The position numbers and the translations under genes were made by a program. Of a DNA stretch of 64,000 nt, positions 1 through 64,000 are shown one piece after another. Position 1 is the stretch's first letter. Each line of letters opens with the position of its first letter. The DNA lies in the NCBI GenBank assembly GCA_963762145.1, contig CAVXJS010000019.1:356371-420370 (forward strand), given 5' to 3'. A model generated the notes under the pieces. The model saw only the letters and a list, made by a program, of their open reading frames with translations, was not told the DNA's origin and ran no database searches. This DNA comes from an uncultured Candidatus Rokubacteria bacterium (GTDB lineage: Bacteria; Methylomirabilota; Methylomirabilia; Rokubacteriales; CSP1-6).

Positions 1-1
1 G

Positions 2-484
2 CAGTTCCTGCGCGACGTCAACTGGGGCCCGCTCGACTATCTGGTCTTCGACATGCCCCCGGGCACCGGCGACGCGCAGCTCTCGCTCTCGCAGGTCGTG
101 CCGCTCTCCGGCGTGGTCATGGTGACGACGCCCCAGGACGTGGCGCTGCTCGACGTGCGCAAGGCGCTCGGCATGTTCCGGAAGCTCAACGTGCCGATCC
201 TGGGCATCGTCGAGAACATGAGCTACTTCATCGCGCCCGACACCGGCCGTCGCTACGGCATCTTCGGCGAGGGCGGCGGCCAGCGCGTGGCCGAGGAGTT
301 CGGCGTGCCGCTCCTCGGGCAGATCCCGCTGGAGATGGAGACGCGCGAGGGCGGCGACGCCGGCGTGCCCATCACGGTCGGCCGGCGCGACTCGGCCCAG
401 GCGCAGGCCTTCCGGAAGATCGCCGCCGCCGTCGTCGCGCGGGTGGACGCGGTGGCCGCGCTCAAGCTTCCCAGCATCGGGTAG
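2..484 (+). CDS. mrp: Mrp/NBP35 (ApbC) Fe-S carrier ATPase, 5'-truncated
   Basis: QFLRDVNWGPLDYLVFDMPPGTGD, VTTPQDVA and GIVENMS motifs; open from the window edge. Confidence 0.92.
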   Translation, partial: QFLRDVNWGPLDYLVFDMPPGTGDAQLSLSQVVPLSGVVMVTTPQDVALLDVRKALGMFRKLNVPILGIVENMSYFIAPDTGRRYGIFGEGGGQRVAEEFGVPLLGQIPLEMETREGGDAGVPITVGRRDSAQAQAFRKIAAAVVARVDAVAALKLPSIG

Positions 485-490
485 CGTCGG

Positions 491-1131
491 TTGGCGGCCC
501 AGATCTCGCTGCCGATCTTCCCGCTGCCCGACCTCACGTTCTTCCCGCACACCTTGCTGCCGCTGCACATCTTCGAGGCCCGCTACCGGGCCATGATCAC
601 GGACTGCCTGTCGCGCGACAAGCGCCTGGCCGTGGTCGGGCTCAAGCCGGGCTACGAGGCCAGCTACGAGGGCAAGCCCCCCGTCTACGCGGTCTGCGGG
701 GTGGGGCGCATCGTGCAGTGGGAGCGCCTGGCCTCGGGACGCTTCAACCTGCTCCTGCGGGGCGAAGGCCGGGTGCGCATCGATCGCGAGCTGCCCACCG
801 ACACGCTCTACCGGATGGTGGCCGCCACACCGCTCGCCGAGACGGCGGCCGACGCCCGCGGCGCTCGCGGCCCTGGCCGGACGGGTCAAGGCGCGCTGCC
901 GGCAGATCCTCACCGCCCTCGGGCGCTCGAACGAGGAGCTCCTCGGCATGATGGACGGTCTCGACCAGCCGGCCGAGCTCTGCGACCAGGTCGCCGCGGC
1001 CCTGGTGCCTCTGGCCTCGGCCCGCCAGGCGCTCCTGGAGGAGCTCGACGTGGAGCGGCGGCTCGAGCGCCTCGCGGGGGCGCTGGACGCCCTCCTGAGC
1101 CAGCTCACCGGGGAAGGGGGCCGCGCCGTGA
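491..1131 (+). CDS. LON peptidase substrate-binding (Lon-N) domain protein, frameshifted near 870
   Basis: LPIFPL..FFPHTLLPLHIFEARYRAM; continues in another frame as RQALLEELDVERRLERL; probable stop TGA 1129-1131 in a GTGA overlap. Confidence 0.8.
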
Positions 1132-1817
1132 GGCGCGCGATGACCGCGCTGCTCCTGGCCGCGAGCCTGCTCGCCCCCGCGGCGGAGGCGACGACGCGCT
1201 GGGGATGGCTCGGCGTGCGCATCCGCGACCTGTCCGAGCAGGAGATGGAGGAGATCTCGCAGAAGTTCGGCCTGCGCGAGGGCTTCGGCGCGGTGATCGT
1301 CGAGGTGATCAAGGAGACGCCGGCGGCCGCCGCCGGCCTGCGCACCGGGGACCTGGTCGTGGCCTTCAGCGACCGCCCGGTGGTGGATACCCGGGGCCTG
1401 CAGCGCGCCATCGCGTCCACCACCGTCGGCGAGAGCGTGAAGCTCACCGTGCTGCGCCGCGAGGAGGGCCGCCGGCCGGTGCAGGTGAAGGTCGGCGCGA
1501 TGCCCGACGCGGTGGCGGCGGAGCGCGTCGCCGCCGAGTACGGCTTCTTCGTTCGCGACCCGGAGGGCCAGCCCGAGCTGGGGGGCGTCCGCCCTCCCGC
1601 GGCGCCGTCGGTCGCCGCGGTCCTGCCGCGGAGCCGCGCGGAGCGGGCCGGGCTGCGGGTCGGCGACGTCCTCACCGAGGTCAACGGCCGGCCGGTCGTC
1701 ACGCTCGACGCGGTCCGGGAGGCCCTGCTGGCGGCCGGCCCGGATGGCCCGCTCCCATTGATCGTGCGGCGGGACCGGGAGCGGGTGATGGTCACGCTCG
1801 AGCCCGTGGACCGCTGA
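1128..1817 (+). CDS. Exported tandem PDZ-domain protein
   Basis: Signal-like MRRAMTALLLAASLLAPAAEA; GWLGVRI, TPAAAAGLRTGDLVVAF and SRAERAGLRVGDVLTEVNG PDZ motifs. Confidence 0.8.
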   Translation: MRRAMTALLLAASLLAPAAEATTRWGWLGVRIRDLSEQEMEEISQKFGLREGFGAVIVEVIKETPAAAAGLRTGDLVVAFSDRPVVDTRGLQRAIASTTVGESVKLTVLRREEGRRPVQVKVGAMPDAVAAERVAAEYGFFVRDPEGQPELGGVRPPAAPSVAAVLPRSRAERAGLRVGDVLTEVNGRPVVTLDAVREALLAAGPDGPLPLIVRRDRERVMVTLEPVDR

Positions 1818-1828
1818 ATCCCCGCGGG

Positions 1829-1852
1829 AACCCCGGCGTCGAGGCCGGGGTT
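1829..1852 (+). terminator. GC-rich hairpin after the PDZ gene
   Basis: AACCCCGGC-gtcgag-GCCGGGGTT inverted repeat. Confidence 0.5.
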
Positions 1853-1941
1853 GCTTGAGGAAAGTTGTTAGCCCCCGGGGGCATGGCCGGGGTAAGATTT
1901 CCCCAATTCCACCACCAATTCCTCGTCAAAGGAGACGACCG

Positions 1942-3079
1942 ATGAGCAACCAGCAGACAGCAGTCGAGGCCCCACGCCGGCGCTTTCTGAAGGGCGCCGC
2001 GGCGGCGGGTGTGGCGACGCTCGGCTTCCCCATGGTCGCCAAGGCCCAAGGGCCCATCTCCATGCGCTGGCAGTCGCACCTGGCCGGCCAAGGACATCTT
2101 CCACGAGTACGCCACGGACTTCGCGAAGAAGGTCAACGACATGACCGGCGGCGACCTCAAGATCGAGGTGCTGCCCGCCGGCGCGGTCGTTCCGGCGTTC
2201 GGCCTGCTCGACGCGGTGTCGAAGGGCACGCTCGACGGCGGCCACGGCGTGCTCGTGTATCACTACGGCAAGCAGACCGCGCTGGCGCTCTGGGGCTCCG
2301 GCCCGGCCTTCGGGATGGACGCCAACATGCTGCTGTCCTGGCACAAGTACGGCGGGGGCAAGCAGCTCCTCGACAAGCTCTACAAGTCGGTCAACGCCAA
2401 CGTGGTCTCGTTCCCCTACGGACCGATGCCCACCCAGCCGCTCGGGTGGTTCAAGAAGCCGGTGACCAAGCCGGACGACTTCAAGGGGCTCAAGTTCCGC
2501 ACGGTCGGCATCTCCATCGACGTGTTCACGGGCCTGGGCGCCGCGGTGAACGCACTGCCCGGCGGCGAGATCGTGCCGGCCATGGATCGCGGCCTCCTCG
2601 ACGCGGCCGAGTTCAACAACGCGACGTCGGACCGGATCCTGGGCTTCGCGGACGTCTCGAAGGTCTGCATGCTGCAGAGCTACCACCAGAACGCCGAGCA
2701 GTTCGAGATCAGCTTCAACAAGACCAAGTACGACGGCCTCCCCGACAAGATGAAGGCGATCATCGAGGACGCGGTCGAGGCCGCCTCCGCCGACATGTCG
2801 TGGAAGGCGGTGGATCGCTACTCCAAGGACTACGTCGAGCTGCAGACCAAGGACAAGGTCCGGTTCTACAAGACGCCGGACGCGCTGCTGCAGAGGCAGC
2901 TCGACGCCTATGACGCCGCCGCCGACAAGAAGGCGGCCGACAACCCGCTCTTCAAGGAGATCGTGGAGTCGCAGCGCGTCTTCGCGGCGCGGGCGGTGAA
3001 GTGGGATCTCGACACCAACGTGAACCGCCGGATGGCCTACAACCACTACTTCAACAAGCCGGCCGCGAAGAAGAGCTAG
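1942..3079 (+). CDS. TRAP transporter substrate-binding protein (DctP/TakP-like) with Tat signal, frameshift near 2075
   Basis: AAGGAG RBS; PRRRFLK twin-Arg; MRWQS-TWP, GGDLKIEVLPAG, GLKFRT, PGGEIVPAMDRGLLDAAEF. Confidence 0.9.
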
Positions 3080-3096
3080 TCCGGCCGTGACCAGCG

Positions 3097-3137
3097 AGCA
3101 GGCCGGCAACCGGCTCCCGCCGGGTGGCCGGCCTGCT
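3097..3137 (+). terminator. Intergenic hairpin between the SBP and permease genes (stabiliser or partial terminator)
   Basis: AGCAGGCCGG...CCGGCCTGCT stem. Confidence 0.5.
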
Positions 3138-3159
3138 TGGTGTCCGGGCCCCTGACTCC

Positions 3160-3864
3160 ATGAGCACCCTGCGCTTCATCCACGCCGTCGACCAGGTGAG
3201 CTACTGGTCGGGCAAGACCTTCGCCTGGCTGATCGTCGCCCTCACCTTCGTGGTGTCGATCGAGGTCTTCAAGCGCTACATCCTGAACGCCCCCACCGCA
3301 TGGATCTTCGACTTCAACAACATGCTGTACGGCACCCTGTTCATGATGTGCGGGGCCTACACCCTGGCCCAGGCCGGTCACGTGCGCGCCGACTTCATCT
3401 ACATCTACATGAGGCCGCGCGGGCAGGCCACCCTCGACCTGACGCTCTACCTGCTGTTCTTCATGCCGTGCATGCTCGGCCTCATCTACGCGGGGGGCGG
3501 CTTCGCGCTGGACTCGTGGCGTATCGGCGAGCACTCGACGGTCACCGCGGAGGGGCCGCCGGTCTACCACTTCAAGACGGTGATCCCGATCGCGGGCGTG
3601 CTGGTCATGCTGCAGGGGCTGGCCGAGATCGTCCGCTGCGTGGTCTGCCTCCGCACCGGGGAGTGGCCCGCGCGCCTCGCCGACGTCGAGGAGATCGACG
3701 TCATCGACACCCAGCTCGGCCACAGCCAGTACGTGGACGAGGAGTCGAGGCGGGCCGCCATGGAGGGCGCGAAGGCGATCGAGGAGGCCGCGCGCCACCG
3801 GAGCGTGATGGAGGAGGGCGTCGTGCACGAGCGGGCGGTGCGCGAGGACGACAAGCGACCGTGA
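3160..3864 (+). CDS. TRAP transporter small permease (DctQ)
   Basis: Four hydrophobic segments; EVFKRYILNAPTAW and AYTLAQAGHVRADF. Confidence 0.88.
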   Translation: MSTLRFIHAVDQVSYWSGKTFAWLIVALTFVVSIEVFKRYILNAPTAWIFDFNNMLYGTLFMMCGAYTLAQAGHVRADFIYIYMRPRGQATLDLTLYLLFFMPCMLGLIYAGGGFALDSWRIGEHSTVTAEGPPVYHFKTVIPIAGVLVMLQGLAEIVRCVVCLRTGEWPARLADVEEIDVIDTQLGHSQYVDEESRRAAMEGAKAIEEAARHRSVMEEGVVHERAVREDDKRP

Positions 3865-5918
3865 GCGATCCGTCCTTCGGCCTCATCATGCTGGGCCTGA
3901 TCGTGGTCGCGATCATGATGGGCTACCCGACCGCGTTCACGTTGATGGGCCTCGGCATGGTCTTCGGCTTCCTCGCCTTCTGGATCCCGGACGCCCACTG
4001 GTACGACAACCGCGTCTTCGACCTGATCGCGCAGCGGACCTACGGCGTGATGACGAACGACACGCTGCTCTCGGTCCCCCTGTTCGTCTTCATGGGTTAC
4101 GTGATGGAGCGCGCGGCGCTCGTGGACCGCATGTTCCACAGCGTGCAGCTCGCGTTCCGCCGGGTGCCCGCCTCCCTGGCGGTGACCACGCTGCTGGTGT
4201 GCGCGTTCTGGGGCATCGCGTCCGGCATCGTGGGCGCGGTGGTGGTCCTGATGGGCGTCATCGCGCTGCGGCCGATGCTGAAGGCGGGCTACGATATCCG
4301 GCTGGCTTCGGGCGCCATCACCGCGGGCGGGACACTGGGCATCCTGATCCCGCCGTCGGTCATGCTGATCGTCTACGCGGCGGTGGCGGGTCAGTCCATC
4401 GTCAAGCTGTACGCGGCTGCGATGCTGCCGGGCTTCTTCCTGACGTTCCTCTACCTCGTCTACATCCTGGGATGGGCGATCATCAATCCGAAGATCGCGC
4501 CCAAGCTCGGGCCAGACGAGTACCGGGTCGCGGTGCCCGAGGCGCTCCAGCGTCTCGAGCGCGGACCGCAGCGCCGGATCGTGCCGGGGCTGCTGGCCGC
4601 GCTGGTGCGCCCGAGCCTGACCCGCGCGACCGGCTACCGGACGGTGCTGGCGAACCTGGCCGCGATCGCGGTGCCGGTAGTGCTGACCGCGGGGACCCTG
4701 GGCGTCACGTGGTGGTACGTGGTGGTCTACAACGCCCCCGAGGTGGTGGCGGCGGCTCCCGCGGCCCCGCTCGCCGCGGCGGCACCGCTGGCCCAGCCCG
4801 CCGCGCCGGCGGCTCCCGCGGCCAAGGAAGAGAAGCCGCAGGAGCTGGGCGCGGCGGTCCCGGGCGAGAAGGAAGAGCAGCCCCAGGAGCTCGGCTCGGG
4901 CTCCGAACCGGAGTCGACGGAGCGGGGACCCGACGGCAAGCTCGAGGAGATGTCCTCGGCCCGCGAGGTGCCCACCGGGCCGGCGGCGAGCAAGGTCCCC
5001 GCGAACTTCATCGCCTGGTTCGTGGGCGTCGCCGCCCTCCTGGCCTTGATCCTCCTGTTCTACTTCTGGCGCATGGATGGCGAGCAGCTCGAGATCCTGA
5101 AGGAGCTCATCGCCTCGGTGGTGCCGCTCGGCGTGCTCACCGCGGTGGTGCTCGCAGTGATCCTGTTCGGCATCTGCACCGCCACCGAGTCGGCCGCGAT
5201 CGGCGCGCTGGGCGCGCTCTACCTCGCGGTGATGGCCAAGTTTCGCAAGGAAGTCCTGTGGTGGAGCCTCGCGGGCGCGATCGCGGGCTTCACGCTCGGG
5301 TGGTACGAGAACGAGCCGTGGATGTCCATGCTGGTGGCGGCGTCCATCGGGGGCACCTTCCTGGGGACGGTCGCGCCCGGGTTGCTGCACCTGCGCGACT
5401 CGGAGCTGCGCGAGAACCTCAAGCAGTCCACCTTCCTGACCGCCAAGACCACCGCGATGGTCTGCTGGCTCTTCGTCGGCTCCGCGCTCTTCTCGGCCGT
5501 GTTCGCGCTGCACGGCGGGCAGTCCCTGATCGAGAACTGGGTGCTCAGCATGAACCTCTCGCCGCTCGGGTTCCTGTTCGTCGCCCAGGTCCTGATCTTC
5601 CTGCTCGGCTGGCCGCTCGAGTGGACCGAGATCATCGTGATCTTCTGCCCGATCTTCATCCCCCTGCTGAGCCACTTCGACATCGACCCGATCCTGTTCG
5701 GGACCATGGTGGCGGTGAACCTGCAGGCCGCGTTCCTGTCCCCGCCCGTGGCCATGTCCGCGTTCTACCTCAAGGGCGTGGCCCCCAAGCACGTGACGCT
5801 CAACCAGATCTTCGCGGGGATGATGCCGTACATGCTGATCGTGCTCGTGTGCCTGGCGTTCATGTACATCTGGCCGGGCATGACGCTCTGGCTGCCGAAC
5901 TTCCTGTACGGCAACTAG
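3861..5918 (+). CDS. TRAP transporter large permease (DctM) with a long internal insertion
   Basis: GTG overlapping the dctQ stop; SVPLFVFMG, GGTLGILIPPS, TATESAAIG, LSPPVAMSAFYLKG. Confidence 0.9.
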   Translation: MSDPSFGLIMLGLIVVAIMMGYPTAFTLMGLGMVFGFLAFWIPDAHWYDNRVFDLIAQRTYGVMTNDTLLSVPLFVFMGYVMERAALVDRMFHSVQLAFRRVPASLAVTTLLVCAFWGIASGIVGAVVVLMGVIALRPMLKAGYDIRLASGAITAGGTLGILIPPSVMLIVYAAVAGQSIVKLYAAAMLPGFFLTFLYLVYILGWAIINPKIAPKLGPDEYRVAVPEALQRLERGPQRRIVPGLLAALVRPSLTRATGYRTVLANLAAIAVPVVLTAGTLGVTWWYVVVYNAPEVVAAAPAAPLAAAAPLAQPAAPAAPAAKEEKPQELGAAVPGEKEEQPQELGSGSEPESTERGPDGKLEEMSSAREVPTGPAASKVPANFIAWFVGVAALLALILLFYFWRMDGEQLEILKELIASVVPLGVLTAVVLAVILFGICTATESAAIGALGALYLAVMAKFRKEVLWWSLAGAIAGFTLGWYENEPWMSMLVAASIGGTFLGTVAPGLLHLRDSELRENLKQSTFLTAKTTAMVCWLFVGSALFSAVFALHGGQSLIENWVLSMNLSPLGFLFVAQVLIFLLGWPLEWTEIIVIFCPIFIPLLSHFDIDPILFGTMVAVNLQAAFLSPPVAMSAFYLKGVAPKHVTLNQIFAGMMPYMLIVLVCLAFMYIWPGMTLWLPNFLYGN

Positions 5919-5924
5919 CGACCC

Positions 5925-7323
5925 ATGGGATCTCGGGAGCCGTGGGAGCTTTCGGCCGCGGAAGCGGGGGGATTGATGCGCGCCGGGCGCATCACTTCGG
6001 TCGAGCTGGTCGAGAGCTGCCTGGGGCGCATTCGCGACACGGAGCCCCAGGTGGAGGCGTGGATCCACCTCGACCCTGAGTATGCGGTGGCACAGGCCAA
6101 AGCCGCGGATGAGTGGAGATTATCAGGTCGCCCGATCGGAGGGTTGCACGGGGTCCCGATCGGGCTGAAGGACATCATCGACACGGCCGACATGCCGACC
6201 GAGAACGGGTCGGTCCTGCATGCGGGGCGGACGCCGTCCCGGGATGCGGCGGTGGTGGAGCGGCTCCGGGCGGCGGGGGCGGTGATCATGGGCAAGACGG
6301 TGACCACGGAGTTCGCCACGCGGACGGCGGGCAAGACACGCAACCCGCACAATCCGGCGCATACGCCGGGGGGCTCGTCGAGCGGGTCGGCGGCGGCGGT
6401 CGCCGCGGGGATGGTGCCGCTCTCGCTCGGGAGCCAGACCGGCGGCTCCACGATCCGGCCCGGGTCCTACTGCGGCGTCTATGCCCTCAAGCCCACCCAC
6501 GGTCTCGTGTCGCGGCACGGGATGTTCCAGCTCTCGCGCAGCCTCGACCACGTCGGGCTCTTCGCGCGCACGATCGAGGATGTGGCCCTGCTCGCTGGAG
6601 GACATCGCGGGCTACGACGAGCGCGATCCCGACACGCATCCGCGGGGGCGGGGCGCCTATCGCGCGGTGGCGATCGAGGAGCCGCCGATCGAGCCGCGCT
6701 TCGGATTCTTCCGGTCGGGGCGGTGGGATCGCATCGCGGAGGACGCCCAGGCGGCGCTCGGGGAGGTGGTCGAGCACCTGGGCGGGCGCGTGGAGGAGTT
6801 CGAGCTGAGCGCCGGCGCCGACGAGCTGGCCCGGTGGCACGCCGTGATCATGGACTCGGAGGTGGCGGTCAACCTGCGGCGGGAGTGGGAGACCGGGCGC
6901 GATCGGCTATCGGCGCCCCTGCGCGCGCGCATCGAGGCCGGGCACGCAGGTGCGGGCGCCCGAGTACCTGGCCGCGCGGGCGGCGGCGGGCCCGCTCCTG
7001 GCCACGTTCACCGAGCTCTTCGAGCAGCGCTACGACGCGATCCTCACGCCCGCGGTGCACGGGACGGCGCCGGCCGGCCTGGAGTCCACCGGCGAGCCGA
7101 CCTTCTGCACCCGTGGACGATGCTGGGCCTGCCCTCGGTGAGCCTGCCGCTCCTCCAGGGCGCCAACGGGCTGCCGCTCGGCGTGCAGCTCGTCGGGCCG
7201 CGCCACGGCGACGGGCGGCTGCTGCGCACCGCGCGCTGGCTCGCCGGAGTCCGTGGGGGCCTAGGACCCACCCCTCATCCGGCACCCCTCACCCTGCCCT
7301 CTCCCCTCAGGGGAGAGGGTTAA
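5925..7323 (+). CDS. Amidase signature family protein, several frameshifts
   Basis: HGVPIGLKD, GKTVTTEF, TPGGSSSGSAAAV, GSQTGGSTIRPGSYCG, GLPLGVQLVG. Confidence 0.88.
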
Positions 7324-7366
7324 AATGACTCCCTCTCCCCCCTGGGGAGAGGGTTGGGGTGAGGGG
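7285..7366. repeat. REP-like family A, inverted pair
   Basis: CCCCTCACCCTGCCCTCTCCCCTCAGGGGAGAGGG followed by an inverted copy CCCTCTCCCC..GGGGAGAGGGTTGGGGTGAGGGG. Confidence 0.85.
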
Positions 7367-7388
7367 CGGGCGGTATACTACCGGGGAC

Positions 7389-9156
7389 ATGATCGTCCTC
7401 GGCATCAACGAGACCCACTGCGCGACCGCCGCCGTCCTGCGGGACGGGCGCATCATCGGCTGCGCCTCCGAGGAGCGCTTCACCCGGCTCAAGAACGACG
7501 CCGGCTACCCGCGCCGCGCGATCGATGCGCTCCTCGCCGAGCTCGGGATCACGCCCCGGCAGATCGACGTGGTGGCCCTCGCGGGCGCGCGCGCGGCCTC
7601 CCGCGAGTGGCTGAACCGGGTGCTCCACGACGAGGAGTACATCAAGGAGTACTACGGCGTGTCGTGGCCGTCGCCGCCGCCGCGCCCTCGAGAAGAAGCG
7701 TGCGGAAGTGGGGCGCCAAGTTCGGGCTCATCGACGCCTCGCGGGGCAAGTTCGGCATCTCGCAGCGCGAGCGGCTGGGGCTCGTCACCGAGCACCTGGG
7801 CATCGCGGCCGACCGCATCGTGTGCCTCGACCACCACACGTGCCACGCCGCCGCCGCCTACTGGGGCTCGGGCTTCGCGGGACGCGACGCGCTCGTCCTC
7901 ACCAACGACAACTCGGGCGACGGGCTGTGCGCGACCGCGTCCACCGGCCGGGGCCTCGCGCTCGACCGCCACGAGGCCTCCCCGAGCGCGCCGGGCTCGC
8001 TGGGCGCCTTCTACTCGTTCGTGACGCTCGCGATGGGGATGAAGTTCGGCGAGCACGAGTACAAGGTGATGGGCATGGCGCCGTACGCGCCCGAGACAGT
8101 ACGCCGCGCGCGCGGAGGCGGCGCTGCGCGAGGTGTTCGATCTCGAGGAGGGCCGGCCCGCGCGCTTCCGCTGGCGCGCCCAGGGCGAGCGCTACCAGCT
8201 GCTGCTGCGCGCCATGGTCGGCCTGCGCTTCGACTGGGTCGCGGGCGGCGCCCAGCGCCTCCTCGAGGACGTGCTGCTGCGCTGGAGCCGGCTGATGCGC
8301 CAGCGCTACGGCGGCGCGCGCCTCGCGCTGGGCGGCGGGCGTCTTCATGAACGTGAAGGCCAACATGCTGCTCGGCCAGCGAGGACTGGGTCGAGGAGCT
8401 CTTCGCGTTTCCGTCGTGCGGCGACGAGTCCAACGCGGTGGGCGCGGCGTATCTCGGCTACGTGCAGGAGTGCGCGCGTCGCGGCGTGGCCGCCGCGCCC
8501 GCGCCGTTCGGCCCCGCGTACCTGGGCCCCGCGGTGACCGACGAGGAGGCGGAGGCCGTGATCCGCGAGCGCGCGACCTCGAGGGGCGGTACAAGGTGGC
8601 GTTCCACGAGCGCATCGAGGAGCGCATCGCGGAGCTCCTGGTCTCGGACGGCGTCGTGGCCCGCTGCGCGGGCCGGATGGAGTTCGGCGCGCGCGCGCTC
8701 GGCAACCGCTCGATCCTGGCCAATCCCGTCGGACCACCGCGTGGTCGGCCTGATCAACCGGATGATCAAGAACCGCGACTTCTGGATGCCGTTCGCTCCG
8801 ACCGTGCTGGCCGAGCGGGCGGCGGACTACCTGGTCAATCCCGAAGGGCTTCGCCTCGCCCTACATGATGCTGGCGATGCCGACGCGCCCGGAGGCGCGG
8901 GACGCCCTGGCCGCCGCGCTCCATCCCCACGATGCCACCGCGCGGCCGCAGATCCTGGAGCGCGACGTGGAACCCGGAGTACCACGCGGTGATCCGCGAG
9001 TTCGAGCGGCGGACCGGCGTCGGCGCGGTGCTCAACACCTCGTTCAACCTGCACGGCGAGCCCATCGTCTGCGGGGCCGCGGACGCCGTCGACACCTTCG
9101 AGCGGTCCGGCCTGCCGCACCTGGCGGTCGGCCACTGGCTGATGTCGAAGAAGTAG
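7389..9156 (+). CDS. NodU/CmcH-family carbamoyltransferase, multiple frameshifts
   Basis: MIVLGI..HCATAAV..SEERFTRLKN, DHHTCHAAAAY, HEYKVMGMAPY, MNVKAN, MEFGARALGNRSILA, FWMPFAP, VLNTSFNLHGEPIV. Confidence 0.9.
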
Positions 9157-9190
9157 GGCGACCCTCACCTAGACCACCCTTACCCGACCA

Positions 9191-9225
9191 CCCCTCACCC
9201 TGCCCTCTCCCCTGAGGGGAGAGGG
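9191..9225. repeat. REP-like family A, single copy between convergent genes
   Basis: CCCCTCACCCTGCCCTCTCCCCTGAGGGGAGAGGG. Confidence 0.85.
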
Positions 9226-9244
9226 GGATAGGGAGGGACGGCCC

Positions 9245-10191
9245 TTAATAGCCGAGGGCGCGGTCGACCTGGTAGCGGAGCGGGCGGTTGGCGGTGTAGC
9301 GGCGGAGGTTGTCGTCGAAGATGGGCCCGATCTCGCGCGGGGTGCTCGGGCCCGAGATGTGCGGGGTGACCACCACGTTGTCGAAGTCCCAGAGGGGATG
9401 GTCGGCGGGCAGGGGCTCGGTGTCGAAGACGTCGAGCACCGCGCCGCCGATCCGGCGCCCGCGTAGCGCCTCGAGCAGTGCCGGCCTCGTCCACGATCGG
9501 CCCGCGCGCCAGGTTGAGCAGCCACGCGGTCGGCTTCATCGCGGCCAGCTCGGCCGGGCCCAGGAGGCCGCGGGTCTCCTCGCTCAAGCGGCAGCGTCAG
9601 GACCACGAAGTCGGCGCGCGCGAGCGCCGCGCGGAGGGCCTTCGTCCGGTAGACGCGCACGGCGTCACGCGCGGCGCGGCCGCTCCGGGTGACTCCGATC
9701 ACCTGCATGCCGAGGGCGCGGGCCGTCTTCGCGATGGTGCGGCCGATATCGCCGAGGCCGACGACGCAGAGGGTCTGGCCGCGCAGGGGCACCGGGTCCA
9801 CCGGCGCCCAGCGCCGCTGCCGCTGGCTCGCCCGGAAGCCGTCCATGCGCTGCGTGACCCAGAGGCACCAGCCCAGCGTGTACTCGGCCATCCACGGGCC
9901 GAAGATGCCGGCGGCGCGGGTCACCCGCACGCCCGGGGGTAGCTCGGGTACGAGCAGGCGCTCGACGCCGGCGCCCATGCACTGGATCCAGCGGAGGCCC
10001 TTGGCGCCCGCGAGCAGCGGGCGCGGCGGGCCCCAGCAGTAGAAGATCTCCGCGTCGGCGCCCGGCCCGGCGGCCTCTTCCGGGGTGGAGGCCACGTGGA
10101 CGCGGAAGGCGCGCGACGGCAGACGGATGAGATCGGCGTAGGCGCGGGCTTCCGCCGGGTCGGGGTAATACACGAGAATGCTGCGGGTCAC
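9245..10191 (-). CDS. D-2-hydroxyacid dehydrogenase (GhrA-like), frameshifts
   Basis: LRWIQCMGAGVE, VVGLGDIG, VVLTLPL, LNLARG, LDVFDTEPLP, VVTPHISG. Confidence 0.88.
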
Positions 10192-11156
10192 GCGCCGATC
10201 TTGGCGAGGAGCCGGTCTTCGAAGGAGAAGTCCACCGGCCGATCGGCCGCCCCCTGGGCCCGATACCAGTCCCAGGTCTGGGCGAGCCCCGCGTGGAGTG
10301 TGTAGCGGGGACGGAGGCCGAGCTCGTTGCGCAGCTTCGTGGTGGTGTGAACCGCGTGGCACTCGTAGACGAGGTTCTGCCCGAAGACGGGGCCCGGCTT
10401 GTCGAAGCTCTTGAGCAGGGCCGCGTCGAAGTGCCGCAGCGTGACCGGCCGGCCGATCACCTCGGCGATGAGCTCGACGAAGCCCACCTGGCTCACCACG
10501 TCCTCGCCCATCACGTTGTAGGCCTGCCCGTAGGCCCGCGCGTCGCCCAGCAGCGTGGCCATGACCTCGGCCAGGTCCTCGACGTGACCGAACTGCCGCA
10601 GCCAGCCGCCGTGGCCCGGCACCAGCACCGGCCGTCCACGGCTGATCCGGTCCATGAAGAAGGTTTCGTTGTTGCGGGTGTTGAGCGGGCCCATCACGTG
10701 GGTGGGACGGACGATGGTCACCGGCAGCCCGCGCTCCCGGAAGCGCGCGAGGAGCACGTCCTCCCCGCCGATCTTGTGCCGGGCGTAGTCGCCCCAGTAG
10801 AAATTCCGCGCGGTCTCCTCGGAGTAGGGAACCGGCAGCGCGTGATCGTAGACGCGGCACGTGGACACGAAGAAGACGTGCGGGGAGCCGGGAAGGGCGT
10901 CCACCAGCGCGGTCACGTCCTCCGGCAGGGTCGGCGCGTAGGTGACGTCGTAGACGCCGTCCCACCGGGTGCCGCGCAGCCGCTCGCGGAGCCCCGCGTG
11001 ATCCTTCCGGTCGCCGACGATCGCGGCGACGCCGGGGGGCAGCCGGTCGGGATGACGCCCCCGGTTGAAGACGGTGACCTCGTGACCCCGCTGCTGGAGG
11101 GCCCGGAGCAGGTGCAGGCTGATGAACTCGGTGCCGCCCATGACGAGCACGCGCAT
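10188..11156 (-). CDS. NAD-dependent epimerase/dehydratase (atypical SDR)
   Basis: MRVLVMGGTEFIS, VFNRG, YARHK, IVRPTHVMGP. Confidence 0.85.
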   Translation of the reverse strand: MRVLVMGGTEFISLHLLRALQQRGHEVTVFNRGRHPDRLPPGVAAIVGDRKDHAGLRERLRGTRWDGVYDVTYAPTLPEDVTALVDALPGSPHVFFVSTCRVYDHALPVPYSEETARNFYWGDYARHKIGGEDVLLARFRERGLPVTIVRPTHVMGPLNTRNNETFFMDRISRGRPVLVPGHGGWLRQFGHVEDLAEVMATLLGDARAYGQAYNVMGEDVVSQVGFVELIAEVIGRPVTLRHFDAALLKSFDKPGPVFGQNLVYECHAVHTTTKLRNELGLRPRYTLHAGLAQTWDWYRAQGAADRPVDFSFEDRLLAKIGA

Positions 11157-11172
11157 GACGGCGATGATTCTA

Positions 11173-12180
11173 TCAGAGCCAGCCGGAGCGCTTGAAGCGG
11201 TAGTACAGGATCCCGCAGAGGGCCACCGTCACCGTCATCACCACCGGGTAGCCCCAGCGCCACTGCAGCTCGGGCATGACGTCGAAGTTCATGCCGTAGA
11301 CCCCCGCGATCATGGTCGGGATCGCGAAGATGGCGGCCCAGCCGGTGATGCGCTTCGTGGCCTCGTTCTGGGCGATGGTGGTCAGGGACAGATTGGCCTC
11401 GAGCGCGGTCCCGAGGAGCTCGCGGAGGGCGTCCACCTTCTCGTTGATCCGGATCGCGTGATCGTAGACGTCGCGGAAGTAGGGCCGCGCGTCGTCCGGG
11501 ATCAGGTCCAGGTCCGTGCGCATCAGGCGGTTGCAGATGTCGATGAGGGGGGACACCCCACGCTTGATCTCGAGCAGATCCCGCTTGAGGGTGTAGATCC
11601 GCATGGTGGTGTCGCGGCTGATGCGCTCGTTGAAGATCTCGTCCTCGAGGGCGTCCAGGCCGTCCTCGAGCCCGTCCACGATCGGAAAGTACTGGTCGAC
11701 CACGAAGTCCATGATGGCGTGGAGCACGAACGCGGGCCCCTTGGCGAGGAGCTGCGGCTGTCCCTCGCAGCGCGCGCGCACGTCGGCGTAGGACAGAGAG
11801 GGTCCGTGGCGGACCGAGACCACGTAGCGGGCCCCGACGAAGAGGTGGGTCTCGCCGAACGCGATTCGCCCCTGCTCCCGGTCGGGCTGCGCGGTGCGGA
11901 GCGCGATGAAGAGCGAGTCCCCGTAGCGCTCCAGCTTGGGCCGCTGGTGGGCCAGATGGGCGTCCTCGATCGCCAGGTCGTGCAGCCCGAACTCGGCCTG
12001 CACCTCCTTCAGCAGCGCCTCGTCGGGCTCGTAGAGGCCGATCCAGACGAAGCGGTCCTCCTGCTTGAGGACCTCGCTGATATCCTCGAGCGCGACCTCC
12101 GCCACGCGGCGCCCCTCCGCGTAGGCGGCGCACGCGACGACCTGGTTGCTGTTGTGGCCCGGGCTCATGCGCTCGTTCAT
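11173..12180 (-). CDS. corA: Magnesium/cobalt transporter CorA
   Basis: FGLHDLAIED, QRPKLERY, YFRDVYDH, GVYGMNF signature. Confidence 0.93.
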   Translation of the reverse strand: MNERMSPGHNSNQVVACAAYAEGRRVAEVALEDISEVLKQEDRFVWIGLYEPDEALLKEVQAEFGLHDLAIEDAHLAHQRPKLERYGDSLFIALRTAQPDREQGRIAFGETHLFVGARYVVSVRHGPSLSYADVRARCEGQPQLLAKGPAFVLHAIMDFVVDQYFPIVDGLEDGLDALEDEIFNERISRDTTMRIYTLKRDLLEIKRGVSPLIDICNRLMRTDLDLIPDDARPYFRDVYDHAIRINEKVDALRELLGTALEANLSLTTIAQNEATKRITGWAAIFAIPTMIAGVYGMNFDVMPELQWRWGYPVVMTVTVALCGILYYRFKRSGWL

Positions 12181-12287
12181 CGGTCGGGGCATCCCTTTCC
12201 GGGCTATCTGCCGGAACCTTCTCTTTTGTATCCGCTCGGCTCGCCTGCGGCTGCGCCTCGCCAGGCTACTGCGGCGCGGCGGCGCTG

Positions 12288-12533
12288 TCATCCCACTGTG
12301 ACCGCGACGCAGGTGGTGGTACGGGTGACGCCGTCGATGATGCCGATGGAGTCGGTGACGAGGCTGCCGATGGCGTCGAGGGTCTGACCGTCCACCACCG
12401 CGATGAAGTCGTAGGGCCCGGTGACCGCGTCCATCGCCGCGACGGTGGCGCGCGGGCTCTTGATCTTGGCGAGGGCCTTCTTCACATTCTTGGTCTTGCC
12501 GGCGGACGTCTCGATGAGGACGTAGGCTTTCAT
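12288..12533 (-). CDS. Stand-alone Lrp/AsnC ligand-binding domain protein
   Basis: MKAYVLIE...VTGPYDFIAVV...IDGVTRTTTC; AAGGAG RBS. Confidence 0.82.
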   Translation of the reverse strand: MKAYVLIETSAGKTKNVKKALAKIKSPRATVAAMDAVTGPYDFIAVVDGQTLDAIGSLVTDSIGIIDGVTRTTTCVAVTVG

Positions 12534-13465
12534 CGTGCTCTCCTTTGGCGGCCGAGGGCCCGCCAGGCCACGAGCCCGGCGAGCAGGGCGGCGGCCGATA
12601 CCGCGATCGGACGGAAGTTCGTGCGGAAGAAGGGGATCGCGAAGAACGGCGAGCGCCGGTCGGCCGGCCGGAGGCGGCCGTCCAGGAGCCCATCCACGAC
12701 CGCCATCGCCTCGTCCATCAGCACCTGACTCGTGACCCGCGCGAAGGCCGGGTCGGCCATCGCGGGATGCCCCACGTAGCCCGGACCGCCGCCGCGCACC
12801 GCGTAGTTCGGGCGAAGCCGCTCGAGAAACGAGTAGCGCGCGGCGGGGAGCTGCCGGTAGTCGCGGTCCACCAGGTCCGGTCGCAGCACGAGCATGATCG
12901 AAGTCTCCCACCACCCGCCGTGCGCGTCCTCGGAAAATGCCGCCCGCTCCGGCTCGGTCAGGGGGCGCCCGAGACCGGCCTCGATCCGGGGCAGGAGGCG
13001 GCCGCGCAGGAATTCCCACGCGAGGTGTCCGGTAAAGGAGGCCATCGTGATGCGGTGACGGCGGGACACGATGGCCGCCGCCTCCTCCAGCGCGACCAGG
13101 TGCCCCGGGCCCCCGTGCCCGTTGGACACGAGCACGTGGCGGAAGCCGGCCCGGCCCAGGGCCGAGCCGTAGTCCACCACCGCGTCGCGGACGACGCGCT
13201 GCCGGACGGCGACCGTGCCCACCGAGTCGAACGTGAAGGAGCCCAGGTGGAGCGTGGGCGCCAGCACCACCGCCCAGCCGGGCCGCCCCTGCACGAGCCG
13301 CTCCGCGATGGACTCGCTGAAGTGGCGCGCGGTGAAGGCGTCCACTCCGACCGGGAGATGGGGGCCGTGGGTCTCGAGTGGACTCACGGTCAGGATCACC
13401 ACGGTGCGGGCCCGGTCGAGCGCGTCGAGCTGTGGGGTGGACAGCTCCTCCAGGCGGTGGATCAA
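12530..13465 (-). CDS. Creatininase-family amidohydrolase with a C-terminal hydrophobic tail
   Basis: LETHGPHLPVGVD, NGHGG, DAHGGWWETS; TTG start overlapping the upstream stop. Confidence 0.83.
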   Translation of the reverse strand: MIHRLEELSTPQLDALDRARTVVILTVSPLETHGPHLPVGVDAFTARHFSESIAERLVQGRPGWAVVLAPTLHLGSFTFDSVGTVAVRQRVVRDAVVDYGSALGRAGFRHVLVSNGHGGPGHLVALEEAAAIVSRRHRITMASFTGHLAWEFLRGRLLPRIEAGLGRPLTEPERAAFSEDAHGGWWETSIMLVLRPDLVDRDYRQLPAARYSFLERLRPNYAVRGGGPGYVGHPAMADPAFARVTSQVLMDEAMAVVDGLLDGRLRPADRRSPFFAIPFFRTNFRPIAVSAAALLAGLVAWRALGRQRRAR

Positions 13466-14839
13466 AAGCTGCTCCCCCGCGTCGCGGCCAGGTAATCGTC
13501 CCTGGCCCGCTCCAGCTCGGCCACGAGGGCCTGCCGCTCCGCCAGGAGCCGCGTGGCGGACTGGCGGTGGGTGAGGGAGAGCACGCCGAAGCGAAGCTGG
13601 TTCCGTAGCCGACCGACCCCCCCGAGATAGCGATACGCGAGGAGGCCGCTCACCGGCAGCGAGAGCGCGAACCCGAGCGCCCACGCGGGGCCCAGGAGCC
13701 GCCACACGATCCAGACCTCGAGCGCCCAGAAGACCGGGAACGCCACGATGCTGGCGAGGAGGCGCGTCGTGGCGTAGTCCGTCTCCTTGCGTGCGGTACG
13801 GCGCGCGAGCCAGCGCGGCAGGAGGTACGGCAGGCCGTTCACGACCAGGCCGTAGGCGAAGAACGGGAGGCCGATGGACGCCTCCCACGAGTGCCGCAGG
13901 CGGGCCCGCGGGGCCGGACGATGGGCGCGACTGCGGACCGCCTGGTCCCGGACCTGGTAGGCGGCCAGGAGGGCCCGATACTTCTGTACCGCTGTCCAGA
14001 GGCGCGCGACCCGCTCGGGATCGCGCTCCTCGAAGTGCGCCGCCGCGTCCGCGATCGCGCGCGAGAGCCGCAGGGGGTCGATCTGGCGCGCCCCGAGGCC
14101 GCGCTCCTCCTGCAGCTCGCGGATCAGGTCGCTCCGGTAGATCTCGTCCACGGCGCGGATCAGCTCCTGCCGCTCCGGGCGCCCCACGTTGAGGATCTCG
14201 GCCTCCATGCCCCACTGGATCGTCGTGGTGAGGGCCTCGACCGCCTTGGCGGGCTCATCCCGGTACACGGGCGCGTACGGCGCCAGCGGGATGGGCTCTC
14301 CGAACGAGACCCGCACCTGGCCGCGGAAGGCCTTGCGCGCCTCGAACGTGATACCCACCGGGATCAGGGTGAGCGGCGCCCCGCGCCCGGCGGCCTGGTA
14401 GTCCAGGGCGATGCGCGCGGCCCCGGTCTTGATCCGCTGGACGCGGCTCTCCGAATGGGTCGTGCCCTCCGGGTAGATCCCGACCAGCTGCCCCCGCTCG
14501 AGCGCACGGAAGCAGGCGGCGAAGGCGTCGGCGTTCCGGTCCATCTTGTCGGGATCGTCCTGCCTGCGGTAGACGGGGATCGCCCCGCAGGCGGCGAGGA
14601 AGCGGGCCACGAGCGGGTTGCGGAACAGGGCCGCGGTCGCCAGGTAGTGAACCTTCCGCGGCAGGACCCCGCTGACCAGCAGGGAGTCGATCAGGTTGTT
14701 GGGGTGGTTGATGCAGAGGAGCACCGGCCCGGAGGCCGGCACGATGTCGACGCGGACCACGTCCACGTCCTTGAAGAAGAACCATAACCAGAAGCGTCCA
14801 ACTGTCCGGACTCCCGAATAGAAACGATCCTGTGCTCAC
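13462..14839 (-). CDS. PlsC-like (lyso)phospholipid acyltransferase with C-terminal TM helices; 5' frameshift
   Basis: NHPNNLID (HX4D), IPVYRRQD, IYPEGT, KTGAARI. Confidence 0.85.
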
Positions 14840-15288
14840 TGGGCCAGATACCGCTTGAGCGTCCCCGCGAAGGAGGTCGGGCTCTCGACGGGTCGGCGAG
14901 CCGTGAAGTCCACGCGCGTGCCGCGCTCGGTGGCGTGGTCGGCCGGATTGAAGCGCACGGTCACGGTCATCGCCTGGCTCTCGGCGCGGAGGTGCAGGGT
15001 CTCGCCCGCGCTCTCGTCGCCCAGGCGCGCGATGATCACGTAGAAGCCGTCGGCGTCCGTCTCGCCCAGGTAGGAGAACCCGGTCTTCTCCCGGAGCAGC
15101 TCCACCCGCACGCCGCGCCGGCCCCGGTTCTCGGCGTCGACGACGTAGCCGAGCACGACGTAGCGATACGAGACCTGGTGCTCGGCCCGGGCCAGGCCGG
15201 CGGGGGAGCCGGGTATCATCGGGCCCGGGAGCCCGGCCAGAACGCCGGTCACCGCGAGCGCCAGGACGGCCGCGCCGCGGCGCTTCAC
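14836..15288 (-). CDS. Hypothetical exported protein
   Basis: Signal-like N-terminus; translationally coupled within the minus-strand operon. Confidence 0.65.
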   Translation of the reverse strand: MKRRGAAVLALAVTGVLAGLPGPMIPGSPAGLARAEHQVSYRYVVLGYVVDAENRGRRGVRVELLREKTGFSYLGETDADGFYVIIARLGDESAGETLHLRAESQAMTVTVRFNPADHATERGTRVDFTARRPVESPTSFAGTLKRYLAQ

Positions 15289-15292
15289 GACC

Positions 15293-16030
15293 CTAGACCG
15301 TCAGGTCGGCCGAGCGGATGCGCTTCACCCCGGCCTTCTTCATCTGGTCCCACGCCTTGGCCAGAGACCCATTGGTGTCGATGCCGCGACAGGCGTCCTC
15401 GATCACCAGCGCGCCCAGGCCGACCTTGCGCGCGTCCAGCGCCGACCAGCAGACGCAGAAGTCGGTCGCGAGGCCCACCAGGAACACCTGGCGAAAGCCG
15501 CGGTCGCGAACATAGCCGCTCAGCCCGGTCGTCGCCTTGCCGTCGGCCTCGAAGAAGGCCGAGTAGGAGTCCATCTGCTTGCGATAACCCTTGCGGATGA
15601 CCAGCTCGGCGTGGGGGATCTTGAGGTCCTTGTGGAAGTCGGCACCGGGCGTGCCCTGCACGCAGTGATCCGGCCAGAGCACCTGGACGCCGTAGGCGAG
15701 CTTGGTGGTCTCGAACGGCTTCTTGCCGGGATGCGCCGAGGCAAACGAGATGTGACCCGGGGTGTGCCAGTCCTGGGTCATGATCACGTGCTCGAAGCCC
15801 GCCGCGATCTGATTCACGAGCGGGACGATCTGGTCGCCCTCCTTCACCGCCAGGGCCCCGCCCGGGATGAAGTCGTTCTGGACGTCCACCACGAGGAGGA
15901 CGTCACGCCCGCCCGGCTTGATCCTGGCGGGCGTGGCCTGAGCTCGGGCCTGCCGCGTGTGACCCGCCACCCCGGCGGCCACGAGACCGCCCACGGCGCC
16001 GCTCAGGAACTGTCGCCGACTGGTGCTCAT
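15293..16030 (-). CDS. pncA: Nicotinamidase/pyrazinamidase with Tat signal
   Basis: SRRQFL; VVDVQNDF, TQDWH, WPDHCVQG, RKG..DSYSAF, GLATDFCV. Confidence 0.92.
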   Translation of the reverse strand: MSTSRRQFLSGAVGGLVAAGVAGHTRQARAQATPARIKPGGRDVLLVVDVQNDFIPGGALAVKEGDQIVPLVNQIAAGFEHVIMTQDWHTPGHISFASAHPGKKPFETTKLAYGVQVLWPDHCVQGTPGADFHKDLKIPHAELVIRKGYRKQMDSYSAFFEADGKATTGLSGYVRDRGFRQVFLVGLATDFCVCWSALDARKVGLGALVIEDACRGIDTNGSLAKAWDQMKKAGVKRIRSADLTV

Positions 16031-16148
16031 ATATGTCTCCTCCCTCTGGGCCACCGTGGGTCTGCTCCGCCCGAGAGTATCGTCCCGGCCCGACACGTTC
16101 AAGACTCGCCTTCCGCTCTCGTGCGAGCCGAGCTATGGTGACTAGACG

Positions 16149-17030
16149 ATGCTGCTGGCACGGGTCCTTCAGTGGTATCTGCGAAGCTCTCTACGGGGAC
16201 GAACCCGGCTGACCGCGCTGGCTACCCGCCACCTCAGATCCCTTTGGTCGGTGCCCATCCGGATCCAGGGCTGCGCTCCGCTCTACGTGGATCTCCGGTC
16301 CCCCCACGCACGGTACCTCCTGGAGGGTGAGCCATGGACCCGTGCCCCCTGGGAACCGGCCGAGCAAGCCGTCATGAGGCGTGTCGTCGCTCCCGGTGAC
16401 GTCGCGCTGGACATCGGCGCAAACATCGGCGTCCACTCGGTTCTGCTCTCCGCGCTGCTGGGCCCACGAGGCCGACTCTTCATCTTCGAGCCCAACACGG
16501 AGCTCATCCGGGGCCTGCGCCGCACCGCCCTCGGGTTGGGCAATGCTTCGGTGCTCCCGTATGCGCTGTCGGACGAGACGGGTGAGCGCACCCTGTTCAT
16601 CTCAACCGATGCGATGAAGACCAGTCTCGCGGACTGGACCGACCGGAGCGTGGACGGCGAGGCGCGCCCGGACACCTGCGAGCAGCGCCTCCTGGATGGT
16701 CTGGTCGCGGACGGCACGATTCCCCAGCCGGCGTTCATCAAGTGCGACGTGGAGGGTGCCGAGCTGCTGGTCTTCCGCGGCGCTCGGACGGTCCTCGACC
16801 GGCCCGATGCCCCGATCATTCTCTTCGAGGTGAACGTGCATACCGCCGCGGGATTCGGAGTCCCGATTCTGGCCGCCCGGGATTTCCTCGCCGGTCTGAG
16901 CCAGCCGCGGTATCGATTTCTCGCGGTCGGACACCAGGGAGAGCTCGTTCCGGTCGCCACCTCCTTCCGGGCCGGCAACGTCCTGGCCGTTCCCGAGGCG
17001 AAGGCGCGGGCCTTTCCAGAGCTCGAGTAG
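16149..17030 (+). CDS. FkbM-family methyltransferase
   Basis: LDIGANIG, FEPN, IKCDVEGAELLVFRG. Confidence 0.88.
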   Translation: MLLARVLQWYLRSSLRGRTRLTALATRHLRSLWSVPIRIQGCAPLYVDLRSPHARYLLEGEPWTRAPWEPAEQAVMRRVVAPGDVALDIGANIGVHSVLLSALLGPRGRLFIFEPNTELIRGLRRTALGLGNASVLPYALSDETGERTLFISTDAMKTSLADWTDRSVDGEARPDTCEQRLLDGLVADGTIPQPAFIKCDVEGAELLVFRGARTVLDRPDAPIILFEVNVHTAAGFGVPILAARDFLAGLSQPRYRFLAVGHQGELVPVATSFRAGNVLAVPEAKARAFPELE

Positions 17031-17081
17031 GCGTCGCACTTATCTTGCTAGTCGACGCTCACGTAGCGGGGTGCGGGCAAC

Positions 17082-17291
17082 GTGACGACAATTCTCGTCA
17101 CCGGTGGGCTGGATTCGACGTCAGCGGTCGCGTATACAACGTCGGCTGAGGCGGGCAGGTCAGTCTTTCGCTCCCGCGAACCCACTGAGCACTGCCGCCG
17201 TATCGCAGGAGTGTCACAAGAGCTGGGTACCGTACCGGAGGAACGAGCGCTTGACATGTTGGAGCCGATTTTCGGCGGCGAGTCCGTCTGA
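17082..17291 (+). pseudogene. Remnant of an NAD-dependent sugar epimerase
   Basis: MTTILVTGG start fused directly to a late-domain-like GRVYNVG segment in another frame, followed by a stop. Confidence 0.4.
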
Positions 17292-17323
17292 GTCTCCGCA
17301 GACATAGAGGATGGGAACGGCAC

Positions 17324-18385
17324 ATGGACATCGCGGTGGTGACGGGGGCGGCCGGCTTGGTCGGCGCCGAATCTGTGCGCTTCCTCGCCGAGCAGGGGTT
17401 GAAGACGGTTGGCATTGACAATGACATGCGCAGGTACTTCTTTGGAGAGGAAGCTTCGACCGCGTGGCAACGTCGCGAACTGGAGCAGACCGTGCCCGGC
17501 TACATCCACCACTCCACCGACATTCGCGACCAACCGGCCGTGTTTCGTATCTTCGCCGAGTACGGCCGCGATGTCCGTCTGGTCATCCACGCGGCGGCCC
17601 AGCCCTCTCACGACTGGGCCGCGCAGGATCCGATAACAGACTTCACCATCAATGCGAACGGAACACACGTTCTCCTGGAGGCTACGCGTCAGCATTGTCC
17701 TGACGCGGTGTTCATTTTCACGTCCACCAACAAGGTCTACGGAGACCGGCCAAATGATCTACCGCTGGTCGAAGAGGACACTCGCTGGGAAGTGGACATT
17801 ACCCATCCCTATCACAAGGACGGCATCGACGAGATGATGAGCCTCGACGCCACGACGCACTCCCTCTTCGGGGTCTCCAAAGCCGCCGCCGACCTACTCG
17901 TCCAGGAGTACGGCCGATATTTCGGCATGAAGACTGGCGTCTTTCGGGGGGGGTGTCTTACGGGGCCGGGGCATTCGGGTACGCAGCTCCACGGGTTCCT
18001 TGCCTACCTCATGAAGTGCGCGATCACCAGAACGCACTACACGGTGTTCGGCTACAAGGGTAAGCAGGTGCGCGACAACATCCACAGCCGCGACCTCGTG
18101 AACATGTTTTGGCACTTCTACGGTAGTCCCCGTCCGGGCGAGGTCTATAACGCAGGGGGATCTCGATTCAGCAACTGCTCGATGGCGGAAGCGATCAGCC
18201 TGTGCGAGCGCATCACGGGGAGGCGACTGGACTGGTCGTATGCAGAGAACAATCGCACGGGTGATCATATCTGGTACATCAGTGACGTGCGGAAGTTCCG
18301 CCGTCACTATCCGGACTGGACCTACCGGTACGGGCTCGAGGATATCCTGGTGCAAATTCACGACGCCCTTTCGACGCGGGGGTGA
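17324..18385 (+). CDS. NDP-sugar epimerase (CDP-paratose/tyvelose 2-epimerase-like)
   Basis: [40 protein letters not shown]. Confidence 0.85.
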
Positions 18386-18485
18386 GCTGGTCCTTTCGCT
18401 GGGCGAGACGAAGAGCGGGGAGGCCATGACGGGCGCCTGGGAGTACCCGCTCGCGCGGGTTAGTCGTGCGCCAGCCTAGCCTCCG

Positions 18486-18827
18486 CTAGCGGGCCACCGG
18501 CTCGATCACGACCGCGGTGCCGTAGCAGAGCACCTCCGTCACGCCCGCGGCCACGTCGTTGGCGTCGTAGCGCATCGCCACGATCGCGTTGGCGCCCATC
18601 TGGGCCGCGTGCTCCAGCATCAGGTCGAAGGCCTCCTGGCGCGCGCGCTCGCACAGCTCGGTGTAGAGCGTGATGTTGCCGCCGAAGAGGGTCTGGATGG
18701 TGGCGCCCAGGTTGACGATGAGGTTGCGGGACCGCACCGTGATGCCGCGGACCACGCCGCGATAGCCCACGATCCGATGGCCCTCGAACTCGAACGCGGT
18801 CGTCACCCACTGGGGATGGACGGGCAT
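18486..18827 (-). CDS. YbjQ/UPF0145 family protein
   Basis: [39 protein letters not shown]. Confidence 0.9.
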
Positions 18828-18833
18828 GAATTC

Positions 18834-18867
18834 CCCCTCACCCTGCCCTCTCCCCCAGGGGAGAGGG
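18834..18867. repeat. REP-like family A, single copy
   Basis: CCCCTCACCCTGCCCTCTCCCCCAGGGGAGAGGG. Confidence 0.85.
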
Positions 18868-18877
18868 TGGTCGGAGA

Positions 18878-19285
18878 TTAATCGACGACCGCGACGCCTT
18901 CGATCTCGATCAGGCAGTCGTCGTCGTAGAGGCCTCGGACCTCCACGAGAGTCATGGCCGGGTAGTGCCGGCCGAAGTACTCGCGGTAGACCGCGCCGAT
19001 CTCGCGCCCGCGCGCCTTGTACTCGGTCTTGGAGAGGACGAAGACGGTGAGCTTGACGATGTCGTTCATCTGGCCGGCGCGGGCAGCGACGATCGCCTTG
19101 AGGTTCTCGCAGACCTGCCGGAACTGGGCGACGAGGTCGCCCTTGCCGACCACCTGGCCTTCCTGGTTCAGCGCGACCTGCCCGGCCATGTAGACGGTCT
19201 TGCCGCCCTGGACTTCCCAGGCGTGGGAGTAACCGGCTGGCTTCGGGAGACTCGGCGGATTGACGGCCTGCATGAGCTTGGGCAT
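18878..19285 (-). CDS. RidA/YjgF family protein
   Basis: [28 protein letters not shown]. Confidence 0.88.
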
Positions 19286-19336
19286 GGTTCCCTCTCTCCC
19301 CTGAATGGCTGCGGGCGATTATACTACCCGGGCTTC

Positions 19337-20608
19337 ATGGGTCGCCCTTTCGCGCAGGTCACGCTCGCCGACGCCGTCGGCCGTCTCCGCCCCGGCATGA
19401 AGGTGCTGCTTGCCCCGGGATGCGGTGATCCGAGCGCGCTCGTCGCCGAGATCCTGCGGCAGGCGGACCGGCTGGCTCCGCTCACGTTGATGGGCGGGCT
19501 CCGGCTCGACGACTACGCGTTCGGGGCGCCGGCCTACGCGGGCAAGGTCCGCTTCGCGACGTGGCACATGTCGCCGCGGCTCGCCGCCGCGGCGGCCCGC
19601 GGCGACGTGGACTTCGTGCCCGCGCGGTACTTCGACACCGTGAGCCTGTTCGCGGCGGGGGGGCCCTGGGCGCCCGACGCGGTCCTGGTCCACGCCGCGC
19701 CCCTCGATCGGGGCGGATATCTGTCGCTCGGCGTCTCGGTGAGCTACCTGCTGTCCGCCGCGCGCCGGGCCCCTCTCGTGATCGCCCAGGTCAACCCGCG
19801 GATGCCGCGTACCCTGGGCAACGCCTTCCTGCATCGCTCGCAGGTGGACCTGTGGGTCCCGGTGGACCACCCGCTCCTCGAGTACCCGCCGACCCCCGTC
19901 GGCGAGGTCGAGCGGCGGATCGCCGCCTACGTGGCGGACCTCGTCCCGGACGGCGCGACGCTCCAGGTCGGCGTGGGCTCGATCCCGCAGGCGGTGATGG
20001 AAGCGCTCGCGGGCAAGAAGGACCTGGGCGTGCACTCGCTCCTGGTCGAGCACATGCTGCCGCTGGTGCGGAGCGGGGTGATCACCAATGCGCGCAAGCG
20101 CCTGCATCCGGGCCGCATGGACGTGGGCGAGATCATGGGCACCGCCGCGCTCTTCGAGTGGAGCCACGAGAACCCGCTCGTCAACATGGAGCCGTCCGAC
20201 GTCGTGCACGATCCGGAGGTGGTGGGCGCGCTCGGCGACTTCGTCTCGGTGAACTCGGCCCTGGAGGTGGACCTGCTGGGACAGGTCAACGCGGAGAGCG
20301 TGGACGGCCGGCAGGTGACCGGCATCGGCGGGCAGTTCGACTTCGTGCTGGGCGCGGCCCGGGCGGAAGGGGGGCGGTCCATCATCGCGCTGCCCGCGAC
20401 CGCGAGCCGGGGCACCCTCTCGCGCATCGTGGCGCGGCTGGCCGCGGGCGCCCGGGTGACCACCCCGCGCTTCCTGGCCGACTACGTGGTGACCGAGCAC
20501 GGGGTGGCGGCGTTGCGGGGAAAAAGCGACGCCGGGCGGGCGCGGGAGCTGCTCCACGTCGCCGACCCGGCGTTCCGGGATCGTATCGAGCGCGAGATCA
20601 GGCCTTGA
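19337..20608 (+). CDS. Acetyl-CoA hydrolase / 4-hydroxybutyrate CoA-transferase family protein
   Basis: GYLSLGVS, QVNPRMPRT, TLQVGVGSIP, VNSALEVDLLGQVNAE, GIGGQFDF, YVVTEHGVA.LRGK. Confidence 0.88.
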   Translation: MGRPFAQVTLADAVGRLRPGMKVLLAPGCGDPSALVAEILRQADRLAPLTLMGGLRLDDYAFGAPAYAGKVRFATWHMSPRLAAAAARGDVDFVPARYFDTVSLFAAGGPWAPDAVLVHAAPLDRGGYLSLGVSVSYLLSAARRAPLVIAQVNPRMPRTLGNAFLHRSQVDLWVPVDHPLLEYPPTPVGEVERRIAAYVADLVPDGATLQVGVGSIPQAVMEALAGKKDLGVHSLLVEHMLPLVRSGVITNARKRLHPGRMDVGEIMGTAALFEWSHENPLVNMEPSDVVHDPEVVGALGDFVSVNSALEVDLLGQVNAESVDGRQVTGIGGQFDFVLGAARAEGGRSIIALPATASRGTLSRIVARLAAGARVTTPRFLADYVVTEHGVAALRGKSDAGRARELLHVADPAFRDRIEREIRP

Positions 20609-20825
20609 GCTTGTCGATCTCGGCGAAGACCTCCTGATCCTCGGGGAAGCGGTACGTGACCTGGTTGTCGTAGATCATCTTGTCGTCGGCTTCGACGGTG
20701 AAGATGCCGCCGACGCCTTCACGCAGCTCGGACTCGATGCCGTACTTGCTCTTGATCGCGGCCTGCAAACTGGAGGCCTGAGGGAGATAGTTTCACTCGC
20801 CGCAGTACGTGATCCGGATGTGCAT
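20598..20825 (-). CDS. SelW/SelT/SelH (Rdx) family selenoprotein, CxxU, 75 aa; absent from the ORF track
   Basis: GGAGGA RBS, then MHIRITYCGE-TGA-NYLPQASSLQAAIKSKYGIESELREGVGGIFTVEADDKMIYDNQVTYRFPEDQEVFAEIDKLKA*; in-frame TGA at 20795-20793; G.GG.F.V and RFP Rdx motifs lie downstream of the TGA. Confidence 0.88.
20760..20778 (-). promoter_or_regulatory. Candidate bacterial SECIS hairpin
   Basis: GGCCU-C-CA-GUU-UG-C-AGGCC begins 14 nt after the UGA; apical loop starts with GU. Confidence 0.6.
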
Positions 20826-20896
20826 CCGATTCCTCCTTGGCGCCGAGTTTGCGCCGGACTGTCGCGTATGATACGAACGCCCGCGGGGACTGTCAA

Positions 20897-21877
20897 ATGA
20901 CCCGACACCTCCTGATCGATTCCGACCCTGGCATCGACGACGCGCTGGCGATTCTGCTCGCTCTGCGCTCCTCCGACGCGCGGGTCGAAGCGGTGACCAC
21001 CGTCGCCGGCAACGTCTCGGTGGATCGCGCGACCGCGAATGCCCGCCGCATCCTCGCGGTCGCCGCGCCCGATCCGCCGCCGCCCCTTGCCGGCGGCGCT
21101 CCGGCCCCGCTCAAGCGCGCGCTGGTGACCGCGCACCAGGTGCATGGCCAGGACGGGCTGGGGAACCTCGAGCGGTTCGTGGAGCCCAGTGGCCGCCCGC
21201 GCTACCCCGAGCCCACCTACGCGATTGAGATGCGGTCGGGACCCGAAGTGATTCTGGACGCGGCAGATCGCTGGGGAGCCGAGCTGACCATCGTGGCCCT
21301 GGGGCCGCTGACCAACCTGGCGCTCGCGCTCCAGCAGGACCCCCGGCGGCTCGGCCGGGCCGGCCGCATCGTGGTCATGGGCGGCGCGATCGCGGTGCCC
21401 GGCAACATCACCCCGGCCGCCGAGTTCAACTTCTACGTGGATCCGGAGGCGGCCGCGGCCGTGCTCGAGGCGGGGCTCGCGGTCGAGCTGGTGCCCCTCG
21501 ACGTGACGCGACGGGTGGTCCTCGCGCAGACGGCGCTGACCGAGCGGCTTCGCCGGTGCTCCGACCGGGTCGCCCGCTTCATTCTCGATTTCACCCTGCA
21601 CGGCTTCGCGTTCGGGGCCGAGCGGGAGGGCGGGGGCATCGTGCTGCACGACCCGCTGGCCATGGCGGTGGCGCTCGACCCCTCGCTGGTGACCCTGGAG
21701 CCCGTGTGCGTCGAGGTCGAGTGCGAGGGCCGGCTCACGCGCGGGCTCTCGCTCGCCGATCGCCGCGAGATCCCCTCGCACCGGAAGCGCGCGTCCACCT
21801 GCCGGGTCGCGGTGGACGTGGACGTCGAGCGCGTGCTGGAGATGGTCCTGGAGCGCCTGTGCCCCGTCTCTGCGTGA
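20897..21877 (+). CDS. Nucleoside hydrolase (IU-NH family)
   Basis: DSDPGIDDA, VHGQDGLG, LGPLTNLA, MGGA..GN..AAEFNFYVDPEAA, LHDPLA. Confidence 0.92.
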   Translation: MTRHLLIDSDPGIDDALAILLALRSSDARVEAVTTVAGNVSVDRATANARRILAVAAPDPPPPLAGGAPAPLKRALVTAHQVHGQDGLGNLERFVEPSGRPRYPEPTYAIEMRSGPEVILDAADRWGAELTIVALGPLTNLALALQQDPRRLGRAGRIVVMGGAIAVPGNITPAAEFNFYVDPEAAAAVLEAGLAVELVPLDVTRRVVLAQTALTERLRRCSDRVARFILDFTLHGFAFGAEREGGGIVLHDPLAMAVALDPSLVTLEPVCVEVECEGRLTRGLSLADRREIPSHRKRASTCRVAVDVDVERVLEMVLERLCPVSA

Positions 21878-22785
21878 TCGGCTCCGCCAACGTGGACTTC
21901 ACGGTCGCGCTGCCGCGCCTGCCTCGCGTGGGGGAGACGGTCTCGGCGGGCACGCTGCTGGTGAACCGCGGCGGCAAGGGCGCCAACCAGGCGGTGGCCG
22001 CACGGCGGCTGGGCGCCGAGGTGCGGATGATCGGCTGCGTGGGTGACGACGACTCGGGCGGCGAGATCCGCCGGGCGCTGCTCGAGCAGGGGATCGGGGT
22101 GGACGGGCTCGTGACCACGCCGGACGCGGCCACCGGCACCGCGCTGATCTTCGTGGATCGCGAGGGGCAGAACCAGATCGGGGTCGCGCCGGGCGCGAAT
22201 CACCGGCTCACCGTCGAGATGGCGCGCCGGGGGGAGGACGCCATCGCCTGGGCCGAGGTCGTGCTGTGCCAGATGGAGGTCCCGGTGCCGGTGGTCCGCT
22301 GGGCGCTCGAGACGGCGCGGCGGCACGGCGTCACCACCGTGCTCAACCCGGCGCCGGTGCAGGAGCTGTCCGACGACCTGCTCGCGCTGGTGGACTACCT
22401 GACGCCGAACGCGGGCGAGGTGATGGCGCTCACCGGCATCGAGGTGCGGGATCTCGATACGGGCCGGCAGGCGGCGGGCCGGCTCGTCGAGCGCGGGGCG
22501 GGCACCGTGATCATCACGCTGGGCGAGCAGGGGGCGCTGGTCTGCGACGGCACCGCGGTGGTGCACTTCGAGGCCTTCCCGGTGGACGCGGTGGACAGCA
22601 CCGGCGCGGGCGACGCCTTCAACGGCGCCCTCGCGGTCGGTCTCGCCGCGGGCGGCAGCGTGGAGCAGATCATCCCCCTCGCGAGCGCCGCCGCCGCCCT
22701 GACCTGCACGCGCCGCGGCGCCCAGGACGCCCTCCCCACGCGCCAGGACGTCGAGCGCTTCCTGCAATCCCTCCGCAACCGCTAG
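21859..22785 (+). CDS. rbsK: Ribokinase
   Basis: VIGSANVD, GGKGANQAVAA, LNPAP, TPN, VDSTGAGDAFNG. Confidence 0.9.
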   Translation: MPRLCVIGSANVDFTVALPRLPRVGETVSAGTLLVNRGGKGANQAVAARRLGAEVRMIGCVGDDDSGGEIRRALLEQGIGVDGLVTTPDAATGTALIFVDREGQNQIGVAPGANHRLTVEMARRGEDAIAWAEVVLCQMEVPVPVVRWALETARRHGVTTVLNPAPVQELSDDLLALVDYLTPNAGEVMALTGIEVRDLDTGRQAAGRLVERGAGTVIITLGEQGALVCDGTAVVHFEAFPVDAVDSTGAGDAFNGALAVGLAAGGSVEQIIPLASAAAALTCTRRGAQDALPTRQDVERFLQSLRNR

Positions 22786-22788
22786 CCT

Positions 22789-22873
22789 GGGGTCAGGTCT
22801 TGAATTACGACATTTCCGCGCCCGCGGCTTTCACCAGAGGCGAGAAGAATGTCGTAATTCAAGACCTGACCCC
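22789..22873. repeat. REP/REPIN-like family B: perfect 26-bp inverted repeat with a 33-nt spacer
   Basis: GGGGTCAGGTCTTGAATTACGACATT (22789-22814) and AATGTCGTAATTCAAGACCTGACCCC (22848-22873), between convergent genes. Confidence 0.85.
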
Positions 22874-24028
22874 CTACTTGAGGCGGGCGCGGAGGGTGTC
22901 GACTCGGGTGACGGCTTCGCGCACGCGGGATTCGGGGAGGGTGCCGGCGGCGATGGCGCGGGTGATGGCGGCGATCACGCGCTCCGCGGCGCGGTCGTCG
23001 TGCCGGGTGGTGTTCTGCGCGATGAGGAGCACGTCCACGCCGGCGCCCAGCGCGAGGACCGCGGCGTCGTCGAGCCCGTAGTGCTGGGCGATGGCGCCCA
23101 TCAGCAGGTCGTCGGAGACCGCCACGCCGTCGTAGTGAAGCCATCCGCGCAGGACCCGCTGCACCGTGAAGCGCGACAGCGTGGCCGGGTCCCATGGGTC
23201 GAGCCCGCGATTGAAGACGTGCGCGGTCATGACACTGTCCGCCAGGCCCGCCGCGATCAGGCTCCGAAAGGGCGCGAGCTCGATCCGCAGCCGGGCGGTG
23301 TCGCTCACGTCGGTGAAGCCCAGGTGCGAGTCGGCGCGGCTCGAGCCGTGGCCGGGAAAGTGCTTGAGCGCGGTGAGCACGCCGGCCTCGTGCATGCCGA
23401 GCACGAAGGCGCGCGCGTGGGCGGCGACCCGTTCCGGATCCGACGAGTACACGCGCCCGAGCGCGACCACCGCCGGATTGGTCGGGTTCACCGCCACGTC
23501 CACGACCGGGGCCAGATTCCAGTTGATCCCGGCCTCGCGCAGCATCTCACCCATGCGCCGGGCCTCGGTCTGGGTGAACACCGGGTCGTCGCGCTCGCCC
23601 AGTTCCTTGGCGGGAAGGGTCGGGGGATAGCCGAGCCGCGGCGAGAGGCGCATGACGCGGCCCCCTTCCGCGTCCACCGCGATGAAGAGCGGACGGCCCA
23701 CGCAGCGGGCCGCGAGGGCCTGCAGATCGCGCGTGAGCTCGGTCACCTGGGCCGGGCTCAGCATGTTGCGCGGCTGGCCCGACGCGGCGAAGCGCTCGAA
23801 GAGGAGCACGCCCCCCACCTTGACGTCGCAGACGAGGCGGCGGATCTCCTCGTTGCCCGCGACCTGGGTTCCGTTGAAGCCGATGAGGAGCAGCTCGGCG
23901 ATGCGGAGCTGCGCGGGATCGGGCGCGGGGCGGGGCGTGATCAGGGCACACCCCGAGAGGACGAGCGCCGCGACGAGGGCGCCGAGGCGAAGCCGGTATC
24001 TCTCCCTCGGGGAGGGAGAGGGGGCCAT
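22874..24028 (-). CDS. nagZ: GH3 beta-N-acetylhexosaminidase, probable lipoprotein
   Basis: LSGC lipobox; AVDAEGGRVMRL, NLAPVVD, KHFPGHG..DSH, MTAHV, SDDL. Confidence 0.85.
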   Translation of the reverse strand: MAPSPSPRERYRLRLGALVAALVLSGCALITPRPAPDPAQLRIAELLLIGFNGTQVAGNEEIRRLVCDVKVGGVLLFERFAASGQPRNMLSPAQVTELTRDLQALAARCVGRPLFIAVDAEGGRVMRLSPRLGYPPTLPAKELGERDDPVFTQTEARRMGEMLREAGINWNLAPVVDVAVNPTNPAVVALGRVYSSDPERVAAHARAFVLGMHEAGVLTALKHFPGHGSSRADSHLGFTDVSDTARLRIELAPFRSLIAAGLADSVMTAHVFNRGLDPWDPATLSRFTVQRVLRGWLHYDGVAVSDDLLMGAIAQHYGLDDAAVLALGAGVDVLLIAQNTTRHDDRAAERVIAAITRAIAAGTLPESRVREAVTRVDTLRARLK

Positions 24029-24843
24029 CAGGCGCGAGTGCCGCGGGCGGCCGCGACGAGACGGCGGACGCGCTCGACGTCCACCGGGTTCGACAGCCGC
24101 CCGTCCCGCTTGATCGACGTGCCCACGATCACCGCGTCGGCCACCGAGAGCAGCTCGGCGACCGTCTCCGGCGAGGCCCCGCTTCCCACGAGGAGCGGCG
24201 CTTCCGGCACCGCGCCGCGCACCCGCTTGAGGTCGGCCATCGGGGTGGGCTCGCCGGTGGCCACGCCCGAGACCACGAGGGCGTCGGCCAGCCCGCGCGC
24301 GTAGCAGTCGCGTGCCTCCTGCTCGAGGGGCATCGGCGCCAGCGGCAGGCCGTGCTTGGCCTGCACGTCGGCCAGGATCCCGATGTCCAGCCCGAGAAGC
24401 CGCCGGTACCGCAAGGTATCGTGCGCGTCCGACTCGATGATGCCCTGGTCGGCGGCCACCGCGCCCACGTGGACGTTCACGCGCACGAAGCGCGCGCCGG
24501 TGGCCGACGCCACCGCGAGGGCCGAGCGCACGTCGTTCTTGAGCACGTTGACGCCGACCGGCAGCGAGAGCGCGCGACGGATCTCGGCGACCGCGACCGC
24601 CATGCCGGCCACCGTGGCCGCGTCCACCCGCCGGGCGGTGAAGGGCACGTCGCCGTGATTCTCCACGAGGAGCGCGTCGGCGCCGCCCTCGGCCAAAGCG
24701 CGCGCGTCGTCCAGCGCCGCGCGGACGAGCGCGGGCATGTCGCCGTCCCAGCGCGGACTGCCCGGCAGCGCGCGCAAGTGCACCATCCCGATCACGGCGC
24801 GAGGTGTGCCGGGCGGCAAACCGAGGACGCGCGCGAGCGTCAT
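24028..24843 (-). CDS. BtpA/SgcQ family protein
   Basis: IGMVHL.ALPGSP, VENHGDVPF, GVNVLKND, ADVQAKH, VSGVATG, VGSG. Confidence 0.9.
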   Translation of the reverse strand: MTLARVLGLPPGTPRAVIGMVHLRALPGSPRWDGDMPALVRAALDDARALAEGGADALLVENHGDVPFTARRVDAATVAGMAVAVAEIRRALSLPVGVNVLKNDVRSALAVASATGARFVRVNVHVGAVAADQGIIESDAHDTLRYRRLLGLDIGILADVQAKHGLPLAPMPLEQEARDCYARGLADALVVSGVATGEPTPMADLKRVRGAVPEAPLLVGSGASPETVAELLSVADAVIVGTSIKRDGRLSNPVDVERVRRLVAAARGTRA

Positions 24844-24919
24844 GGGAAAAAAGGATAGCACGCGCCGGGAATCCACCACGCCGGGGAAGGCGTCAAGTGG
24901 AGCTATACTTGACGCCGTG

Positions 24920-26215
24920 ATGGCAAAGGCGCCGAGCAGTGCCGGTTCGACTGTCTTCTACGGGTGGTGGGTGGCCTTGGCGCTCTCGATCATCGTGTTT
25001 CTGTCCTCGGGAATCCGCTTCACGATCGGCCCCTTCCTCAAGCCGGTCTCCGCGGATCTGGGCGTGGATCGCGGCACCTTCTCCCTGGTGATCGCGCTCT
25101 CCCTGCTGCTCTACGGCGCCTTCATGCCCCTGGTCGGACGGCTCGTCGACCGGATGGGCTCGCGCGTGGTGTGCACCGCCGGCGCGGTGGTGATGGCGGG
25201 GTCCCTGGTGCTGACCGGCCGCATGACCACGCTCTGGGAGTTCTACCTGTACTACGCGGTGATCGGCTCGCTGGGCCTGGCCGCGACCGGGCACGTCATG
25301 GGCTCGGTCACGCTCGCGAACTGGTTCGTGAAGCGGCGCGGGGTCACGATGAGCTTCCTCGGCTCGGCCTCGATGGCGGGCATGGCGCTCCTGGTGCCCC
25401 TGGCCATGTGGTGCATCCTGCGGTTCGGCTGGCGCGCGAGCTTCGTGATCCTCGGCATCGGCTCGCTGCTGATCATGCTGCCGCTGACCATCTGGGTCCT
25501 GCGCGACGATCCGGAGAGCCTGGGCCTCGAGCCGGACGGGGTGCCCGCCGCGAAGCCAGAGGGCGTGTCGGCGCCGGTCGAGCGCACCGCCATCGCGGAC
25601 GCGCTGCAGGTCCCGTCGTTCTGGCTGCTCACCGGCGGGCTCTTCAACTGCGGGTTCTCCATGAGCCTGCTGTCGGCTCACGGCGTGCCGATGCTGACCG
25701 ACCACGGCTTTCACCCCATGGCCGCCTCATCGGCGATCGGGTTCCTCGGCATGACCGCCATCGGCGGCGGGATCATGCTCGGCCTGATCTCCGATCGCTG
25801 GGGCCGCAAGCCGGTGCTCGCGGCCGTGTACCTCTTGCGGATCGTCGCCTTCAGCATGCTGTTCCTGGTGCGGGACCCGTTTCTGCTCCTGGTCGTGGCC
25901 GCGATCGGCGGGGTGGGCATGTCGGGCAGCCTGGCGATGACCTCGGCGCTGACCGGGGACATCTTCGGACGCTACTCGGTGGGCTCGCTCTTCGGCCTGA
26001 TCTTCCTGTCCCACCAGGTGGGCGCGTCCCTGGGCACCTGGCTGGGCGGGTTCCTGTTCGACGTGACCGGCGGCTACGGCGCCGCCTTCGGGGTGGCCGG
26101 GGCCCTGCTGCTGATCGCGGCGATCCTGAGCCTTTCCATCAACGAGCATGCCCGGCCGGCGTGTCGCACGGTGCCGATACCGTCGCGTCCGCATCCGGTG
26201 GCGGGAGGGAGCTGA
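24920..26215 (+). CDS. MFS transporter
   Basis: FYGWWV; GRLVDRMGSR and GLISDRWGRK MFS motifs; about 12 hydrophobic segments. Confidence 0.9.
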   Translation: MAKAPSSAGSTVFYGWWVALALSIIVFLSSGIRFTIGPFLKPVSADLGVDRGTFSLVIALSLLLYGAFMPLVGRLVDRMGSRVVCTAGAVVMAGSLVLTGRMTTLWEFYLYYAVIGSLGLAATGHVMGSVTLANWFVKRRGVTMSFLGSASMAGMALLVPLAMWCILRFGWRASFVILGIGSLLIMLPLTIWVLRDDPESLGLEPDGVPAAKPEGVSAPVERTAIADALQVPSFWLLTGGLFNCGFSMSLLSAHGVPMLTDHGFHPMAASSAIGFLGMTAIGGGIMLGLISDRWGRKPVLAAVYLLRIVAFSMLFLVRDPFLLLVVAAIGGVGMSGSLAMTSALTGDIFGRYSVGSLFGLIFLSHQVGASLGTWLGGFLFDVTGGYGAAFGVAGALLLIAAILSLSINEHARPACRTVPIPSRPHPVAGGS

Positions 26216-27000
26216 TGGGCTACAGCACGATCCTGGTGGATCGAACCGACGGCGTCGCCACGATCACCCTCAACCGGCCGCAGGCCCGTAACGCGCTCGA
26301 TCTCGTCATGCGTCGCGAGCTCCTGACCGCGCTGGAGGAGCTCGAGGCGGAGGCGGCCGTGCGGGTGGTCATCCTCACCGGTGGGGGCGGGCACTTCTCG
26401 GCGGGCGGCGACGTGAAGACCATGGCCGCGAAGCGGCAGACCGCGGCGGAGGGCCGCGCGCGCGTGGAGTCGCTGAATCGCTTCATCATTCGCCTGTTCG
26501 AGTATCCGAAGCCCACGATCGCGATGGTGGACGGCTTCGCGGTCGGCGCCGGGTGCAATATCGCGCTCGGCTGCGACATCGTGATCGCGTCCGACCGCGC
26601 CCGCTTCGGCGAGGTCTTCGCCAAGATCGGGCTGGTGCCCGACGGGGGCGGCACCTGGCTGCTGCCGCGGCTGGTCGGCCTGGCCAAGGCGAAGGAGCTG
26701 GTCTTCTCCGCCGACATCATCGACGCGGCCGAGGCGCTGCGGATCGGGCTCGTGAACCGAGTCGTCCCGGCCGCCGAGCTCGAGTCGACGACCCGCGCCC
26801 TCGCCACCCGGATCGCGGCGGGTCCTCCGGGTGCCATCGGCCTCGCCAAGGCCCTGCTGAACCGCTCGACCACGGTGGATCTGGGCACCTCCCTCGGCTT
26901 CGAGGCCTACGCGCAGGCGCAGAGCATCACCACCGACGACCATGCCGAGGGCGTCCGGGCCTTCCTGGAAAAGCGCCCACCCAAGTTCACCGGGACATGA
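26215..27000 (+). CDS. Enoyl-CoA hydratase/isomerase
   Basis: ITLNRPQARNAL, FSAGGDV, AMVDGFAVGAG, IGLVPDGG, EGVRAFLEKRPPKF. Confidence 0.92.
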   Translation: MGYSTILVDRTDGVATITLNRPQARNALDLVMRRELLTALEELEAEAAVRVVILTGGGGHFSAGGDVKTMAAKRQTAAEGRARVESLNRFIIRLFEYPKPTIAMVDGFAVGAGCNIALGCDIVIASDRARFGEVFAKIGLVPDGGGTWLLPRLVGLAKAKELVFSADIIDAAEALRIGLVNRVVPAAELESTTRALATRIAAGPPGAIGLAKALLNRSTTVDLGTSLGFEAYAQAQSITTDDHAEGVRAFLEKRPPKFTGT

Positions 27001-27512
27001 GCCACGCGGTGCTCGAGGCCGTCGAGACCGACGAGGCGCATCCGCTCGGCCTGATCTCGCATCACCTCCATTCGGACGGCACCGCGGTGGACGCCCTCTA
27101 CGGCGAGATGTGGGGCTCGTCCACGTTCCCGCCCGTGTCGAAGAAGAAGATCGACGACGGGCGCACGCGTCCGCGGATGAACGGGCGCGCCGTCTTCGTG
27201 AACGCGGTGCGGCGGGTCCGGGAGGTCGTGCAGGAGTGTCTCGACGCCAATGACCTGCGGGCGGCCGACGTGGATTGCTACCTGTTCCACCAGGCCAACG
27301 TGCGGATCATCGAGGCGGCCGCCGAGCATTTCCAGATCCCGGCCACGCGGTACTTCAACAATCTGGACCGTTACGGCAACACCGCCGGCGCGTCCGTTCC
27401 CATCTGCCTCCACGAGGCGCTGGCCGAAGGCCGCATCAAGGAGGGCGACCTCGTCATGCTGGTGGCCTTCGGCACCGGCTTCTCGTGGGGGGCGACGCTC
27501 CTGCGCTGGTGA
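26997..27512 (+). pseudogene. FabH/KAS III C-terminal half only
   Basis: MNGRAVF, LFHQANVRII, YGNTAGASVP, AFGTGFSWGA present; the N-terminal domain carrying the catalytic Cys is absent. Confidence 0.7.
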
Positions 27513-28588
27513 GCCCTCCCGACGGTCTGCGCGGCTGGCTCCAGCGTCTCGGCTGGAGCCAGCGCCCCGAGCGCCGAGCCCTCGTGCTCGCCGGCGGCGG
27601 GGTCATCGGCGGCATGTACGAGGTCGGCGCCCTCGCCGCGCTCGACGAGGCGCTGCCCGGCTTCCGCGCCAACGATTTCGACCTCTACGTGGGCTCGAGC
27701 GCGGGCTCGGTGGTCGCCGCGCTCATGGCCAACGGGGTGCGCCCGCGCGACCTGTACGCGATCCTGGACGAGGAGCGCGACGACCCGCTCAACTTCAATC
27801 GCGGCGCGGTCTACCACAAGGGCTCGTTCGCGGCCGCGACGCGCAACGTGGCGCAGTTCATGTGGGCCATCGGCAAGCGCGCGCTCATCGACTTCCGGCT
27901 CGAGTGGCCCGATCTGCTCGCGCGCAGCGGCGGCGACATGCCGGCCGGCTTCTTCTCGCTCTCGCCCCTCGAGGCGTATCTGCGCGAGGCGTTCCAGGCC
28001 AAGGGACTCTCGAACCGGTTCAGCGGGACGCCCCGTCCGCTGCTCGTCGCCGCGATCGCCCTCGACCGCGCCGAGCGCGTGGTGTTCGGCCAGGGCGATC
28101 TGATGGACGTGCCGATCTCGCAGGCGATCGCGGCCTCCTCGGCGATTCCCGGCTTCTTCGAGCCCTACCGGATAGGGGGACGGGACTACGTCGACGGCGA
28201 CGTGGGCTACACGGGCCACGCCGACCTGGCGGTGAGCGCGGGCGCGAACGTGCTGGTCGCGCTCAACCCGGCGGTGCCGCAGTGCCTGAACGAGCAGGAC
28301 GGCCCCGAGATCCGTCGGGGCGGCCTCTACGCGATCATGGAGCAAGCCGGGCACATCTCGAGCCTCAACCTGTTCAATATCGGGCTCAGCGCGGTCAAGC
28401 TCCAGCACCCCGAGGTGGAGATCCTGGTGGTCCAGCCGGAGCCCAAGCCATCGCCCCTGGTTGGGCCCTCGATGGGCTTCGAGGCCAGCCGCGCCGCCCT
28501 CCGTTATGGGTACAGCACGGTCAAGGAATGGCTCGAGGGACCGGGGGGCCTGACCGCGACCCGCTTCACGCGTGCTGGTGGGGGTTGA
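27509..28588 (+). CDS. Patatin-like phospholipase
   Basis: LVLAGGG, VGSSAGS nucleophile elbow, ASSAIPGFF, YVDGD. Confidence 0.88.
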   Translation: MSPPDGLRGWLQRLGWSQRPERRALVLAGGGVIGGMYEVGALAALDEALPGFRANDFDLYVGSSAGSVVAALMANGVRPRDLYAILDEERDDPLNFNRGAVYHKGSFAAATRNVAQFMWAIGKRALIDFRLEWPDLLARSGGDMPAGFFSLSPLEAYLREAFQAKGLSNRFSGTPRPLLVAAIALDRAERVVFGQGDLMDVPISQAIAASSAIPGFFEPYRIGGRDYVDGDVGYTGHADLAVSAGANVLVALNPAVPQCLNEQDGPEIRRGGLYAIMEQAGHISSLNLFNIGLSAVKLQHPEVEILVVQPEPKPSPLVGPSMGFEASRAALRYGYSTVKEWLEGPGGLTATRFTRAGGG

Positions 28589-28695
28589 AGATAGCTTCCG
28601 TGACAAGGAAACATTCTTCACATATGTGGCACAGGAGGTGTACCCGGGTGCAGAGGTCTACCAGTCCAAACAGTAGATATATAAAGAGTTGCAAT

Positions 28696-28712
28696 GCGGC
28701 ACATAATTTGCC
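28696..28712 (+). promoter_or_regulatory. Sigma-54 (-24/-12) promoter upstream of the PEP-CTERM gene
   Basis: gcGGCACataatTTGCc with GG-N10-GC spacing, in an AT-rich intergenic region. Confidence 0.6.
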
Positions 28713-28735
28713 TAGGACCTTCCCGAGGAGAGTCT

Positions 28736-29469
28736 ATGACCAAGAATTTGGCCAAGCAGTGGTTTAGTAGTCTCGCAGTAGCTGGCTGATGTCGGTCGGG
28801 GCCGCCGAGGCAGCCCCGATCACCTACTTCGGCCAGGACGTCGGGGCCAATGCCGACGGGGGCGCGCAGATCGCAACCCACCCGAACTCCGACGCGGCGC
28901 GCAACGCAGTTCCTTGCACCCTCTCGTCGCAGACGACCCAGACAATCTCGAAGGGATCGGGAACAACACACCCGCGCCGATCATATCCTCGGCTTCGGAA
29001 TCCTGCAGCGGTTGCGGGAAACGTCGTCGTCGGTGGCGGGGAGTGACACCCAGGGCGGCTTTCCGATCTCGGGGGCCAACCTGTTTCAGATCGACGGGAG
29101 GGCTTCACGCTGACCCTCAACACCGCGGTGACCGCGTTCGGGTTCTACGGAATCGACGTCGGTGACGTCGGGGGCCAGCTAAGCCTGACCGAGTTCGGGA
29201 ACGTTCCGCACACGGTAGCCCGCACCTGGCCAACAGCGGGGGCGTATTCTTCTACGGTGTCACCGACACGACTCCGTTCAGCGTGATCACCTTCAACAAC
29301 AGCAGTCGGAATCGACCGGTTCAACTTCGACGACTTCACGATTGGAACGGTCAACGAGGACCTGGCGGCCGTCCCGGAGCCCGCCACACTGCTCCTGCTC
29401 GGAACGTCGCTGGCCGGAATGGCCGGCGCGGCCTGGAAGCGGCGCAAAGCCGCCCGGCTCGCGGACTGA
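28736..29469 (+). pseudogene. PEP-CTERM sorting-domain protein, heavily frameshifted
   Basis: GAGGAG RBS, signal peptide ending AEA-APITYFG, AFGFYGIDVGD, C-terminus VPEPATLLLLGTSLAGMAGAAWKRRK. Confidence 0.75.
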
Positions 29470-29482
29470 GTTCACGCGGGGA

Positions 29483-29510
29483 GACGGGCCCGCCGCGCGG
29501 CGGGCCCGTC
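29483..29510. terminator. Hairpin between convergent genes
   Basis: GACGGGCCCGCCG-CG-CGGCGGGCCCGTC. Confidence 0.7.
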
Positions 29511-29511
29511 G

Positions 29512-30726
29512 TCACCCGCGGCTGACCTCCTCGGCCACGTAACCCCCCTCATTCAGCTCGCGCTTGATGGCCTCGATCTGCTCGGGGCCGGAGGTCTCCA
29601 GTGTCAGCTCCACTTCGCTGTCGCCCAGCGGCGCCCTCGAGAAGGCCCGGTCATGCTCGATCCGGAGCACATTGGCCCGCGTGCGGGCCACGACGGCGGT
29701 GAGCGCGGCGAGGGCTCCCGGGCGGTCTCGGAGCCGGACGCGCAGTCGCACGAGCCGGCCGTCCTTCACCAGACCGCGCTCGATCACGCGTGAGATCACG
29801 TTGACGTCGATATTGCCGCCGGAGACCACCAGCGCGACGGTCTTGCCGTCGAGCGCCACGCGCCGGTTGGCCAGGGCCGCCAGTGGGACAGCCCCCGCGC
29901 CTTCCACGACGGTCTTCTCGATCTCCAGCAGCAGCAGGATGGCGTTGGCGATCTCCTCCTCGCTGACGGTCACCACGCCGTCCACGTGACGCCGGGCCAG
30001 GTCGAGCGTCTGCTCGCTCACCCGGCGCACCGCGATGCCGTCGGCGATGGTCGGGGCGGCCGGAAGGCGGTCGCGCGCGTCGCCGGCCAGGGCCGCCTGC
30101 ATTGCCGCGATCTCCCGGGCCTGCACCCCGATGACCTTCACCGCCGGACGATCTGCCTTGATCGCCGTACCGATCCCGCCGATGAGGCCACCGCCGCCCA
30201 CGGGTACCAGCACCGCCTCCAGGTCCGGGACCTGCGCCATCACCTCGAGCCCGATGGTGCCTTGGCCGGCGATCACCCGCGGGTCGTCGAAGGGGTGGAC
30301 GAAGACCAGCCCCCGCTCGGTCTCGATCTCCCGGGCGCGGGCGTGCGCCTCTTCGAAGTTCTCCCCGTGCAGGATGACCTCGGCCCCGTGGCGGCGGGCG
30401 GCGGTCACCTTGGCCAGCGGCGCCCACTCGGGCATGGTGATGACGGCGGAAATGCCGAGCTTGGCCGCATGGAAAGCGACCCCGAGGCCGTGGTTGCCCG
30501 CGCTGGCCGCGACCACGCCGCGCCGACGCTCGTGGGGTGAGAGCTGCAGGAGGAGATTGGCCGCCCCGCGCTCCTTGAACGAGCCGGTCATCTGGAGGTT
30601 CTCCAGCTTGAGGAAGACGCGGGCTCCGGTCAGCGCAGAAAGGGTTTCCGAGTAGGGGCAGGGCGTCTCGGCGACGATGCCGACGAGCCGGGCCCTGGCC
30701 GCCTGGATGTCGGCGGCGTCGATCAT
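29512..30726 (-). CDS. ilvA: Threonine ammonia-lyase with C-terminal ACT domain
   Basis: KLENLQMTGSFKERGA, ASAGNH, VPVGGGGL, SGGNID, DRPG ACT motif. Confidence 0.9.
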   Translation of the reverse strand: MIDAADIQAARARLVGIVAETPCPYSETLSALTGARVFLKLENLQMTGSFKERGAANLLLQLSPHERRRGVVAASAGNHGLGVAFHAAKLGISAVITMPEWAPLAKVTAARRHGAEVILHGENFEEAHARAREIETERGLVFVHPFDDPRVIAGQGTIGLEVMAQVPDLEAVLVPVGGGGLIGGIGTAIKADRPAVKVIGVQAREIAAMQAALAGDARDRLPAAPTIADGIAVRRVSEQTLDLARRHVDGVVTVSEEEIANAILLLLEIEKTVVEGAGAVPLAALANRRVALDGKTVALVVSGGNIDVNVISRVIERGLVKDGRLVRLRVRLRDRPGALAALTAVVARTRANVLRIEHDRAFSRAPLGDSEVELTLETSGPEQIEAIKRELNEGGYVAEEVSRG

Positions 30727-30736
30727 GCGCGGGCGA

Positions 30737-31600
30737 TCAGAACGGCAGCTCGGGCTCGTCGTGCGAGGGAGACATGAACCCCACCGGCATCAGGACCGTC
30801 GAGCGGGCCCAGCCCACGCGCCCGCGCCAGTCCACGAGGATGAGACCGCCCTGGCCGCGGCCCTCCTCGACCAGTACGCTCAGCGCGACCTCGCACGCGT
30901 GGCTGGGGTCGCCGACCGTCTTCATGATGTCGAGCGCACGCCGCGCCAGGGTGACGCGGATGATGGCCTCGCCGTCACCGGTGCACGACACGCCGCCGAG
31001 CGTGCTCTCGGCATAGGTGCCGCAGCCGATGAGGGCACTGTCACCCACGCGTCCGGGCAGCTTCCCCGACGTGCCCCCGGTCGAGGTGGCCGCCGCGATG
31101 GTGCCACGGCGGTCGAGCGCCACCGCGCCCACCGTGCCGGCCTGAAGGGCGGCCAGACGCCGGCGCTGCGGCTCGGTCACGAGCTCGCCGGGGTGGCAGA
31201 GCGCTACGCCGAGCTCCTCGGCCCGCGTGAGGGCGCCGGGCCCCGCAAACAGCGAGTGCCGGCCCGACTCGAGGATGCGCCGGGCCAGCGTGATCGGATT
31301 GCGGACGCCCGAGACCGCCGCCACCGCCCCATTCCGGAGCTGGTCGCCTTCCATGATGGACGCGTCGGTTTCCACGGTGCCGGCGGCGGTCAGGACGGAG
31401 CCCCGCCCGGCATTGAAGCGCGGATGGTCCTCGAGGTGGCGCACGGCCGCTTCCACCGCGTCGAGCGCGGTGCCGCCCCCGGCGAGGGCGCGCCAGCCCG
31501 CGATGACCGCGTCGCGCACGCCCTCGCGAAGCTCCTCGCGGCCGCCCGGATCGGCACCGGCGCCGCCGTGCACGATCAACGCGGGGACGCGGCTTGTCAT
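30737..31600 (-). CDS. Isoaspartyl peptidase / L-asparaginase (Ntn hydrolase)
   Basis: IVHGGAG, FNAGRG, DASIM, GTVGAVALD, TSTGG..K.PGRVGDS. Confidence 0.9.
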   Translation of the reverse strand: MTSRVPALIVHGGAGADPGGREELREGVRDAVIAGWRALAGGGTALDAVEAAVRHLEDHPRFNAGRGSVLTAAGTVETDASIMEGDQLRNGAVAAVSGVRNPITLARRILESGRHSLFAGPGALTRAEELGVALCHPGELVTEPQRRRLAALQAGTVGAVALDRRGTIAAATSTGGTSGKLPGRVGDSALIGCGTYAESTLGGVSCTGDGEAIIRVTLARRALDIMKTVGDPSHACEVALSVLVEEGRGQGGLILVDWRGRVGWARSTVLMPVGFMSPSHDEPELPF

Positions 31601-31629
31601 GACTCGGCGCCGATCGGTATCATGCCCGG

Positions 31630-32355
31630 GTGATTGTCGGTCAATCCGCATCACAGGACAAGTCGGGACGCGATGCGCTCACCGTCCTCGCGCGGCGGAT
31701 CGTGCGCTGCCGGATCTGCCCGCGCCTGGTGCGCCATCGCGAGGCGGTCGCGGCGGCGCCCCCGCGCCGGTATCGAGGCCAGCGCTACTGGGCGCGACCG
31801 CTCCCGGGCTTCGGAGATCCGGCGGCCCGGGTGCTCCTCGTGGGGCTGGCGCCCGCCGCGCACGGAGGCAATCGCACCGGGCGGATGTTCACCGGCGACC
31901 GGAGCGGCGACTGGCTCTTCCGTGCGCTCCACGAGGCCGGCTTCGCGAATCAGGCCACATCGACGGATCCCGGCGACGGGCTGCAGCTCCAGGGCGCCTA
32001 CATCACGGCCACCGCGCGCTGCGCGCCGCCGGCGAACAAGCCGACACCGATGGAGATGGATCGCTGCCGTCCGTTCCTGCTGGAAGAGCTGCGGCTGCTG
32101 CCCGACGTCCGGGTGGTGATCGCCCTGGGCAAGATCGGATGGGACGCCTACCTGCGCTCGCGGCGGGCAGCGGGACTCGCGGTGCCGCGGCCCCTGCCGC
32201 GATTTGGCCATGGCGCGGTTGCGGCGATGCCCGACTGCGGGCCCACGCTCCTCGGGTGCTTTCATCCGAGTCAGCAGAACACGTTCACCGGGAAGCTGAC
32301 CCGGGAGATGCTTCGCGCGGTGTTCGTTCGAGCACGGGGGCTGGTGGGGCGGTGA
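31630..32355 (+). CDS. Uracil-DNA glycosylase, family 5 (UdgB-like)
   Basis: [45 protein letters not shown]. Confidence 0.9.
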
Positions 32356-32401
32356 GCCGGGAGGGGAAGGGGACCACTCCCCTCGGGTGTTACCATGGAG
32401 C

Positions 32402-33745
32402 GTGCGTCGCGTGAGTCCACTCCTGGTTCTCGTGCTGTGCCTGATGCTCGCGACCGCGGCGCCGACCGCGGCGCAGCAGCTCGCGGTCACCGAGGCCACG
32501 CTCGACAACGGGCTGCGGGTGCTCGTGCAGGACGACCCGCGCAACCCGATCGTGGCGGTGCAGGTGTTCTACCGCGTGGGCTCGCGCAACGAGCGGCCGG
32601 GGGCGACCGGCCTCGCCCACTTCCTCGAGCACATGATGTTCAAGGGCACGCCCACCTATGGCCGCGGGCAGATCGCGCGCCTGATCGAGGCGAACGGCGG
32701 CCGGGACAACGCCTACACCACCAAGGACGTGACCAGCTACTACACGAACATCGCGGCGGACAAGCTCGACCTGGTGCTGCGGATCGAGGCGGACCGGATG
32801 CGGCACCTGCTCCTGGACGCCGCCGAGATCGATTCCGAGCGGAAGGTCGTGACCGAAGAGCGCCGGATGCGCACGGAGGACGATCCGGACGGGCTGGTGT
32901 ACGAGGAGATGAACTCCCTCGCGTTCAAGGCGCATCCCTATCGCTGGCCCATCATCGGGTGGATGTCGGACATCGCCCGCATCAACCAGGCCGAGCTCCG
33001 CGCGTTCTACAACGCCTACTACCAGCCCAACAACGCGATCCTGGTCATCGCGGGCGACGTCCGCGCGCCCGCCGCGCTGGCGATGGTGCGGCGGCACTTC
33101 GCCGGGCTTCGCCGGGGACCCGCGCCGCCGCCGGTGACCGCGATCGAGCCGCCCGCCATCGACGAGCGCCGGCTCGTGGTGCGCCGCGAGCAGGCCCAGC
33201 TCCCGATCGTCAACATCGCGTGGCACGTGCCGAACCACACCTCGCCCGATGCCCCCGCGCTCGAGCTGCTCTCCACGCTGCTGTCGTCCGGGCGCGCCTC
33301 GCGGCTCTACCAGAAGCTGGCCTACGAGAAGCGCATGGTCCTGAGCGCGGGCGGGGACTATTCCTACTTCTCGCTGGATCCCTCGCTCTTCTGGTTCTAC
33401 GCGGCGCCGCTGCCCGGCCAGACGCCCGAGGCGGTCGAGGAGGCCCTGCTCGGCGAGATCGAGCGGCTGAAGCAGGAGGTGGTGCCCGAGGAGGAGCTGG
33501 CCCGGGCGCGGAACCAGATCGAGGCCTCCTTCGTCTGGCAGCAGGACTCGGTCTTCTCGCGCGCCTCGGTGCTCGGACGCTTCGAGATGCTGGGCTCCTG
33601 GCGCTTGCTCGACGGCTACCTGCCGAAGATCCGCGCGGTCACCGTCGCCGACGTGCAGCGGGTGGCGCGCACCTACTTCCCCCTCGATCGCAAGAACGTC
33701 TCGATTCTGCTACCCCCGGAGCCGGCCGCCCCGGCCTCCCGGTGA
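32402..33745 (+). CDS. M16 zinc peptidase, catalytic subunit, exported
   Basis: Signal peptide; TLDNGL, VGSRNE, AHFLEHMMFKGT (HxxEH), EERRMR, YQPNNA; exact start uncertain. Confidence 0.9.
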   Translation: MRRVSPLLVLVLCLMLATAAPTAAQQLAVTEATLDNGLRVLVQDDPRNPIVAVQVFYRVGSRNERPGATGLAHFLEHMMFKGTPTYGRGQIARLIEANGGRDNAYTTKDVTSYYTNIAADKLDLVLRIEADRMRHLLLDAAEIDSERKVVTEERRMRTEDDPDGLVYEEMNSLAFKAHPYRWPIIGWMSDIARINQAELRAFYNAYYQPNNAILVIAGDVRAPAALAMVRRHFAGLRRGPAPPPVTAIEPPAIDERRLVVRREQAQLPIVNIAWHVPNHTSPDAPALELLSTLLSSGRASRLYQKLAYEKRMVLSAGGDYSYFSLDPSLFWFYAAPLPGQTPEAVEEALLGEIERLKQEVVPEEELARARNQIEASFVWQQDSVFSRASVLGRFEMLGSWRLLDGYLPKIRAVTVADVQRVARTYFPLDRKNVSILLPPEPAAPASR

Positions 33746-33771
33746 GCGTCCCGACGTCCCGGGTTCGCCCG

Positions 33772-34764
33772 ATGGCCTCCCGGCTGGCCAAGGGCACCCT
33801 GGTTCTGGCGCTCCTGCTCGTGCTGGGCCTGGCGTATGCCTACGGCGGGCGGCTCTTCGGGTCGGGGAACGGCAAGCCCGCGGTGAGCGTCACCGGAACG
33901 ATCGAGGCCATCCAGGTGGACGTGAGCGCCCGGATCGCGGGTCGCATCATCGAGCGGCCCGTCAACGAAGGCGACCGGGTCGTCGCCGGCCAGCTCCTGG
34001 TGAGGCTCGACGAGACCGAGCTGGCCGCGGAGGTCCGGCGGCAGGAGGCGGCGGTGCGGACCTCCGAGTCCGCCCTGAACGACCTGCTGGCGGGGGCGCG
34101 ACGCGAGGAGATGGAGGACGCCCGGGCGGCGCTCCAGAGCGCCTCGGCGACCCGGGAATGGACCGAGCGCGACTTTCGCCGGGCCGAGGGGCTGTTTCGC
34201 CAGACCCTGATCGCGGCCCAGGAGGTGGACCGGGCACGCCAGGCCTACGAGGTCGCCGCGGCCCAGGAGAAGTCGGCCCGCCAGAAGCTCCTGCTGCTCG
34301 AGGCCGGCTCACGTCCCGATCAGGTCGAGGCTGCCCGCGGCCAGCTCGCCCAGGCCCACAACGCGCTGGACATGGCCAGGACCCGACTCAAGGAAATGAC
34401 CATTCTGTCGCCACTTGATGGCGTGGTCCTTCGGAAGAACCTCGAAGTTGGCGAGCTGGCCAGTCCGGGCGTGCCGATCCTCACCCTGATGAAGCCGTCC
34501 GACATCTGGGTGCGAGCGTACGTCCCCGAGGAAGAGGTGGCGCGGATCAAGGTGGGCAGCCCGGCGCAGGTCGCGGTGGACGGGTATCCGGCCCGGCGGT
34601 TTCCCGGCCGGATCACCGAGATCGCGGCGGAGGCCGAGTTCACGCCCGGAACGTCCAGACCCGGAAGGAGCGGCGTGAACCTGGTCTTCCGGATCAAGAT
34701 CGCGGTGGACAACCCGGAGGGCATCCTGAAGCCCGGCATGCCCGCGGATGCCGATATTGACTGA
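33772..34764 (+). CDS. HlyD-family membrane fusion protein (YbhG-like)
   Basis: N-terminal TM, VTGTIEA, GDRV..GQLL, coiled coil, [15 protein letters not shown]. Confidence 0.87.
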
Positions 34765-35819
34765 GCCGGGCGGTCACGCGGTCGTCACCCGGGGGCTGAC
34801 GCGGCGCTTCGGTCGGCACATCGCGGTGGACCACCTGGATCTCGAGGTGCGCGCGGGCGAGCTGTACGGCTTCCTGGGGCCGAACGGGGCGGGGAAGTCC
34901 ACCACGCTCCGCATGCTGTGCGGGCTGCTGCGCGCCGAGCGAAGGGGGCGGTACCGGTGCTCGGCATCGACCTGGTCGCCGAGCCCGAGCGCATCAAGTC
35001 GGTGATCGGCTACATGTCCCAGAAGTTCTCCCTCTACGACGACCTCACGTGAACGAGAACCTGACGTTCTATGCCCGCGTCTACATGGTGCCCGCGTGCG
35101 ATCCGGCCCGCGGATCGCCCAGATGATCCAGCTCGCCGACCTGGGCGGACGCGAGCGTCAGCTCGCGGGCACCGCTGTCGGGCGGCTACCGCCAGCGCCT
35201 GGCCCTGGCCTGCGCCCTCGTGCACGCGCCGCGGCTGGTCTTCCTCGACGAGCCCACCGCGGGTGTGGACCCGGTGTCGCGGCGGAACTTCTGGGGCCTG
35301 ATACGCCGCCTGGCCGACGAGGGCACGACGATCCTGGTGACCACCCACTACATGGACGAGGCCGAGCTCTGCGACACGCTCGGATTCATCTACCAGGGCA
35401 AGCTGATCGCCCAGGGCTCACCCGCCTCCATCAAGACCACGACCTTCCGCCAGCCGGTCATGGAGGTGGAGACCGCGGAGCTGCGCCGCGCCGCCGACGT
35501 GCTGGGAGACTGGGACGCGATCCGAGGAGGTGCAGCGCGTCGGCGCGCGTGCTGCGCCTGGTGGTGCGGAGACCACGCCTGACCCCGGCCGACGTCGAGC
35601 GGGCATCTGCGGGCCGAAGGGCTCGAGGTCCGCTGGGTGCAGGAGGTGGAGCCCTCGGTCGAGGATCTCTTCGTCTCCTTCGTGGACAAGCAGCGCAAGG
35701 CCCGCCTCCGCGAGCAGCTCCGCGCCCTCGACCCCGGAAGCGCCCCTCACCCCATCCCTCTCCCCAGGGGGAGAGGGGCACGTCGGACACCCTCTCCCCC
35801 TGGGGAGAGGGCAGGGTGA
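34757..35819 (+). CDS. ABC transporter ATP-binding protein, frameshifts
   Basis: [51 protein letters not shown]. Confidence 0.85.
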
Positions 35820-35853
35820 GGGGCCGGAGGTGAGGGGCCTGGAGGTGAGGGGG
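35743..35853. repeat. REP-like family A inverted pair plus tandem GGAGGTGAGGGG partial copies
   Basis: CCCCTCACCCCATCCCTCTCCCCAGGGGGAGAGGG ... CCCTCTCCCCCTGGGGAGAGGGCAGGGTGAGGGG. Confidence 0.85.
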
Positions 35854-35857
35854 CTAG

Positions 35858-36985
35858 ATGGGCTCGCGTCTCCTCGGCATCATCGTGAAGGAGTTCATCC
35901 ACCTCAAGCGCGACATGCTCGCCCTCGTGCTCGCGCTGGCGGTGCCGGTGGCCATGCTCTTCATCTTCGGCTGGGCCATCAACACCGACGTCAAGCACAT
36001 TCCCACCGCGGTCTTCGAGCAGTCCGGCAGCCTCGAGGCGGAGCTCTTTCTCGAGGCGATGGAGAACAGCCAGTACTTCGACGTCCGCCGGCGCGTCACG
36101 AGCCACCACGAGCTGACGCGGCTGATCGACTCGGGCGAGGCGAAGGTCGGCGTGGTGATCCCGCCCGACTACGCCCGGCGCCTCACCCGGCAGGACGCGG
36201 CGATCCAGGTGATCGTGGACGCCTCGGATCCCCAGGTGGCGACCTCGGCGCTCAACGCGGCCACCTCGCTCGGCGCCCAGCGCTCGCTGCAGGTGCTGAC
36301 CCGGACGCTCGAGGGCACGCGGCTCTCGCGCCAGGCGGAGCCGCCGGTGGACGTGCGGGTCCGCGCCTGGTACAACCCGGATCTCGTCTCGGCGATCTTC
36401 ATCGTGCCGGGGCTGATCGGCGCGCTGCTCATGCAGACCACCATCACCGCGATGGCGGTCTCGGTGGTGCGCGAGCGCGAGAAGGGCACGCTGGAGGCGC
36501 TGATCGTGAGCCCCATCCGGCGCTGGGAGCTCCTGCTCGGCAAGATCGTGCCGAACCTGCTGGTGGCCTTCGGCCAGATGACCATGGCCCTCCTGGTCGC
36601 GCACTACGTCTTCGACGTGCCGATCCGGGGCAGCCTGCCGCTTCTTTACGCGCTCTCCCTCGTATTCATGATGGGCACGCTCGGCGTCGGCATCCTGCTC
36701 TCGGCGGCCTCCCGCACGGTGCCGCAGGCCATGCAGCTCGCGTTCCTCACGTTCCTGCCGTCCATCTATCTCTCCGGGCTGCTCTTTCCGATCGAGGGCA
36801 TGCCCACCGGGGCGCAGTACCTGGCCGCGATCATCCCGCTCACCTATTTCCTGAAAATCGTGCGCGGTATCATCCTCAAGGGCGTGGGCTTCGAGTACCT
36901 GTGGCCCTCGCTCGTGCCGCTGATGATCTTCGGGACGGTCGTGTTCTCGCTCGCGGTGCTCAAGTTCCGCAAACAGCTCGATTGA
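35858..36985 (+). CDS. ABC-2 permease (YbhS/R-like)
   Basis: KEFIHLKRD, VIPPDY, WYNPDL, VREREKGTLEAL..SP, LSGLLFPIEGMP. Confidence 0.9.
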   Translation: MGSRLLGIIVKEFIHLKRDMLALVLALAVPVAMLFIFGWAINTDVKHIPTAVFEQSGSLEAELFLEAMENSQYFDVRRRVTSHHELTRLIDSGEAKVGVVIPPDYARRLTRQDAAIQVIVDASDPQVATSALNAATSLGAQRSLQVLTRTLEGTRLSRQAEPPVDVRVRAWYNPDLVSAIFIVPGLIGALLMQTTITAMAVSVVREREKGTLEALIVSPIRRWELLLGKIVPNLLVAFGQMTMALLVAHYVFDVPIRGSLPLLYALSLVFMMGTLGVGILLSAASRTVPQAMQLAFLTFLPSIYLSGLLFPIEGMPTGAQYLAAIIPLTYFLKIVRGIILKGVGFEYLWPSLVPLMIFGTVVFSLAVLKFRKQLD

Positions 36986-36999
36986 CGAGAGAGGCCCTC

Positions 37000-38290
37000 A
37001 TGCGAGTCATCCTGGCCGTGCTGCTGCTCCTGCTCGCCGGGCCCGCCCAGGCCGCGGGCCCGCTGGCGCATCGCGAGGTCCTGGCCAACGGGGCGGTGCT
37101 GCTGGTGGCCGAGCGGCCCGCGATCCCCATCGTGGTGGTGCGCGTGGGCGTGCCCGCCGGCGCGGTGCGCGATCCGGCGGATGCGCTGGGCGTCGCCAAC
37201 CTCACCGCCGCGCTGCTCACGCGCGGCACCGCCCGCCGGACCGGCCCGGAGCTGGATCGCGCCATCGAGTTCGTGGGGGGCAGCCTCGAGGCCGGCGCGG
37301 GAAGCGACGGGGCGGCCGTCACGCTCTCGGTGCTCAAGAAGGATCTCGCGCTCGGGCTCGACCTCCTCGCCGAGGTGCTGCTGCAGCCCGCGTTCGCTCC
37401 CGACGAGCTGGGCCGCAGGGTGGCGGACATCCAGGCGTCACTGCGCCGAGCGGAGCAGGAGCCCGAGACCGTCGCGCGCGCGCGAGCTGAGCCGGCTGAT
37501 GTTCCCCGGGCATCCGTACGGGCGGCCCCCGTACGGCACCATCGAATCCGTCGGGAAGATCACGCGCGAGCAGGTGAGCACGTTCTACCAGCAGCACTAC
37601 CGGCCGGACGGGGCCAGCATCGTGGCGGTGGGGGACGTGACGGTCGCGGAGATCCGCCGCGAGCTGCTGCAGCGCCTGGCCGGCTGGACCGCGCCGGCGG
37701 CGCCGGTGGGCGCGGTGGCGAAGGCGTCGGTCATCGCCGCCGTCGAGGAGCGCAGGATCGTCCGGGACCTGACCCAGACCACGGTGCTCCTCGGGCGTCC
37801 GACCATCAGACAGGATGACCCGGACTACTTTCCCCTCTCGGTGGCCACGTACGTCCTGGGCGGCGGGTCCGCCTCGCGACTCTACACGCGCGTGCGAGAG
37901 GAGCGGGGATTCGCCTACTCCGTCTACAGCTCCGTGATGCCGGCGCGCTACGGGGCCTCGGACCTCGTCTCGCTGCAGACGCGGACCGACGGGGTGGTGG
38001 AGGCCGTGCGGCTCACCCGGGAGGAGATGGCGCGGCTCGCGCGGGAGCCGATGGCGCCCCGGGAGCTCTCCCTCGCCAAGTCCTACCTCATCGGGAGCTT
38101 CCCGCTGCGCCTCGACACCTCGGACAAGCTCGCGCGCTTCCTCGGGGCGGTCGAGGAGAACGGGCTGGGGCTCGACTATCCGGACCGCTACAAGGAGCGG
38201 ATCGCGCGAGTCACCGCCGCGGACGTGCAGCGGGTCGCCGCGAAGTACCTGGACCCCGCGACCTTCTCGGAGGTTCGGGTCGGTCGCTAG
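37000..38290 (+). CDS. M16 peptidase, non-catalytic partner subunit, exported; frameshift near 37480
   Basis: LANGAVL, GVANLTAALLTRGT (no HxxEH), HPYG, LGGG..SRLY..VREERGFAYSV. Confidence 0.87.
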
Positions 38291-38296
38291 CGCGGC

Positions 38297-38846
38297 TCAC
38301 CACCACCAGCCGGGATAGTACCGGCGCGCGCCCAGGTAGAAGGGGTCGTAGTAGTAAGGCCCGAATGGGCCGAAGCCCCAGGGGTACGGGTAGTAGGCGG
38401 GGCCCACCAGCACGTCCTTTGGCCAGAGGCGGATCCGCTCGACCTTGATCACCGGATAGCGGTAGGGGACCTCGCCGATCTTGCGCTCCTCCTCGCCGAC
38501 GACCTCGCCCACCACGGTGATGCGCCGGCCCGGGGCGTAAACGGCGGGATCGAGGAACTCCGGCGTGCTGGAGGAGGGCACGGCCGGGCGAGCTATCGAT
38601 GCGCTCCGGGGAGTCGTCGCCGCGGAGCCGCCGCAGCAGGAGCTCGATCTCGGTGACGCCCGGGCGGGGCTGGATCCCGAGGACCTCGCCCCCCACGATG
38701 ACCCGCGTGCCCTTGAGCGCGGCCGACTGACTCACGAGCTGGTCGGCGGTGATCCGCGTGTCCACCGTGCGCATGACGGACTCGGGGAAGGCGGTCGCGC
38801 AGCCACCGACCAGAACTCCCAGCAGGATCAGCCAGAGCCCGCGCAT
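38297..38846 (-). CDS. Slp-family outer-membrane lipoprotein, frameshift
   Basis: LVGGC lipobox; RVIVGGEV, FLDPAVYAPGRRITVVG, YRYPVI..I.LW; Tyr/Pro-rich tail. Confidence 0.8.
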
Positions 38847-38904
38847 GAGCCCACGATACCGCCCGGTCGGAGAGGTCGCAATCGCTGTGCTACAATCCGC
38901 GCAC

Positions 38905-39495
38905 ATGAGGCGGGGTCGCTCATGCCGGCGGTGGTGCTCGGTGATGGCGGCCTGCCTGTCGCTGATCTGCACTGCTCCCCTCGATGCCGCCCTGTTTGCC
39001 CTCACACCGCCGGACCGCGAGGAAGCCATGCGGGTCGGGCGGCGCAGCGTGACCACGGAGAGCTGGGGCGGGGAGTGGCGGGTGAGCGGCGAGGAGGGGC
39101 AGGTCGTCACGGTCATGACCCCGTTTCATCGGCTGGCCCTTGCCGCGCGCAACTCGGCCTTCCAGGACAAGGAGCTGAAGCCGCGTGAGGTCGAGTCGGT
39201 GCTCAAGGACCAGCAGGGCAAGATCGTGCTGTGGGCGACCCTGCGGGGCACCAAGGCGGACTTCGCGCGCTTCTACACGCCCGCGTTGATGGCGCGGCAA
39301 CAGGCGATCAAGGCCTCCTTCACCCAGAACGAGCGGACGGCGCTGCGGGGCGACGACGGCAAGTTCACCGCGCGCTGCGTGTACGTGTTCCCCGCGGAGG
39401 GCCTGAATCCGGGGGACACCGTGACGCTCCTGGTGCGGGACAGCGACGACAAGGTGGTAGCCAAGTTCACGGTCGACCTCTCGACCATGCGCTAG
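38905..39495 (+). CDS. Hypothetical exported protein
   Basis: Signal-like N-terminus, coding-like codon usage, precedes the thioredoxin gene. Confidence 0.6.
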   Translation: MRRGRSCRRWCSVMAACLSLICTAPLDAALFALTPPDREEAMRVGRRSVTTESWGGEWRVSGEEGQVVTVMTPFHRLALAARNSAFQDKELKPREVESVLKDQQGKIVLWATLRGTKADFARFYTPALMARQQAIKASFTQNERTALRGDDGKFTARCVYVFPAEGLNPGDTVTLLVRDSDDKVVAKFTVDLSTMR

Positions 39496-39517
39496 AGGCG
39501 GAAAGGACGCCCCGACG

Positions 39518-39928
39518 GTGACCCCGGAACGGTTCGCGGAGGGCCTGACCTTCCCGCAATACCTGGCTCAGATGCGCTCCAACAAGGAGCGCTTCGAGAA
39601 GCGAATGGCCGATGCGGAGATCACCCCCGCCGATCGGGAGGCGCTCCGCGGACGCAAGCTGAAAGTCCTGGTGATCACCGAGGACTGGTGCGGCGACGCG
39701 CTCGTGGGCTTTCCCGCGCTGGCCCGGCTGGTCGAAGACGCGCCCGACGTCGAGATGCGCGTGTTCCTGCGCGACGCGAACCCGGACGTCATGGACCAGT
39801 ACCTCAAGAAGGGGCTCTACCGCACCATCCCCGTGATCGTCTTCTTCGACGAGCAGATGAACGAGCTGGCGCGCTACATGGAGCGCCAGGACGTGGTGAC
39901 CGAGCTGCGCACCTTGCTGAAGGTCTGA
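39518..39928 (+). CDS. Thioredoxin-like protein (WCGD type)
   Basis: LVITEDWCGDA, FLRD.NPD.MDQY, RTIPV. Confidence 0.82.
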   Translation: MTPERFAEGLTFPQYLAQMRSNKERFEKRMADAEITPADREALRGRKLKVLVITEDWCGDALVGFPALARLVEDAPDVEMRVFLRDANPDVMDQYLKKGLYRTIPVIVFFDEQMNELARYMERQDVVTELRTLLKV

Positions 39929-39941
39929 GGAGGACCGAGCC

Positions 39942-40910
39942 ATGAAGGCGATTCGCGTACACGCTCCGGGTGGTCCGGAAACCATGAAGCTGGAGGAGGT
40001 GGCGGCCGCGGCCCCGGCGGCCGGACAGGCCCAGGTGAAGCTCGAGGCCTGCGGGGTGAACTACATCGACGTGTACTTCCGCACCGGCGCCTACAAGGCA
40101 CCCCTCCCGCTGACCCCCGGCATGGAAGGGGCGGGCACCGTGAGCGCGGTCGGCGCGGGCGTCTCCGACGTCAAGGTGGGCGACCGGGTGGCGTGGACCG
40201 GCGTGATCGGCTCCTACGCCCAGATGCTCTCGGTTCCGGCCGACCGCCTGGTGGCCCTGCCGGACAAGCTCACGTTCAAGGACGGCGCCGCGGCGATGCT
40301 CCAGGGGCTCACCGCGCACTACCTGGTGACCTCCACCTGGCCGCTCAAGAAGGGCGAGACCGCCCTGGTGCAGGCCGCCGCGGGCGGCATGGGACTGCTG
40401 CTCTGCCAGATGGCCAAGATGCGCGGCGCGACCGTGATCGGGACCGTCTCCACCGAGGAGAAGGCGGCGCTGGCGAAGGCGGCGGGCGCCGACCACGTCA
40501 TCCTCTACACCAAGCAGGACTTCGAGCCCGAGGTCAAGCGCATCACCGGCGGCCGCGGCGTGGACGTCGTCTACGACGGCGTGGGGGCGAGCACCTTCGA
40601 CAAGGGGCTCAGCTGCCTGCGCCCGCGCGGCCTCATGGCCCTCTTCGGCGCGGCGAGCGGGCCGGTTCCGCCGCTCGATCTGCAGCGCCTGAACGCGGGC
40701 GGCTCGCTGTTCATCACGCGCCCGAGCCTGAACCATCACATCGCCACCCGCGAGGAGCTCATGCAGCGCTCCACGGAGCTGCTCGGCTGGATCCGCGACG
40801 GGAAGGTCAAGCTGCGGGTGGAGCACCAGTTCCCGCTGGAGCAGGCCGCCGAGGCCCATCGCCAGCTGGAGGGCCGCAAGACGACGGGGAAGATCCTCCT
40901 GATTCCGTGA
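39942..40910 (+). CDS. qor: NADPH:quinone oxidoreductase
   Basis: GVNYIDVYFRTG, PGMEGAG, AAAGGMG, VVYDGVG, GSLFITRPSL, RKTTGKILL. Confidence 0.9.
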   Translation: MKAIRVHAPGGPETMKLEEVAAAAPAAGQAQVKLEACGVNYIDVYFRTGAYKAPLPLTPGMEGAGTVSAVGAGVSDVKVGDRVAWTGVIGSYAQMLSVPADRLVALPDKLTFKDGAAAMLQGLTAHYLVTSTWPLKKGETALVQAAAGGMGLLLCQMAKMRGATVIGTVSTEEKAALAKAAGADHVILYTKQDFEPEVKRITGGRGVDVVYDGVGASTFDKGLSCLRPRGLMALFGAASGPVPPLDLQRLNAGGSLFITRPSLNHHIATREELMQRSTELLGWIRDGKVKLRVEHQFPLEQAAEAHRQLEGRKTTGKILLIP

Positions 40911-42551
40911 CCAATCATGTGAAGTGGTCGATGGTGAAGTGGTCGATGCTGAAGTGGACGCTGATCGGGCTGGCCGCGCTGGTGGTGCTCGTCCTGGGCG
41001 CCCTGCTCGCGCTGCCGCTGCTGCTCGACACGCCCGCGATCCAGACCTACGCTTCACAGGCCGCCTCGCACGCGCTGGGGCGGCCTGTGAAGTTCGACGC
41101 TCTCTCCATCTCGGCCCTGCCGCTGCCGACCGTCCGGCTCCGCGGCCTGCAGGTTGCCGAGGACCCGGGCTTCGGCCCCGGGCCGTTCATCACGGTGACC
41201 GAGGGCCGCATGCGCATCCGGATCCGGCCGCTGCTTCAGGGGCGGGTCGAGCTGGCCGATCTCACGCTGGTGGAGCCCCGCATCCACGTGATCGAGGACG
41301 CCACCGGCCGGCTCAACGTGGCCACCCTGGGCGGCGGCGCACCGCCCGCGCCGACCGGGCAACCGCGGGTGGGCACCGGACGGCCCGGCGCCGCCACGGC
41401 GAGCGCGGTGCTGCTCTCTCGGGTGCGCATCGTCAAGGGCGCCGTCGACTATCAGAAGGCGGGCGCGAAGAGCGCCCAGTTCACCCTCGATGCCATCAAC
41501 GTCACGGTGACCCAGGCGACCGCGAGCGAGGCCATGCGGGTCAGCGGGAGCGCGCAGGCTCAGCCCGGCAACGTCAAGCTGACCCTCGCGGAGGCCACCG
41601 TGGGCGCTGGCGCCCGGCCGAGCCTTCGGCGATGCGCAGCTCAAGGCAACGGTGGACGTGGAGAGCCGTGACGTCGCCCCGGCAGCCGCGCTGTTCGTCC
41701 CGACGCCCGGCGTGTCGGGGCCCCTCAAAGGGCGGATCCAGGTGTCGGGTACCGCGGCCCGGCTGACCGCCACCGGAGCGATCGGGTTCGACCGGCTCAC
41801 CCTGTCCGCGCAGCAGCCGCACTGCCTGGAGCCGAAGCGCCGGTCCCTGACGCTGGATGAGGTCCGGGTGCCGCTGCACTACGCGCCGCCGCAGCTCGAG
41901 AGTCAGGCGGTGCAGAGCAAGGTCGCGAAGGGCACGGTCGCCTTCCGGCTCACCGTGGCGCTGGGTCCGCCGCGCGGTGGCCACGCTCCGTGACATCACG
42001 GTCAAGGGCGTGCAGCTCGAGCCGGTGCTGGTGGATTACCTCTGCCAGCGCAACGCGGTGACCGGTCCGCTGGACCTGACCGGTCAGGCGACCCTGCAAC
42101 CGCCGCAGGCCCTGGCCACGCTCAATGGCTCGGGCCGGCTTCACATCGGGGCGGGCGCGTGATCGGGCCCGATCTGCTGAACGCTCTTGGCCAGGCCCTC
42201 TCGCTGACCGATCTGGTCTCGGGCACCATCGACGCGGCCCGCCGCGGGAAGCGGCCGGTCCCCGGCTCCCCCCTCAGCTTCGACTCCATCACTGCGACCT
42301 ACACGATCACCAACGGGGTGGCCCGGACCGAGGACCTGGTCTACGAGGCGCGCGACCTCAAGCTGACCGGGGCCGGGACCTACGGGCTCGTGGACGGACG
42401 GACCGCGATGGACGTGCTCGTGACCCAGGGCGGGAACCGGGTGAAGGCACGGGTGGCGGGCGGCCCGGGGGCGCTCACGATCGTGCCCACCGACGTCCGG
42501 CTCAAGGAGCCCAAGGAGCTCAAGAAAACGCTCGATCGGCTGTTGCGCTGA
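40907..42551 (+). CDS. AsmA-family protein, frameshifts
   Basis: N-terminal TM, ASHALGRPV, PLLQGRVEL..L.LVEPRI, FDSITATYTITNGVA.T.DL, LTGAG. Confidence 0.75.
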
Positions 42552-43379
42552 ACCGCGCCCCGCCCAGCTTGCCCGCCTCCACGAGCCCCACGAAGAACGC
42601 GTAGAGCTGGTTGTACTCGTCGTAGCGCCCCTGGCCGAAGCGGGCGACGGTTTGCTCGCGCATCCCGCGGTACATGCGCAGCCGCTCGCGCAGGATCCCG
42701 ATCCACTCCGCCGAGAGGTCCTCGGCCTCCACCAGAGCGAAGCCGGACCGGGTCAACAGCTCGCGATAGCCCTCGATGGTCTGCAGCGTGACCGCCGCCA
42801 TCCACTCGTCGAGGCGGCGCCGCTCGTTCGTTCTCGAGCCGGGGCCGCGCGACCCAGTCGCTGAAGGCCAGGCGCGCGCCGGGCTTGAGCACCCGTGCGC
42901 ATTCCTGGAGAACCGCCGCCTTGTCCGGGACGTGCGAGGAGTCCTTCCTGGCTGACCGCGGCGTCGAACACGCGCGCGCGGAAGGGCAGGACCTGCGCGT
43001 CGGCCCGCAGGAGCCGCACCAGGGGGCTCAGGCGCACGAGCGCGGTGAGGCGGGTGCCCGCCGCGCACCGCGAGTGGGTGAGATCCACGCCGGTGACGCG
43101 GACGCCGAAGCGATGGGCCAGGAAGCGCGCCGGGCCGCCGAGGCCCGCGCAGACGTCGAGCACGGTCATGCCCGGCGCGATGGCCACGCGTCGGGCCAGC
43201 GACTCCACGGCCCCGAGGCCCCCGTAGTGGTCCTGATCCCACGCCCAGAGATCCTCCGGCTGGAGCGGTCCGCCGGCGTGTCCGCGGCGCGTGCGCGCGG
43301 ACTCCAGGACCTGTGATTCGTTGATCGGGTGACGGTCGTAGAAGTCGGTCACCGCAGGGGCGGGACGGGGATCGCGCAC
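42520..43379 (-). CDS. SAM-dependent methyltransferase (sarcosine/dimethylglycine N-methyltransferase-like), frameshifts
   Basis: DQDHYGG, VLDVCAGLGGPAR, VTGVDL, DAQ.LPF...FDA, LKPGARLAFSDW. Confidence 0.8.
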
Positions 43380-43476
43380 GACACCGAGTGTACGGTTGGG
43401 CCGCCTTGAAGTCACCGGGGGCGTGTGGTAGAAGGAGGCGTTTCCATCTGCGCCCCAAGGAGAACCGGAGAGAGCC

Positions 43477-44619
43477 ATGACGGACGCCGCGGTCAATCCC
43501 CTGAAGGCTGGTCTCGAGGACGTCGTCGTCTCTCCGTCGGAGATCTGTTTCATCGACGGGCACAAGGGCCGGCTCATCTACCGGGGCTTCGACGTGGACG
43601 ACCTGGTGGCCCACTCCACCTTCGAGGAGGTCACCTACCTCCTGTGGCAGGGGCGGCTGCCGTCGCGGAAGGAGCTCGACACGCATCTGAAGGCGCTGGC
43701 CTCGACGTCGAACCGGAAGCTCCCGCCGAAGCTCCTCGCGATACTCAAGCTGCTCCCCAAGAAGACGACCCCGATGGAGGTGCTCCGGACCGGCGTGTCG
43801 GCGCTCTCCTCCTTCGATCCGGACGCGGCCGACAACAGCCGCGAGGCGACCCTGCGGAAGTCGTTGCGCCTGACCGCGCAGCTTCCGACCCTGGTCGCGG
43901 CCTGGGAGCGGATTCGACGCGGCAAGGCGCCGATCGCGCCGAGCCCGAAGCTCAACCTGGCGGGCAACTTCCTGTACATGATGAGCGGCAAGAAGCCCAC
44001 CGCGCTCGCCGCCAAGACGTTCGACACTGCGCTCATCCTCCACGCCGACCACGAGTTCAACGCCTCGACGTTCGCGGCCCGGGTCACCGCCGCCACCCTG
44101 TCCGATCTGCACTCGGCCGCGGTCTCCGGCATCGGCGCGCTCAAGGGCCCGCTGCACGGCGGGGCGAACGAGCAGGTCATGCTCATGGTCGAGAAGATCA
44201 AGGATCCGGCCAAGGCCGAGGCGTGGATCCGGAAGGCGCTCACCGACAAGGCGCGCATCATGGGCTTCGGTCACCGCGTGTACCGCGTGGAAGACCCGCG
44301 CGCGAAGCATCTCAAGCGGCTGGCGCTGGAGCTGGGACAGCAGGTGGGCGACACGAGCAAGGTGCAGATCCTCGACACGGTGGTGCGCGTGGTGGGCGGC
44401 GAGAAGCACATCTTCCCGAACGTCGATCTCTACTCGGGCGCGGCCTACGCGGCCATGGGGATCTCCACCGATCAGTTCACGCCCATCTTCGCCATGAGCC
44501 GCGTCGCGGGCTGGGCGGCGCACGTGCTCGAGCAGCACGGCAACAACCGGCTGATCCGGCCTCGGTCGGACTACTCGGGCGCGCTCGATCTGAAGTACGT
44601 GCCGCTCTCCGAGCGGTAG
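43477..44619 (+). CDS. Citrate synthase (short, type I / 2-methylcitrate-like)
   Basis: LHADHEFNAST, LKGPLHGGANE, MGFGHRVY, DPR, PNVD, RLIRP. Confidence 0.93.
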   Translation: MTDAAVNPLKAGLEDVVVSPSEICFIDGHKGRLIYRGFDVDDLVAHSTFEEVTYLLWQGRLPSRKELDTHLKALASTSNRKLPPKLLAILKLLPKKTTPMEVLRTGVSALSSFDPDAADNSREATLRKSLRLTAQLPTLVAAWERIRRGKAPIAPSPKLNLAGNFLYMMSGKKPTALAAKTFDTALILHADHEFNASTFAARVTAATLSDLHSAAVSGIGALKGPLHGGANEQVMLMVEKIKDPAKAEAWIRKALTDKARIMGFGHRVYRVEDPRAKHLKRLALELGQQVGDTSKVQILDTVVRVVGGEKHIFPNVDLYSGAAYAAMGISTDQFTPIFAMSRVAGWAAHVLEQHGNNRLIRPRSDYSGALDLKYVPLSER

Positions 44620-44649
44620 GCGGTCGCCGGGCCGGCCCCCGGCCCTCCC

Positions 44650-45452
44650 GTGGCGGCCTTGACGACGAGCGTGGTGCTGGTGGTGCACAACCACCCCGCG
44701 CTGACCCGGCGTGCGTGGAGAGCCTCCAGGCGACCCGCGGCCCCTTCGAGCTCTGCGTGGTGGACAACGCCTCCGACGACGAGACCGTGGACTATCTGGA
44801 TCGGCTCGCCCGCTCGGTCCCGCTGCGCTACCTGCGCAACGACGAGAACGTGGGGCTGATCCGGGCGCTCAACCAGGGCGCGCACCTCGCCACGGGAGAT
44901 CTGCTCTGCTTCCTGCACAACGACACCGAAGTGCGTGATCCGCGCTGGCTGGAGCGTCTGCAGGGCGCGCTGGCGTCCGCCGCGCGGCATCGGCCTGGCC
45001 GGCCTCTACGGCGTGCAGCGGCTCCGACGTGACGGCCGCTACGTGGGCCGGACCATCGTGCACTGCCTCGAGGAGGCGCCGACGCTTCGGATCCCCCAGG
45101 CGGAGGTGGCGGTGGTGGACGGCGTCTGCCTGTTCCTCGCGCGAGATGTCCTGGACGCGGCCGGGGGCTTCGACGAGGGCTACGGGTTCTTTCACGGCTA
45201 CGACCGCGACCTCTCCTTCGCGGTGCGGGAGCTGGGCCTCCGCTGCGCGGTGGTGAACGCGCCCGTTCGTGCACCGGGGCGGGGGCACGCGGACGGGCGA
45301 GAACGCACCGGTGGCGCCGCGCGAGGATCTGGCCCAGCGGCAGGCGGCGCTGCGTGCGCTTCGCCGAGAAGTGGGCGCATCGGCTGCCCTGTGACGTGCG
45401 GGGCCGGGGCGAGCGCGTGCGCGATTGGTTCCGCGCGCTCGGGAAGGTATGA
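44650..45452 (+). CDS. GT2 glycosyltransferase, frameshifts
   Basis: VVDNASDD, ENVG...ALNQG, FLHND, VDGVCL, GGFDEGY..FHGYDRDLS. Confidence 0.78.
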
Positions 45453-46327
45453 TGCCGCGCATGATCCCCTTCGCGAAGGGCCACGGGCTCGGCAACGACT
45501 ACATCGTCATCAACGGCGCGGATCTGCCCTCCCCGCTCACCCCGGGACAGGTGACGCGGATCTGCGATCGCAACTGGGGGGTGGGCTCGGACGGCATCCT
45601 GCTCCTGGTGCCGGCCTGGGCCGGCGGAGACTTCGGCCTCCGGATCCTGAATCCCGACGGCAGCGAGGCGGAGAAATCGGGCAATGGCCTGCGCATCTTC
45701 GCCAAGTACCTCCACGACCACGGCCACGCCAAGCGCGACACCTTCACGGTGGACACCATGGGCGGCCGGGTGGAGTGCCGCTGCCACGTGACCGACGGAC
45801 GGATGAACGTGGTCACCGTCGAGATGGGCCGCTGCACGTTCGTGGCGCCCGAGATCCCCATGAACGGTCCCGAGCGCGAGGCGGTGAAGATCCCGCTCCA
45901 GGTGGCCGGGGAGACCCTGCTCGTCACCGCGGTCTCGGTGGGTAACCCGCATTGCGTGATCTTCACGGACCGCCTCGACGAGGCGCTGGTGCGGCGGCTG
46001 GGGCCGCAGGTCGAGCATCACCCCGCGTTTCCGAACCGTATCAACGTGCAGTGGGCGCGGGTGGCCTCACGGTCGATGGTGGACATCCTGATCTGGGAGC
46101 GGGGCGCGGGCTGGACGCTGGCCTCGGGGTCGTCCTCGAGCGCGGTGGCGTGCGCCGCGGTGAAGAACGGGCTCTGCGATCACGGGCTGGTCACGGTCCG
46201 GATGCCGGGCGGGGAGCTCTCCGTGGACGTGCGGCCCGACTGGTCCATCCGGCTGAAGGGGCCGGTGGAGGAGGTCTATACCGGGACCTTCGCGTCGGAC
46301 CTCATGGTCGCCCTCGAAATGTCGTAA
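45449..46327 (+). CDS. dapF: Diaminopimelate epimerase-like protein with a Ser/Ser catalytic pair
   Basis: KGHGLGNDY, CDRNWGVGSDG, NPDGSEAEKSGNGLR, VGNPH, FPNRINV, WERGAG.TLASGSS. Confidence 0.85.
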   Translation: MMPRMIPFAKGHGLGNDYIVINGADLPSPLTPGQVTRICDRNWGVGSDGILLLVPAWAGGDFGLRILNPDGSEAEKSGNGLRIFAKYLHDHGHAKRDTFTVDTMGGRVECRCHVTDGRMNVVTVEMGRCTFVAPEIPMNGPEREAVKIPLQVAGETLLVTAVSVGNPHCVIFTDRLDEALVRRLGPQVEHHPAFPNRINVQWARVASRSMVDILIWERGAGWTLASGSSSSAVACAAVKNGLCDHGLVTVRMPGGELSVDVRPDWSIRLKGPVEEVYTGTFASDLMVALEMS

Positions 46328-47427
46328 TTCAAGACCTGACCCCCGGCGAGGGCGTTGGAGAGCCAGCGCGCGGCGTAGCCGGCTATCAGGGCGGCGGCGA
46401 GGGTCAGGAGCAGGGCGACGAGCGTTTCGGGGACGCCGGGGGCCATGGCGGCCAGCGAGGGCCGCGACGGCAGGCGCCAGGCGAGCAGCGCGAAGAGCGC
46501 GGCCCCGTAGGCCAGCGTGGCGGCGATGGGACGGCGCCGAGGGTCCACCAGCGCCATCACGAGCGCGGGCCACAGAGCGAAGAGGTGACGGCGGCCGCCG
46601 GTCTGGCCTGCCGGAACCCCCTCCTTGCGGGCCATCAGGGTGGCCACCGCGATCGGGGACGTCGGATCCTTCGTGATCTCCTCGTCGATCACCGAGACGG
46701 GCTGCATGATCTCGAAGCCCGTCTGCGCGATCTGCTGACCGATGAGGCCGAGCCCGATGAGCACGACGAGGAGGCCGATGGGCGCCCAGCGGCTGTTCGA
46801 GAGGCGGGCGGTCGGCACGTGGGCCAGAGGCAGGATCAGCGCCGAGAGAATGGCCAGCGTGTAGAAGAGCACGCCGCCGTGGAGATACGCCACGCGGGTG
46901 GATGGGTCGACCGTGAGGTGCAGCCCGCCATAGAGCACCGCGCCGGTCAGCACGAGCGCGGCGAGCCGGGCCCGGGACCGCTCGGGGTAGACCTCGCGGG
47001 CGATGACCAGGCAGGCCAGGGAGTTGATCACCGCGCCCACGATGCCGAGCAGGTGCGGCGGGCTCCAGAGCGTGACGTCGAGGCCGAAGAGCCGATGCCA
47101 GAGATCATCGATCGGCGCGGCCAGGACCGTCAGGGCGATACCCCAGGCCGCGAGGTGGAAGCCGCGTGTTCCGATGAGACCCAGGACCCGCAGGGCCGGC
47201 GGTGCCTCCGGCGTGCGAGCGGGGCCTCCCGTGAGGGTCTCCCACGCCAGCACGCCGAAGCTCACGAGCACCGCCAGCGCCACCCCCGCGTACGTCATGA
47301 CGTGCGGGGGGATCCAGAAGGAATCACGCCCGATCAGCACGTGCCACTGGATGTCCCACTGGACGCCCCAGCCCGCGATCAGCTTGGAGGCGAGGAGCGT
47401 CCAGAGGGCGCCGCGGCGGATGGACAC
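46276..47427 (-). CDS. Polytopic membrane protein with two DxxWH...PPH motifs
   Basis: WDIQWHVLIGRDSFWIPPH and IDDLWHRLFGLDVTLWSPPH; many hydrophobic segments. Confidence 0.78.
   Translation of the reverse strand: MSIRRGALWTLLASKLIAGWGVQWDIQWHVLIGRDSFWIPPHVMTYAGVALAVLVSFGVLAWETLTGGPARTPEAPPALRVLGLIGTRGFHLAAWGIALTVLAAPIDDLWHRLFGLDVTLWSPPHLLGIVGAVINSLACLVIAREVYPERSRARLAALVLTGAVLYGGLHLTVDPSTRVAYLHGGVLFYTLAILSALILPLAHVPTARLSNSRWAPIGLLVVLIGLGLIGQQIAQTGFEIMQPVSVIDEEITKDPTSPIAVATLMARKEGVPAGQTGGRRHLFALWPALVMALVDPRRRPIAATLAYGAALFALLAWRLPSRPSLAAMAPGVPETLVALLLTLAAALIAGYAARWLSNALAGGQVLNYDISRATMRSDAKVPV
46316..46343. repeat. REP-like family B, solo arm
   Basis: GAAATGTCGTAATTCAAGACCTGACCCC is the exact reverse complement of 22789-22816. 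Confidence 0.85.
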
Positions 47428-47434
47428 GGTCGCG

Positions 47435-47974
47435 CTAGGGCGAGGGACGGGCGGGCGTGGTGGGCGCCTGCACTCCGAGCACCTTCACGTCGAAGAAGAG
47501 AGTCTTTCCCGCGAGAGGATGATTGAAATCGAGAACCACCGTGGTGTCCTTGATCTCCTTCACCGTCACCGGGCGGGCTTCGCCTGATCCGCTGCGGGCG
47601 GTGAGCTGCGTGCCCACCTTCAGCCCCTCCTTCGGGATGGCGTCCTTCGGGACTTCCTGCTGCGCTCCGGGCACGACGGGCCCGTAGCCGCCATCATCCG
47701 GAGCGACCACGACCTTCTTCTCCTCACCGGGCCGCATGCCGACGATCTCCCGTTCGAGACCGGGAATGATCTGGCGCTGGCCTTGCACGAAGACCAGGGG
47801 CGTTTTCCCCTTGTTGGAGTCGAGGACCTGGCCCCCGTCGTCCTTGAGGGTGTACTCGAGGCTCACGGTGGATCCGTTCTGCACCGCGCCGGGGGCGAGT
47901 GCAGGTGTCTGGGCGAACGTGGTCGAAGCGATGAGCGCCACCAGGACCGCGGCAAGGTTCACGATGCGAGTCAT
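47435..47974 (-). CDS. FKBP-type peptidyl-prolyl isomerase (SlyD-like) with signal peptide
   Basis: VSLEYTL, IIPGLE, YGP, LDFNHPLAGKTLFFDVKV. Confidence 0.88.
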   Translation of the reverse strand: MTRIVNLAAVLVALIASTTFAQTPALAPGAVQNGSTVSLEYTLKDDGGQVLDSNKGKTPLVFVQGQRQIIPGLEREIVGMRPGEEKKVVVAPDDGGYGPVVPGAQQEVPKDAIPKEGLKVGTQLTARSGSGEARPVTVKEIKDTTVVLDFNHPLAGKTLFFDVKVLGVQAPTTPARPSP

Positions 47975-48086
47975 CGGCACTACCTCCCGGCGCGCGGAGA
48001 AGAAGCGGAACGCGCGCGTGAATTCGACTCTACACCCGGGTTCCCGGACGAGGCAACGCGGCGCGAGAAAATCTCGCGATCATGCT

Positions 48087-48500
48087 ATGATCCCCGGAAC
48101 CTTGAGAGCCTTCTGCGCCTGGTGTCAGCGAGAAGGGGGACCGGCCTTCCTCGGCGAACGTGAACCGTTCGACGATGACAGCGAGACCCATGGAGTCTGC
48201 CGGCGCCACCTCCAGAACATCCTGGCCGCGCTCCCCTCGCAGTCCTTTCCGGACGTGACGTACCTCTTCGTCATCCGACCGGGGGAGACCGCCCTCCACG
48301 ACCACCTGGAGCGCGCCTTCCTGGGCGTGCGCGGGGTGAAGATCATCATGGAGCGGCGGGCCGGGGATCGGCGCTCGACGCATCGGCGGGCCGCGCACGA
48401 TCGGCGCCGCACCGACCGGCGCCAGCCCCGGGGCACATCCCACGCGCTCGGCTACACGACGGTGCGCTTCAGCCGCGCGGCGGTGGGGCAGGGCGACTAG
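48087..48500 (+). CDS. Hypothetical protein with a CxxC/HxxCxxH site and an Arg-rich tail
   Basis: CAWC...THGVCRRH; ERRAGDRR..HRR..DRRRTDRR. Confidence 0.65.
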   Translation: MIPGTLRAFCAWCQREGGPAFLGEREPFDDDSETHGVCRRHLQNILAALPSQSFPDVTYLFVIRPGETALHDHLERAFLGVRGVKIIMERRAGDRRSTHRRAAHDRRRTDRRQPRGTSHALGYTTVRFSRAAVGQGD

Positions 48501-48504
48501 CGGA

Positions 48505-48786
48505 CTAGGTGCCCGGCTTGCCCAGGCGCTGCAGCGCCACGGTGGCGAGCCGGGTGACGTGCTCGGCGATGGCCTTCAGCGTCTCGGCCGCCTCGATCCG
48601 CTCCGTCCGATAGGCCGCGAGCTCCTGGCTGAGGGTCTCGATACTCTCGCGGAGCTGCCGATTCTCCCGCTCGAGCTCGTCCGCCTGAGCCCGCTGCCGC
48701 TCATGATCCTGAAGGGTGCCCAGCACGGCCCCGAACAAACGCTCGCCCTCCTGCACCCAGCCAATCAGGTCCTGGACGGACGACAT
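48505..48786 (-). CDS. Hypothetical coiled-coil protein
   Basis: MSSVQDLIGWVQEGERLF...ELERENRQLRESIETL heptads. Confidence 0.55.
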   Translation of the reverse strand: MSSVQDLIGWVQEGERLFGAVLGTLQDHERQRAQADELERENRQLRESIETLSQELAAYRTERIEAAETLKAIAEHVTRLATVALQRLGKPGT

Positions 48787-49030
48787 GGGGGGGAAGAATA
48801 CCACGAGCCTTGGAACCCTTAGCCCGCGCAAACCCTGCGCTTGATGGGAATTCCCTAACTATATGGTTTCACTCAGGTTCCGCTCTCCGACGAGAATCGC
48901 GGCGACGTCCCCGCGCAGAATCTCCAAAGGATGGAATATCTTTGCCCAACCAGTAGAGGGAACTACCCCTCCATGCCGCGCCGTAATCATCGCGTAAACA
49001 ATAAGTTAGCTTGGTTGCGGCATTCCTTTG

Positions 49031-49047
49031 CTGGCACCGCGCTTGCT
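49031..49047 (+). promoter_or_regulatory. Sigma-54 promoter of the fkbH operon
   Basis: CTGGCACcgcgcTTGCT near-consensus -24/-12; IHF-like AAACAATAAGTTA at 48996-49008. Confidence 0.75.
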
Positions 49048-49118
49048 CTCTTTTCGCCGGCGACCGCGGTTTTCGATAACTTGCACTGTGCACGCACAGC
49101 GAACGGAGCAGTCGATCA

Positions 49119-50915
49119 ATGAGTGAGAGCCGCAACCTGGACTACTTCCATTTGCTGAAGGAAGCCAAGCGAGTCACGGCTTCCGGGCACAAGCCCGTCA
49201 GACTCGCCGTTCTGGGCGATTGCGCGACGCAGCATCTGATCCCGCTGCTTCGGGCCCTGTTCTCCCGTCACGGGCTCGCGGCCGACATCTACGAGGCCCC
49301 CTTCGATGCGGCGGACGTCGAGGCCCGGAACCCGCACTCCGGCCTCTACCAGCACCAGCCCGAGATCGTCGTCGTCCTGAGCACGGTGCAGGCCCTGCGA
49401 GACAAGTTCTACCAGCGCGCCGGATCCGCGACCGCCTTTCGCGACGAGACCCTCGATCGCCTCACGAGCGTCTGGGACTCGCTCCGCGCGCACAGCCAGG
49501 CGCTTCTGATTCAATCCACCTTCGTCGCCCCGTTCGAGCGCATCTTCGGCCACTACGACCGGCAGGTTCCGGCCTCGCTCTCCTCGATCGTGTCCGACGT
49601 CAACGCGGCCATCGTGACCGAGGCGCGGACGCGCGGCAACCTCCTGCTGCTCGATCTCGAGCATCTGGCGTCCTGGGTTGGCCGGCGTTCCTGGTTCGAC
49701 GAGCGCATGTGGGCCCTCGCCAAGCTGCCCGCCGCCCTCGAGCACCTCCCGCTGGTGGCCCAGAGCATCGTCGACGTGACGCTCGCGGCGAGGGGCCGGG
49801 CCGTGAAGTGCATCGCCCTCGATCTGGACAACACCCTCTGGGGGGGCGTGGTCGGCGACGACGGCCCGCACGGCATCCAGATCGCCGCGCACGGTGACGG
49901 GGAGGCGTTCCATCGGTTCCAGTCCTTCCTCAAGGAGCTCAAGAACCGCGGGATTCTCCTGGCGGTGTGCAGCAAGAACGAGCACGAGAACGCGGTCCGG
50001 CCGTTCGAGGTCAACGCCGAGATGGTCCTCAAGCTCGAAGACATCACCGTCTTCGTGGCCAACTGGGAAAACAAGGCGGACAATCTCCGCCGCATCCGCG
50101 ACGCGCTGAACATCGGCCTGGACTCGATCCTCTTCCTGGACGACAACCCGTTCGAGCGTGCCGCGGTCCGCGCGATGAGTCCCGAGGTCATGGTCCCGGA
50201 GCTGCCGGAGGATCCGGCCGACTACGTGAAGGCGCTGGTGGAGCTGAACCTGTTCGAGACCACCGCGTTCTCGGCGGAGGACGCGGCGCGGTCGACGCTC
50301 TACCGCCAGGAAGCTCAGCGGCGAATGGCGGAGACCACCGCGGCCAGCTTCGAGGACTACCTTCTGTCCCTGGACATGACCATCGAGGTGAGCCGGTTCG
50401 CGCCCGAGCAGATCAACCGGATCACGCAGCTCCTGCAGCGCAGCAACCAGTTCAATCTCACGACCCAGCGGCACAATCAGGCACAGTGCGAAGCGATGAT
50501 GCAGGATGTCGAGGGCTGCTGGCCGCTGACCGCGACCCTTCGCGATCGCTTCGGCGATCACGGGCTGATCTCGGTCGTCGTCGCGCGGCCGGACCGCGGC
50601 GCGGGCGTCGTCGTGATCTCCGACTGGCTGATGAGCTGCCGCGTGCTCACCCGTGGCGTCGAGGAATACCTGATGAACGAGGTGGTGGAGCGGGCCCGCG
50701 AGCTCGGCATGTCCACCGTCACCGCGTCGTACGTGCCGACCGCGAAGAACGGCATGGTCAAGGATTTCTACGCGCGATTCGACTTCCAGAAAGTCGTCGA
50801 GCATCCGGACGGACGAATCGAATGGATGCTGCAGGTCGATCAATACGAGCCGCGCCAGGTGTTCATCCGTCCCGCCGCCGCGGCGGTGACGGTCGCGGCG
50901 GACGGAGACCGATAA
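49119..50915 (+). CDS. fkbH: FkbH-like HAD-IIIC glyceryl transferase/phosphatase
   Basis: KCIALDLDNTLWGG, CSKN, NWENKA, FLDDNPFE, RSNQFNLTT, DRFGDHG, LMSCRVL. Confidence 0.92.
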   Translation: MSESRNLDYFHLLKEAKRVTASGHKPVRLAVLGDCATQHLIPLLRALFSRHGLAADIYEAPFDAADVEARNPHSGLYQHQPEIVVVLSTVQALRDKFYQRAGSATAFRDETLDRLTSVWDSLRAHSQALLIQSTFVAPFERIFGHYDRQVPASLSSIVSDVNAAIVTEARTRGNLLLLDLEHLASWVGRRSWFDERMWALAKLPAALEHLPLVAQSIVDVTLAARGRAVKCIALDLDNTLWGGVVGDDGPHGIQIAAHGDGEAFHRFQSFLKELKNRGILLAVCSKNEHENAVRPFEVNAEMVLKLEDITVFVANWENKADNLRRIRDALNIGLDSILFLDDNPFERAAVRAMSPEVMVPELPEDPADYVKALVELNLFETTAFSAEDAARSTLYRQEAQRRMAETTAASFEDYLLSLDMTIEVSRFAPEQINRITQLLQRSNQFNLTTQRHNQAQCEAMMQDVEGCWPLTATLRDRFGDHGLISVVVARPDRGAGVVVISDWLMSCRVLTRGVEEYLMNEVVERARELGMSTVTASYVPTAKNGMVKDFYARFDFQKVVEHPDGRIEWMLQVDQYEPRQVFIRPAAAAVTVAADGDR

Positions 50916-50919
50916 CGCC

Positions 50920-51159
50920 GTGGACGAAGACATCCAGCTCCGACTCACCGAGATCTTTCGGTCCGTGTTCGATGACCCGGACCTGCGCATCACCGCGGAC
51001 ATGACCGCCAAGGACGTTCCCGACTGGGATTCCCTTTCCCACATCACCCTGATCGTGGCGATCGAGCGCGAGTTCCGCATCCGATTCACCACGGCCGAGG
51101 TCGCCTCGCTGATGAACGTGGGCGACCTGGCCGACCGCATCCGCAAGAAGCTCCCCTGA
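50920..51159 (+). CDS. Acyl carrier protein
   Basis: DWDSLSHI phosphopantetheine motif; 79 aa, acidic. Confidence 0.9.
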   Translation: MDEDIQLRLTEIFRSVFDDPDLRITADMTAKDVPDWDSLSHITLIVAIEREFRIRFTTAEVASLMNVGDLADRIRKKLP

Positions 51160-51174
51160 GGAGGCCCCGTTCCC

Positions 51175-52593
51175 ATGCAGTTGTCGTCCGTGGAGTTCCT
51201 GCTGTTCGTCGGCCTGTCGGCGCTGGTATTTCGCGCGGTGGGCCGGGCGTGGCGGGCGCACGTCCTGCTCGTGGCTTCGTACGTGTTCTATTGCACGTGG
51301 GATCTCGGCATGGCGGCGGTCCTGCTCGCGATCACGGCCGCGTGTTACGTCGCGGCGCTGTACATCGAGAGCGCCCGGGGCCGGCCGCTGGCATCGCGGC
51401 TCATCGTGGCCACGGTATCCGCCCTGATTCTCTACGTGGTCGTCTTCAAGGTCCGGGCGGTGCTGACGCCGGGGGCGAGCCTGGTCATCCCCCTGGGGGT
51501 CTCGTACTATAGCTTCCGCCTCATCAGCTACCTGCTGGACGTCCACTGGGGAACGGTCCCCGCCGAGCGCGCCTTCGTGCCTTTTGCGGCGTATGTCGCG
51601 TTCTTTCCCCAGATGATGGCCGGCCCCATCGAGCGGGCGTCCTCCTTCCTTCCACAGCTGGACCGGGGAGAGGGCAGCGCGCCGGGGAGAACCCTCGAAG
51701 GGGTGGCCCGGATCCTCCTCGGCTTCTTCAAGAAGTTCGTGGTGGCGGACAACCTGGGCTTGATCGTCGACTACGGCTACCGGCACCTCGGCTCGGACAA
51801 CGCGGTACCCAGCGCGCTCTCCTTCTACCTGTACCCGTTGCAGCTCTACGCGGACTTCTCGGGGCTGGCCGACATCGCGATCGGGGTGAGCCTGGTCTTC
51901 GGCCTGAAGGCGCCGGAGAACTTCGACGCCCCCTTCACGGCGTCCAGCATCAGTGAGTACTGGCGCCGCTGGCACATGACCCTCACGTCGTGGCTGCGGG
52001 ACTACGTGTTCCTGCCCCTCCGGATGGCCACCCGGAACTGGGGAACGTATGGCCTGGTGGTGAGCGTGACCGTGAACATGATGCTGATCGCGGTCTGGCA
52101 CGGCTTCACGCTCGGATTCGTCGCCTTCGGGGTGGTGAACGCGGTGGTCCTGGTGATCGACGCCCTGACCGCGCCCCGGCGCCAGAAGTACTGGCGGCGG
52201 CATCCCGGGTCCGCCAAGCTGGCGACCTTCGTCGGGGTGATCTTCACGTACCACATCGTGGCGCTGAGCGACACGTTCTTCCGGGCCCCGTCGTTCACGG
52301 AGGCCGCGCTACTGCTGGGCGGTCTGGCCTCGGGGCTGGAGCACGCCGGATCGGCGCTCGCGGCGGCCACCGCACCGCCGAATCACTACGCCTGGGTGGC
52401 CCTTCCCGGATACGTTCTGGCCGAGATCGCGGACACGATCCGAAGAAGACGAGGCCTGAGCTTGCCAGAAGGAGCGCCCCGGTGGGTCCAGTGGTCGGCG
52501 GGCGCCTGCATCGTGCTGGCGTGCGTGTTCGTGTCGCTCCTGTTCCTCGCACGGCAGACGGAGACGAATCCCTTCGTGTATGCGAATTTTTAG
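51175..52593 (+). CDS. MBOAT O-acyltransferase (AlgI/DltB-like)
   Basis: PLGVSYYSF..ISY..D, FFPQMMAGPI, LYADFSG, NF..PF...I.EYWRRWH, IAVWHG, F.YANF. Confidence 0.92.
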   Translation: MQLSSVEFLLFVGLSALVFRAVGRAWRAHVLLVASYVFYCTWDLGMAAVLLAITAACYVAALYIESARGRPLASRLIVATVSALILYVVVFKVRAVLTPGASLVIPLGVSYYSFRLISYLLDVHWGTVPAERAFVPFAAYVAFFPQMMAGPIERASSFLPQLDRGEGSAPGRTLEGVARILLGFFKKFVVADNLGLIVDYGYRHLGSDNAVPSALSFYLYPLQLYADFSGLADIAIGVSLVFGLKAPENFDAPFTASSISEYWRRWHMTLTSWLRDYVFLPLRMATRNWGTYGLVVSVTVNMMLIAVWHGFTLGFVAFGVVNAVVLVIDALTAPRRQKYWRRHPGSAKLATFVGVIFTYHIVALSDTFFRAPSFTEAALLLGGLASGLEHAGSALAAATAPPNHYAWVALPGYVLAEIADTIRRRRGLSLPEGAPRWVQWSAGACIVLACVFVSLLFLARQTETNPFVYANF

Positions 52594-53812
52594 AGATCTG
52601 CTGGCGACCGTGGTGGTGGTGATCGCCTTCGTGGCGCTCTTCGAGGGCGGCCTGCGTCTGGCCGGGGTGCGGTACGAGTATTCGTTCTACGAGAGCGATC
52701 CGGTCCTCTACACGACGTACCGTCCGTACGCGGAAGGCTGGGAGGTCAAGGAGGGCGAGAATTTCGTCCGGATGAACAGTCTCGGCATGCGGGATCGGGA
52801 GCGGAGCATCGAGCCTGCGCCGGGGACCGTACGGATCGCTCTCCTCGGCGACTCCGTGGTGGCGGCAACGCAGGTGCCGCTCGAGCAGACCATGGGCCAG
52901 GTGCTGGAGCGCCGGCTCAGTAGCGAGTTCAGCCGGACCGGCGCCAGGTTCGAGGTCCTCAACTTCGCCCAGGGGGGAAACACGCTGGCCCAGCAGCACC
53001 TGATGATCCGGGAGCGGGTCTGGGCGTTTCGGCCCCAGATCGTCATCGTATTCGTGACTCCGATCTCGGTTCCGACGGCGAGCCGAAAGCTGGACACGGT
53101 CGCGGCGCCGAAGCCCTTCTATATCATGCGGGCCGGCCAGCTCATCCCGGACCCGCGGAACCATCCTCCCGCGGCTTCCGCTCCGGCCGCTCGCCGCACG
53201 AACGGCATCCTCAAGAACGTGATGAACCGCTATCGCCTGCTGCTCGTGCTGCGCCAGGCGAGCGACCACGGGCTCGATAAGCTCAGGGCACTGCGCCATG
53301 TGACCCGGAGCGCAGACGCCTCCACAAACGCCGAGCCAGATCAGAACAAGTCCCCGATGGACATCTGGTTTGGGCCTCCGACCAGGCCTGAAGTGGACGA
53401 GGCCTGGCAGGTGGTGGAGGGGCTTCTGGGCCTGATCGCCGAAGACACGCATCGGCACGGGACGGAGCTGTGGATGGCCAGCATCGGGCCCGCGGTGCAG
53501 GAGAATCCCGACGCTCGCAATCGCCTGGCTTACCTGAGCGCGCAGGGCTACACCGGGACATACTCGGAGGATCGTTTCGAGATGTTCGCCAAGAAACATG
53601 GCATCCCCTACGTTCGGATGTCGCCGCGTATACTTGCGCATGCGGAACGACACGGTGTCTCGGTGCGCGGATTCTTCAATACCCAGCCGAATCAGGGGCA
53701 CTGGAACGTGGAGGGGAATGCCGTCGCCGCCGGGCTCATCGGGGATGAGCTCCTGGCACGGAGCCACGCGCTCCGCACGCTACGCGAGGCCGGACCGCGC
53801 CAGGCGCGGTGA
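52580..53812 (+). CDS. Membrane-anchored SGNH/GDSL-like protein
   Basis: N-terminal TM, NSLGMRD, LLGDSVV, EVLNFAQGG, GHWNVEG. Confidence 0.78.
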   Translation: MRIFRDLLATVVVVIAFVALFEGGLRLAGVRYEYSFYESDPVLYTTYRPYAEGWEVKEGENFVRMNSLGMRDRERSIEPAPGTVRIALLGDSVVAATQVPLEQTMGQVLERRLSSEFSRTGARFEVLNFAQGGNTLAQQHLMIRERVWAFRPQIVIVFVTPISVPTASRKLDTVAAPKPFYIMRAGQLIPDPRNHPPAASAPAARRTNGILKNVMNRYRLLLVLRQASDHGLDKLRALRHVTRSADASTNAEPDQNKSPMDIWFGPPTRPEVDEAWQVVEGLLGLIAEDTHRHGTELWMASIGPAVQENPDARNRLAYLSAQGYTGTYSEDRFEMFAKKHGIPYVRMSPRILAHAERHGVSVRGFFNTQPNQGHWNVEGNAVAAGLIGDELLARSHALRTLREAGPRQAR

Positions 53813-53815
53813 CGC

Positions 53816-54436
53816 ATGAGCCGGCGCGCCCTGCGCGTCCTCGGGGGGGCAACCCTGCTCATCTTCCTGCTCGCGGCGTTCACGCCGGCAGTCAACCTGT
53901 GGAGCTTCTGGCTGGCGCCGCCGCCGGTGAAGGCCGATCCGGTGGAGGCCATCGTCGTCCTGGGCGGCGGCGGGGTTACCCCGGGAGGAATGCTCGTCGA
54001 GCGGTCACTGGGCGAAACCGTCAAGGCGATCATGCTGTACCGCAAAGGGATCGCGCCTCTGGTGGTCTTCTCGGGCTCGCCGGAGCCGGGCACGCGCGAT
54101 GAAGCGTCCACGCGAGCCGATCTGGCGCGGGAGTGCGGGGTACCGTCCTCGGCGATCCTGACCAGCTCGAGTGCCCAGACGACACGGGAGGAGGCCGTGC
54201 AGATTCACCGGCTCCTCAGCGCGCGCGGGGTCCGCACGGTGATGCTCCTGGCCGACGGCCCCGGCATGCCGCGGGCGGTGAGAACGTTCGAGCGGCAGGG
54301 CTTCGTGGTGGTGCCGCCCCCGGGGTCCGGCGTGCTGAGCCTGGGCGGCGGCCCCGAGGACCGGCTGAGTCTCGCGCGGCAGATGGCGATCGAGATGGTC
54401 GCGCGCCTGTACTATCGGCTCGCGGGCTTCCTGTGA
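53816..54436 (+). CDS. YdcF/ElyC (DUF218) family protein
   Basis: EAIVVLGGG, VFSG, DEA, TTREEA, MPRA..F. Confidence 0.8.
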   Translation: MSRRALRVLGGATLLIFLLAAFTPAVNLWSFWLAPPPVKADPVEAIVVLGGGGVTPGGMLVERSLGETVKAIMLYRKGIAPLVVFSGSPEPGTRDEASTRADLARECGVPSSAILTSSSAQTTREEAVQIHRLLSARGVRTVMLLADGPGMPRAVRTFERQGFVVVPPPGSGVLSLGGGPEDRLSLARQMAIEMVARLYYRLAGFL

Positions 54437-54440
54437 TCGG

Positions 54441-54749
54441 ATGCCGATGGATCACGCCTTTCTCGTCTTGCTCGTTGGCACAACCTCGGCGGCCGCGCTG
54501 CTCGTCGGGATACGCGGGCTGCGCTTGCCCCGCGCCCGGCTGGTGGTGGGGCTCTGGGGCGCGCTCGAGCTGCTGGGGGTGTCGGTCCTCTTCTTCGTCG
54601 CCAATCTCGTCGTGGGCCTCACGGTGATCCTCGCGGTGCGGGCCGTCACGACTCAGTTCCTGTCCGTGTACCTCTTGAACGATGTGGGGCTCCTGGTGCT
54701 CTCGGTCGTCCAGGGACTCGTCTTCGAGTGCTGGCGCCGCGGCAGCTGA
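54441..54749 (+). CDS. Small membrane protein
   Basis: Three hydrophobic segments; follows directly after the DUF218 gene. Confidence 0.6.
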   Translation: MPMDHAFLVLLVGTTSAAALLVGIRGLRLPRARLVVGLWGALELLGVSVLFFVANLVVGLTVILAVRAVTTQFLSVYLLNDVGLLVLSVVQGLVFECWRRGS

Positions 54750-54760
54750 GAACCAGTCCC

Positions 54761-55039
54761 CTAGAACCAGCTCGCGACGGCGCTGTGCAGCGCTCTGAAC
54801 AGCAAGAGACCGACGTAGGTAACGACCAGGAACCCGAGAAACAGCCCGACGTGGTGAAGCACCCGCCCGGAGCGTGAGGGTCGGACGCGACGGAACCCGT
54901 GATGCGGCAACGGATGGAGCGTCGGCAAGGCGGTCCGGTAGAACCGGCGCCGGGCTCGCCGGGCCCACACCCCTTCGATCAGACCGCCGATGATGCTGAA
55001 GGTGAGCGCGGCAAGCGCGAGGAGCATCAAGGTGGTCAT
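54761..55039 (-). CDS. Small two-TM hypothetical protein
   Basis: MTTLMLLALAALTFSII...VGLFLGFLVVTYVGLLLF. Confidence 0.45.
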   Translation of the reverse strand: MTTLMLLALAALTFSIIGGLIEGVWARRARRRFYRTALPTLHPLPHHGFRRVRPSRSGRVLHHVGLFLGFLVVTYVGLLLFRALHSAVASWF

Positions 55040-55306
55040 CGGGGCGGCGGGACTCCTGGTCTCTGGCGGCGCGCTCTGTCTTCTCCTCAGGCGGCCGTGG
55101 GCTGGGAGTGTATCAGCACCTTGTGAGCGATTACAAGGACGCGGGTACAGGAGCGGCATCCAGCGGCGGCATCCAGCGGCCCATTTACCACTGGTTTTCA
55201 GGCATATGCATCCGATTGCATCTTGCCAGGCGGCTTGGCATGAGTGATTGTGTTGCATGCCTCCTGCACCTAGCTTGACGACTTCGCGCTCCGAAGGGAG
55301 CCTGAC

Positions 55307-56915
55307 ATGACGTGGCGCATCCTGCGAATGGCGGCGGTCTTCTCGGCTGTATGCGGGCTCCTGGTCGGGGCCGGAGCGGTCCACGCGCTGCCAATCGCGG
55401 GGGTGGAGGAGGCGCCGGCCTTGCCCACCACGTTCGTGGACACGTCACTCGTCCCCTCGACGGGACAGACCATCCAGGTGGGAGCGGGCGGGGACCTGCA
55501 GGCCGCCTTGAACAGCGCGCAGCCGGGCGACGTCGTCTCGATCGCCCCGGGGGCGACGTTCGTCGGCAATTTCACGCTGCCAAAGAAGGCCGGGGATGGC
55601 TGGATCACGGTGCGGTCGGCGGCACCGGACGAGAGCCTGGCGCTTCCCGGGACCCGCGTGACCCCGGCACAGGCGGCGGCGATGCCCAAGCTGATCAGCC
55701 CGAACAGCGCGCCGACGGTGACCGCGGCCCCCGGCGCTCAGGGTTATCGGTTGATCGGCCTGGACGTCTCGGTCGCGCCGAGCGTGAATACGATCTTCAA
55801 CATCGTCGCGTTCGGGGGGAGCAGACCTCGCTCGCGGACACGCCCCGCAATCTGATCATCGACCGGTCCTATATCCACGGGCAGCCGCAGACCAACACCT
55901 TTCGCGGCGTCCTGCTGAATAGCGCGCAGAGCGCGGTCATCGATTCCCACGTCTCGGAGATCCACGTGAACGGGTTCGACTCGCAGGCCATCCTGGGCTT
56001 CAATGGCCCGGGGCCGTTCAAGATCGTGAACAACCGTCTCGAGGCGTCGGGGGAGAACATCATGTTCGGCGGGGCCGATCCGAAGAGCCCCGGCCCTCTC
56101 GCCGGCCGACATCGAGATCCGGAGGAATCATCTGTTCAAGCCGCTGTCCTGGAAAGCGGGCGACCCCTCCTTCGCGGGCACCGAATGGACGGTCAAGAAC
56201 CTGCTCGAGCTGAAGAACGCACAGCGCGTGCTGATCGACGGGAACCTGCTCGAGAACAACTGGCAGCAGTCTCAGAACGGCGTCGCGGTGGTCTTCACGC
56301 CCCGGAATCAGGACGGTACCGCGCCTTTTTCGGCCGTGCGGGACGTGACGTTCACGAACAATCGGGTACGCAACGTGACCGGCGGAATCGCGATGCAGGG
56401 CTTCGACGACGGGAACCCGAGCCAGCAGCTGCAGCGCGTGCTCGTGCGGAACAACCTGTGGGAGGGGCCTCAGGGAAGGTTCGTGCTCATGGTGGGGCCG
56501 ATCGAGGGCGTGACGATCGATCACAACACGGCGCTCGGGATGACCCACTCCGCGATCTTCGGCACGAATGCGCCCAGCCCGGGATTCGTGCTGACGAACA
56601 ATCTGCTCGCATTACGGTCTGTTCGGGATCGGAGGGGATAGCGCGATAAGTGGGATTCCGGCGCTTGCCCTGTACTTTCCCGGCGCGCTCGTGGAGGGAA
56701 ATGTGCTGATCGGTTCCGGCGACAACGGGCAAAACCAGCTCGATTCCTTGCCGTCGCTCAACTTCGTCGAGCTGAGCTTGTTGGACGTAGGATTCATCGA
56801 TCCGGCCACCGGCGACTTTCGGCTCTCCGACCTCAGCCCATATCGTCTCGCCGGCACCGACGGTAAAGATATCGGCGTCGATTTCGCCGCCCTCATCGCG
56901 GCGATGCTCGCGGGA
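55307..56915 (+). CDS. Exported right-handed beta-helix (pectin-lyase-like) protein; frameshifted, 3' end lost at a junction
   Basis: Signal peptide; GGDLQAALNSAQPGD, IDRSYIHG, GPFKIVNN.LEASGENIMFGG, VKNLLELKNA, GDFRLS..SP...GTDGKDIGVD. Confidence 0.8.
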
Positions 56916-56950
56916 GCAGCAGCCTGGAGTCCCTGCCGCGCCTGGACTAG

Positions 56951-56963
56951 AGTACGTATTGCT
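56951..56963 (+). other. Probable nanopore ligation adapter remnant (chimera junction)
   Basis: AGTACGTATTGCT versus adapter end CAGTTACGTATTGCT; the genes on both sides break here. Confidence 0.7.
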
Positions 56964-57250
56964 GGAATTCGAGGCACATCTGACGAGTGCGGGCGCGGCC
57001 AGCGGCCGTGAGGTGGTGGTCACTTCGAGCCCGCGGGCCTTCACCTTCTACCCAACGCCCCTGCACCAGCGCTTCCCGCTCGAGCCGCGCCAGCAAGCGG
57101 ATAGATCGTGCCTTCGGTCAGCACCAAGTCAGTACCGGCCAGCTGTTTCAGGATCTCGAGGCCGTAACGCGGCTCCGGCGCAATCGCCAGCAGCACCGCA
57201 AGTTCGAGCAGGCCCCTCCGCATTTGTTCCTGCCAGTTGGCGATCGGCAT
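56964..57250 (-). CDS. PadR-family transcriptional regulator, frameshifted and 3'-truncated
   Basis: QMRRGLLELAVL, RYGLEI, EGTIYPLLARLE...W....PRAR...LTAAGR. Confidence 0.82.
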
Positions 57251-57270
57251 GATCCGGCGCTCGTGACCTT

Positions 57271-57291
57271 ATACCTTGTGACACAAGGTAT
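57271..57291. promoter_or_regulatory. Palindromic operator upstream of padR
   Basis: ATACCTTGTG-A-CACAAGGTAT perfect 10-bp inverted repeat, 20 nt before the start codon. Confidence 0.7.
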
Positions 57292-57326
57292 CAACAGAGA
57301 CGAGGGGGACGCGCACGAAAGTTCCG

Positions 57327-58610
57327 CTATCGGGAAGGACCGCCTCCGCGTCCGCGACCGCCGGCCGGACTCGGGATCACGTAATCCCTCGGCGGCTCGG
57401 CACCGAGCAGGTGCTTGACGAAGTAGTCCCATCGCCGGCGCATGACGTAGTTCCCGTGCAAAGCCATGCCCCGAATTCGGGATCATCAGCAGGTCGAATT
57501 CCTTGTTCGCCTTGATGAGTGCGTCGGCGACCAGGTACGTGTTGTACGGCGGCACGTTGTTGTCCATCGTCGCCGTGGATCAGCATCAGATGGCCCTTCA
57601 GGCCCGCGGCCTGCGTCTGGTTCGCCTCGATCGTGTAATTGTCCGTGCCGTCCGGTTCTGCAGCGGCCCCTGATACCGCTCGCCCCAGTCATCCTCGTAC
57701 TGGCGCTGGTCGTGGTTGCCCGACTCGGCGATCCCGACCTTGAAGAAATCGTTATACGGTGCACGCAGCAGCCGTCCCGCCGTGATGAAGCCGCCGCCGG
57801 AGTGCCCCCACATCGCGGTGCTGCTCGATATCGATCCACGGGAAGCGCTGCGCGAGTTCCTTCATGCCACTGATCTGGTCGGGGATGGTGTTATGCCGTC
57901 CCATCGCGCCGTAATAGGCGTCGGTGAACGCCTTCGAACGGTTCAGCGTACCGGTGCCGTCGATGCTGACGACGACGAAGCCGAGTTCGGCGAGCGCCTG
58001 CCGGTCGCCGCGCGCCGCACTGAAGGCGCGTGAGCCCACGCTGCCCGACTGCGGACCGGGATACGCCTGGTTGATGATCGGATACTTCTTGCTCGGATCG
58101 AAGTTCGTCGGCCGGAAGAGCATCCCGTAGATGTCGTGGCGGGCCGTCGGCAGACTTCATCTTCACTTGCATCGGCGGTTTCCAGCCGGTTGCCAGCAGC
58201 TTCGGATGTCGGCCTTCTCGAGCGGCATGATGAGTTCGCCCGTCTTCGCGTCGCGCAGCGTGGTCTCGGGCGCCACATCCGCCTGTGAGAAGGTGTCGAC
58301 CACGAACTTGCCGTCGGGCGAGAGCTGCACCGAGTGGGTGCCGTTGTCGGGCGTGAGCGAGACGTTGTTCTTCCCGTCCAGCCCGATTCGATAGAGGTGG
58401 TGAAGTAGGGATCCTGCCCCTTCTCCTTGCCGACCGCCTCGTACCACATCGTGCGAGTCGGGGCGATCGATGCCGGACGACGCGGGTCACCATGCCGGCG
58501 CCGTCAGTGATCTTGTTCTTGAGTTGCCCGGATATCAGTTCGTACAGGTATAGCTGTGCGTAGCCGTCGCGCTGCGAGTACCACAGCACCTCGCTGCTGT
58601 CCCAGAAGAT
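57327..58610 (-). CDS. S9 (DPP-IV-like) peptidase, C-terminal part, many frameshifts
   Basis: KKYPII..YPGPQ, LAELGFVVV, WGHSGGGF, GNHD, MDNNVPPYNT, NKEFDLL...GHG, RRWDYFVKHL. Confidence 0.82.
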
Positions 58611-58689
58611 CTGCAAAGCCCCCTGCACACCTGCTCGACTCGTCGTCTTGTACGTCGTAGCCGGGCCACCGAGTCTAAAAGCGAGTCCG

Positions 58690-59351
58690 CTCGATGCACT
58701 GAAACGCGCCGAACCGGAAGATACAGTCGTGATCTACTTCGCTGGTCACGGTACTGCGCAGGCGCAACGGTTCTACCTGATACCTCACGATCTCGGTTAC
58801 ACAGGCGAACGCACCAAACTAACCGAACAGGGTTTGAAGACCATGCTCGCGCACAGTATTTCCGACGTCGAGTTGGAAAAGGCGGTCGAAGGGCTGGATG
58901 CCGGACACCTGTTGCTGATCATTGATGCGTGCAATTCCGGTCAGGCGCTCGAAGCGGAAGAGAAACGGCGTGGTCCAATGAATTCAAAAGGGCTGGCCCA
59001 ACTCGCTTACGAAAAAGGAATGTACATCCTGACGGCGGCGCAGAGTTTTCAGGCCGCGCTGGAAGCGGCGCAGCTTGGTCATGGTTACTTGACCTATGCG
59101 CTGGTTGAAGAAGGCTTGAAAACGCCTATCGCTGACAGTGCGCCTAAAGATGGTCTGGTGATTGCGCGTGAGTGGCTCAACTTCGCCACCGAGCGCGTGC
59201 CGCAGATGCAGGAAGAAAAGATGAGCGCAGGGACGTGGACGTTGGATTGAGATAGCGTTTACGTGAAGGCGAGAAAGCGCACCGTGCAACGTCCGCGCGT
59301 GTTTTATCGTAGAGAGCTGGAAGCGAATCCGTTGGTGATAACAAAGCCTAG
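58690..59351 (+). CDS. Caspase-family (C14) domain protein, 5'-truncated
   Basis: IYFAGHG and IIDACNSG dyad, LGHGYLTYAL, Q.P motif; frameshift near the end. Confidence 0.8.
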
Positions 59352-59358
59352 ATAGAGT

Positions 59359-59421
59359 ACAGGATTTTCACGGATGTGCAAGATAAATCCTGTTCATCCT
59401 GCTTAATCTTGTTAATCCTGT
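59359..59421. repeat. ACAGGATT...AATCCTGT short palindromic intergenic repeat
   Basis: ACAGGATT at 59359; AATCCTGTTCATCCTG and TTAATCCTGT downstream. Confidence 0.55.
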
Positions 59422-59438
59422 GGCAACAAACCGTAACC

Positions 59439-61686
59439 ATGGACCATTCCATCGGCAAATCGGTTCCCCGCAAAGAAGGCCGCAAGAAAGTCACCGGCCA
59501 GGCGCTGTACGTCGATGATCTGTCGTTTCCGGACATGCTTCACGGCGTGACAGTGCGCAGCCCGGTTCCGCGCGGGCGAATCAAAAACATCTCGTTCGAA
59601 GGCGACATTCCCTGGGACGAGTTCACCATCGTCACCGCCAAAGACATTCCCGGCGAAAACTACGTCGCGCTGATTCTGAACGATCAGCCCTATCTCGCCG
59701 ACGAATTCGTCAATCACCCCGAAGAACCAATCGTGCTGCTGGCTCATCACGACAAATACCTGCTCGAAGAAGCGCGCCGCAACGTGCGCATCGAGATCGA
59801 AGAGCTGCCCGCGGTCTTTCACTCGAAGATTCGCTCGCACAAGAAAGAGATCATCTGGGGCGAAGACAACGTCTTCAAAAAGTTTCTGGTTGATAAAGGA
59901 AATGTCGACGACGCCTGGGCCAACGCTGACTTCATCGTCGAAGGCGAATACGAAACCGGCGCGCAGGAACAGCTCTACATCGAGAACAACGGCGCGATCG
60001 CCATCGCGAATCCAGACGAAGGCGTGACCGTTTGGGGCTCGATGCAGTGTCCTTACTACGTTCACAAAGCGCTGGTTAAGTTGTTTGGTCTGCCGGAAGA
60101 AAAGATTCGCGTGATTCAAACTGAAACCGGCGGCGGCTTTGGCGGCAAGGAAGAGTATCCGTCGCTGATTGCCGGCCACGCGGCGTTGCTCGCGTGGAAA
60201 TCCGGCAAGCCGGTGAAGATGATCTACGACCGCGCCGAAGACATGGTCGCGACCACCAAGCGCCATCCGTCGCGCACGCGTCACAAAACCGCCGTCACGA
60301 AAGACGGAAAACTTCTGGCGATGGAGATCGATTTCGTGATCGACGGCGGCGCGTACTGCACGCTGTCGCCGGTCGTGCTTTCGCGCGGAACGATTCACGC
60401 CGCCGGTCCTTACTTCTGTCCCAACGTGCGCATTCACAGCCAGCGCCGTGGCGACGAACGTGCCGCCGCACGGCGCGTTCCGAGGATTTGGCGCGCCGCA
60501 AAGCATCTTCGCGCTCGAGCGGCACATGGACAAAGTTGCGCACGCGGTTGGTCTGACGCCCGGAAGAGTTTCGCCGCCGCAACTTCATTCACGAAGGCGA
60601 AACGACGGCGACGAGCCAGGTGATTCGCGAAAACGTCGACATGGACGGACTGCTCGACTCGCGCGTTTGAGTTGACCGACTACCACGCGAAGCGCGAACG
60701 CTTTGCGCGCGAGAACATCGCGCAGCAACGGACGCTTCTCGAAAAAGCAGGCATCGGCTTCGCGTCGTTCATGCACGGCGCGGGCTTTACCGGTTCCGGC
60801 GAGGTTTATCTGCAATCGGTGGTCGGCGCTGAAGCGACTGCCGAAGGCCGGGTGCGAATTCTCGCCGCCAGCACCGAGATCGGCCAGGGAACCAACACGA
60901 TCTTTTCGCAGATTGCCGCCGAGGCGCTCGGTCTCGATTCGATCTGATCGAAGTCGTCCAGCCGGATACCGGCAACGTTCCCAACAGTGGGCCGACGGTC
61001 GCTTCGCGCACGTCGATGGTCGTCGGCAAGCTGGTTGAGTCGGCGGTGCTGGGTTTGAAGCAGACGCTTGATCGGCAGCGGCTTGTTGAACGGAGGAGTA
61101 CACGCAGTCAGAGTTTCAAGAAGCTGTGCGCGAATACATCGCGAAGTTTGGCCCGCTGAAAACTTCAGTCAAGTATCAGCCGCCGCCGAACGTTCATTGG
61201 GACGATGAAAAGTATCAGGGCGACGCGTACGGCGCTTATGCCTGGGCGGTTTACGTGGCTGAAGTTTCGTTTGACGAGTTGACTTACGAAGCGCACGTCG
61301 AGGATTTCGTGGCGGTGCAGGAAGTCGGGCGCGTGATCAATCCGGTGCTGGCGGCGGGACAGATCGAAGGCGGCGTGGCGCAGGCGATCGGGTTCACGTT
61401 GTTTGAAAACGTGGTCTGGAAAAACGGCCGCATGGCGAACAACCAGATGACCAACTACATCATGCCGACGCCCGCCGACATTCCGCCGATTCGCGTCTAC
61501 TTTGAAGAGAACCCGTACGCCTACGGCCCAGGCGGCGCGAAAGGAATCGGCGAGCTGCCGATGGACGGCGCCGCGCCGGCGATACTGAATGCGATCGAGA
61601 ACGCGACCGGCGTGAGTTTCAACCACGTCCCGTTGATGCCCGAGAAGATTGATGGAAGGATGTGCAGATCTACAGGATTCGCATGA
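59439..61686 (+). CDS. Xanthine dehydrogenase-family molybdopterin-binding subunit, frameshifts
   Basis: KVTGQALYVDD, QEQLYIE, TGGGFGGKE, KRHP, GAFRGFGAPQ, EIGQGTNT, VASRT, GQIEGG, GAKGIGE. Confidence 0.88.
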
Positions 61687-61716
61687 TTTATGCAGATCTG
61701 CAAATCTGTAATCGCA

Positions 61717-62179
61717 ATGTCTATGCAATCGAGCTTCAAGGTTAACGGCGAGGCGCGCAGCGTCGAGGTGTTTCCGATGGCGCGCCTGCTCGACGTGTTG
61801 CGGGAGCAGTTGCACTGACGGGCACGAAGGAAGGGTGTGGCGAAGGTGAGTGTGGCGCGTGCACGTTGATCATCGACGGGCAGATCGTGAACAGTTGTCT
61901 GGTGCCGGTGGCCCAGGTTGATGGCGCTGAGATCACGACGATCGAGGGTGTTGCCGGCAACGGACGAACTGCACGCAGTGCAGCAGGCGTTCATCGATCA
62001 CGGCGGCGCGCAATGCGGCATCTGTACGCCGGGAATGGTGCTGGCCGCAGTCGATCTGCTCAAGCGAAATCCCGCAACCAACTGAAGCTGAAATTCGCAA
62101 CGGCCTGGCCGGAAATCTTTGTCGCTGCACCGGCTACATGAAGATCTTCGAATCAGTAGTGCGCGCTTATCAGAAGTGA
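61717..62179 (+). CDS. 2Fe-2S subunit (CoxS/XdhC-like), frameshifts
   Basis: [41 protein letters not shown]. Confidence 0.87.
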
Positions 62180-63042
62180 GAGCCTTCATTCCAGATTACC
62201 AGTTAACAACGCCGGCGTTCGCTTGCGGACGCTCTCGCGCTGCTCAAGAACGAACCCGGCGTTTGGAAACCATTTGCCGGCGGCACAGATCTGATGGTCC
62301 TGCTCGAAGCCGGCAAGCTGGACCATCGCAACTACGTCAACATCTGGAGCTTGAACGAACTGCGTGGCATCGAAGTGACTGACGCACACATCACTCTCGG
62401 CGCGCTGACGACTTACACGGAAGTTCAGGCACAATCCGATTTTGCGCAGCGAGTTTCCGATGCTGTGTCAGGCCGCGAGTGAAACCGGCGGCCTCGCAAT
62501 TCAAAATCGCGGCACACTCGGTGGCAACATCGTCAACGCTTCACCGGCCGCAGATTCGCCTCCCGCCCTGCTCGCCTACGACGCCGAAATCGAATTGGTA
62601 TCGACGCGCGGCTCGCGCTGGCTTCCGTATCACGGTTTTCACACCGGCTACAAGCAGATGCACATCGCTCCGGACGAATTGCTGGCGCGAATTCGTCTGC
62701 CGCGCAACACCGCAGGCGCGACGCATTACTATCGCAAAGTCGGCACGCGAAAAGCGCAGGCGATTTCGAAAGTCTGTTTTGCTGCGGTCGCGCGAATTGA
62801 ACAGGGACAATCGACGGACATAAGAATCGCTGTCGGAAGTGTTGCGCCGATCGTCGTTCGCTGCGTGCAAACAGAAAACGCTTTGCGCGGACAAAAGCCC
62901 GACGCTGAAACCATTCAGGCAGCCTGCGCGAGCCTGTTGCGCGAGATCTCTCCCGATCGACGACATTCGCTCGACTGCAAAGTATCGTTTGCAGGTCGCG
63001 CAAAACTTGCTCACTGACTTTCTATCAACTTTAGAAACTTAG
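62176..63042 (+). CDS. FAD-binding subunit (CoxM/XdhB-like), frameshifts
   Basis: FAGGTDL, IQNRGTLGGNIVNASPAAD, KVGTRKAQAIS, PIDDIRSTAKYR. Confidence 0.87.
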
Positions 63043-63059
63043 CTCTCGTTTACTTGTAG

Positions 63060-64000
63060 ATGTTACCCCCACCGCGCACAGCTTTTTGGCGTTGGCCAAC
63101 TTTATTACTCCTCATCGCGTTAAGCGCAACTGTCTTAAGAGCGCAACCCACCGACTTCGAAGGATTCATGAGTGGAATCCGGGCCAACGCTGTTAAGGGC
63201 GCCGTGATTTATCAACGGGACAAAGGCAAGTTTATTCTGGAGCCGGGTCTGAGGTTGGAAGAAGGTGATTTCGTCTACACTGATGAAGGTTACACTGAAC
63301 TGCTGCTACAACCGGGAAACTTTTTGCGCGTCGGCAGCAATACTGAGTGCCAGATCTTCAGCGACGAGCATGACAAGACGCGACTCAAACTCAATCGAGG
63401 TACGATCAGTGTAGAGATCCTGGAACGAGGCGGTTCACCGAGTTTCTTCTATACTCATGAGCAAGCCAACGAGCTAATCCGCGTGATCACTCCGAATGCC
63501 GAAGTATTCATCACTCGACCAGGCATTTATCGAATTAACGTCCTCAACCGGCGATCGAACGGAGTTAATTGCCCGAGACGGTGAGGCGTTGATTAACGGT
63601 CACCGCGTCAAAGAGAAACGCCGCGGCGTGGTGGCAAATGGAAACGTCGCGATGGACGAAATCGATGTCCGTAATGAAGATGGATTTGATAAGTGGGCTC
63701 GAGAGCGCGCGGACAAACTCGTCAAAGCAAACAAATCGTTGAAGCGCGATACGTGGACCAAGAAAGCCAGGGCGGGCATGAATCCCGTAACTGTGGAAGC
63801 ACCAGAACAGGAATTGAACACTAACAAGGGACGTGTTATCTCGGCCAAACCCGGAACAGTAAACTTCGTGGAAGCCGGTGTGGAGTTTAGTCACGCCGGC
63901 GAGTGGAAACCACTGAATGAAAAGTCACAACTCGTGACTGGTGATTCGGTGCGGACCGGCAAGAGTAGTTTTGTCGAGCTGGTGCTCTTTCCTGACATGC
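63060..64000 (+). CDS. Exported FecR-domain-like protein, frameshifted and 3'-truncated
   Basis: Signal peptide; LEEGD.V.T..G..ELLL.PG.FLRVG.NT; ITPNA....RPG.YRINV; second repeat GDSVRTG..SFVELVL. Confidence 0.65.

Follow-up and report, generated by a model that had tools for sequence, protein, structure and literature searches.

The 64 kb stretch of DNA analysed here (the window) carries six coupled, co-directional genes on the forward strand at 49119–54749, which encode, in order, an FkbH protein, an acyl carrier protein (ACP), an MBOAT protein, an SGNH-fold protein, a DUF218 protein and a 102-aa protein. The junctions, in gene order, are +4, +15, −14 (an overlap), +3 and +4 nt, which bears out the tight coupling described in an earlier note on this DNA.

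The first gene, fkbH (49119–50915, +), encodes a long-form FkbH loader of 598 aa, comprising an FkbH_N domain (PF21211, 3.7e-26), a HAD-IIIC phosphatase domain and a C-terminal transfer domain. The protein passes the family cut-off of TIGR01686 (314.5 bits against 146.65), scores 70.3 with the HAD-IIIC model against a cut-off of 35.75, and is matched over residues 11–385 by PDB entry 3slr (1.3e-81). HAD motif I, DxDxT, is present as D235-L-D237-N-T239 and is invariant in 19/19 aligned homologues. S506-C507-R508 of the C-terminal transfer domain is also invariant in 19/19 homologues, a count that records presence only; the conserved Cys of this domain we take to be the acyl-S-enzyme site. No role has been assigned to FkbH_N, the additional domain at the N-terminus. 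Plasmid matches annotated as type I polyketide synthase or FkbM-family methyltransferase cover only residues ~193–565 of FkbH, and are therefore the short form without FkbH_N. That the long form uses glycerate is an assumption carried over from characterised but distant relatives. The second gene, acp (50920–51159, +), encodes a dedicated ACP of 79 aa (PF00550, 4.2e-6) with Ser38 in a WDSL motif; W36, D37 and S38 are invariant in 32/32 cassette ACPs. Its NCBIfam matches are weak and of the AcpP type only, and none to DltC models was found at E 0.01 or better.

The third gene, mboat (51175–52593, +), encodes a DltB-like MBOAT of 472 aa (PF03062, 8.3e-25). It reaches 189.9 bits with the DltB model TIGR04091, under the cut-off of 375, and its sequence relatives in the PDB are DltB chains only (2e-34). 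H267, H309 and Y469 are invariant (36/36). The fused C-terminal motif FVYANF, which contains Tyr469, fits the FxYxxF acyl-shuttle motif, and 36 of the 54 clustered MBOATs have an exact FxYxxF tail. According to a 2025 mechanism paper, it is the Tyr of FXYXXF that was shown to bear the acyl group in both PatA and DltX (PMC12148441).

The fourth gene, sgnh (52580–53812, +), encodes a membrane-anchored, SGNH-fold predicted acyltransferase partner of 410 aa. By sequence it has a weak GDSL_2 match only (0.0025), with no DltD Pfam match at E 0.01 or better. Its AF2 model (pLDDT 84.9; N-terminal helix at residues 2–27) is matched by SGNH hydrolases at VIA Z 15–22, and PatB is among the Foldseek matches; neither DltD nor AlgX is among the Foldseek or VIA matches listed. 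The model confirms the weak sequence call, in that the product of 52580–53812 is predicted to fold as an SGNH hydrolase. G90, S92 and H374 are invariant in 23/23 sequences; the Asp of the classical SGNH triad is not conserved, and the clade of the window's protein has N-x-G-H.

Prediction of the ACP–MBOAT complex, as suggested by the earlier note, gave a score of 0.41 against 0.00 for the best of three controls, which is weak on a scale where the mark is reached by 116/157 solved complexes and 2/215 mismatched pairs, and where scores of 0.60 or below that reach it comprise only 18/157 solved complexes and both passing mismatches. At least 90% of the contacts agree between runs, and the partner pLDDT is at least 82. 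As a DltB–DltC complex is already solved, the pass may reflect likeness only.

The last two genes encode a membrane-anchored ElyC/SanA-like protein (DUF218 gene, 53816–54436, +; PF02698, 6.2e-19; ElyC model 1.7e-12, under its cut-off) and a hydrophobic, family-less protein of 102 aa (54441–54749, +), for which Pfam and NCBIfam searches gave no match. The nearest Atlas clusters of the latter (scores 0.94–0.95) are hypothetical proteins of 101–104 aa from Rokuibacteriota, Acidobacteriota and Methylomirabilota. In agreement with the earlier note, no PKS/NRPS domains were found in the 46 window ORFs scanned. FabH-like, FkbI/K-type dehydrogenase and O-methyltransferase genes were not found in or near the operon; nor were dehydratase, reductase or methyltransferase genes found within it, or any glycosyltransferase or polysaccharide export gene near it in the window.

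A sigma-54 type −24/−12 element, TGGCACCGCGCTTGCT (49032–49047, +), lies 72 nt upstream of the operon. It fits TGGCAC-N5-TTGCT exactly and is the sole exact match to TGGCAC-N5-TTGCW in the 64 kb. When one mismatch is allowed, the window contains 3 matches against 1.12 expected, a count that is not significant by itself. The element draws its weight from conservation in a same-genus genome, where its counterpart upstream of the orthologous operon, TGGCACTTTGCTTGCT, is retained amid diverged flanking bases, and not from the motif count. The genome encodes RpoN (449.9 bits) and about 21 strong sigma-54 activators, none of them in the window. The IHF-like site reported previously is present upstream as AAACAATAAGTTA (48996–49008, +), with one mismatch to the IHF consensus, WATCAANNNNTTR; the aligned site in the same-genus relative, AATCAATCGGTTG, fits the consensus exactly. 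Sites of this kind number 6 in the window against 3.5 expected, and the HU/IHF-family genes of the genome all fall under the himA cut-off.

Further upstream, a conserved block at 48933–48964 (+), about 70–100 nt upstream of the −24 element, is a candidate enhancer-binding (UAS) site. In a pairwise alignment with the same-genus relative, no other part of the region upstream of the promoter has invariant columns packed so densely. Its 24-nt core occurs once in the 6.26-Mb genome, with up to 3 mismatches allowed, and as there is no second copy no regulon could be drawn. That the block might be a shared ORF was considered and rejected, as the reading frames differ between the two genomes. Neither a sigma-70-like promoter nor a terminator above chance was found in 48500–55400.

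All six genes, the −24/−12 element, the IHF-like site and the 32-nt upstream block are kept in one same-genus genome, where the counterparts of the DUF218 protein and the 102-aa protein are 61% and 62% identical, respectively. Of 20 other genomes of the genus, just one has the operon, which indicates that it is dispensable. In a soil metatranscriptome run (X1), 0.06 of the sampled words were present, and seven contigs of 151–245 nt fell on the operon stretch, five at 95–99% identity and two at 90–95%. They lie on parts of fkbH, one extending across the fkbH–acp junction (50780–51024). This shows a near relative in the RNA library, not transcription of this operon; the parts of the stretch without cover are uninformative.

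Beyond the genus, the 80 best loci with FkbH relatives come from many phyla. An ACP is encoded at 74/80, an MBOAT at 62/80 and both at 61/80; where an MBOAT is present, it lies within 3 kb in 58/62 loci and on the same strand in 57/62. An SGNH/AlgX-like partner was detected by profile within 1.5 kb of the MBOAT in 32/63 MBOAT-bearing loci, a count that depends on four rounds of profile iteration, which can drift; when the window's SGNH protein was used as a direct tblastn query, relatives turned up in only 4/80 loci. The 18/80 FkbH loci without an MBOAT in the available DNA include some cut by contig ends and at least one with a FabH-like gene in its stead. Several of the 80 loci are from Sphingomonas and Novosphingobium, and a cultured carrier is Sinorhizobium meliloti, with a copy on pSymB; a 409-aa neighbour of the MBOAT in S. 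meliloti, annotated as a TonB-dependent receptor, has no match to the SGNH profile at E 10 or better. The check on synteny of fkbH, acp, mboat and sgnh proposed in the earlier note thus turns out in favour of its reading. The contrary case that it named, linkage of fkbH–acp pairs to PKS genes, was not seen: PKS/NRPS domains occur in 0/46 scanned neighbour proteins of related loci, large ORFs included, and at one of the 80 loci a FabH-like gene stands next to fkbH–acp in place of the MBOAT.

The conserved unit is smaller than the operon as originally described. Its core consists of FkbH, ACP, MBOAT and SGNH, but the DUF218 and 102-aa proteins were found in 0/80 other loci and, on this comparison, appear as additions of this lineage outside the conserved core. 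Across the 80 loci, which total 1.3 Mb, a strict sigma-54 motif was found at just two places, neither of them upstream of FkbH, so sigma-54 control is not a general feature of the cassette. The predicted promoter stands as an exact element conserved in the relative, but sigma-54 control appears specific to this lineage. Many sister cassettes contain tailoring genes, namely SDR (17 loci), MaoC dehydratase (12), MaoC–SDR fusion (8), VOC-fold (11+4), methyltransferase (5 loci) and transketolase pair (5) genes, and other loci provide a glycan context of GT2, Wzc-like, Wza-like, sugar epimerase and UDP-glucose dehydrogenase genes.

The earlier comparison with Dlt, the teichoic acid D-alanylation system (DltA, DltC, DltB, DltX and DltD), holds in part. 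In both, a carrier gene is located beside genes for an MBOAT and a membrane-anchored SGNH protein, and the proposed chemistry runs from an acyl-Tyr shuttle to an acyl-Ser intermediate (PMC12148441). However, an FkbH-type HAD loader here replaces the adenylating ligase, with an AMP-binding domain in 0/6 proteins, and the predicted cargo is a hydroxy-acid rather than an amino acid, in a diderm-type uncultured bacterium. The MBOAT is homologous to DltB yet falls under the equivalog cut-off, and its partner lacks a DltD Pfam match. The ACP has a PP-binding domain with the DSL serine, as compared with DltC, but only weak AcpP-type matches. There is no DltX-like small ORF, the 102-aa protein ending in CWRRGS; instead, FxYxxF is fused to the MBOAT, as a tail of the PatA/AlgI type.

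In this last respect the operon resembles PatA/PatB and, according to PMC12148441, other MBOAT/SGNH pairs that O-acetylate peptidoglycan or exopolysaccharides; on both sides the MBOAT has two additional C-terminal helices that end in FxYxxF. Those systems also have a separate SGNH-fold partner, whose Ser and His are kept here (S92 and H374). They differ in that acetyl-CoA is used and there is no carrier (PMC12148441), whereas here an ACP and its loader are encoded side by side and conserved together, gene content that speaks against an acyl-CoA donor. The FkbH/ACP modules of methoxymalonyl-ACP and tetronate pathways share an FkbH domain, a standalone ACP and the predicted substrate 1,3-bisphosphoglycerate. 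They differ in that the present operon lacks dehydrogenases, an O-methyltransferase, a FabH-like enzyme and a PKS, its FkbH is the long form with FkbH_N, and the predicted consumer is a membrane acyltransferase pair. Gellan from Sphingomonas bears O-glyceryl (L-glycerate) esters, a chemical precedent for glycerate esters of exopolysaccharides, and Sphingomonas and Novosphingobium are among the cassette loci; a gene for gellan glycerylation was not found in the literature searched.

We consider it slightly better than an even chance (about 0.55) that the operon depends on sigma-54 and encodes an MBOAT–SGNH relay that is fed by a carrier protein and transfers a glycerate-derived acyl group to a polymer outside the cytoplasmic membrane. 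The best reading is a hybrid pathway, part Dlt and part PatA/PatB, for which we infer the acyl identity, each transfer step, the topology and the acceptor as follows. On family assignment only, FkbH would take 1,3-bisphosphoglycerate, strip the 3-phosphate and place the glyceryl group on the phosphopantetheine of ACP Ser38. The DltB-like MBOAT would receive glyceryl-ACP at the cytoplasmic face, and its His309 would pass the acyl group to its own Tyr469, in the C-terminal FVYANF, on the outer face. From there the group would move to Ser92 of the membrane-anchored SGNH protein, acting with His374, and this protein would form the ester at a hydroxyl of a polymer in the envelope, the likeliest acceptor being a polysaccharide or a lipid-linked glycan intermediate. 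Because dehydratase, reductase and methyltransferase genes are missing from this copy of the operon, we expect the glyceryl group to remain unmodified.

The same relay could carry another acyl group, if FkbH loads something other than glycerate or if enzymes encoded elsewhere turn glyceryl into another group, such as lactyl, before it is transferred. The SDR, MaoC, VOC, methyltransferase and transketolase genes of the sister cassettes fit a family that seems to deliver several small acyls, and the FkbH_N domain is without an assigned role. The tailoring genes are, however, absent from this operon and from the same-genus copy, and the HAD and C-terminal catalytic motifs are those of the FkbH family model; we regard a different cargo as unlikely. 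A little more doubtful is a non-polysaccharide acceptor, such as peptidoglycan, a glycolipid or lipid A, a lipoprotein or a surface protein. The lack of flanking glycan synthesis genes in the window agrees with it, as does the co-encoded DUF218 protein, which resembles ElyC, termed an envelope biogenesis factor in the title of its NCBIfam model. According to PMC12148441, known MBOAT–SGNH pairs act on peptidoglycan and lipoteichoic acid besides exopolysaccharides. In other phyla, by contrast, the cassette often lies amid glycosyltransferase, Wzc, Wza and sugar-nucleotide genes.

Two further readings uncouple the loader from the relay. The MBOAT and SGNH proteins might form an ordinary acetyl-CoA-dependent O-acetyltransferase while FkbH and the ACP feed a separate cytoplasmic product; the fused shuttle motif is typical of the acetyl-CoA-using PatA/AlgI class, and non-Dlt MBOAT/SGNH pathways are stated in PMC12148441 to have no carrier protein. 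This is improbable given that an ACP and an MBOAT accompany FkbH in 61/80 loci from various phyla, in most cases as same-strand neighbours, that the window genes are translationally coupled in an operon with no other acyl-ACP consumer, and, weakly, that the ACP–MBOAT prediction scored above its controls. It is hardly credible that FkbH and the ACP supply a glycerate unit to a polyketide or tetronate pathway. This classical role is the only experimentally described FkbH–ACP function in the literature found, and a FabH-like gene does adjoin fkbH–acp at one of 80 loci, but no PKS, NRPS, FabH-like, FkbI/K-type or O-methyltransferase gene lies in or near the operon, the neighbour proteins of related loci are PKS/NRPS in 0/46 cases, and the plasmid matches with PKS or FkbM labels are the short form without FkbH_N.

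A description of an FkbH-fed MBOAT–SGNH route was not found in the non-subscription literature searched. By title, the FkbH papers listed since 2015 concern natural products or unrelated topics, save one Campylobacter paper. Papers naming both FkbH and MBOAT concern the natural products aeruginosin or suomilide. The searches found no paper joining FkbH with DltB, only irrelevant papers for FkbH with polysaccharide and acyl carrier protein, and only a cellulose review for MBOAT, acyl carrier protein and SGNH together.

Acyl decorations alter bacterial surface charge, gel properties and phage and immune recognition. Dlt is the only carrier-fed MBOAT/SGNH pathway according to the 2025 mechanism paper (PMC12148441). 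The core genes described here recur in many bacteria and, if the relay operates as proposed, its widespread FkbH-fed form would introduce a new kind of donor, namely a hydroxy-acid taken straight from glycolysis. Tentatively, and at somewhat less than even odds, the cassette may represent a second carrier-dependent bacterial MBOAT pathway, in which the core and its optional dehydratase, reductase, VOC or methyltransferase genes form a general route to surface-polymer esters of glyceryl, lactyl and related hydroxy-acyl groups, possibly including the glycerates of gellan, and which would be switched on in this Methylomirabilota-like lineage through sigma-54 and a dedicated upstream site. If so, it suggests genes for known glycerate esters to which no gene has been assigned. 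Cultured carriers, such as Sinorhizobium meliloti with its pSymB copy, make the pathway testable, and the sigma-54 promoter, together with the sites conserved upstream of it, may give a handle on the timing of surface remodelling in an uncultured soil lineage.

The operon comprises six ORFs on the + strand (49119-54749), with successive junctions of +4, +15, -14, +3 and +4 nt. The first encodes an FkbH protein of 598 aa, with matches to PF21211 FkbH_N (3.7e-26), TIGR01686 (314.5 bits, cut-off 146.65) and HAD-IIIC (70.3 bits), and the second a 79-aa carrier protein (ACP; PF00550, 4.2e-6). The MBOAT protein (472 aa) matches PF03062 (8.3e-25) and, among NCBIfam models, only that of DltB (189.9 bits, under the cut-off of 375). 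For its SGNH partner (410 aa), the family scan returned a weak GDSL match alone (0.0025). A DUF218 protein (DUF218, 6.2e-19; ElyC model, 1.7e-12, under its cut-off) and a hydrophobic protein of 102 aa, to which family scans assigned no family, complete the set. The surrounding G+C content is ~66-74% (40-56 kb of the window), and the contig, C19, belongs to an assembly of 6.26 Mb in 25 contigs, 88% complete. To the left lie citrate synthase, DapF and an FKBP isomerase, all of them housekeeping genes, and no glycan genes flank the operon in the window.

Upstream, the sigma-54 consensus TGGCAC-N5-TTGCW is matched exactly at a single place in the window, TGGCACCGCGCTTGCT at 49032-49047. With one mismatch allowed there are three matches against 1.12 expected, a count that is not significant. 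The element gains its weight from comparison with G002, the one genome among 20 others of the genus to carry the operon, where TGGCAC-N5-TTGCT is retained although the upstream DNA has diverged. All six genes are present there in unchanged order, with protein identities of 60-80%. Also retained is a 32-nt upstream block (48933-48964 in the window), the 24-nt core of which is single copy in the source genome. An IHF-like site, AAACAATAAGTTA at 48996-49008, has one mismatch to the IHF consensus, and its counterpart in G002, AATCAATCGGTTG, fits exactly. The source genome encodes rpoN and ~21 strong sigma-54 activators, none of them within the window; its HU/IHF-family genes all score under the himA cut-off. 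On these sequence features, sigma-54 control of the operon appears well supported. The ORF junctions, family scans and promoter element together confirm the coupled six-gene operon behind a sigma-54 element that was proposed in an earlier note. No such promoter was found upstream of FkbH in 80 related loci from other lineages, which suggests that this mode of control is lineage-specific.

Synteny with G002 includes the left flank and stops directly after the 102-aa gene. Two small genes without family match lie immediately upstream of the operon, at 48084-48497 (+) and, divergently, at 48505-48831 (-); both are kept in the same-genus genome. Further left, a 383-aa ORF without Pfam match but with coding-like codon bias (46276-47427, -) is absent from the otherwise syntenic stretch, indicating an insertion or deletion in the interval from DapF to the FKBP gene. 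Beyond 54749, where synteny ends, G+C drops from ~0.67 to 0.51-0.63 (56000-64000) and the ORFs resemble gene fragments, including S9 peptidase and DPP-IV pieces (57752-58447, -), a caspase-domain piece (58648-59250) and a xanthine-dehydrogenase-type molybdopterin piece (59376-60623).

In FkbH, the HAD motif I residues D235, D237 and T239 and the triplet S506-C507-R508 are invariant in 19/19 homologues, C507 presumably being the acyl-carrying residue. Residues 11-385 match PDB 3slr, an uncharacterized protein of Bacteroides fragilis. The nearest homologues are 79-81% identical, one of them being named at source as from a Methylomirabilota bacterium. Plasmid-record matches labelled polyketide synthase or FkbM-type cover only residues ~193-565, and so represent a short form without the N-terminal domain. 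W36, D37 and S38 of the ACP are invariant (32/32), and its best solved relative is the putative ACP 2lml (7.7e-19).

The only solved sequence relatives of the MBOAT protein are DltB chains (2e-34, residues 84-367), and H267, H309 and Y469 are invariant in 36/36 sequences. The protein extends ~100 residues beyond the DltB match and terminates in FVYANF. In the available text of a 2025 paper, FXYXXF is defined as an 'acyl shuttle' motif whose tyrosine carries the acyl group in both DltX and PatA; outside Dlt this motif forms a fused part of the MBOAT protein itself, and the non-Dlt pathways lack a carrier protein, the reason given being their use of acyl-CoA (PMC12148441). An exact FxYxxF motif lies at the C-terminal end of 36 of 54 clustered cassette MBOATs, and about eight more close with a variant such as I/L-V-Y-K-x-F. 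Approximately nine are DltB-sized (400-438 aa) and without this tail, among them those of loci L015, L020, L023, L027, L028, L050 and L059; a DltX-like microprotein encoded separately might serve such cassettes.

The SGNH partner retains G90, S92 and H374 in 23/23 sequences, and in the clade of the window protein Asn replaces the Asp that would be expected ahead of the His. The AF2 model (pLDDT 84.9, pTM 0.85) has an N-terminal helix at residues 2-27, and Foldseek and VIA place the remainder among SGNH hydrolases, with 8a2n as the best structural match (Z 22.5), many esterases at Z 15-17 and PatB in the Foldseek list. Prediction of an ACP-MBOAT complex scored 0.41 vs 0.00 for the best of three controls, with contact agreement of at least 90% between runs and partner pLDDT of at least 82. 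The mark applied is passed by 116/157 solved complexes and 2/215 mismatches, and passes scoring 0.60 or less comprise 18 of those 157 and both mismatches. The prediction weakly favours docking of the two proteins, and the pass may reflect likeness alone, as a DltB-DltC complex has been solved.

Scanning one genome per species yielded at least 595 FkbH relatives, and linkage was counted on the best 80 (33-67% identity). These derive from Acidobacteriota, Alpha-, Beta- and Gammaproteobacteria, Myxococcota, Planctomycetota, Cyanobacteria, Leptospiraceae, Omnitrophota, Chloroflexota, Actinomycetota, Gemmatimonadota, Bacteroidota, Synergistales, Desulfovibrio and many Clostridia. When the loci were searched by tblastn with the window's proteins, ACP was detected in 74/80 (no more than 600 nt from FkbH in 59 of these), MBOAT in 62/80 and both together in 61/80; MBOAT lay within 3 kb of FkbH in 58/62 and on the same strand in 57/62. 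MBOAT was unmatched in 18 loci, several of which are short or cut contigs and one of which contains a FabH-like gene. The SGNH protein was matched directly in 4/80 loci, and the DUF218 and 102-aa proteins in none. An iterative profile search seeded with the SGNH protein of the window operon (four rounds) recovered 46 ORFs in 40/81 loci. Of 63 MBOAT-bearing loci, 32 have one of these ORFs within 1.5 kb of MBOAT, a softer count than the others because profile iteration can drift. Some partners in the SGNH slot have AlgX or DHHW Pfam matches. In L017, L052 and L036, MBOAT and its SGNH-like partner are apparently fused in a single ORF of 760-890 aa.

These counts define a conserved core of FkbH, ACP, MBOAT and an SGNH-like partner, and the synteny anticipated in the earlier note holds. 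The note's observation that no PKS/NRPS lies nearby is likewise borne out in the 46 window ORFs scanned. A scan of 46 neighbour proteins in related loci, with large ORFs among them, also found no PKS or NRPS. Additional genes encode SDR (17 loci), MaoC dehydratase (12), MaoC-SDR fusion (8), VOC-fold (11+4) and methyltransferase (5) proteins and a transketolase pair (5). Genes for GT2 and sugar epimerase proteins also recur, as do genes resembling Wzc and Wza. The core is thus often found within glycan loci, with tailoring enzymes optional, and the window operon is a minimal cassette plus two lineage-specific genes (DUF218 and 102-aa). By analogy with a route reportedly proposed for lactate starter units, MaoC and SDR could convert glyceryl to lactyl in the sister cassettes.

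Carriers of the cassette include Bradyrhizobium and Sphingomonas, and a cultured one is Sinorhizobium meliloti, where pSymB encodes VOC, MBOAT (tail FLYQGF), a 409-aa protein, ACP and a 'HAD family hydrolase'. The 409-aa gene, between MBOAT and ACP (7263-8492 in locus L093, CP140883.1), stands at the position of the SGNH-like partner. Its product, with a GGS motif close to residue 113, is unmatched by the SGNH profile built from the window protein. The annotation of this protein as a TonB-dependent receptor looks doubtful.

The source genome has a second FkbH locus, L091 (G000:C2:26000-44000), at ~3719-18001. FkbH there adjoins two genes for sigma-54 activators (3719-5119 and 5850-7568, both -) and, as assembled (7958-9833), is split over three frames by frameshifts that may be genuine or assembly errors. 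Genes for ACP, an aminoglycoside-3-N-acetyltransferase-family protein and an ATP-grasp-like protein follow, together with sugar-nucleotide genes (epimerase/dehydratase, C-methyltransferase and DegT aminotransferase) and, at 14128, a motif of sigma-54 type. This locus may N-acylate an amino sugar.

The cassette's genes, their linkage, the conserved residues and the protein folds are shown by the analysis. They bear out the architecture and synteny in the earlier reading of a Dlt-like system, which is supported in part, its glyceryl chemistry being a prediction. The Dlt likeness itself stands only in part: a carrier protein is common to both, but the window operon lacks DltA and DltX, and its MBOAT falls under the DltB cut-off. 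With PatA/PatB it shares the fusion of the shuttle motif to MBOAT, whereas the PatA class lacks a carrier protein. The operon is a member of neither system, and no description of an FkbH-ACP-MBOAT-SGNH system was found in the literature searched.

We infer an acyl relay, including its substrate, each transfer, topology and acceptor. FkbH would load a glyceryl group onto the ACP, as FkbH-like enzymes paired with standalone ACPs are described to do (PMC7489565). The ACP would bring the thioester to MBOAT, and the acyl group would pass to Tyr469 on the outer face, aided by His309. Ser92 of the membrane-anchored SGNH protein would then accept it, and this protein would esterify an envelope polymer. 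As a matter of speculation, the co-transcribed DUF218 protein, ElyC-like by model name, may point to a lipid-linked intermediate. The nearest hint of such a system in the literature searched is cj1302, an fkbH-domain gene in what the available text describes as the flagellar glycosylation locus of Campylobacter jejuni (PMC7099621).
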